NCBI GenBank assembly: GCA_000388065.2
Contig: KB932205.1
Length of the DNA: 44,556 bases
Reading direction: 5' to 3' (one strand)
DNA from: Fonticula alba ATCC 38817
Lineage: Eukaryota > Protista > Nucleariida
Positions 1-44,556 of the stretch are shown in pieces; position 1 is the first letter of the stretch; each line of letters starts with the position of its first letter. The position numbers and the translations under genes were made by a program. The notes under the pieces were generated by a model, which was not told the origin of the DNA, ran no database searches, and saw only the letters and a program-made list of their open reading frames with translations.

Positions 1-618
1 AAAAAAAAAAAAAGAAGGGGCCGTGGGACCGTGTCGTGTGCCGGGGCGCGGTGTACACAGGGCTGGAGGGGGGAGCCTGCCGGTCTCGATCGCCCTGTGC
101 AAACCTGCGGCCGGGCGTGTGTGGGCGGCATCTCAGCCCGAGTGACTGCTCCACGACCGGATCCCTGGTTGTCTCCGGAAAAGGGAGTTTTTTTTATTCG
201 GCGGCCTATTTGTGGTTCTCCGCGCCTGGGGCGGCATTTCCGCGCTCCCGCGCACCCACCAGGCCGACCGGCCCCCTGCGTACCGGCGACGGATGCATGC
301 CCATGCCGGAGAGAAGGAGCCCCTGGGGCCGCGGATCTTCCCCCCCGCTGCGGGCGCTTTCTTGCCGCCCCCTGCCCTGCACACGACCCGGGGCGCTCAA
401 CGCGACCAAGCCCCCCCCCCTCGCCCCTCCTCCGGCCCCGCCCCTGTGCCTCTTTTCGGGGACCTCCCTGTGGACCCGCGCAATCCGGGCATCGCGGCCA
501 TGTGCCCCCCTCTGCCTGCTTGAAAGCTCGCCCCCCCCCCCTCCCCCAAACTCATTCATTCGCTCCCCGCCCTGCCTTTTGTTTCGCCCCGCCTCCGCGC
601 TTTGCCCCCCTTCCGATC

Positions 619-1614
619 ATGGCCACCCCTGCGTTCCCCTCCTTCTGGTGGTCCGCCTCTCTGGTGGTCGAGCTTGGCTGCAGCGTGGCCGCATATGCCC
701 TGATCGCGCCGGCCCTGTACACGCAGTCGCGTTTCCAGACGGCCTCCGGGCCGCACCACCCTTCCACGGACCCCTTCGCTCCGGTGGGCAGCCTGCGCCA
801 TGTGCTGGACACACATCTGAGCGACTCGCACCGGGCCGGCCTGGTGGCCGTGGCCTGGCCGCTGTTGACCCTGCTCCTGGCCACGACCGTGCTGCAATTG
901 ACGCCGGTGGTGCTGGCCTTCGGCCGGGCCTTCACCGTGCGCGTGCTGCCGACCCTGCTCGGGAAGGACGCCTCGCATCACAATCGCCGGGCCACCCGTC
1001 AACAGGTGGCCAAGCCCGCCTCGCCGGCCATCGACAAGGGCATCACCAGCCACGCCTCCCTGTCGGCCATGTCTCTCGGGCTGGCCGTGATCAAGGTACG
1101 CCCTGGAGCACACGCATCCGCCCACCGGCCTTTGCTACCACATGACTGCTCTCCTCCCGCGGCGCTTGTGTGTGTGTGTGTGTGTGTGTGTGTGTCTGTA
1201 TACGTGTCTCGTGGGCCTGCTTGTGGCGGCCTGGCTCATGTCGACCCAGCCCCTGTCTCTCGCCCCCGCGCCCCCGCGCCTTTTACCACCATCCACTCAC
1301 CCGAGCCCGCATGCGTCCTTGCCCGCGCGTCGTAGATGCTCCTCGGCCTGCTGGCCATCATTCTCATCGACAAGGCCCTGGGCCAATTGTCGCTGGCCCA
1401 CCGGCCGGCCATCTTCCAAGCCTTCAACAGCGCCCTCTTCACCGTGCCGGTCCCGGACGACATCATGTCCGAGGCCAATGCCCTGGAGAATATGATGCAG
1501 CGGCTGTCGACATCCATTTACATCATCGGGGGCGGGGTCATCGCGGCTGGCGGTTTCTTCCAGGCCCTCTTCTCGGTCTTCCACCTGGGCCGGGCCTCTG
1601 CTGCCCCGCGGTGA
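619..1614 (+). CDS. Orphan predicted 4-TM membrane protein, 251 aa; exons 619-1095 and 1336-1614
   Basis: ATG at 619 opens MATPAFPSFWW... Phase-0 intron GTACGC(1096)...CGTAG(1335) contains a (TG)n tract and joins ...LGLAVIK to MLLGLLAIILID. Four hydrophobic stretches. No family recognised. Confidence 0.65.
1167..1195 (+). repeat. (TG)n microsatellite in intron 1 of the first gene
   Basis: Direct reading. Confidence 0.95.
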
Positions 1615-3599
1615 GGAGGGATCCAATGCGCATGTCCGCGATGCGCGCGCCGCGACCCGCTCTTCCCTCCATCCCCCCCTCTTCACACAAGATCGCCCGC
1701 CAGCGCGGTGCGGCCTTTCGTGGCCCTCGCGCTGTGTCGGCCCAGGAGGGCGGGCTGGTCCCCCCTCCTTGTGCTTTGTCCTTCCTTTTTGCACGTTCTC
1801 CTTCGGCGCCACTTGCCTCTCTCTCTCTCTCTTGCCCCTCCCCCTCTGGGACGTGCTCCTTTCCTGCTTGGTGGCCGACCTCGGCAGAGCCTGCGCTTTT
1901 AGTTTTCCCAAGCGCATGCTTCCCCCTTCGTCCGGCCCCTTTGTGTGCATGCCTGACTGGCAGCCGGGCAGCCGGGCGCTGAGTGTGGCCGGGGTTCATC
2001 TTTCTCCCTTTTTTTTTCATCCCCGGCGCATGCCACTGCCCCTCTGTCTCTCAATACACACTGTCCTTTTCCCTGGCCCCCCCCCCCCCGTCTCTCTCTC
2101 TCTCTCTCTCTCCCCCTCCATGTGTGCATGGGTAGACTCTTCCTTTGTGCTGTATGCGGATTTGTGACGGAGCGGAATGCATCCACCCCCACCCCCACCC
2201 ACACATCCACTCTTCGGACCTGGCTTTTGTTTTGTTTTGTATGGATTTTGTCCCGGCAGTGCCCGGCCGGTGGTTCGCCATCCGGGGGAGGTCAAGAGGG
2301 GCATGTGGGGGGTTGGGCAGACCCGCCCGCGACGCCGACAAGCACAACAGGCCCATGTAGGCGGCACAGCCGTCTGTGCCCCTCCCGGCCCCCCCCCCCC
2401 CCCCCGGGGCCGCGACCCACGCTCGCTCACCCCGCACTCATCGCGCCCTCGAGGAGCCGTGTAAATGAGGGGGGAGGCCGGGCAGACGACCGCCGCGCCG
2501 CGCCCAGCGCACGCGCCGGCACACCGTAATAACGCCCACGGCGGCCGTGACGTATCCATACTGCCAACGGTTGTGCCCCCGCCCGACCGCCAATTGTCCA
2601 CGGATTTTTGGAAGTAATCATGTGCAGGTCTTACCCGGTCGCCTCCATTTTGCCCACAAGTCGTGGGTCTTCCCGGGGCCATGCAAATGTGTCCGCGGAT
2701 CGGCAATAATTTTGGCTTGTGGTCATGGGTGTGTGTGTGTGTGTGTGTGCTTGGGGCTGTGTGGTGAGGTGGTGAAGGAGGGGCCGGGGGGGGGGGGGGC
2801 CTGAGTGGCCCGAATACGAACCTCGCCCCACCGAGATGCCTTGCTCCTCCTCGCAGCGGGGGATTCCGGAAGATTGTGGGCATTTTAAAATTGAGATCGC
2901 GTATGTTTCCCGGACAAGTTGACCCCGATGCCATGGTCTCCGGAGGGGGATGGACCCCTCCCGCTGGCAGACTGCCCCGCGTCTTGTCACTCCCCTCCCC
3001 CCCTCTCTCTCCACATCGGCGTCTAGGAGGGGGACAACAGGTGATGCCAGCCCCCGGGGGCGGTGGCGCTGGTCTCCGGGATCTCCGCGTTTATTTGAAA
3101 AACATGCCATGGCGCTGACCGAGTGCTCTCAGGTCGCAAGAGTACCACCAAGCCACCATGCCCCCTGAGAATGCCCAGTGCTTCGCCCTACGCTCTCTAC
3201 CCCACTCCTCCCTCTGCCTACCTCTGTCCGGCTCCCCGTCCCACACGCGCCCGCAGCCCCAGCACATCCCCGGAGAACGGTTGCCAATCCCCGCCACGCC
3301 GGCCCGGACGCCCTCTCTCAGTGCTCGCGTCACCTCCCTCGAAGAGCAGACAACCCGCCGGCCCTGCCGGCTCCTGTGGCCACATCCGAACCTCGTCTCC
3401 CCCCTCTCTGTCTCTCTCCTCCCACATCCCTTTGTCCTCCCCCCCCCCTTGTGTCAGGTCCATATATATATATATTTAGGGCGTTTCCTGTTTGGCCACC
3501 GCCGCGGCGATCTAGCTAACCCATGCGCCATGCATGCCGCCCACTCCCAGAAGACATCACCCTCGGCACCCCCCTACGCCTCCCCCCCCCCGCGGAAGC

Positions 3600-6500
3600 A
3601 TGACTCCCCTGGAGAATCAAGCACTGCGTGGGCTGACCCCCCAAAGGGCGGCCAAGCGCCATGAGCTCAATGCCCCACCCGATCCGGGTCCCGGTCTGGT
3701 CAGCTGGGCCAATGAGGTGTCTGGGCAGGACAACGGACACCTCAAGACCTCCACACCGGACAAGCCCAAGCACGCCCTGGCCGTTGATGAGTTGGCGCTC
3801 AGCCTGGAGGAGGCGGCTCGGATAGTGGAGACCACTTCCTCCTCGGAGGCCGAGTCTTCGGCCGAGGGCCTGCCTCTCGGGTCCATGCCGCGATCGACCA
3901 AACACCCACGCGCGACCTACCCCTCCCGGGCGGAGGCGCCCCAGGGGGAGAACGGCCACGCCCCCTTGGGCCCGGTGCGCCCACTGCCAGACTCTCTGCA
4001 CATCCAAATCCCCGGAGCCGCGAAAAGCGTCGCCTCGGGGCCCGCCCCCAGGAGGGGACAAGCAGTCCCAAATGCAGGCGGCCCGGTCGAGGCCCCGACC
4101 GGGCCGGCGCCCGCGCCTACCACTCGCTCGCCATCCCCAGCAAAGGGCGGCACGGCCCGGGCTCGCGAGTCCCAGCGCGGGCGGGAATTTCTCCTACCGC
4201 CAGCTCGGATCCCGGTGGGCGCCGGTGGCCCGACCCCCGGCAGTGAGGCCGCCCATGCCACGGCCACCGGCAAGCACCACGGCGGGGAGAGCTTCTTGCA
4301 CGATGTGCGCCTGAATCCGGTGGAGAATTTCCGCCTCCGGCAGCGAATCTCCCGGTCCATGATGCACGAGCTCCGGGCCGCCTGCGCGACGCTGCAACTG
4401 CTGAAGAGCGTCTGGTCCAAGCGCGTGCTGCCCATGCTGATGACCCTGCAGCCGGAGACACCGGCCGAGCGGGAAACCGTCAGGACCTTGCGCTTCCTCT
4501 GGCTGGACGACTACATCGAGTCCATCGAGCTCATGTACCAGCGAGTGGCGCGGGTGCAGGAGAAGACCCGCGCCAACAAGGAAAACATCCGCCGCGCGCT
4601 CAAGCGCATGGAAGAGCGGATGAGGGACTCGGGCCCGGGGTCCGGGGTCGAGCCCGGGGCCGGCGGGGCCGCAGGCACGTCGCTGCCGGCCAGCGACCAG
4701 GCCATGCAGGAGAAGCACCTGACGGCCTGGAAGTTTGTCATGCCGCTCGGGACCGACGCCACGGCCCACCTGCTGCCGCTGATCCCGACGCTGGAACGGG
4801 CATACATGGAGTACTTCACGGCGCGCACCAACTTCCTGACCTACCGGTCCGAGCGCATCATCATCCCGGTCAGCAGTTCCATCATCGCGGCCGAGGCGGA
4901 GATCGCGTCCATGCTGTCGCAGGCCAGCCGGCCCTTCAATGTGGCCTTCTCCGTGGCCAATGCCGAGCGCCTGGTCGATTCGGTGGTCGAGTGCCTTGCC
5001 TTCACCACGTCCGGGTCTTTCCTCAGCCGGGTGCTGATGCTGCCCCAGTACCGGCTGGTGCGGATGCACCAGTACGCGCGGTTCCTGGTGCAATTGACCC
5101 CGGCCGTCACCTCGCCGGCGTGTGCCTGGCGCGACCGGCTCCTGCTGCTGATCACTCGGTTTGCCCCTCAGGATGAGCTCTTCCGGCAGTACCTGGTGAC
5201 GCTCGACCAGCCGACCAGCCCGTCGTCGGAGAACCTGCTCGACCGCCGGGAGCTCCAGCAAATGGCCTCGGCCTGCATGCTGGATTCGCCGACACTGGAC
5301 CGGCCGCCCAAGTCCGACGCCGGGCCCGACGCCGGCTGGCAGGGCCCGGCTGGCCAGGCCAGTGTCAGCAAGAGCTCCAGCCCCGGGGCCTCCTTCCGGA
5401 GTGTCAACAACACCAGCGCGGACACCTTCCTCGATGACGAGGATGACGACGAGGAGGAGGGCGCCCTGGCCCGGGCCGATGGCAGCCCGCTGGCGCTGAT
5501 CCCCGGAGTGGCACGGGCCGCGGCCAATGTGGCCGACTTGCGCTTCATCCGGAAGAAGCTGCGGCAATTTGACCAGGGCATCGGGCAGTTTGCCAAATCC
5601 GTGGAGGGTGCGTTGGCTCTCGCGAGCGGGCATCCGGGCGACAGCTGGCTCCGGGGAACAGGGGGGAGGGGGAGGGGGAGGAGGGGACCCTCCACGCAGC
5701 TGCCTGACTGTCCATGTTTGGGGTTTGCGGCTGCGAGGAGGGGGGAGGACAAGTCAATCTGCCGGCACCCCCCTTTGGCCGGACGCCCCTCTCACATCTG
5801 CGCGCTGACCGGCTTGCTCGCCGCTGCTCCCTGCCCTCGCCCCCNNNNNNNNNNNNNNNNNNNNNNNNNNNNNNNNNNNNNNNNNNNNNNNNNNNNNNNN
5901 NNNNNNNNNNNNNNNNNNNNNNNNNNNNNNNNNNNNNNNNNNNNNNNNNNNNNNNNNNNNNNNNNNNNNNNNNNNNNNNNNNNNNCCCCCCCCTGCGGCC
6001 AGGTGCCATCACCATGGAAAAGCGCATGGCCGTTGTGATGTGCCGGCTGGCCGTGCGCCCGGATGCCCCCCCGCCGGATGACTCGCCCATCGAAGTGTGG
6101 ACCTCTGGCCAGCCGGGGTCGACATCGGCCAGTGCGACGCCAGGCTCGAGCGCCGACTCCTCCCGGTCGAGCGCCGGGCGATCGGGCTCCCGCTCGACGC
6201 CGGCCTCCCAGAGCCGGACCCCGCCGCTGGCGCTGGCCCCGGCCGAGGAGCGCCTGCTCAACTCCGAGACCGACCTCTTCCGGTCGCCCCCCTCGCCGGT
6301 GCTGTACATCCAGGCCTCCACGCTGGAGGACGCCCTATCCGAGGATGTCCTGGAGCAGGGGGCCCTGTCGCAGGCGGCCAGCACGCTGCTGACCCAGGCC
6401 CTGCAGTACTACCTGCTGGCCAGCGAGCGCGAGCAGAAGGCCCTGCCGGCCCTGCGGCAGTTGGTCCGGCGAATTCGCCACCAATACCTGAAGCCCTGCT

Positions 6501-6720
6501 GGGATGCTTTGGAGCGGGCGAACGCCGTGTGCTCGCGGCGCGAGCGCCTCGTCGGCCGGTGTGCGGTTCTCGCCAGCGGCCTGCCCCGGCCCACGGTCCG
6601 GGATCGCTCGGCTCGGCTCTTTGGCGATGAGTCCCAAGCCGGCGGCTGGGCGACCGAGCGCCAGCCGGGCCTGGAGCGGCTGGATGCCCGGCTGGCCGGA
6701 TCGCGTGCGGCCACGACGAC

Positions 6721-6751
<31 letters not shown>

Positions 6752-9700
6752 ACGGTGGCCGCGCGGGCCACCCAGGGGGAAGTCTCGCCCCCGGGTGGGG
6801 CGCACCCGATTGCCGGCGGTCGCTTCGGCGAGGGGGCCCCCTCGCCCGGCTCGTCGCCCGGGGTGCCATCCTCCTCGCGGCCCGAAGACCCTGTCCCCAC
6901 GGGCCTGCCCCCGGCGCCGCCCATGAGCGAGTCCAGCTCCTCCACCGAGCGGTCTTCCGATGAAAACAGCCTCGAAGCCCCCGGCGCCCATGGTGGTGGC
7001 CCGGCTGCCCGGCCCAAAGGCCCGGCGGCCAGACAGGCGGGCCGGCCCCGAGATCCGGATGGTCTGCTGGAGAGCCGGCCAAAGTCCGACTCCCAGCAGG
7101 GGGAGGGGATATCATCGTGCGACGCGCAGTCGCGTCTCGAGCGGTCCGGCCTCGGCTCGCGCGGTGGTGCCCAATCAGTCACAGGTCCAGCTGGCGGCGG
7201 CGGCGGCGGCGGCGGCAACAGCAGCAGCAGCAGCCACTATCGCCCGGGGCCGCTGGCTTCCATGCAAAGGGCTCTGGAGCATGAGCAGGGACTCGGTCGG
7301 TCTCGATCATCGTTGACTTTGCACCGGAACCGCACCGGCGAGCCGGACAAGCCGGATGAGCCGCCGGTGGCCGCACGCATCCGCGGGTCCCTGGCCAAGG
7401 GCTCGCGGCTGCGGCGCCTGTCGCGGCTGTCAGCCTGGGACACGGCCCCGGAGAATGGGGGTGAGGGCCGCCATGCCGACGAGGCGGACTCGCCGAGTTC
7501 CGGGCTCGGCTCGACCGAGCCAGGCGTGGCGGCGGTCACTTGCCGGTGCGACCCGACGGCTGCCGGGTCCGGCGTGCCACGGTGCGACAATTGGACGGAA
7601 TTCCGCCGGCTGACGCAGATGATCAATGAGGACGTCCCGATCTTGGTGAAGGAGCTGATCCCGGAAATCATGCGCCCGGCTTCGCGGATCCTGATCAAGG
7701 CCATGCACGCGCACTCGGCCCGTTTGCGCACCGACTACGGGGCCATCCTCGAGACGCTGACCCACAGCCGGGGGCTCTACTACAGCGGGGTGCCCCTGGC
7801 GGATATCCTTGCCGAGGAGCATGTGGCGCCGGTGGATTTCGGCGACCCCGAGCTCGGGAGCGCCGAGCGCCTGGACCGGCGATCGCGTCAGAGCGAGATG
7901 CTCCGGCGCCGGGCGGCCAACCGCCACCGGCGCCGCCCCCAGCCCGGCCGTGCATCGGGGCCCCCCGACCGGGAGCCGCCCCCTCCCGCAGGGACCCAGC
8001 CGCCAGGGCGGCCCGGCCAGGGTGGTGACGCTTTGCCGGGTGCCGAGTCGGGGCCCAACGTCCCCGGGCCGAGCCCCGCGCCGCGCACCCTCTGGGGCCG
8101 ACAGGTGGTCCGTCGACCGGCAAACCTGTTTTCCGGGCGCGCCGACATTCACAGCGCCGGCCCGCCCACGCGCCGACGGGCCCCGGGTGACCATGCGGTG
8201 GACAGCGTGCTCGGCCGGGTGGCCAAGAGCCTCATTCCCGGGAGCTCCTCGGAGGAGCTGCTCACCTCGCAAAGTTCCTCCGAGCTCCCGGGCCCGAATT
8301 GGTATGGCGCCACCTCGGCCGAGGGCCAGTCCCCCCCGCCGGCGGGCCCGAGGGGGGCCGGCGGATCGGGCCCGGCTTCGGGCAAGCAGGCCCGGGCCCC
8401 GGCGGCCGCCTCGACCGTGGAGGCCCCCCCCGGCGACGATCGGCCCCACGGCCCGGCCTCCCTGTCGGGGGAGGCTCTGCCGCCGGGGCACCCGCCAGCC
8501 GCCGGTGCCGAGGCCAATGCCCGCCAGCGCCAAAAGAGTGCCCAGTCCAGCAGGACAGCCCGCCGGGACTCCGCCGGGCGGGAGTCCGGTCCTGCCGGAA
8601 AGGGCACCAACCGGTACCTGCCGATGTCGGCCAGCCGGTCGGACATCATGAACCCTCTGAGCCGGCCCGGGCACTTGGAGAAGCTCCAGCGCAACATGAG
8701 CTTCATCTGTGCATGCTACCTGCGGGCCAGGCGACGGGTGGTTCGGAGCCTGGGGCCGATGCTGCAGCAGCTGCGCATCGTCAGCCCGGTGGCCGTGCGG
8801 ATGCTCCTGGTAAATCAGCCCCGCCAGACCCAGGCGGCCCGGTACCAGGTCAAGTGTCGGTATGCCATGCTGGAGGCCGAGCGAGCTGGCGAGAGTGCCC
8901 AGTCCGCCCGGGCGGCCGCCATAGCCATGCGCCCGGGGGGCTTCCTCTCCTCCCATGGGGGCCGGTCCAAGTCCACCGAGCGCCGGCTGCTGGATGACCA
9001 GGCAGGCATCCGCCAGCCGGGGGGGAACGCCGGCGCCGCCGGTGTCGCTGCCGCCCCCAAAGACAGCGACAGCCCTCCGCCGAGGGGGCCGACCATGGCA
9101 GCTGCCCCAGCCGACCAGCCGACCCTGGCGGAGGATTCCGGCACGGTCACCGGCCCGGCCACGGACACGCCGGCCCAGCCCAGCGAAGCTCCAGCCGAGG
9201 CTGGGACCTTCGCCCCGCCGGTGGCTGTGGGAGTGAGCGGGCCGCCGATACCCACCGAGGACGCTGGCCCGGCGATTGCCCCCCCGGCCAGCCCGGCGTC
9301 CCTGATGGAGGCACTCCCCGAGCTGAAGAAGGGTGGCACCGAGCCGGCGGGCGCGGCCATGTCGCCGGCACCGGCACCGGCGCCGGCCGGCGGCGACAAC
9401 ATGCCGACCCCTGCCTCGTCAGATGTCTCGCCACGACGCAGTCCCAGTTCCATGACCTCCCTCGACATGGTGAAGCATGTGGAGTCTCTGACCAATGACA
9501 GTGCGTCCCAGGGGGCGGGGGAACCAAGGCTGCGCCTGAGTGGTGCATACACACACACCCTCTTTCTCGCTCGCTCTCCCCCCCCCTCTCTCTCTCTCTA
9601 TCTCTTTCTCAGCACCTCTGCCTGTGTCCATGTCGAACTCCCACATCCTCGTCGCTCTTTCTTTCGCGCAAGCCGAGTGTTGTATGATGGTGGGGGGGGG

Positions 9701-11308
9701 GGGGGGGGGGATGCACATCCCGACGCCGGGTTCCCACACTTCTCGACCCGTGGCCGGTCCCATCGTGCACGCCCACCACACGCTCTAACAGCACCACACG
9801 CCACCGAACCCGAAGCCATCCTCCCCGCGGATGATGTGCTCTTCCGTCCGGTCGAGGGCAAGCTTCGCCTTTCCGAATCCAACCGGAGCAGTCAATTGTG
9901 TAACGAGTGCGAATTCTCCCGGAGCGCCGATATGTTCATGGAGATACCGGAGCAGGCACACACCGCGGGCCCGGCCGACGGGGAGGCGCGCCACCGGTCG
10001 GCCGGGTCCAGCCCCTCGCATGTGTTCCCGAAGACCGGGAACATGGTGCGACCGGCCTCGGCATGCCAGCACGATCGCGCCCTGGCCCCGGTGTCCATGG
10101 GCCCCGGCGTACCCCCCTCGACCCCGGTGGGCATGAAGCACGGTGCTCCCCCCCGTGAGGAGGTCCCGACCGAGGTGATCTTCTCGCCCCTGCAGCCCAC
10201 CCTGGATCCCTTCCACGAGAGGGACGACGATCGAGCAAGTCTGCTGTCGAAGCGACGGCGCCGGGCCCTCCTCCTGCGGTCACAGAGCTGGCCCTCGCTA
10301 CTGACCCAGGCAGCCAAGCGGCAGATGGACACGGCTCCCGGGGGGCTTGTCGGGGTCGCTGGCTGGCTGCAGTGTCGGTCGGAGCCCTGGCGTGCCACCT
10401 CCAGCCACGGTGCCACCCCGCCTGGGGTGTCACCCCCGGGGGCCACTCCACCCCCCCCCTCGGCCGATGCAGGGCAGACGCCCCTCACCCGGCACATGGA
10501 TGGCCGCCTGGGGCCTGTGCCTCTGGGCACGCGTCCGGCCGGGCCCTTCCTGGTTCTTGGTTCCGCGGACAGTATCACCCAGAGACCCATCATCAAGGTG
10601 CGGGTGAACGCCCCGGACCTGGCGAGGGCCGAGAGCATGGCAGCGCCCGAGTCCACGGGCGGTGCCTGGTGGCAGGGCGCCATCGCCACCGGGCTCGAGC
10701 GCGAGTGGTCCGGCCCGCATGCCGTCGCTGACGCCCTGCCCGGCGGCCAGCCGGGCCCCTCCCTCCCCCGGGCGGAGGGGGCATCCTCCGGGGACTTCTT
10801 GCTCTCCTGCCAGGAGGTCGCCGCGGCCCTGGTGTCGCGCGCAGTCATGGTCGCCTCCAAGAGCATCGCTCGGGGGATCTGGACCCGCGAGCCGAGTCCC
10901 AACCCGGTGGGCGGCTGCTTCTCCACGGTGTGCAAGCAACGCGCCCAATGCCACCCCAGCAGTATGTCCAGCCGCCAGCCCTCGTTCACGGACAAGCCGG
11001 CGTTCGCGGCCGGCGGCGCCGGCTTGCTTCAGGACTTCCGCGTTCTTCATGGGCATGGCGCCGGCCTCGGAAAGGAGCCGGCCCTCCATGCGGCCCCGGG
11101 CGCCGGGCTACTGCCCGCCGCGCCGGCGGTCGCGTCCTTTGCCCAGCTGGTCAGCGACCTCGGATCCCCCATGCCACGCCTGTCGGCCGTGCTGGTGACC
11201 TACCCGCCGCCTGAGGGCGGGCTTCCCGAAGGGCGAGTCGGCCCCGGGCGGGGGGGAGTAGCCGATGGGGGGCCGGTGGCAGCCGATGATGAAGCGGGCC
11301 TCGCATGA
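3600..11308 (+). CDS. Very large (~2,354 aa) low-complexity-rich protein with possible degenerate DH/RhoGEF-like helical segments; exons 3600-5607, 6003-9542, 9792-11308
   Basis: Two long ORFs join through phase-1 intron GTGCGT(5608)...AG(6002), which spans an N gap and reads SVE-G-AITMEK. A probable second intron runs GTGCAT(9543)...CTAACAG(9791). Exon sum is 7065 nt (3n). The start codon is uncertain. The DH resemblance is by eye only (SFLSRVLMLPQYRLVRMHQYARFLVQLTP). Confidence 0.6.
5845..5985. other. Assembly gap inside intron 1 of the giant gene
   Basis: N run flanked by C tracts. Confidence 1.
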
Positions 11309-12284
11309 TGGGGTTCTCTCTCCCTCGCCCCCCTTCTTTTCTCTTGTTCTCTCTCTCTCTCTCTCTCCCTCTCCTTGGCGGCTTTCTCGGTTCCCTGATT
11401 TGAGGCATGTGGACCTGTGCCTGCAGCGCGCGCGCGCGCGCGCGGGGGGGCGGAGTGGGCAGAGAATAGACCATTGCCGCTCTGCGCGCCCACCACGGCC
11501 GAAGAGGCAACCGAATTAAGCATCTTAATTGCCCACGAGCGATTCTAAACCCCGGTCCTGGGGGGGCGATCCCACGCGCGTGACGGACCGTCCCTGAGGG
11601 GATTTTCACCAAGCCACGCACCATTTTCGCCGCATCGCCCCGCTCCAGAACCCGCAGGCTGGAGGGGACATACTAATTGGGTGGATCGGTGTGGGGTGGC
11701 TTCTTCGACGGCGCGTGCACTCCGGAGTGGGACCGTGTGTCGGGGTGTGCGGACGCTCGGGCCGGGACGGCACCCGCCCATGACGAGGGGGGGGGGGGCG
11801 GGGAGGGCGCCGCGCCAGCCCGGGTCTCGGCGAGTACGTCGGGTGTCCTCCCCCCTCCCAGGGTGCTGACATGTCTCTTGGCCCTGGGTTTCTCGCGGGA
11901 TTCGCGGGGATCTGGGTCCGGACACGCCCATGTGTGCATTCCGCCAGGGTGCGCAAGGGTCCCCGAGGTGCTTGGCTTGGTGTGAGCCATTTTTCGTGGC
12001 CCATCTTCCCGGCCCAGCCACCGGACTGCGCTCCTAACCGACGGAGTTTCCCTCACCCCGGGTAAATGCTCTCTCTTCTCTCTCTCTCTCTCCCCTCCTC
12101 CTTCTTGTTTCCCCTCTTCTTCTCTCTCCCCACTACGTTCACCTCCGTCAAGCTCCCTCCCTCACGCACTCACCTCCCCCTCCCCCTTGCCCTCCCGCCC
12201 CTCTCTCTTTCGCCCCTTGGGATCACCAGACTGCCTTGTGCCCTTCTCCGCACCGCGCTGCCCGCCCTCCCCTCCCTCTACACC

Positions 12285-15200
12285 ATGTCCACGAAGTTCA
12301 ACCGCCCGCGCATCGAGGATGTCCTCACCCAGCGCTTCTTCATTCGCCCCTCCTTCGACATCTACGGCCCGGTCGGTGGTCTGTACGATCTCGGCCCCCC
12401 GGGGTCTGCTCTGCAGGCCAACCTGCTCGAGGAGTGGCGCCGCTTCTTCGTGGTCGAGGACCAGATCCTCGAGCTGGACACCTCCATCATGACCAAGGAG
12501 GATGTCTTCCGGTGCGCAGCCTCGCTCTGGCTTGCCTGTGTCGTCCCTCCCGGCTCCTCCGCTGACTTTCCCCACCTCTCTTTCCCCCCCCCCCCCTCCC
12601 CCCGGGTCCTGTGCTCAGCACGTCCGGCCACATTGAGCGCTTCACCGACTTCCTCGTCCGCGATGTCGTCACCCACGAGAGCCTGCGTGCTGACCACCTT
12701 CTGGAGGGTATGCATGCGCCTCCTTCCTCCCGGCCCCCTCTCAAAGGGCCCCCCCTTTCCCGGTTTCTTGCTCACCCTGTCCAACCCCCCCCCCCCCCCC
12801 TCGGTGCTGCCCTGCCCTCGTTCCCACCCGTGGCCAGAGTTCCTCACCAACTATCTGGCCAAGGCCAAGGTCTCCGATGAGACCCGCGCCGAGATCGAGG
12901 ATGTCATCAAGCGTGTATGTGTCGCAGTCCCTCTCTCTCTCTCCGCCCCCCCCTCTCCCCCTGCTCTATCCCCCGTCGAGTGACTGTTTGCTGACCCTTC
13001 CCCGCCGCCGCCTTTCAGGTTGACGACTACAGCGGCGAGGAGCTTGGCGCTGTCATGAAGAAGTACAACGTCAAGTCCCCGGCTGGCAACGACATCACCG
13101 ACCCCGCCCCCTTCAACCTGATGTTCTCTTCGAACATCGGCCCCCAGGGCAACGTCAAGGGGTACGTTTCCGGCTTCTCACTGGGGGGGGGGGGTCAAGG
13201 CCCTCCCCATGCTGTTCACCCTCTCCTCGGTTCCTGACCAAGTCCTCTCTCTCTCTCTCTCTCTGTCCTCCCTCCCCTCCCACCCCTGTGACTCCGCACG
13301 ATAGTTACCTTCGCCCGGAGACCGCTCAGGGGATGTTCGTCAACTTCAAGTACCTGTACGAGTACAACAACTGCCGGATGCCCTTCGCCGCGTCGCAGAT
13401 CGGCCGCGCCTTCCGTAACGAGATTTCCCCCCGGTCCGGCCTCCTGCGTGTTCGGTGCGCCCACTTTCCCCTGCCCCCTATTCGCTGATGTCGCTCGCTG
13501 CCTCGCGCTTCGGGGGCTTCCATTCGCCTGTCCGCGCGCACACGCACACACGCCCGATCACCTTCTCTTTGTCCCGCTCCCCTCTAACCTCTCCTCCCCC
13601 CCCCCCCGCCCCCCCTCTTCCTCCTCCTCCTGGCGCCCTGGTCAGTGAGTTCACCATGGCCGAGATCGAGCACTTCGTCCATCCCGACCGCAAGGACCAC
13701 CCCAAGTTCGTGACCGTCAAGGACATGGTGGTCCCCCTGTACCCTGCCCCGCCTCGTGACAAGTACGTGTGTGCCTGGGCCCTCGGCAGGCCTTGTGCCG
13801 TAGGGGGGTCCCTTCTCCGCGCTTCCTGGCCGGTCTTCCCCACCTGCTTGGGGGCCCCTTCTCTAACCTCCTCCCGCGCATTTCGCCGCTCTCCAACCAC
13901 AGCCCCGATCAGCCCCGCGAGATGGTCCACATGACCCTCGGCGACGCGGTGTCCCAGGGCATCATCAACAACGAGACCCTCGGCTACTTCCTTGGCCGCA
14001 TCTTCCTGTTCGCCAAGCGCATTGGCCTGCTGCCGGAGCACCTGCGCTTCCGCCAGCACGGTCTCAACGAGATGGCCCACTACGCCGCCGATTGCTGGGA
14101 TCTCGAGGTGGAGACCTCCTACGTGCGCCCGCCCCGTCCTCTCCCCTGCCGTGCCCCTTGCCGCCGCCTTGCTGCTGTGTGGCCTGCGCCGCATGCCCGA
14201 CTGACCACATTTCCATTCCCCCCTCCCCCCCCCGCTCCCCCCTCTCCTCCGTCCTCGTCTCTCCCTGCGCTCGCGGCCACAGGGCTGGGTCGAGTGTGTC
14301 GGCTGCGCTGACCGCTCCTGCTACGATCTGTCTCGCCATGAGGAGGTCACCCGCAAGGGCCTGGTCGCGGTCGAGCGCCTGGAGGAGCCTTACTTCGAGG
14401 TTCAGCGCAACCTGAAGCTGAACACCGGCGCCATTGCCAAGACCTTCCGCCAGCTGACCAACACCGTGAAGAACCACTTCCAGGGCATGGGCCAGGCGGA
14501 GCTGGAGGCCCTGCAGGAGCAGATCAAGGCCATCGGCAGCGGGAACCTGTCGTTCACCATCGACGGCCAGACTCACGAGATCGACGTCAGCTACCTGACC
14601 ATCACCGAGACCACCAAGAAGGTCGAGGGTGCGTACCCCCGCCCGCCGCAGGCCTGCCGCCTTCGCGCGCGCGTGCACACACACACGCACGCGAGGCCGC
14701 CTCCGTCCCCGGTGCTCCGACTGACGATCCAATTGTTCCTCGCCCCCCCCCCCCCTCCTCCTCCCCCGTCTCCCCATGGCAGTGCGCGAGTTCGTCCCCG
14801 GTGTCATTGAGCCGTCCTTCGGTATCGGCCGCCTGCTCTACTGCATCCTGGAGCACACCTTCACCCTGCGCGAGGAGGACACCGCCCGCAGCTACTTCCG
14901 CTTCAGCCCGCGTCTGGCCCCGGTCAAGGCGGTCCTGGCCCCGCTGTCCAACAACGCTGCCTTCACCCCGCTGATCGAGAAGCTCTGTATGTTCTCCGCG
15001 TCTGCCCCCCCCGCCCGCACCCCTCCCTGTTGGCTGTGACTCTGACCATCCTCCTCCTCCTCCTCCTCCCCGCTGCTCTCCCGCCTCCCCCCCCCCCCTC
15101 CTTCAGCTGCCGACCTCCGCAAGCACACCATCATGTACCGCATCGATGACTCGTCCAGCTCCATCGGCCGCCGGTATGCGCGCCTCGATGAGATCGGTGT

Positions 15201-15396
15201 CCCCTTCGCCCTGACCGTGGACTTCGAGTCTGTCAAGAACGAGACCTGCACCCTGCGCTTCCGTGACGACCCGCGCAGCCAGGTCCGCATGCCGATGGCC
15301 GAGGCCGGTGCCCTGGTCGCGGATCTGGTGGCCGGTACGACCACCTGGGAGGCCGTCCTGGCCAAGTACCCCCTGCACACTGCGCAGGATGTCTAA
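12285..15396 (+). CDS. GARS1: Glycyl-tRNA synthetase, eukaryotic homodimeric type, 620 aa, no WHEP domain; 10 exons: 12285-12511, 12619-12707, 12838-12914, 13019-13161, 13305-13454, 13646-13762, 13903-14122, 14283-14628, 14783-14986, 15107-15396
   Basis: Motifs [80 protein letters not shown] and the anticodon domain [12 protein letters not shown]. All nine introns are GT-AG and restore frame. Exon sum is 1863 nt. Confidence 0.97.
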
Positions 15397-16175
15397 GTGC
15401 CATGAGCATGGGACCTTGGGGGGAGGACCATGTGCGAGGCCTCTTCTGGTCGTCGTCCGTATGCGTCGGTTGCTGCTGTTGCGTGCGCGCACACCTGCTA
15501 CTCTGCCCCTCTCCCCCTCCCGGTTTGTATGGCACCTGCATCCGCCCGCCTTTGCTTGTGCGTAGGATGGACGCTTCCCGCTGGGTGCGTTGCTGTGCAT
15601 GTGTACGCCCTGCTGGCGCGAATAAAGATGGGGTGTCTATTTTCTCCCCCCCCCCCCCTCCCCACCTTTCAGCGTGCATGAGCTTCCGCACAGGTCAAAG
15701 GTGCACACCCGCGCACAGATGCATTTACATACACCCGCACACATGTATGTGGGTGTGCGCACCACCACAGTCCCTCCGGGAAGCACCCAGCCCCCGCTCA
15801 AGGACAAGACCGCTTGCCATCAAGAGCGTGGAGATGAGAGAGTGTGCAGAGATACATTGGAGGGGGGGGGGGGGAACGCAGGCAGGAGATGGACATTTTC
15901 GGAAGGGGAGACACGGGGGAGAGGGAGGTGCGTGTGCAGAATATCAAGGCCTCGGCAGCAGAGCGCCATGACCGGCCTTTTGCTGTTCGGTGTGCGCTCG
16001 TCATGACACTCGCGCGCCTCGCTCTCTCCCTCTGACATGGTGAGAGAGAGAGGAGCCGTGAGAGAGAAAAAAAAGGGGGAAGAAAGAGACACAGGAGCGG
16101 GAGGGGGGAGGAAGGGGCCTGCGACACAGGGAACACCTTCTCCCTGCCCCCTCCCCCCCTCCCCATGTTGCGCGC

Positions 16176-17429
16176 TTAGTTGGCCAGGGTCTTGGGCATG
16201 CCGGCCGCGTCGAGCAGCGAGGCCTCAGGGTCGGCGATAACCTCCGGACCACCGCCAGGCAGGGAGAAGAGCAGGCCGTCCACGGCGCCGGGGGCCGCCT
16301 GGAAGGGGGCGACCAGCTCGGCGGTGGCGGCGGGGTTGGCGGGGGCGTAGTCGGCAGCCGCCCAGGCAGGCAGGACCTCGTCGTGGGCATCGGAGAACCA
16401 GGCATCGCCGTTGGCACGCAGGCCATTGGCCGGGCGGTAGAGGGCGGCCACGGCATCGAGCCAGGCACGGCAGGCCTCGCGCTTGATGTAGACCACGGCA
16501 TTGGGGCCGGCGTCGTAGGTGTACGCGGCCATGATGGCGCCCTGCTGCTCGTTGAAGCGGTGCACCAGCTGAATCAGGTCGCGCGAGGTGTCGTTCAGGT
16601 AGAAAATCGGCGGGTAGGTGTCCAGGCAGGTGGCATGGAACTGGTTGCTGTCCTCCATGGTGAGCTTGGCGAAGGCGTCGAAGTCGCGAGCGGCGATGGC
16701 CTGGCGCATGGCCTCCATGCGGGCCGGGACCACGTGCGCCGCGCGGTAGGTGTGCAGCGGGGAGGTGCGCACGGTGGTCTGCATGCCGGAGGTGGAAGAG
16801 ACGGTCTTCTTCTCGGCCGAGACGATGTGCACGAAGATGGCCATCTCCGGCCAGTGGCCCTCGTCGGCCAGCTGGACGGCGTGGCTGCCGAAGTCCTCGT
16901 CCTCCGGGCTGGCGGCCTCCTCGTAGCCGTGCTCCCAGGCGACGTAGCCGCCGAAGAGCGACCGGCAGGCCGAGCCGGAGCCCTGGCGAGCGATGCCGGA
17001 CAGGACGTCATTGCCGGCCTGCAGGCCGTACGCCTTGGCCAGGGAGAAGGCCAGGCAGGCGAAGCCGGAGGCCGAAGAGGCCAGCCCGGCGGCCGTGGGG
17101 AAGGAGTTGTGCGAGGCGACGTGCGCGTGCCACTCGGCCCGGGGGTTGCCCTCCTGGCGGGCAAGGCGCCGGATCAGGTCGAAGACCTTGGCCAGGCGGG
17201 TGCCCGCGCGCGAGGCATTGGCATCCTCCTTGCCGTTGAGCCACAGCCGGTCGGCCGGGTGCTCGGGGCTCAGGTGCACGGAGGTGGTGGTCCGGAGGGC
17301 CTTCTGGCTGAGGGTGACCGAGATCGAGCCGTTGGTGGGGAGGTTGCGCTCGACATCGCGCTTGCCCCAGTACTTGATGATGGCGATGTTGACCGGGGCG
17401 GTGCAGGTGACGGAGGCGGACTCGGACAT
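16176..17429 (-). CDS. MVD: Diphosphomevalonate decarboxylase (GHMP kinase fold), 417 aa, intronless
   Basis: APVNIAIIKYWGKRD, NSFPTAAGLASSASG, ARQGSGSACRSLFGG, DSNQFHATCLDTYPPIFYLN and AYTYDAGPNAV. The ATG lies 20 nt from an N gap but sits in a good ACACCATG context. Confidence 0.95.
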   Translation of the reverse strand: MSESASVTCTAPVNIAIIKYWGKRDVERNLPTNGSISVTLSQKALRTTTSVHLSPEHPADRLWLNGKEDANASRAGTRLAKVFDLIRRLARQEGNPRAEWHAHVASHNSFPTAAGLASSASGFACLAFSLAKAYGLQAGNDVLSGIARQGSGSACRSLFGGYVAWEHGYEEAASPEDEDFGSHAVQLADEGHWPEMAIFVHIVSAEKKTVSSTSGMQTTVRTSPLHTYRAAHVVPARMEAMRQAIAARDFDAFAKLTMEDSNQFHATCLDTYPPIFYLNDTSRDLIQLVHRFNEQQGAIMAAYTYDAGPNAVVYIKREACRAWLDAVAALYRPANGLRANGDAWFSDAHDEVLPAWAAADYAPANPAATAELVAPFQAAPGAVDGLLFSLPGGGPEVIADPEASLLDAAGMPKTLAN

Positions 17430-17449
17430 GGTGTGTCGGGGGGGGGGGG

Positions 17450-17617
17450 NNNNNNNNNNNNNNNNNNNNNNNNNNNNNNNNNNNNNNNNNNNNNNNNNNN
17501 NNNNNNNNNNNNNNNNNNNNNNNNNNNNNNNNNNNNNNNNNNNNNNNNNNNNNNNNNNNNNNNNNNNNNNNNNNNNNNNNNNNNNNNNNNNNNNNNNNNN
17601 NNNNNNNNNNNNNNNNN
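17450..17617. other. Assembly gap just upstream of MVD
   Basis: N run flanked by G tracts. Confidence 1.
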
Positions 17618-19062
17618 AGGGGGGGGGGAGGGAGGGGGCGGGGCGATGGGGATACCTTTCGAGCGTGGGGGGAGGAGGGTCTTGGTGGCGAGGGGGCCGG
17701 CGAGCCTGACCGGGGAGATGGCTCGAGTTGTACCCTCCGCGCGTCTGTCCTCCGCCCCCCCCCCCCCCCGCCCTTCCCCCAAGTCCCGGCGGTGGGTCCT
17801 TCAGCCGGCTGCTCGATGTCGGCGGTGTGTGGGCGCCACAGTGCCGAGCCTGACGCTCGAGTCGTGGTGGGGCGCCGGCGTCCGGCAGCCGGTGCGGGCC
17901 GCGCGGTGCGCGACAGGGCATGCATTCCCCCGGTGCGTCCGTGCATGATGCGAGTGTGTCTTCCCTGCGGGGGGGGGGGGATCACCCTCAGCGCCGGGTC
18001 CGAGGACACACCAGCGCCCTGGCGCGGCCGTGCTCGGGAGGGGGGGGGGGAGGCAGGCGGCGCCGAGGGACTGGGCCTCGGGCCGGCCGAATGACCTGAT
18101 ACCGGTCGCTCCGGTCCGGAGGGAGCCGGAGAAATGGCGGGAGATCGCATGGCCAACCCGCGCGGGCGGCTCGGGCGGTGCTTCCATTGAAGAACGGTTC
18201 TCTTATTCGTGCTGAATAGTATTCCGCCCATGTGATACACCCCTACGAGCATCCCCGTGCTCCGGGGCCCTCGTACCGTCGGGGTCCGAGACTCCGTCGG
18301 GGCCGGCCGCGGGGGAACGAGGGGCGCGCCCCGATCGGGGCATCCCGCCACCCGCGCCCCGAAGGCCGGCCAGGGGGCCCGCGACGATCTGCACTGCGTG
18401 CGGGTTTGTTTACTCCCGCGGGTATTAGTAGAGGCCCACGGCCCCGGGCGCGTCTCTGTCAGTAGACGCGGCAGGAATGCGCGCGGGCGGCCTCGGTCTG
18501 TTGTTTTTGATGCCTGCAATCGGCCAGAGTTGGGTGGATGCCTGCTTGTATGTGTGCGTGGTTGCCAGGGCGGGGGGGGGGGGGGGGCCTTTGGCCAGAT
18601 CTCGTAGATCGCGGGTGAGGACCCCCGTGGCAGGGGATGGTTCCTTTTTTTTTCTCCCGCGTCCCTTCTCCTCCTGCGGGGCCGAAAGACGCGAGGCCGG
18701 TGCTCGAGATCGCCGAGCCGGGCGCGGGCAATCATTTGCCAAGGCGGTGCCCGGGGGGCATGCTCCGTGGTTTTTGCCTGCCGGTGCCCTTTGGCGGTGG
18801 CCCAGACTCCATCACCTTTGGATCGGACCTGCGACGGCAGCCCCCGGGGAATGGACCCGCTTGCGCTTTTGCCCGCGGTCGGAAAGGTCGCTGCCCGACA
18901 CACAGCACAGCCTCCCGGCTGAGGCCGGCGGCCATGGTGGTGTTCCCCGCGAAGGCCTTCGACGGAGGGGACGAGGGCCGGACCGAAGATAGCGGCAGAA
19001 GAGGGAGCCCGTGGGCGCCTCCTCGCCCCGGGCAGGCAATACCCCTCCCTCTGTTGCATCTC

Positions 19063-19064
<2 letters not shown>

Positions 19065-19096
<32 letters not shown>
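19065..19096 (+). repeat. (CA)16 microsatellite upstream of the PRM1-like gene
   Basis: Direct reading. Confidence 0.95.
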
Positions 19097-19098
<2 letters not shown>

Positions 19099-19359
19099 AC
19101 CTTCTGACAGAGCCGCCTTTCTCATCCCACACTCCTTGACTTGGGCCCTCGCCCCTTGCCTCCGCCCCGCTGTCCCGCCTCTCGCGACCCCTTCTCTCCG
19201 ACCCGATTGCCGACGCCGTGCGACGAGTCATCTGGCCAGAAGAGGTCCCGCGCGCCGCGAGCTCGCCCCGCACCATCGATACACACACAAACAAGGACAC
19301 GCACACACACACACACACAAGGACACACACAGATACGCCCACCCCTTCGACAGTCAAGG

Positions 19360-21653
19360 ATGGGCCAAAAGCAAGCCTGTACGTGCCGCCAAAAGGACGG
19401 CCCCCGGCCGGCGGCTTGAAGATGCCTCGCCCCTGCCCCCAACTAACGCGGTGGTTTTGCTTTCGCTCTTTTTTTTTTGCACCCCTCCCGGCGCGCGGGG
19501 CAGACAAACGGTCCAAGACCTCCCGGCTGGCGGGGCTGATCATCTTCTTCCGCGCGGCCTTCTGCCTGACGGTCTTGGGGCTCGGCATCGCCGCCAGCTA
19601 TACCTACTCCCTGAGCGGGTACCTGGAGCAGATGCACGAACGAACGCGCTCCGCCGCGCACGGGGCATGCATGCTGGCGGAGGACACCCTGCGCGGGGCG
19701 GTGGCCCTGCCGGAGCGCGCGGCCCAGGCCATCGACGAGGCCCTGGTGTCGGCCACCAATGCCGGGGCCGGGCTGCTGGAGGCCGCGGCAGCCGGGGCCA
19801 CCTCCGGGGCGGTCGACGCGCTGGAAGCCTCCACCGAGATGCTGGTCCGGGGGATGACCTGCTCGGTGGACCAGCAGCTGGAGAGCCTGCTGACCCTGGC
19901 AGCCGGCCAGGCGGATGCCGCGCAGCTGGTGGCCGACGGGTCGGTGCTGCTGGCACGCAGTGCCCTTCGAGCCGCGGAAAACATCACCTCCAGCATCCTG
20001 TCGGCCTTCGACCAGTTGACCCAGGGCGTGGTGCGCCAGTGGAATGACCTGCTGGATGGCCTGGCGCGGACCTTCCCCGGGCTGAATGCCCCGGCGCTGA
20101 TGCTGCCGCCGGCCCCCCGGCGACCGACCTTCCCCCAATTGGAGGATGTGGATGTGCGAGGCCCGGTGCTGGCGGCCCTGGCCCAGGTCCCGGCCCCGGG
20201 GTCGCTGGTGGGCGACACCGTCCAGCGGCAAATCACCCGCGGGATGGAGGCCCTGCGCGAGGTGGCCGCCGGGGCGCGGCCCACATTGGATCACCTCCGG
20301 CTGCCGGCCGGGTCTCGGCCGCTGGACGCGGCGGCCAGCATGCGCGAGGCCCTGGCCCGGGCCGACGACGTGTTGAGCTTCTGCGCGCGGGTGGACTACC
20401 GGCCCCTGGACGAGGTGTTCCGCTTTGCGCGCATGGTGGTGGACATCGGCACCGCGGTGCTCATCTGCCTGGCGGTCATGTACGCCACCGGGGCCGGGCT
20501 CAGTGCCTACTCTTCCTACCGGTGGAATCGCGTTCTCTGGCTGAGTGCCCTTCGTGGCCGGGGCCGGGATGGCGACCGGCCGGCCGGCCAGCCGGGCCCA
20601 TGGCCCGACAAGAGCTGGTGGTCGCGCGCCATCGCCGCCACTTGGACCTGGATCCGGCACTTCCTGGCCGTGGCCCATCACCCCCCCTCGCTGACCATGC
20701 TGCTGATCGGCCTCATCGGGGTGGTCATCTGTGCGCTGGTGCTCTTCGGCCTGCACCGGGCCGAGGATAGCTTCATCGAGCAGGTGGTCCCGGCCATGAC
20801 CGCCTCGCTGGAGGCCGCGTCGCAGGGGCTGCTACAGGTGACCATGGAGGCGTCGGCCGCGGCCGCCGGCCGGGCCAATGCCCAAATCGCCGGCATCGAG
20901 AATGCCCTGGCAGCGTACACCCGGCTGAGCAATGCCGGCCCGGTGGAGCTGTCCCCGGGCCCGGTGCTGGATGCCCTGGACCTGATCGACAAGACGTGGA
21001 AGCAAAATGGCGCGTCGGTCTTCCTGCCGATCTCCTGCACCATCGACACCATCAAGCGGGTCCTGGCCGGCCTGAGTCAGGTGGACTTCGCGGCGCTCCT
21101 GCCGCGGCTGGCCTTCCCGCGCGTGCCGGAGGACATCCTGGCCTTGGATGCGTCGGCCGTGCCGCGCCTGGCGGGTGATGGCATTGCCACGGCCGCCAGC
21201 GCCTCGATCGAGGCCTGCCGGCGGTACATCCGCCAAACGCGCAACGGCTTCATTGTCATGCTCATCTTCGGGGCATGTGTCCCGGCGGCGGCCATCATCT
21301 ACGCCACGGTCATGGTGGTCCAGGGCCAGGGGCCGGCCGATGACCCGGTGGCCGCCCACCGGCGCGCTCGCCAATCGGCCAGCGGCCAGGAGCAGCAGCA
21401 GCAGCAGCAGGCCCCCCTGGAGAAGGAGGGCGCTGTCGCCGCATCGCCGCCCATCCCACCGCGCGGCAACGCCGGTCTGACCCACCGCGGCCCGGCGCCG
21501 GCTGCCGGGGCCACCGCCATGGCCACGAACATCCCGCCGCGGCCGCCCCGATCCACGGACGGCTTCATCGTCCGGCCGCCGCTCGGGGGAGGGGTCAGCC
21601 CACTCACGCATGGGGGGTTCTGCCCGCCGCCCCCGGGACCATCATCCTTCTAG
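19360..21653 (+). CDS. PRM1: Prm1-like multi-pass plasma-membrane fusion protein, ~722 aa; exons 19360-19378 and 19504-21653
   Basis: Four TM segments flank two large loops. Cys motifs GACMLAEDTLRGAVALP, MTCSVD, LSFCAR and LPISCTID sit where fungal Prm1 has its conserved cysteines. The first intron GTACGT(19379)...ACTAAC...GCAG(19503) gives MGQKQAYKRSK. Recognised from memory of the family, not by a search. Confidence 0.68.
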
Positions 21654-21804
21654 TGCGCCCCCCGTGGAGGGGGGACCCCCGATGTGCGCCGCCGGGGCCC
21701 GGAGGCGATGGGGCCCGAGCCATGTGCCGGCGCCACCCAATATAGACAACACATACACCCGCCTGAAGGGGACATCCGGGGCTGTGAAAGGCCGGGGCAG
21801 ACCA

Positions 21805-21872
21805 AGGGCGAGGGCGAGGGCGAGGGCGAGGGCGAGGGCGAGGTCGTGAGCGAGACAAGGACAAGGACAAGG
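21805..21872 (+). repeat. Compound hexamer repeat (AGGGCG)6 ... (ACAAGG)3 downstream of the PRM1-like stop
   Basis: Direct reading. Confidence 0.9.
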
Positions 21873-22456
21873 GCAGCATCATGACACAATCACCCAAAAG
21901 TTGCCCCGCTCTTCCCCCTAGATGGGGCCACCACCGCCACCCCACGCATGCGGCGCGGGCCCGGGCGTTCCACCGGGCGGCAACGGCGGCCCGCCCCCCC
22001 GTCCCGCCTACCTCGCCCCCGACGGGGACCCCGGCCGATCCATGGCGATGGTGGCGCCCCTCGTCTCACACGTCCGTGGGCACATCCCCCACCTGGCCCG
22101 CCCCGCGGCACAGCGCGTCCCGCCTCTTTCGTGCGGTGGAGGGCGGGGGGGGGGGGGGGGACGCCCGGCTCGGACGCCGGGCCCCTGCGATCGTTCGAGG
22201 CGAGTCTGCCGTCCGTTTTGAACCCCAGAGACAGGCCGGGGGGGGACGAGGCCGGGGCGTGTTCGCCGGGCCAACGGCCATAAGGCGCGGCGCGTCCCGG
22301 CCTCGGGGAGCCTCTGCTCGAGCGGCGACATCGCTCTCCAACCACCTCCCCCCCCCCTCCCTCCCCCCGCCCCTGTCCTGTGCCCTCTCCCCCTCCTCTC
22401 TCCCCTCTCCGCCCTACCTGCGCCATTTCCCGAACGAAAGCGATGCCTCCGTCGTC

Positions 22457-25400
22457 ATGACGGACAGCCTGCCCGCAACGCGGATTGTTGTCTCGACCAC
22501 GGGGTTCTCGCGGGCTGAGCGTGAGCTGCTCACACGGCGCCTGCAGCGCCTTGGGATTGGCGTCACTCCGCACTTCAACCCCCTGGAGGCGGGGTTCCTG
22601 ATCGCCGCCGGCCCGGGCCCCGGCGATCCGGATGGCGGGTATTCGCAATCCCAGCGCCCGGGGCCGGCCGGCGCCGACGGCCCAGGCGCGGCCCCTGCCC
22701 CCGGGCCTCCGCTCAAGCTCCTGACCGCGCACCGGTGGAACATCCCGATCGTCACCATTCAGTACGCTGCCGATGGCCATGCTTTCCTCCCTCCCTCCCT
22801 CTCTCCCCCCCCCCCCCCCCCCCCTCCCCTCCGCCTGTCCCACTTGTGCCGGACTCCCCTCCCCCTCTTCTGACGCTTTGACCCTGGGATTGCTCGTGGA
22901 ATCGCCCATCTGGTCAGCCGTCCAAATGGCCGGAAAAGAAGGGGGTCCTTAGGTCCTGCCTGGTGTTGGGGCCTTCCCCCTGCCATGTGCCCGTTTGCTT
23001 GCCTTCCGTGCGAACTTGTACCCCCTCCGCCTCATGGCGCCCAGGCGGCATCTCAAGCGAGCGCCTTTCCGCTGACCTCCAAGCAGAGTGTGAACTCGAT
23101 GCTGACCCAGCAGCGCGAGAGCGCCCTGGACCTGCCTAGCCCTCCCCGCGGTCGCCGGCCTGTGGGCGCCCCTCCCCGGCTCCATTTCATCTCTCGGGGC
23201 CCCTCGGTGTCCCGCTCGCTGACCCGCGCCCTGCCCGCCCCCCCCCCCCCCCCCCCCCCCCCCGGCCCTCCCTGCCGGGTCTTGCTGTCGGTTGGATTCT
23301 GACCCGCTCGGCCTGCTGCGTGGCCCAGGTGGGTTGACCACCTGGAAAAGACCATGGCCCTGGAGTGCAAGTCCCACAATGTCACCCCGCCGCTGTTCGG
23401 GCCGGAGGCCACGACCGCCGACCAGATGGCCTTCCCCCTGGCGGCCGGGCTTTCGACCCCGCCGCCGGAGCTGCTGCGCCTGCAGCGTGTGCGCCAGGCA
23501 GTGGCCCCCCGCCTGGCGGATATGGCCGTGGCCTCGGCCCGGCGCTTTTTGGCGCCGGCTCCCCTGCCACCGCCGGGGGCCGGGGCCATCGATTGGCGCA
23601 GCTCCATCGGCCTGGTGTCTTTCGTCGCCGGGGAGGCGGCCCCCGGCCAGGGCACCGGCGCCGTGGATGCCGGCGCGATCCCCGGGCTCGGGGCCGACAA
23701 GGTCGCGCGGCTTGCCCGCTTCCGCCACTCGGTGGAGCGGCACATCCGGGCCTTGGGCAGGGCCCTCCACGGGCCGGGGGCCCCGGCCGCCGGGGGGCTG
23801 GTCCAGGCGCCGGCTCTCTGCTCGGTGGACTCGACAATCCGGCTGCTGGCCCAGCTGGACCGGGGGACCCTGGCCTCGGCGGCCGCCACCCTGGCCCGGC
23901 TCCGGGGGCACCTTTTCGAGGAGTATGCCCGGCGCATGGACGAGGTGAACCTCGGCCAGGCGGTGCTCTGCCCGGCGTACCTGGTGGTCCTGCACCGGCT
24001 GGACAGCCGCGACGCGGCCGGCGGCAGTCAAGCCCCCGGCAGCCCCGGCGGCCCGGGCAGCGAGGACCTTGGCCGCCTGCGCCTGCGCCGCCTGTGGGAA
24101 GCCTTCCCATATGCGCGGCTGGTGAGCCGCAAGTGGGCCATCGAGCTGTGCGGCCTGCCTGTCGGGGACTTTGCCATGCGCTTCCCGGCGGCGGTTTTCC
24201 GCGCCCTGCCGCAGCAGCTGCCCATGTCGCTGCTGGTGGATGACAGCCAGCACATGCTGCGTGTTCCCCAGCCCGGCCGGGGGCCGGACCACCAGTCGTC
24301 CTCCGGCCGGACACCCGGATCGCGCCGGGCCCGGGCCCAGCCCGTGCCCCCCTCGGTGCCAGGCTTGTCCAACTCGGCCGGCTCGCCGGTGGCCATGCCA
24401 CCGGCCATGACGGCGGGGGGCCTGCCATCGGCCGGGCCGCGCGTCGCCGCCCCGGCCCCGGCCCCGGCCCCGGCCCCGGCCCCGGCCCCCGCCGCCGCCG
24501 TGGCATCCGGACCGGGGCCGGATGCCCCGGCGGCCGGCTCCCCGGCGGCCGACATGGCGGATCTCCCACGCCCGGAGGCCATTGCCCCGGCGGATTGTGC
24601 CTTTCTCTCGGGCGACCCCGGGTCATGGGTGCTCGGGATGCTGGAGGGCGCGCGGGTGCTCCTGTCGGAGGGCTTTTCCTCGGCCGAGCGTAATCTCCTG
24701 GTGCAGGGGCTGAATGCCTCGTCGGCGGTTCGCTGCCAGGCCCCGGGCCAACGCCCGACGCACATCCTCGTGCCGGAGGCCCGGCTGCCCGGGGCCGCGA
24801 CCGCCGACGGCGGGCTCTCCTCGGGTGCGGCCGGTGCCGGGCCCTTTGGCCGGTCGGTGGTTCGCCTGTCCGACGCGGCGGTCGGGCATCTGCTGCTGGG
24901 CCCGACCGATGTGGAGACCCTGGCCAGTGCGCGCGAGGCGGCCGGTCTGCCGGCCGTCGGGCCGGAGGCCGGGGAGCTCTTCGACGACCTGTATGACGCC
25001 TTCCCCCATGGGCAGTCGGTGCTGACCGGGTCGATGATGCTCTCCTCCGGGGCGTCCTTCGGGTCGTTGGAGGAGCTCGCGGCTTTGGGGGCCGGTGCCG
25101 GGGGTCGGGGATCCTTGGGCCCCGGGCGCGCGGCCGGCGCAACGGACGGCCCGGTGTGCGTGGCCCCCGGCTGGCTGGTGTGTGTCCTGCAGGGGGGCGA
25201 CCCGGATCCCGGGGACTGGAATGACGCCTCCGGCCGGCACATTCGTCGGTATGGGCATGCCGGGGCCGTGCCGCCGGCCGCTCGGGCCGCGGCCGAGGCC
25301 GCACGACGCGAGCGCGCCGATGCCGAGGTCCAGGCGGCCGCCGCCGCCGTGAATGCCACCGCATCGTCTCTCATGCTGATGGCCGACGAGGGCCCGGCAA

Positions 25401-28387
25401 CCCCGGGCGGCGGCGGTCCAGCCGGGCGCCTGCGCGTCCGAGCGGCGGGGTCTTCGTTGCGGGCGCGGCGTCTTCCGGCCGGGGCCCGCGGCGTGCCGAC
25501 TACCCCGACGGGCGGCGCCGGGCCGGCATCCCTGCTGGCCCCCACCTTCGACCTGGGTGCCGGGGATTTGGGGCTCCTCTCGCGGTCGCTGCTGTCGCCC
25601 ACGCCGGGGCCCGGCGATCTGGACATGCCGCCGGTGCCCCGGGGCGTGGGCATGTCCCTGGGCGACCAGCCGGCGGGGGGGCCCCTGCGTGGCGTGGGCC
25701 TGGTTTTGGGCCCGCGCTTGCGCCCGGCGGCCGATGTGCTGCGCGAGCTGGCCACCGACCTCGGGGCCACGATCCTCCCCTCGGCCACCGCGGCCCAGGC
25801 CACGCACTACCTGCACTTTGACCTGTCGGTCTTCAAGGGGCCCGTGCGGCCGGAGGATGTGGCACACCGGTCGGCCCTCTTTGGGCTGGTGCTGCGGGCG
25901 GCGGCCAGCGCCGCGGCGCCCGGCCCGCAGCGTGCCAGCACCGTCGCCGGGGCCAGCCCCGGCCTCACGGAGGTCGATCTGCGCCGGGCCTGGCGCGATC
26001 AGGAGGCCTTGGCCGAGGCCCGGCGCCGGCGCCTGACCCTGGTCCACCCCTGCTGGCTGGAGGCCTGTGAGCAGCGGGGCCGGCGCCTGGCGGACCTCTC
26101 CTTTCCGGCTGGCTTTGATCCGCGGCAGTCGCTGTCGGGCTACGAGCCGGCCGGGGCGCTGTCGGCCGCCGGTTCGGCGGTCTCCTCCCTGCTGCTGACG
26201 CCGACATCCTCCAAGGCGGCCACTTCGCTGTCTTCTCCCTCGGCTGCGCCGTTGCCGGCGCCCTTGACGGCCCTCGGGCACCACGACCATTGGGAGGGGG
26301 GGCTGCTGCCTCCGACGCCACGCCTTGGGCGGTCGCGCTCGGTCGCCGGCGCCGACGAGGACCAGGACGACATTCGCGACTCCACGCAGTACTATGAGGA
26401 GCTTCATCGCGATGACATCATCCTCCGACCGGCCTTCGCTTCGACCCAGGAGCAGACCTTCTTCCAGGCGGCCCTTGGCCGGCCACTGAACCCGGGTCCC
26501 CAGCATTGGGCCGGCCTTTCGAGCGCCGAGCCCCGGGGGTCGGCCTTTCCCCCGGCCACCGACACGGCCGAGGTGGATCGGGCCCTGAATGAGATGCTGG
26601 CCCTGGGGCCGGAGCCTGCGGCCGGCCCGGAGGAGGACACCGCGCCGCTGGCGCTGTCGGCGCTGGTTCGGCGACAGCCGGCGGGCTCGGCCGGGCGCCG
26701 GGCGCCATCGCACCTGGGTGCCAGCAGCGCCGGGGCGTCTCCCCCTGCCGGGGGCGGGTCCTCCGACTCGCTGGCCGGCCTGTTGGACTCGGATTCCGAC
26801 TACTCGACGCACCTGGCGGAGGATGATTTCGATTTCCTCGACCCGATCCCCTCGTCGCAGTTTGCCTTCACCCAGGCGGTGTCGCGATCGGGCCCGGCCA
26901 GCGGCCACCACGGCTCATCCTCCTCCCTGGCTCCGACACCGGCGGCTCGAGGGAATGGCCATGCGGAGCACTCCCCCGGCGGGCATGCGTACCAGTCGCC
27001 GGCGGCCGGGCCGGGCGGAGCCCTGCAACAGGTGTCCTACGACGACACCATGGCCAAGCTCCGTGCTCGTTCTCTCATCAAAGACCTGTATGTCGTGCTG
27101 GTGTCGGCTTTGTGCCGACTGCTCTCCCTCCCAGTCGCTTTCTTTCTTCTTTCCTTTTCCCTCTCCCTCTCTTTCTCTCTCCTGTCTGACACCTGACCTT
27201 CACCGGTGCAGGCCGCGGTACTTTTACTGTAGCTCCTCCCTTAGCAGCGCTGCCAAAGGCGATCTCCGCAAAAGTGCGCATCTTTTCTCCTTCTCTCTTT
27301 TCTCTCTTTTCTCTCTCTTCTCTCTCTTTTCTCTCTTTTCTCTCTCTTCTCTCTCTTTTCTCTCTCCTCTCTCTTCTCTCTCTTTTCTCTCTCTCCTCTC
27401 TCTTCTCTCTTTTCTCTCTCTTCNNNNNNNNNNTTCTCTCTTTTCTCTCTCTTCTCTCTCTTTTCTCTCTCCTCTCTCTTCTCTCTCTTTTCTCTCTCTC
27501 CTCTCTCTTCTCTCTTTTCTCTCTCTTCTCTCTCTTTTCTCTCTTCTCTCTCCCCTCTCTCCCCTCTCTCCCTCCCACTCGCTCCATACACGCCGCCTCT
27601 GCTGACCCATCCGCTGGCCACACAGTGATCCAGCAACTTGGCGGAAACGACGCCATCGAGCCGATCGGCGCGCGTCGCGACCCAAGAGCCTCCCTCTCCG
27701 ACAGCCCCTTTGGCCGATGCACACATATGATTGTCAACAGCTTCGTGGCCAGCGAGCGCTTCCTGCGCGCCATCGCCGGGGGGAGCTGGTTCCTCCCGCC
27801 AGCCTATGTGGCTGATAGCTTCGCGTCGAATGTCTTTTTGGAGGAGTCGGCATACGACCTGGCCGGCGAGGCCGAGGCCGAGGCCGACACCGGCGATGGT
27901 CCGCAACTGGCCACAGCCGATGACCCCTCGTCGGGGCTCATGGGTCTGCCCAAATTGACTGGCATCACAAATACCGATCGGCTGATTGCCCTGTCCAGCC
28001 GGTATTGGCGTCTGCGCTTGACCGTGGTCCGGCAGGTGTGGCAAACGGTGATCAAGTCGCCTGAGCTGACCGGCAGCGCCGGCTTCCAGGCCTTCCTGCG
28101 GGGCCTGGTGCCGGAGCCCTTCCGTGACCGGACCCCCGTGCATGGGGCCTTCACCACCTGGAGGGTGCACATCTGGCGCAAGCGCACCGTCCCAACATGG
28201 ACACGCGTCGAGGGAGTAGCAAGGCTGCTACAAGCCGGCGGTGCCTTCTCCGTGGCTGTGCTCGACAGTGAGCACATCGCCAAGTTGAATGGCGGCAGCG
28301 CGACTTTGGTCGACTGTGATGGCCAACCTTTGGATGCCGTACGTCTTCTTTGCCAGCTCCCCCTATGTCTTTTCCTCTCCCTTCCTC

Positions 28388-28431
<44 letters not shown>

Positions 28432-29346
28432 TCTCTCTCTCTCTCTCTTTCTCTTTCTCTCTCTCTTTCTCTTTCTCTTTCTCTCTCTTTCTTTCCCTCT
28501 CTTTCTCTCTCTTTCTTTCCCTCTCTTTCTCTCTCTTTCTTTCCCTCTCTCTCTCTCTTTCTCTCCCTTTCTCCTTCTTCTCCCCCCTCCCCCCTCCCCC
28601 CTCCCACTCCTCCTGACTCCATCCCCCATCCGTGCACATGCATGTAGACCCCTCCGACCCATGTGTTCTTGGACTTTGCCCCCTCGCTCGAGGAGTACAC
28701 GTCCCTGCTGAATCACTACCAGCGGCACTTTGCCAACATGGCTGCCAGCTGGCACAGCCTGCTGCTTTTTTTGCACCTTATCGACCGTCTGGTCCGCCGA
28801 TCGCCCAGCCTGGCGCCGGCCGAGTTTTCGCCCTTCCGCCGGCACAGCTCCATGGAGGCCACAATTGCCGAGGAATTCTGCCACGCCGCGCTGGCCGAGC
28901 TCCGGATCATCTTCCATCCATCGGCCGACCGGCCGCCTGGCCTCGATGAGCCGGACGATGCCGGGCGCCTGGCTGGGATTCTGGCCGAGCTGGCGGCCAA
29001 GGGCGGGGAGCTTGGCAGCCCGCTGGCTGCCTTCGCCCCGGTGGCCGACCGCGACCTCCCGGCCCTCTGCCTGACCGACTTGTCATACGTATACCAGTAT
29101 CTGCTGCACCCGGGCGGGCTGCCACCCTCGCGGGCCAACTACCCGGCACTGTCGGCCACGGCCGCCGCCACCACCACCACCACCACCGGTGCCTCTCCTC
29201 CGCCAGCGCCCACGGCCAAACGAGCCACATCGGCCGGCTCCACCGCGTCGGAGCCCAAGACGACCGGGGCCAAGCGCCAACGGACGTCCTCTGCCGCCGG
29301 TCACGCCTCGGCTGGCAGTCGCCGCGGGAGTGGTGCCACCGCTTGA
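22457..29346 (+). CDS. TOPBP1: TopBP1/Rad4/Dpb11-family multi-BRCT checkpoint and replication scaffold, ~1,845 aa; exons 22457-22761, 23329-27087, 27212-27273, 27626-28338, 28648-29346
   Basis: N-terminal BRCT (VVSTTGFS...NIPIVTIQ|WVDHL). BRCT6-like (PLRGVGLVLG...LVHPCWLEAC...FPAGFDPRQSLS). BRCT7-like (CTHMIVNSFVASERFLRAIAGGSWFLPPAY). BRCT8-like (GAFTTWRVHI...RLLQAGGA...THVFLD). Exon sum is 5538 nt (3n). Confidence 0.85.
27284..27575 (+). repeat. Homopyrimidine (CT/TTCTCTCT) tract in TopBP1 intron 3, containing a 10-N gap
   Basis: About 290 nt of almost pure C/T. Confidence 0.9.
28370..28575 (+). repeat. Homopyrimidine (CT/CTTT) tract in TopBP1 intron 4
   Basis: Direct reading. Confidence 0.9.
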
Positions 29347-29482
29347 TAATCTGCTGATGTAGAACCGTCAATATATCGCGTCCCGTGATTTCCCCGTCTC
29401 CCCGTTTGCTCGGCCCTCCCCCGGGTGTGTGTTCCCTTGTCTTTTCTCTTTTTTCGGCCTCTCCCCTTCGGTTGTCTGGGGA

Positions 29483-29485
<3 letters not shown>

Positions 29486-29526
<41 letters not shown>
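29486..29526 (+). repeat. (GT)n microsatellite between TopBP1 and RBM25
   Basis: Direct reading. Confidence 0.95.
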
Positions 29527-29531
<5 letters not shown>

Positions 29532-30024
29532 ATGTGTGGGGGTGATGTCGGGCCTACGCCGGTCCCAGGGGTGTCTGTTAGGATGCTTGTTTGTGTGGGC
29601 ATGCGGCAAAGGCCGGCGGTGGGGCCCGCCTCTGGGCCCCCCGAGATTGAAGGGGTGCTTGCCCGCCAGGCCGGAGGTCAGCTCGTCTTGACCACTCCAC
29701 CCCGTAGCACTCTTGTTCTTCCTCCTTCCCCCCCCCCCCCCCTCCCCCCTGCACCCCTGCACACACGCAGAGATACCTCCTGTTGTCCCGCACTCTGCTC
29801 CTCGCTCCTCCTGTCCTGTAGCATTCTCGCCCTGCCGACCGCGCCGCGCAACCTCTTGCCGCAAAGCAGCCACCCCGCGACCCGATCGGCCCCACCCCCT
29901 CGGAAAGAAACGCCTCCGCCTTCTCCCCCCCCCCCCCTCCCTTGCGCACATATTCTCCTCCGTCACTCTTGCATCCCCGTGAATACGCCCGCACAGACGC
30001 CCCCTGCCCCATAGCGCCTGAAAG

Positions 30025-33000
30025 ATGCAGCCCTTCCCCAACCGGTCACCCCCGCCCATGGGGATGCCCTACGGCGCGTACCCGATGCAGGTGCCCCCCG
30101 GCGGACACATGCCACCTCCGCACATGCCGCCCCCCCACATGCACGGCATGCCCGGCGTCCCGCCGCCGCACAGTGCGTATTCGCTTGCCTTCCCTTGCCG
30201 TGTCTTTTCTTCTTTCTCCTCCCCCCCCCCGTACCTCGCCCTCCGCCCTCTTGGGGGGTTCCTTCTTTTTTTTTCCCCCTCTTCTTCCTCTTCTCGCCCC
30301 TCCCCCCTCTCTCGGTCGCACGCCGCTGAGCCATGCTGACATCACCGGACGCTCTCTGGCATGTGCCACAGTGTATGGCATGGGCGTGCCGCCGCCAATG
30401 CACCCAATGGGCATGATGCACCATCCCCCGCACATGGGGCACCATGTGCCGCACCCGGGGCTGGCTCCGCCGCCGATGGCCGCGGGCCACCTGCCCTCCG
30501 GGCACTCGCGACCGGCGCCTTCGCGCTCTGCCGCGTCCTCCGGGTCACGCGGCGGTGGCCGGGCCGCGCTCGCCCGTGCCGGAGTCATTTCCGGCGGCGA
30601 CATCATTTCCCTCTTCGTCGGGTCAATCTCGCCGAGGCTGGATGACCGATCCCTCGAGGCCATGTTCCGCGTGCGTCCGGCCTTTCCTCTTCTCTTTCTC
30701 CCTTTTTCCGGCCCGCATCTTGCCCCTCTCGGCCCCTCGGCCCCTCGGCCCCCCCCCCCCCTTGGGTTGGCCCCTTTCGCTGACTTGCCTGCCACCATAT
30801 GCACCGGCCCATGTAGACCGTCGGCTCCTTCGTCAAGTGGGAGCGCGTGCGCGGCTTTGGCTATGCCTCGTTCGGGAATCTGGTCGGCGTCAAGCGGGCG
30901 CTGGTCCTGATGAATGGCCTGCTGATCGGCGGCCAGGCACTCAAGGTCACCGCCGACAAGACGGTCACGGCCAAGCTGGTGGCCGAGCGCGAGGATCGTC
31001 TGTCTGGCATGAAACAGGCGCGCGAGAAGGTGGACGCCGCGCGCGAGGCACTCGCCGCCCATCCCCCTGCTTCGGAGGCCGAGATCGAGGAGGAGGTGGC
31101 CGCGGCGGCGGCCCTGAACGCGCCCGCGGCCCCGGCCCCGGCCTCCGCCCCGTCGGAGGGTCAGGACCCCCCGCCTGAGGATGCGGCCGAAGTGCCGGCC
31201 CTCAGCCCGCGCGCGGCCGCTCGTGCGGCCGTCGCCCAGGCCGAGGCCGATCTCCAGGAACTGGAAGAGTGGACCACGCGCGAAACCGAGGCCGAAACCC
31301 GCCAGCGCTGCCACGCCTACACCCTGACCATCAACCTCCTGTCAAACCTGGGGCTGGCCCATCCGGATGCCGAGCAGGCGGTCACCTCCGGGACTTTCCC
31401 GGACTTTGAGCAGATTCTGACCACGCTGCTGGCCCCGGCCGGGAGTTCGACCCCGGCCGCGGGCTCCGGCTCCGGCTCCGGCTCCGGCTCGACAGCAGCC
31501 CCGGCCGCGGCTCCGGTGGCTGACTCGACGCCGGCGACCAAAACAAGCGCCCCTGGGCCCGGCGCCACCGACTCCGCGAATGCCGAGACCACCTCCTCCC
31601 CGGGGGATATTCCCCTGTCGGCGGTCCCCGGCGGGGTGGGCAGCCCCATCGAGGTGACTTCCTCCACGGTGGAGAAGGCGGTGGCCTCCTTCCGTGATCG
31701 GGCGCGCGAGGATGACCGCCGGCGTTTGGAGATGGCCGAGCGCCGGCGCCAGCAGGAGCTGGAATTCCGCCAGAAGGAGCAGGAGAATCTCTTCCGCTCG
31801 GTACGCTTTCCGCCGTTTGTCGCCTGTGGGCCTGTGCTTTGGCGCTCCCATTCTGACTGCCGTCCTTGCCGGGCTCTTCCCTTGCCCTTGCCCGCTCCCC
31901 TCTCGGGATATGTGCCACGCGCTGCAGTCGCAACTCCGCTGGAAGGATCTGGAGGGGGCATACCTGAAGTCCCTGGCCAATGGCCGGAACTTCCTGGCCG
32001 CGCGCCAACGCTTCCAGGAGATTGACGTGCCGGAGATGCTTCGGCTACTGGACGACCCGGCGGCCATCCGTGCGCTGCCCTTTTATACCAACCGGTGCGC
32101 TGGCCCTGTGGTCGCCTCTGTCCCGCTGCCGCTGCTCGCTTTCCCTGCTTCCTTCCCCCGCCCCCCCCCCCTCCGGACTCACCGTTGCTGCCTGCTTTTC
32201 TTTCCTGCCTTTATTCCTGGTCCCTCGGCTCTTGGCGGGGCAGTGAGCGGTACTTCGCCGCACGCGAGCGTGATCGTGCGCGCGAGGAGGCCGCCGACCT
32301 TCGCGATCGGGAAAAGGAGGAGGCCGAGCTTCAGCAGGACCGCCACACCCGGGACCGGCAGGCTGATGCCGGGACCACTGCCGGGCGGCCGGCCTCCGGT
32401 CACCAGTCGCAACAGCTCACGGACGCTGAGATCGAGGTGCGAGCGTGATTCCGCCTTCTGACCTTCCTTCTTTTTTTGCATCGACCTGTCGTTGCCAGGG
32501 CGCGACATTTGTGTCCGGCTTACCACTGGTCCCTGATTGTGATCGCTGACGTGTATGTCCGCCTCCCTGGTGGCCATCCTTCCCTCGCGCTCGCGCGCGC
32601 TCTCTCTCTCTCTCTCTCTCCCTGCATCCTTCTCCTCTCTCCTCCCGCCGCTCCAGCGCCGCGCTCGCGAGGACCTGCGTGCTGCCCTGAACAACCTCCC
32701 GCGGGATCCCCTGTTCGCCGGGGCAGATGGCCAGGCGGCGGCCAACATTGTGCCCACCGCCGCCCCGACGGCTGGTGTCGGTGTGGTTCTGGCCGCGGCG
32801 CCGACCAGCACGGACGCCGGTGCCAAGCGCCCGGCCGCGGCCGCTGTCGAGGACGATGTTGCCCCTGCGGCCAAGCGTCACCAGCCGCCGTCCTCGGCCA
32901 CGGATGTGCTGGCCTCGCTGACGGCCCTGCTGAATGCCGGTCCCCTGTCGGTGGAGGAGTTCCGCACGCGTCTGGAGCAGGTCCTCCCCACTGGGCATGC

Positions 33001-33502
33001 CATTCTCATGCAGCTGCCGGTCGAGTGGCCGCTGGTCACGCCGGAGCTGCTGGATGCGTATGTCCGCCCGTGGGCTGATACCGCGGTCCAGCAGTCCCTC
33101 GGGGCTCGCGACCCGGAGCTTGTCTCCTACTTGGTGGATATGCTCGGGTCGTCGCCCTCTGCAAAGTGCGTACCTCTCCATCCGCTTTTGGTGGCATGAT
33201 CGCGCGCGCGCGCGCGCGCGTGCGTGTGTATGTATGTCCATGCATTCTGACCACTTTTTCGCCTTTCACCTTTCCTGTGCGCCGACCGGGGTCTTGTTGG
33301 CTTTCTCCTCCTCTTCCTCCTCCTCCTCCTCCTCTTCTTCTTCTTCTTCTCTCCTTCCCTCCCTCTCCTGTGTGTTCAATTGCACAGCAACCTGCACGAG
33401 CAGTTGGCGCCACTGTTCGACGTGGCCACCGACAGCTTCTTTGCGGGCATCTGGCGGAATCTGCTCATTGGCACATGGACCGCAAAGCGGGCACTCCGCT
33501 AA
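30025..33502 (+). CDS. RBM25: RBM25/Snu71-like U1-associated splicing factor (Pro/Met-rich N-terminus, RRM, RE-rich coil, PWI), 804 aa; exons 30025-30172, 30372-30670, 30817-31800, 31928-32094, 32244-32436, 32657-33165, 33388-33502
   Basis: RRM SLFVGSISPRLDD...VGSFVKWERVRGFGYASF. Charged RERDRAREE stretch. PWI-like LPVEWPLVTPELLDAYVRPW...FFAGIWRNLLI. Six GT-AG introns keep frame. Exon sum is 2415 nt. Confidence 0.85.
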
Positions 33503-33886
33503 TGTGTAGGCGTGGCCAATTCCCTGCCCCGATGGCACTTGCCCCCTCTTCTTTTCTTTTTTTTTCTCAGGACTGAAAATGTGCCGCTCGTGCTTGCGAC
33601 AGCAGCTTCCCCTGCCCTCATTCCATGACCAACACCATTGCCTTCCGCCATGCACACGCCGATGAACAGGAACAGAATATAGACCTTGTGGTACTGTGTG
33701 TCCTCCTTTCGGAAAGGGGCGGGGAGGGCGGGGACAAAAGAGGCCTGTGGGGCAGAGAGGGGGAGGGGTGGCCTAACAACCGCGAAAGCAACAGAGAAAC
33801 AGTGAATTTCCATCGAAAGGGGAGTAAAACCCGACGGTCAAAGAAAAAAAAAAGCAACGACAGGGGAAGAGGCCCATGGGCTTCGC

Positions 33887-34867
33887 TTATCCCCCGGGCT
33901 TGGGAGCCGGGGATGTGGCGAGGGTGGGCCCAGTGCCGGCCGAAGAGCCGGGCCCGCCGAAAACGCCAGCAATCTGGGTATCAGCAATCAGCCGGCTGGA
34001 GGTGCGAATAGCGGCCAGTGTGGCGGAGGCCTTGCCAGCAGCGCGTCTCAGGTGACGGCCCCCCTGGTGATTGGCGCGCACAAGACCAGCCAGGCGGCGC
34101 TCGAAGGAGGCCGGCCCGGCGTCGGCCGGCCCGGCAGAGGTGGCCAAGTCGGCCGAGCTGGCCGGGCTGGCCGGTGTCCCTGAGCCATCGGACCGCTCGG
34201 GGCCGCCGGTCCCCGTGGCTGATGGCGCCGGGTGTCGGTCCTCCAGCTGGGGAAACTCGTCCAACAGCGAATCAAAGTACCGGCAAAACTGCGCAATATC
34301 GGTGGCATAGCCATGGAGGCGCGCGCGCGTGTCCAGCAGGTGCGGCGCCGACAGGTCACCCGGGATCGGCCGAGCCCCGGTGCTCGGGCCAGTGCGGGCG
34401 TTCCCCGACGGTGCGCGGCCCGGGGGCGGCGGCAGCGCGGCAATCTCACTGACGGCCACGGCAAAGGCATGGGCCAGCTGGCAGGGCGAGGCAGGGACAA
34501 GGGAAGGCAGGGAGTCAGAAAGTCACCCGGAGAGGAGGACAGGCCGGCGAAGGGACCACGACGGATGCCAAATGTGCAGGAGGCGCACATCTTGCAAAAC
34601 CAGCTGCGCGGCGGTGATCTTGTCGATGCTATCTTGCGCCTGGGGCATCAGAGCATCTGGCGAGGCGGCATCGGCCTTGGTCTCGGCCGTGACCCCGGGC
34701 TCGGCTTCGGGATGGGATTCACCGGCGACCGGGGGAGCCAGACTCGCAGGGCTGTCGCCACGCGGCGACGCGGGCCCGGTGCCGACGGCGGCCACCCCCG
34801 GCGTGAGGGGCGCCGATCCTCCGGGGGTCGCTTCGACTGGCCGGGCAATGCCCATCGTTGCGGGCAT
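33887..34867 (-). CDS. MED21: Mediator subunit Med21/Srb7-like, ~289 aa with Ala/Pro-rich extension and inserts; exons 34867-34589 and 34477-33887
   Basis: The spliced product reads DKITAAQLVLQD|LAHAFAVAVSEIA...YATDIAQFCRYFDSLLDEFP...LAAIRTSSRLIADTQI, matching the three Med21 helices. Intron GTGCGC...CTGAC...CCAG is phase 0. The start is close to an N gap. Confidence 0.65.
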
Positions 34868-34935
34868 TAGGGCGGGGCGGGGCGGGGGGGGTGCGGAGAG
34901 CGTGCGCAGCAGGAGTGCGCACAAGGGGAATGGGG

Positions 34936-35829
34936 NNNNNNNNNNNNNNNNNNNNNNNNNNNNNNNNNNNNNNNNNNNNNNNNNNNNNNNNNNNNNNNNN
35001 NNNNNNNNNNNNNNNNNNNNNNNNNNNNNNNNNNNNNNNNNNNNNNNNNNNNNNNNNNNNNNNNNNNNNNNNNNNNNNNNNNNNNNNNNNNNNNNNNNNN
35101 NNNNNNNNNNNNNNNNNNNNNNNNNNNNNNNNNNNNNNNNNNNNNNNNNNNNNNNNNNNNNNNNNNNNNNNNNNNNNNNNNNNNNNNNNNNNNNNNNNNN
35201 NNNNNNNNNNNNNNNNNNNNNNNNNNNNNNNNNNNNNNNNNNNNNNNNNNNNNNNNNNNNNNNNNNNNNNNNNNNNNNNNNNNNNNNNNNNNNNNNNNNN
35301 NNNNNNNNNNNNNNNNNNNNNNNNNNNNNNNNNNNNNNNNNNNNNNNNNNNNNNNNNNNNNNNNNNNNNNNNNNNNNNNNNNNNNNNNNNNNNNNNNNNN
35401 NNNNNNNNNNNNNNNNNNNNNNNNNNNNNNNNNNNNNNNNNNNNNNNNNNNNNNNNNNNNNNNNNNNNNNNNNNNNNNNNNNNNNNNNNNNNNNNNNNNN
35501 NNNNNNNNNNNNNNNNNNNNNNNNNNNNNNNNNNNNNNNNNNNNNNNNNNNNNNNNNNNNNNNNNNNNNNNNNNNNNNNNNNNNNNNNNNNNNNNNNNNN
35601 NNNNNNNNNNNNNNNNNNNNNNNNNNNNNNNNNNNNNNNNNNNNNNNNNNNNNNNNNNNNNNNNNNNNNNNNNNNNNNNNNNNNNNNNNNNNNNNNNNNN
35701 NNNNNNNNNNNNNNNNNNNNNNNNNNNNNNNNNNNNNNNNNNNNNNNNNNNNNNNNNNNNNNNNNNNNNNNNNNNNNNNNNNNNNNNNNNNNNNNNNNNN
35801 NNNNNNNNNNNNNNNNNNNNNNNNNNNNN
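34936..35829. other. Assembly gap between divergent MED21 and RRP1
   Basis: N run. Confidence 1.
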
Positions 35830-35964
35830 CTCCTCCGCCCCATGCGCACGCCCACACACACACATATATATATGCACCCTCTTCCCACCGCACTTCGAGC
35901 TGCTTTGTTCCCTGCTGGTGGCTAACCTTCGCGCCATCCTTTGCCATGTGCCCTCTGGCCACAG

Positions 35965-37961
35965 AGAAGGAGATTCGTGACAAGGGCGTCGCTGATCTGC
36001 ATACCTTCCTCGGGAAAATGGAGCCCACCACCACGGATCTCCAGCTTCTCAAGCTGTGGAAGGCCCTTTACTATTGTGCGCCTTATGTTCGCCTTTTCCC
36101 ACTTGCTGCCCCTGTGCCACACCATTAGCCCTGTTGCCCTGCCGGTCCTTGTATTCCTCTGACCCCCGTCCCCCTCCCCCCTCCCCACCCGACACACACA
36201 TGCGCACGTGCACACGTGCACACAGCTATGTGGATGGCCGACATGCCGCCGGTGCAGCACCTCCTGGGCGATAGCATCGCCGACCTGGTCCCCGTCGTGC
36301 CGGCTCCTCTGCGGGAGCGCTTCATCGTGGCCTTCTGGCAGACCATCGCCCGGGAGTGGCACACCCTCGACAAGTACCGGCTGGATAAGTTCCTGGCGCT
36401 CATTCGTAAGATGGTGCGCGCGTCGCTCAAGTCCCTGCACGGGGCTGGCTGGCCGGAGGCTGAGGTTGTCGCCCATGGCACCACCCTGCAGAATGTGGTC
36501 CTGCTCAATGGGCGCATGCCGAACAGCGTGCGCTTCCACCTGCTGGACGTGTGGGCCGACGAGCTCGAGGTGGTCCTCGCCGGGGAGCAGGTACGTCGGG
36601 CCCTTTTTTTTTTTGCTGCCGCGCCCCTCTCGGCCTCTCGCTTTTCCTTCTTTTGCTTCTCCCTTCCTCTCGGCCTTGGCCAGGTGTGCCTTGCTCTCTG
36701 CCGCAAGGATGTGCGCCATCCGCTGACACATCATCCGGGGCCCCCGGCGCAGCTCGACACCCAAGACATCCTGCGTCTGATGGACCCCTTCCTGAAGGCC
36801 ATCTGCCGGGTGGATGACAGTGGCGTGTTCACGCACCTGCGCATGCAGGTGTTCCTGCGGCTCTTCGAGCAGGCCCGCGCGAGCCGCGAGTTCCTGGCGG
36901 CCGACGAGCAGATCGACACCACCGGCGCCGAGTCGACCCTGCGCGGGCAGACCGGCGGCGCGGATCGTCGCGTGACCACCGAGGCCGGTCTCCGGGCCCT
37001 GCTGGATGCTCTGTTCATGGAGGCCGCGGCGGAAACCTCGCGCGTGTCCAACCGCCGGCATGTGTACGATCTGTATGAGCTGCTGAAGCCGCTGTGCGAG
37101 CGCCTGGCCGAGGGCGAGCGCCTGCCGACGCCGCAGCTGCTGGGCAGCCGGCTGCCGTTGCCGCAGCGCCCGGCCAGCAAGCGCCGCAAGCAGCGCTCCG
37201 CCTCCTTCCGCATCGGGGCCCTGGAGCGGGTGAGCCTGCGGCCGGTGCCGCGCCGGCGCCCGGCCACCCCGGCCGAGCAGGCGGCTCTCAGTGATTTGCT
37301 GACCGGGACCTTGAGCCAGACCCTGGGGGTGGATCTGTCGACCCTGTCCGACCGCGAGCAGAAGCGCCTGCTTCGCCTGGCCGAGCATGCGGCCGGCGAG
37401 GCGGAGGAGGCTGCCACCGAGTCGCCGGCCAAGCGCGCCCGCGTCTCCGAGGACGGGGGGTCCCCGGCGGCCGGCGCTGCCGACACCACCGCCACCAGCA
37501 GCCCCGCTGCCCCGGAGAAGAAGTCGGCCAAGGCCAAGGCCAAGACCCCGGTGGCCGCGCCGGCTCCGCAGGAGGAGCCGGCCTCCCCCGGGCCGCGGTC
37601 CATTCTGTCTAGCCGCCGGAAGGCCCTCCCGGGCCCGAGCAACCCGCCCACCGGGCAGAAGATCCGCATCAACACCTCGCGCAATGTGGTGCTGCCCTTC
37701 AACAACCGCCAGCCGCCGACCACCGTCGGTGAGGATGCCGAGGCCATGGGCCTGAAGCCGGCCTCGCCGTCGCCGGCCGCCCCGCGCGGCCTGCGGCCGC
37801 TAGAGACCACCACCGCCACCGAGCCGGAGGCCACGGCCAAGCGCACGGTCTTCCTCGGCGCGCGTGGCACCATCTCCAAGGGGGGTGCCCTGCCGGTGGC
37901 TGCCCCGCAGCCGGCCAGCCGGGCCCAGCGCAAGGCCGCTCGCCACCGCCTGGCCAAGTAG
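35965..37961 (+). CDS. RRP1: RRP1/Nop52 ribosome-biogenesis protein, 5'-incomplete; exons 35965-36075, 36226-36590, 36753-37961
   Basis: EKEIRDKG...LLKLWKALYY|SMWMADMP...REWHTLDKYRLDKFLALIR...FHLLDVWADEL is the Nop52 signature. The first visible exon follows GCTAAC...CACAG(35964), so exon 1 probably lies in the 34936-35829 gap. Confidence 0.85.
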
Positions 37962-38916
37962 ATATGAGGCGCGCATGCGGCGCGGGTCGGGTGCCACATG
38001 GTGCTCTCCCTTGGCATTCGCGCGCACACGCGCGCATGGTCCGTCCCGCGCGCATCCACGGGGATGAGGAGGGCCGCGGGTCCCCCGGGGGCGGCCGGCG
38101 AAGAGGGAGCGAGGAGGCATGGCGGTGGGCGAGAGTGCCCAGGCCCCATATATGTGCTGCCGCTGCCCCTGCCGTCTGCTGGACTCCCTCGACTGTCCCT
38201 CTGTGCTGCCCCGGCCCCGGCCTCTTGCATTTTCCTCCCATCCCCCCCCCCCTCTCCCGCCGTCTCTCTGAGGTTGCTCGGTCTTGCCCCTCCCGCCATC
38301 AGGTTGACCATACCCAAGCCCACATACACATACACACACACATCCCCACTCCTGGCGGAAGGGGAAAGGCGCAGAGGGAGACCACCAGGGCCCCCTGGGA
38401 GAGCAGGGGGAAGCCCAATACAGATTGCATAGACGAGTGGGCCGGACTGACAAGCGTGAGCAGCGGCGGGGGATCCACACGGGGAGGGGGGCAGGCGGCG
38501 GGCTGGTGGCCCGGATCGGTGGGGGGGGGGGGGATCGCGAACGTGGCCGCGGGTGGGGGCGTCCCTTCCTTTTTTTGTCCTGGCGGAACGCCGCCCAACC
38601 GGGCCCGGATCGGGGGGGGGATGGTGTCCTACGCTCCGCTTGACCGGGGCCGTGTCCGGGCTTGCCGCGCCCTCCCGTCTCGTGCTGGAACGCGGGGCCG
38701 GGAGCTGGAGGAAAGGGCCGCGCGCATTCTGGAGTGGCAGATGCCAGAGGCGTGGGTAACGGGCATGCGGCCTCTCGCCACCGATGGGTGCGTGTGAGTG
38801 CGTGTGGATGCGTCCTCCGGCCGATACCGCCCCGCGGGGGAGGTTGCGGGGTCCCGCGGGGCGGCCGATGCCCCGGGGCGACAGAGGGGCGAAGCCGGCG
38901 GCGGGGGGCGGCGAGG

Positions 38917-38961
<45 letters not shown>
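38917..38961 (+). repeat. (GGC)15 trinucleotide repeat in a region with no recognised gene
   Basis: Direct reading. Confidence 0.95.
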
Positions 38962-38963
<2 letters not shown>

Positions 38964-40336
38964 GGGGGGGGGGGCACACGCGTGGACGGAACATCCCCCG
39001 TCCCCGACCTGCCAGCGAACGAGCTGACGCTCGAGAGTAGGCAGCCCCCTTTTTTGTTTGCGGGCGCCTCGCGCCGGCCCGGGGGCGGGGGGGGGCCGAT
39101 AGACAGAGGGCCAGCGGTCGCGGGCGTTCTCCGACCGGCCCGCCCCCGGCTTCGGCTCCCGGGAAATAGATATTCGCAGACACGGGCACGCCCCGGAGCT
39201 CTCGCTGGACAGTGAGGAGGCCGCATGGGGGTGGGGGGACGCGCGCCGACGCTCGAAACGGTGCGTGGCCCCCCGCCGATGCGCGGCGCGCCAGTCAACA
39301 CCTGTCCCGGGGGAGGCCATTGGCGCGCGGGGGGCGTGCGTGAGGATGCGCGGGGGGGGGGGGGGATGGTCGGGCGCATGCGCGTCCACACCCCGCCCGG
39401 CCATGCCCTCTCGGCGCAGGCACTTTCGCTCGCTCCATGGAGATGGGGGAGAGCTGTTAACGGCCCCCGCCCATCGGGGCGAGGACGGGGCGAGAGAGAG
39501 AGAGAGAGAGAGAGACCCCCCACAAGCGGGCAAGGGCGAATACGCCCGGCGGCGAGCGGACGAGGCCACACACCCGTCCGAAGTCGCCGCTTGGGCATTG
39601 CGTGGCTTGGCCGCCGCCCCCGCGTGCCGCAGAAAATCGCCGCGGCCACCGGGGGCGGGAGGGAGGGAAGGGGGCGGGACACAACCTGCCCTCGGGGGCC
39701 ACAGGCCTCAGAGGAGGGCCACCTGGCCAACAGACGAGGAGGGCGGGGGGGACGGCGGCAGGCAGGCAGGGGGCATTCCCATCCCCATCCGGGCCGGGAA
39801 TTCCTGTGCCTGGTCCTCTGGAAGTGTGCGGTGTGCGCGCGATGTGTCGGTGCGTTCCTCGCACGGCCGGCCCCCGCGGGCCCGGCGCTCCCACAGACAT
39901 GTGCCTTTGCCGCTCGGGGGGAGAGCGTGCGCGCGCGGCATATCGCCGCCCCGCGCCCCGGAGAACAAATGCCCGGTCGAGCACAACACCCCCCCCCCCT
40001 CCCCCCGAAAGATGGCTTTGGCCTGGCCGTCTGGCCCCGTGTCGCCGTCGGGCCGGCGGGCAGGCGGGTCGGCCCGACCTGGGCCTCGCTCGGACACCGG
40101 TGGACCGGGCCCGGCGCCCGCGCGCGAGGGCGCCCGGCGCGCACTCCCGGGCATGTGTGCCCTCCACCTCCCCCCTGGCGGCCCGGAGCCGGGGGCGCCG
40201 TCCCCACTCCGCTCGGACTATCGGACGGGGAGAGGGTGGGGGGGGGGGGGGTTGCGCCGGCGCGGTCAGAGTCTCACAGCCCTTTCGAGCGTCCGCATTT
40301 GGACCCGAGCCAGACCTACCGGCTGGCCTGGCACAC

Positions 40337-40380
<44 letters not shown>

Positions 40381-41591
40381 AACGCGCGCGCACGCAGGAC
40401 AGCCAGAACGAAACAAGGGGAAGAGGAGGCAAAGGGGCTGGGCATGGGGGATCTGATGTCACTGATATTCAGGGCGCGCGCGTGTGCGAAGCACGCACAT
40501 ACTCGGCCATTTCACTGGCCCCGAAGCGCGCCCTCCCGCCCCGGGCCTGACGCTGCCTGTCTGTTCTTCGGGGGCCCGGGAGGGCGGGGGGAGGCCCGCC
40601 CGAGCTGCCAATCCGGCCGGCATTTACGCGTGCCGTCTGGCCCCCCCCCCCCCCCCCCGCCAGTGCCCGGCGGACGGAGAACGCCCGGACGGGCCCGGGA
40701 AAACCGAGGGTCCGAGGGGCCGCCCATCGGGGGCCCAGCGGTGTGTGCCTCGCGAAAGGAGGCCCCTCATGCGGGCCCCACCACCAGGTGGACCGCTAAT
40801 CCCCCCCCCCCCTCCAGGAATATACAAAAAAGGCGCTCCCCAGATCGCAGCGCCCGGGCTGGGCGCGATCGGGCCCGGCCGGCCCGCCGAGGATGGGTGT
40901 GCGCGCGTACGTGCGTGTGTGGGCGGGTGGGTGTGTGCTGGGCGCCCGCGGGGTGCTGGGCTTCGCGGGGGGAGGAACCCTCCCCCCCCCCCCCCCGGCT
41001 CGCGCGATCGCGGATGTGTGACTCCACAGGGCGAGTTGTTCCGGCCGCCGGTGACACCGAGAGCCCTCCGGCCGCGCGGCGTCGAGCGGTGGGAACGCGG
41101 ACAGCCGGCGCCCGGTCAGAGGGGGCCTCTAGGCAGGAGGGCGTCGCCGGCGCCCGGGTCCGCGCGCGCGCGCGCCGGACGGTGGTGCGGGGCAGTGGTG
41201 CGGGGCAGAGAGGGGGGCCAGCACAAGCGGCAGCCCCCCCCTCCCCGGGCAAAGATAAAAACCAGCATGCTCGGGATACACCTATTCCCGGACTCGGTCG
41301 GCCGGCGGGCAGGGGGGGGGGGGGGGCATCGCGATGGATGCCAGTCCCCCATCCGCCGGCCCCGGTGGCCCGAGAGAGCCACCACAACACCCCGGCCAGC
41401 CCCATACATGCATCGGCCGCGCATCCCCGGCCAGTCGGGGGGCGACCGCCGGTCGCGAAACAGCCTCACCTCGGTGGACCGAGGGGGGGGGGGGCGGGGG
41501 AGATGCATGGACACGCGCGCGCGTGCGGCCGGCGGCCCGAGGCTGCCGAGGCCCCGGCCACCGGGCCCCACCGGGCGGGGCATTATCCCGG

Positions 41592-42303
41592 NNNNNNNNN
41601 NNNNNNNNNNNNNNNNNNNNNNNNNNNNNNNNNNNNNNNNNNNNNNNNNNNNNNNNNNNNNNNNNNNNNNNNNNNNNNNNNNNNNNNNNNNNNNNNNNNN
41701 NNNNNNNNNNNNNNNNNNNNNNNNNNNNNNNNNNNNNNNNNNNNNNNNNNNNNNNNNNNNNNNNNNNNNNNNNNNNNNNNNNNNNNNNNNNNNNNNNNNN
41801 NNNNNNNNNNNNNNNNNNNNNNNNNNNNNNNNNNNNNNNNNNNNNNNNNNNNNNNNNNNNNNNNNNNNNNNNNNNNNNNNNNNNNNNNNNNNNNNNNNNN
41901 NNNNNNNNNNNNNNNNNNNNNNNNNNNNNNNNNNNNNNNNNNNNNNNNNNNNNNNNNNNNNNNNNNNNNNNNNNNNNNNNNNNNNNNNNNNNNNNNNNNN
42001 NNNNNNNNNNNNNNNNNNNNNNNNNNNNNNNNNNNNNNNNNNNNNNNNNNNNNNNNNNNNNNNNNNNNNNNNNNNNNNNNNNNNNNNNNNNNNNNNNNNN
42101 NNNNNNNNNNNNNNNNNNNNNNNNNNNNNNNNNNNNNNNNNNNNNNNNNNNNNNNNNNNNNNNNNNNNNNNNNNNNNNNNNNNNNNNNNNNNNNNNNNNN
42201 NNNNNNNNNNNNNNNNNNNNNNNNNNNNNNNNNNNNNNNNNNNNNNNNNNNNNNNNNNNNNNNNNNNNNNNNNNNNNNNNNNNNNNNNNNNNNNNNNNNN
42301 NNN
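41592..42303. other. Assembly gap
   Basis: N run. Confidence 1.
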
Positions 42304-42337
42304 CCAGCTGCAAGGGGGCCTGGCCCTCGGGTTCTCT

Positions 42338-42391
<54 letters not shown>
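42338..42391 (+). repeat. Poly-G run (~54 nt) next to an assembly gap
   Basis: Direct reading; length may be an assembly artefact. Confidence 0.8.
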
Positions 42392-43090
42392 CGGATGGGG
42401 GGAGGATGGACGGGGGCGAATCTGCCGACCGAGGCTTTTATGCGGCTCTTCACCATCCCCCTCCATCCCTCTCTCTGTCTCTCTCGCTCTCTCTCTCCCG
42501 CAGGCCCAACCGAGCGGCGGTCCAAAGGTCAACCACGCACCGGGGGTCCCGTCCCGCTACTGTCTGCCAGCCCCGGGCGGGGTGGGGGGGGGGGGAGGGG
42601 GTATGGGGGCCTGCGCGCGGGGGAGCAGGGGGGCACGCGGTGCGCGGCTGGGGGGAAGGCGGTTGGTGGGGCGGGGCTGTGCATGTCCTTCCGCGCCTAC
42701 AGGCGCTTGCCTGCCGCTCAGCCCCCGCGCGCCCCCTCTGTCGCCTGCCGAGTTGAAAGGACCCCAGCCTGGCGTGGTCCGTGCTCTGCCTCCCCTCCAC
42801 CAGGTTACATGATTCCCCCCCCCCCCGGTCCGCCCCCCTCCCCAATCTGCCTACCAGTCACCCACACCTCCCCACACCTACCCTCTCCCCTTGCCTCCCT
42901 GTGCTCATCCCCTCTGTAGCGTATCACCCGATACCTACCGGTATGTTCCCTCCTCCTCCCCCCACCACTTCCACCCATCCCCTATGCACACACGTACACA
43001 GGCTGACACCCCGCGCCCAGTCCTGCCTGCGATTCCCCCAGGCCGCTTGCCACCCTGCCGCCCCAGCGTCGCTCTACACCCACCCCCGGG

Positions 43091-43124
<34 letters not shown>

Positions 43125-43147
43125 ACGCAAAGCCGTCCCCCGCAAGT

Positions 43148-44309
43148 ATGACCGCAGCCGCTGCCACGGCCGCCGCCACGCGCCATGCCTCCTCGTCCAA
43201 CAGTGCCAGCGCCCCGGGCAGTGCTCCGCTATCGGTGGCCTCACCAGCCGCGGCCATTGCCTCCTCGACTGCCTCGCCATCCGGGTCTCTGGACTTCCAT
43301 CGCGGCGTGAGCCCCTCCTTTTTGCTGCGGTACCGCCGGCATTTCCGCCTCCGCGCGCGTCACAACCCCTCGCGCGCCGAATTGGCGGCCGTGGTCGCTC
43401 GGCACTTCGCCTCCAGCATCGGCGTCCCCACCAGCGGTCCGATCCCCGGTGGCGCGGGCCCGGTCCAGCTCCCTGCCTCTGGGGCCCTGGCCGCTCCGAC
43501 CGGCCCTGGCGGCGTCCTCGACGAGGGCATGATCATCGCCCAATTCCTGTGCACCGTCAAGAGTCGCCGTACGTGTGTCCCCCGCATGCATACACATATC
43601 GCCATGTATATTATGTGTATGCCCCCCTCATGCCGCCACTCGCCACCATGTTCGCCCCCCGGGCATTTGCCTCACGGCGAAGGCTCTTTGCCTCGTCGCC
43701 GCCCGGAGGCATTTCGCCTGGCATATCTTCCCCCACTGACATCTTGTCCTCTCTCGCTCCCCCTCCCCTCCCCTCCCTCCCCCCTGGGCCGATGTGTCTC
43801 GCCCCCCCCCTGCAGATCGCATTGTCCGCCCGACCTTCTCCGGGATGGACAGCCTGCTCCTGCCCCCGACCACGGCCCCGGCCGCCCCGGCGACGAGCTC
43901 GACCCCCAGCGCCGCCCCTTCGACCACCGGCGCGTCGCAGGCCCGCAAGGCCGGCAAGGCCTCAGCCAGCGGGCTGACCTCCCCCCGCACCGGGCCGGTG
44001 GCCGCCGCCTCCTCGCGTCCGACCACCCCGTCGACAACTCCCACTGCGCCGGCGGCCGCCTCCTCGGGCCCGAAGCAGACCCCCGCGGCCCGGGCCTCCG
44101 GGACCCCGGCCTCCAATCGCACGGCGGCCGCCGAGGGCCCCGGCAGCAAGGCCACCGGCCAGGGGGGCGGCGCCAATCGCACGGCTGGCTCCTCCGCCTC
44201 TTCGGCCGCTGTGGCCGCCGCCGCGGCCGCCCTCTCGGTTCCCACCGGTGCCGGGCCTGCGGTGTCGGCCGGATCGCGCGTCGAGCCGGTCAAGTCCCTC
44301 TCCTCCTAG
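43148..44309 (+). CDS. SAP30: SAP30-like Sin3-binding-domain protein (Sin3/HDAC complex); exons 43148-43568 and 43816-44309; N-terminus may extend upstream
   Basis: Manual translation gives LDFHRGVSPSFLLRYRRHFRLRARHNPSRAELAAVVARHFAS...VLDEGMIIAQFLCTVKSR, matching the SAP30 Sin3-binding motif. Phase-1 intron GTACGT(43569)...TGCAG(43815). Exon sum is 915 nt. Confidence 0.75.
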
Positions 44310-44556
44310 AAAGAGTGAGGGCGCGGGGAGGCCCCGCCGAGGGCGCGCACGCTTGTGCCCCCCCCCCCCCATATCCGCCCGCGCTCGTGCCTGCCCGCGT
44401 GTCCCTCCTGTCCTTGTGTCTCCTCCAGCAGCCGCGCGTCTCCCTCTCTCTCTCTCTCTCCTCCCCCCTGTATAGTATCTCCCCCTTCTCTCCTGCTCTT
44501 TCGCACTCGCTCCCCCCGCCCCGTGCGCGCCATGCTCGGTGGCCAGGGCTTCCTCC

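What the first reader, a model, noticed from the sequence alone, without database searches (positions are those of the whole stretch)
19360..21653. Probable Prm1 mating cell-fusion protein in an apparently non-fungal (nucleariid-like) genome
Seen in sequence: a 4-TM protein with an N-terminal TM, a ~290-aa loop carrying GAC..E......P, MTC and LSFC, two central TMs, a second loop with LPISCTID followed by LAFPRVP, and a final TM. Established: Prm1 is the pheromone-induced plasma-membrane fusion factor of fungi (S. cerevisiae, S. pombe, Neurospora, Cryptococcus), with this topology and four extracellular cysteines, and is generally treated as fungal. Inference: if the organism is Fonticula-like, Prm1 predates the fungi-nucleariid split, which would point to a cryptic sexual cycle or a role in cell fusion during aggregation.
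Basis: partly seen in the sequence, partly recalled or inferred. Interest (0 to 1): 0.85.

Follow-up and report, generated by a model that had tools for sequence, protein, structure and literature searches.

The report
Prm1 fusion-protein homologue in Fonticula alba
This is a real, transcribed gene of the slime-mould-like amoeba Fonticula alba that encodes a very divergent relative of Prm1, the fungal cell-fusion helper; public databases already label it so, but it shows the family is older than fungi.

Summary
Window 19360-21653 (+) carries a two-exon gene with a 125-nt GT..AG intron at 19379-19503. Its 722-aa product is identical to Fonticula alba H696_03416. RNA contigs from four runs carry exactly this spliced form.

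The Prm1 reading is supported:
- A precomputed Pfam PF27758 (PRM1) hit at E<=1e-5.
- The UniRef name "Plasma membrane fusion protein PRM1".
- PRM1 clusters as the top language-model matches for the whole protein and for each half.
- All 30 best Foldseek hits in Swiss-Prot are fungal PRM1, collinear over almost the full length.

Prominin and tweety appear only as weak second-tier matches.

Similarity is very low (12-16% identity). Single-sequence HMMER finds only one orphan metagenomic relative. My structural model is poor (pLDDT 42).

The identification is therefore already in databases. The literature still lists Prm1 as a fungal novelty (PMC10406608). The modest new point is that PRM1 dates back at least to the common ancestor of Fonticula and fungi. 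Its role in Fonticula (sex, somatic fusion or membrane integrity) is untested.

The parts
19106..19359 (+). 5' UTR (at least this far upstream). It contains a (CA)9 microsatellite at 19302-19319 and no upstream ATG.
   Evidence: RNA contigs start at 19106.
19360..19378 (+). Exon 1 coding part: MGQKQA plus the first base of the Tyr7 codon.
   Evidence: The spliced translation equals P0001. The joint 19378>19504 is present in 4 RNA runs.
19379..19503 (+). Spliceosomal intron, 125 nt, GT..AG, with a T-rich tract before the acceptor.
   Evidence: GC content 0.656.
19504..21653 (+). Exon 2 coding part, residues 7-722 plus the TAG stop.
21654..21712 (+). 3' UTR (minimum extent).
   Evidence: The RNA contig reaches 21712.
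19536..19592 (+). TM1 (residues 18-36), preceded by a K/R-rich cytosolic N-terminus.
   Evidence: KD hydropathy 2.27. Coordinates checked.
19593..20423 (+). Ecto-loop 1 (residues 37-313, 277 aa), predicted mostly helical. It holds Cys62, Cys126 and Cys300. A mildly hydrophobic Ala/Gly-rich stretch at 86-113 lies upstream of Cys126. The single N-x-S/T site is at N166.
   Evidence: Cys62 and Cys126 are conserved in P0003.
19860..19862 (+). Cys126 codon (motif MTC), the positional candidate for yeast Cys-120.
   Evidence: It is invariant between P0001 and P0003. In P0003 a hydrophobic stretch (KD 1.81) precedes the conserved Cys. The yeast role of Cys-120 comes from PMC2868043. Residue-level equivalence with yeast was not tested.
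20424..20501 (+). TM2 (residues 314-339).
20502..20696 (+). Cytosolic loop (residues 340-404), Arg/Trp-rich (9 K/R against 3 D/E).
20697..20753 (+). TM3 (residues 405-423).
   Evidence: KD 2.98.
20754..21248 (+). Ecto-loop 2 (residues 424-588, 165 aa), with LPISCTID (Cys518), LAFPRVPEDILALD and Cys578.
   Evidence: This half gives the strongest PRM1 signal: features score 0.92, and structure TM 0.54 by query.
21036..21038 (+). Cys518 codon (motif ISC), the positional candidate for yeast Cys-545.
   Evidence: I-S-C is invariant between P0001 and P0003. Yeast Cys-545 lies in the most conserved stretch of loop 2 (PMC2868043). Equivalence is inferred, not aligned.
21249..21305 (+). TM4 (residues 589-607).
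   Evidence: KD 2.42.
21306..21650 (+). Cytosolic C-terminal tail (residues 608-722), low-complexity and rich in Gln and Pro.

Best explanation
The gene encodes the Fonticula alba member of the PRM1 family (H696_03416). This is a four-pass plasma-membrane protein with both termini in the cytosol and two large helical extracellular loops. By analogy with fungal Prm1, it most likely forms a disulfide-linked homodimer through one cysteine in each loop; the candidates are Cys126 and Cys518. It would then act at sites of tight cell-cell contact to promote bilayer merger and prevent lysis. That makes it an organiser or facilitator of fusion rather than a proven fusogen. What is shown here: the gene is real, spliced and transcribed; the organism is non-fungal; the topology is as described; and the protein is a PRM1 family member. 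What is inferred: dimerisation through these two cysteines, plasma-membrane location, and a role in cell-cell fusion. The life-cycle stage is also inferred and could be cryptic mating, somatic merging of amoebae in collectives, or membrane-integrity control. Because the gene has native composition and an intron and is equally distant from all fungal Prm1, it is best read as vertically inherited. That places the origin of PRM1 no later than the common ancestor of Fonticula and fungi.
For: Identity and organism: the product is 100% identical to F. alba H696_03416, which UniRef names PRM1, on NCBI scaffold KB932205.1.

Real gene: a spliced transcript contig is present in 4 RNA runs. GC3 is 0.895, like the neighbouring MVD (0.935) and ProRS exons (0.88-0.92).

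Family membership:
- Precomputed Pfam PF27758 PRM1 hit with no weak mark, meaning E<=1e-5.
- ESM features: the top three clusters are all PRM1, at 0.95, 0.94 and 0.93 with 217-222 of 256 shared features.
- The N-half and C-half each return PRM1 first (0.86 and 0.92), and the C-half also does so by structure (TM 0.54 by query).
- Foldseek against 550,129 Swiss-Prot models: ranks 1-30 are all fungal PRM1, from asco- and basidiomycetes and including S. cerevisiae, S. pombe, N. crassa and Cryptococcus. E-values run from 1.3e-4 to 3e-2, probability reaches 1.00, and alignments cover query residues about 47-621.
- Controls with the same model against PDB and viral libraries give nothing at E<=1e-3.

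Topology: the four spans are spaced like those of Cryptococcus Prm1, which lie at 67-87, 352-371, 433-455 and 647-688 (PMC5720818), compared with 18-36, 314-339, 405-423 and 589-607 here.

Fast family evolution: S. cerevisiae and C. albicans Prm1 are only 20% identical (PMC2185589), so 12-16% identity to Fonticula is not surprising.

Mechanistic template: the yeast C120-C545 intermolecular disulfide is required for activity (PMC2868043). A role for N. crassa PRM1 in vegetative as well as sexual fusion rests only on the title of Fleissner et al. 2009, seen in a reference list; the paper itself was not held.
Against: Direct sequence similarity is marginal. Exhaustive phmmer over 1.84 billion representatives found no fungal Prm1 at E<=1e-3 and only one real relative, the orphan P0003 (E 3e-4, 25% identity). 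The local Pfam copy lacks PF27758, so I could not recompute the profile score. The AF2 model is poor (pLDDT 42.4, pTM 0.35). Foldseek TM-scores are only 0.12-0.27 with rmsd of 35-60 A, so the hits reflect local 3Di-plus-residue alignment and not a demonstrated common 3D fold. In the larger AFDB cluster library, PRM1 ranks 1, 2, 4, 12, 23 and 30 but is interleaved with chemoreceptors and a prominin. I could not obtain fungal sequences, so the cysteine equivalence, a reciprocal best hit and a phylogeny are all untested. No sex or heterologous cell fusion has been described in F. alba in the papers I could read. The loops carry only one N-glycosylation sequon, against 14 in yeast. The transcript is abundant in ordinary culture RNA, unlike pheromone-induced yeast PRM1.
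Confidence: 0.85

Rival explanations
1. It is a prominin/tweety-like membrane-shaping protein: a multi-pass protein with two helical ecto-loops that bends membranes or sheds vesicles. On this reading the PRM1 label reflects only a shared architecture and not orthology or a fusion role.
For: Prominin, tweety and DC-STAMP/Dcst2 clusters are the consistent second tier in the ESM feature searches, at 0.72-0.82. A Prominin-1-A-like model ranks 6th in AFDB clusters (E 1.8e-3, probability 0.75). TTYH2 and TTYH3 structures recur among the PDB hits.
Against: PRM1 outranks them everywhere: 0.95 against 0.79 and 0.75 by features, and 30 of 30 top Swiss-Prot hits. The PDB TTYH hits are non-significant (E 0.35-1.2). 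Pfam models for Prominin (PF05478) and Tweety (PF04906) give no hit even at E<=10. The protein has four spans here, whereas those families have five (my own knowledge, not tested here).
Confidence: 0.07
2. It is a true PRM1 homologue, but its job in Fonticula is not gamete fusion. It would act constitutively in plasma-membrane integrity, or in re-merging of sister cells and syncytium tolerance in a wall-less amoeba. The mating role would then be a later fungal specialisation.
For: Transcript contig depth is about 101 and 89, against ProRS at 40 and 56 and MVD at 22 and 34 in the same libraries. F. alba daughters often retract or fuse back together, and large multi-daughter cells occur (PMC9097593). 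Yeast prm1 mutants lyse at contact sites (PMC5720818 introduction). N. crassa PRM1 reportedly acts in vegetative fusion too, known here only from the title of Fleissner et al. 2009.
Against: Contig word depth is a poor measure of expression, and the runs were chosen because they hold this gene (tool caveat). The culture stage of the libraries is unknown and may include aggregating or fruiting cells. No functional data exist.
Confidence: 0.35
3. The gene reached Fonticula by horizontal transfer from a fungus or a giant virus, so it says nothing about the age of PRM1.
For: One ESM PRM1-domain cluster lists Nucleocytoviricota among its few taxon-labelled members. The best viral Foldseek hit is a Pandoravirus protein (E 7e-3).
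Against: The gene has a spliceosomal intron, and its GC and GC3 are indistinguishable from flanking housekeeping genes. It is roughly equally distant (12-16% identity) from ascomycete and basidiomycete Prm1. No close donor exists among 1.84 billion representatives. The viral hit is at noise level.
Confidence: 0.04

Closest known systems
Fungal Prm1 (S. cerevisiae YNL279W/P53835, S. pombe prm1, N. crassa prm-1, Cryptococcus PRM1; Pfam PF27758, InterPro IPR026777)
   Same: Both have four membrane spans with nearly the same spacing, two large helical ecto-loops and cytosolic termini. A cysteine in loop 1 follows a hydrophobic stretch, and another cysteine sits in the best-conserved part of loop 2. 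The Fonticula protein hits the family profile, and all top Foldseek and ESM matches are PRM1.
   Different: Identity is only 12-16%, and fungal members are not detectable by single-sequence HMMER at library scale. There is one N-glycosylation sequon against 14 in yeast. The host is a wall-less amoeba with no known mating. The transcript is present in ordinary culture RNA, whereas the yeast gene is induced 31-fold by pheromone. The tail is Gln/Pro-rich.
P0003, an orphan 726-aa protein from a bioreactor metagenome contig (ENA ERZ922528, L001)
   Same: It is the nearest relative (25% identity over residues 72-607, E 3e-4). It has the same four-span layout and conserves Cys62, Cys126, I-S-C518 and the LA(F/I)P.V..DI.A motif. 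Its Pfam PRM1 hit is marked weak.
   Different: Its organism is unknown. The gene is intronless, with GC of 52-63%. The hydrophobic stretch before the loop-1 cysteine is stronger (KD 1.81 against 1.07).
Prominin (PF05478) and Tweety/TTYH (PF04906)
   Same: They are multi-pass membrane proteins with two large helical extracellular loops, and they recur as second-tier matches.
   Different: There is no Pfam hit to either family. Their scores are always weaker than PRM1, and the PDB matches are non-significant. They have a different number of spans (five, from my own knowledge).
DC-STAMP / DCST (PF07782, PF26039), animal fusion-associated multi-pass proteins
   Same: They are linked to cell fusion, and one cluster appears at rank 42 of the N-half ESM search (0.73).
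   Different: The score is well below the level the tool treats as a lead, and nothing else supports the link.

Membership tests
PRM1 (Pfam PF27758 / InterPro IPR026777) | Significant match to the family profile | tested here: met
   The precomputed Pfam hit PF27758:PRM1 carries no weak or faint mark, meaning E<=1e-5 (also listed). I could not recompute it, because the local Pfam copy lacks this model.
PRM1 (Pfam PF27758 / InterPro IPR026777) | Four membrane spans, two large extracellular loops, cytosolic N- and C-termini | tested here: met
   Hydropathy spans lie at 18-36, 314-339, 405-423 and 589-607. The positive-inside pattern fits. The spacing matches Cryptococcus Prm1 (PMC5720818). This rests on prediction only.
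PRM1 (Pfam PF27758 / InterPro IPR026777) | Collinear, near full-length similarity to experimentally studied fungal Prm1 proteins, better than to any other family | tested here: met
   In Foldseek against Swiss-Prot, ranks 1-30 are all PRM1, including P53835, Q9P771, Q7S130 and P0CQ04. E-values run from 1.3e-4 to 3e-2 over query residues about 47-621. TM-scores are low (0.12-0.27) because the model is poor.
PRM1 (Pfam PF27758 / InterPro IPR026777) | The cysteine pair equivalent to yeast Cys-120 and Cys-545 that makes the covalent dimer | tested here: inconclusive
   Cys126 (after a hydrophobic stretch) and Cys518 (in the best-conserved loop-2 motif) are conserved in P0003 and sit where the yeast paper describes them. 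No residue-level alignment to a fungal sequence could be made.
PRM1 (Pfam PF27758 / InterPro IPR026777) | Reciprocal best hit and phylogenetic placement with fungal Prm1 | not tested
   No tool available here would return fungal Prm1 sequences. The word-index searches returned only the query itself.
PRM1 (Pfam PF27758 / InterPro IPR026777) | Expression induced at mating or fusion | tested here: inconclusive
   The transcript is present in 2012 RNA libraries of unknown stage, at contig depth at or above two housekeeping neighbours. No stage series was available.
PRM1 (Pfam PF27758 / InterPro IPR026777) | Localisation to cell-contact sites, and a fusion-arrest or lysis phenotype on loss | not testable with these tools
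   This needs tagging and a knock-out in F. alba, or complementation in yeast.
Prominin (PF05478) | Match to the family profile | tested here: not met
   hmmscan of P0001 against Pfam-A at E<=10 returns only a sub-threshold PknG_TPR hit. ESM scores are 0.77-0.80, below PRM1.
Tweety / TTYH (PF04906) | Match to the family profile, or a significant structural match to solved TTYH structures | tested here: not met
   There is no Pfam hit. The PDB TTYH2 and TTYH3 hits have E 0.35-1.2 and probability <=0.15. The model quality limits this test.

The most novel reading that the evidence does not exclude
Fonticula alba has an undescribed cell-cell fusion step, either cryptic mating or regulated somatic merging of amoebae within its collectives, that uses this Prm1. 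If so, the Prm1-based fusion machinery arose in a wall-less amoeboid holomycotan before fungi and was later recruited to fungal mating. A bolder variant is that PRM1, prominin, tweety and DC-STAMP form one ancient superfamily of two-ecto-loop membrane-remodelling proteins, with this divergent sequence as a bridge.
Probability: 0.3. Interest if true: 0.7.

Novelty: already known. Interest (0 to 1): 0.35.

Why it matters
Fungi lack the ancestral gamete fusogen HAP2, and their fusogen is unknown. Prm1 is the best-studied facilitator of fungal fusion (PMC6504885). A bona fide PRM1 in Fonticula corrects the published listing of Prm1 as a fungal novelty (PMC10406608) and dates the family to at least the common ancestor of Fonticula and fungi. 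It also offers a wall-less, aggregative organism in which Prm1's membrane step could be studied without cell-wall remodelling, and it gives a concrete marker to look for hidden fusion or sex in nucleariids. The identification itself, however, is already carried by UniRef and Pfam.

Tried and rejected
- **Local Pfam scan of the protein.** It gave no PRM1 hit because the local copy lacks PF27758, not because the protein fails the model.
- **Word-index homologue searches with P0001 and P0003.** Each returned only the query. The family is too divergent to share 5-residue words, so I could not get fungal Prm1 sequences. That ruled out hhalign, a residue-level cysteine alignment, a deep MSA and a tree.
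- **Exhaustive phmmer.** It gave one real relative (P0003) and one spurious repeat protein, P0002, whose match covers only residues 336-378.
- **The search for related loci in JGI metagenomes and IMG/VR.** Patterns matched, but tblastn confirmed no relative.
- **AF2 with a two-sequence alignment.** The model was poor (pLDDT 42.4), so the shape-only ESM Atlas search returned meaningless hits. The PDB and viral searches serve only as negative controls.
- **Search of PDB chain sequences.** No hit.
- **Placing P0003's organism through its CaMK neighbour.** The best hits were about 50% identical fragments from assorted fungi and metagenomes, which is uninformative.
- **Earlier findings of this scan.** Nothing was on record.
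- **A chance ORF in GC-rich DNA.** Rejected because of the spliced transcript.
- **An unspliced start at ATG 19422.** Rejected because that ATG lies inside the removed intron.
Full report
**What is there**

Window 19218-21653 (+) holds an uninterrupted 811-codon reading frame. The real gene starts at ATG 19360 in another frame and joins that frame through a 125-nt GT..AG intron at 19379-19503. It is letter-for-letter the deposited Fonticula alba protein H696_03416, labelled P0001 here.

Transcript contigs from four 2012 RNA runs (two samples) cover 19106-19378 joined directly to 19504-21712. So the gene is transcribed and spliced exactly as proposed. There is no ATG upstream of 19360 in the 5' UTR, and the alternative ATG at 19422 lies inside the intron.

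The scaffold is NCBI KB932205.1 of assembly GCA_000388065.2, so the "nucleariid-like" guess is correct. The neighbouring genes are:
- a class-II prolyl-type tRNA synthetase at window 12285-15396 (+);
- mevalonate-diphosphate decarboxylase at 16176-17429 (-);
- a 1845-aa protein with no Pfam hit at 22457-29346 (+);
- a gene with a weak PWI-domain hit.

**Anatomy**

Hydropathy gives four spans at residues 18-36, 314-339, 405-423 and 589-607. The N-terminus (5 K/R, 0 D/E) and the TM2-TM3 linker (9 K/R, 3 D/E) are basic, while the two long loops are net acidic. This fits an N-in/C-in topology with loops of 277 and 165 aa facing outward.

The loops hold five cysteines: 62, 126 and 300 in loop 1, and 518 and 578 in loop 2. 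AF2 predicts both loops as long helices, but with low confidence. The C-terminal 115 residues are Gln/Pro-rich low complexity. Coding GC is 0.717 and GC3 is 0.895, which matches the flanking housekeeping genes.

**Is it Prm1?**

Several lines of evidence agree, though some (the UniRef name and the Pfam hit) may share a source.

1. The precomputed Pfam annotation is PF27758 (PRM1) without a "weak" mark, meaning E<=1e-5, and UniRef already names the protein "Plasma membrane fusion protein PRM1". My local Pfam copy lacks this recent model, which explains the empty scans.
2. In ESM Atlas feature space, the three nearest clusters are all PRM1, at 0.95, 0.94 and 0.93 with 217-222 of 256 shared features. 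Prominin scores 0.79 and tweety 0.75.
3. Each half of the protein on its own returns PRM1 first. The N-half scores 0.86. The C-half scores 0.92, and the Atlas's own model of the C-half matches a PRM1 cluster at TM 0.54 by query.
4. My AF2 model is poor (pLDDT 42.4). Even so, Foldseek against 550,129 Swiss-Prot models returns fungal PRM1 at every one of the first 30 ranks. These include the studied proteins of S. cerevisiae, S. pombe, N. crassa and Cryptococcus. E-values run from 1.3e-4 to 3e-2, and the alignments are collinear over query residues about 47-621.
5. The same model against PDB and against viral models gives nothing at E<=1e-3. A generic long-helix model therefore does not produce such scores by itself.
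6. The span spacing matches Cryptococcus Prm1 (PMC5720818).

The weaknesses are real:
- Foldseek TM-scores are only 0.12-0.27, so a common 3D fold is not shown.
- In the 2.3-million-cluster AFDB library, PRM1 entries rank 1, 2, 4, 12, 23 and 30 but are mixed with chemoreceptors and a prominin.
- Exhaustive single-sequence HMMER over 1.84 billion representatives finds no fungal Prm1 at E<=1e-3. It finds only one true relative, P0003, an orphan 726-aa protein on a 4.3-kb bioreactor-metagenome contig.

Prm1 evolves fast. S. cerevisiae and C. albicans Prm1 are only 20% identical (PMC2185589). I therefore put family membership at about 0.9.

**Cysteines**

In yeast, reciprocal intermolecular Cys-120-Cys-545 disulfides are required for activity. 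Cys-120 follows a conserved hydrophobic stretch in loop 1, and Cys-545 sits in the most conserved part of loop 2 (PMC2868043).

In the P0001/P0003 alignment, the conserved loop cysteines are Cys62, Cys126 and Cys518, while Cys300 and Cys578 are not conserved. Cys126 follows a hydrophobic stretch (KD 1.07 in Fonticula, 1.81 in P0003). Cys518 lies in the conserved I-S-C motif, shortly before the LA(F/I)P.V..DI.A motif.

These are the natural candidates for the dimerising pair. However, I could not obtain fungal sequences to align, so the equivalence is inferred.

**How it probably works**

This part is inference from the fungal template. The protein would form a disulfide-linked dimer in the plasma membrane, concentrate where two cells are tightly apposed, and favour productive bilayer merger over lysis. 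Prm1 is a facilitator and not a demonstrated fusogen (PMC6504885; PMC2868043).

When Fonticula uses it is unknown. No sex is described in the papers I could read. Toret et al. report branching collectives, daughters that "retract or fuse back together", and large cells that yield more than two daughters (PMC9097593). N. crassa PRM1 reportedly acts in vegetative as well as sexual fusion, but I know this only from the title of Fleissner et al. 2009 in a reference list; the paper itself was not held.

In the available RNA libraries, the PRM1 transcript contig has word depth of about 101 and 89. ProRS has 40 and 56, and MVD has 22 and 34. This is a crude measure and the culture stage is unknown. 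Still, the gene is clearly not silent in culture, unlike yeast PRM1, which is induced 31-fold by pheromone. I therefore give a somatic or constitutive role (0.35) at least as much weight as a strictly sexual one.

**Rivals**

Those families appear only as a weak second tier, and their Pfam models do not match.
- Horizontal transfer is unlikely, given the intron, the native codon usage, the equal distance to all fungal clades and the absence of any close donor.
- A chance ORF is excluded by the spliced transcript.

**Novelty**

The identification is already in UniRef and Pfam, so I rate it "already known". No paper in the searched library mentions Prm1 in Fonticula or nucleariids.

Merenyi et al. 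2023 list Prm1 among fungal novelties. Their PRM1 group (mcl_3379) scores zero in all leading taxon columns, although F. alba was in their data set (I did not decode the column headers). The divergent Fonticula protein was evidently missed by their clustering.

The modest new point is that PRM1 predates fungi, at least to the common ancestor of Fonticula and fungi. The step from there to a cryptic sexual cycle is speculation.

**What I could not do**

I could not run a profile-profile comparison with the PRM1 seed, test a reciprocal best hit, build a phylogeny, make a good structural model, or take an inventory of other fusion and meiosis genes in the genome. These are listed as next steps.

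Noticed in passing
P0001 as a whole (window 19360-21653): Prominin, tweety/TTYH and DC-STAMP/Dcst2 recur as the second tier behind PRM1 in every similarity search (ESM 0.72-0.82; AFDB-cluster prominin at rank 6, E 1.8e-3; PDB TTYH2 at E 0.35). This may hint at a deep superfamily of multi-pass proteins with two helical ecto-loops.
   Followed up: partly
L001:2086-4266 (+), protein P0003: This is the only detectable close relative of the Fonticula protein among 1.84 billion representatives. It is an orphan, intronless 726-aa PRM1-like gene on a 4.3-kb bioreactor-metagenome contig. Its organism is unresolved; the best hits of its CaMK neighbour are only about 50% identical.
   Followed up: partly
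window 12200-17600 and 19000-21900: In the same RNA runs, the PRM1 transcript contig has higher word depth (about 101 and 89) than the ProRS (40 and 56) and MVD (22 and 34) neighbours. ProRS shows at least seven GT..AG introns of 107-191 nt.
   Followed up: partly
window 22457-29346 (+): A 1845-aa predicted protein directly downstream of PRM1 has no Pfam hit on record. A 2283-aa product upstream, ending at 11308, also has none.
   Followed up: no
window 5845-5985, 17450-17617, 27424-27433, 34936-35829, 41592-42303: Assembly gaps (runs of N). The one at 17450-17617 lies just upstream of the MVD start and produces the X-run in a spurious long ORF.
   Followed up: yes
window 19065-19096 and 19302-19319: (CA)n microsatellites lie at the 5' edge of the PRM1 transcript and inside its 5' UTR. 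The read-laying tool skipped these as repeats.
   Followed up: no
ESM Atlas cluster (rank 1): A 182-aa cluster named 'PRM1 domain-containing protein' lists Nucleocytoviricota among its few taxon-labelled members. The best viral Foldseek hit was a Pandoravirus celtis protein, at noise level (E 7e-3).
   Followed up: partly
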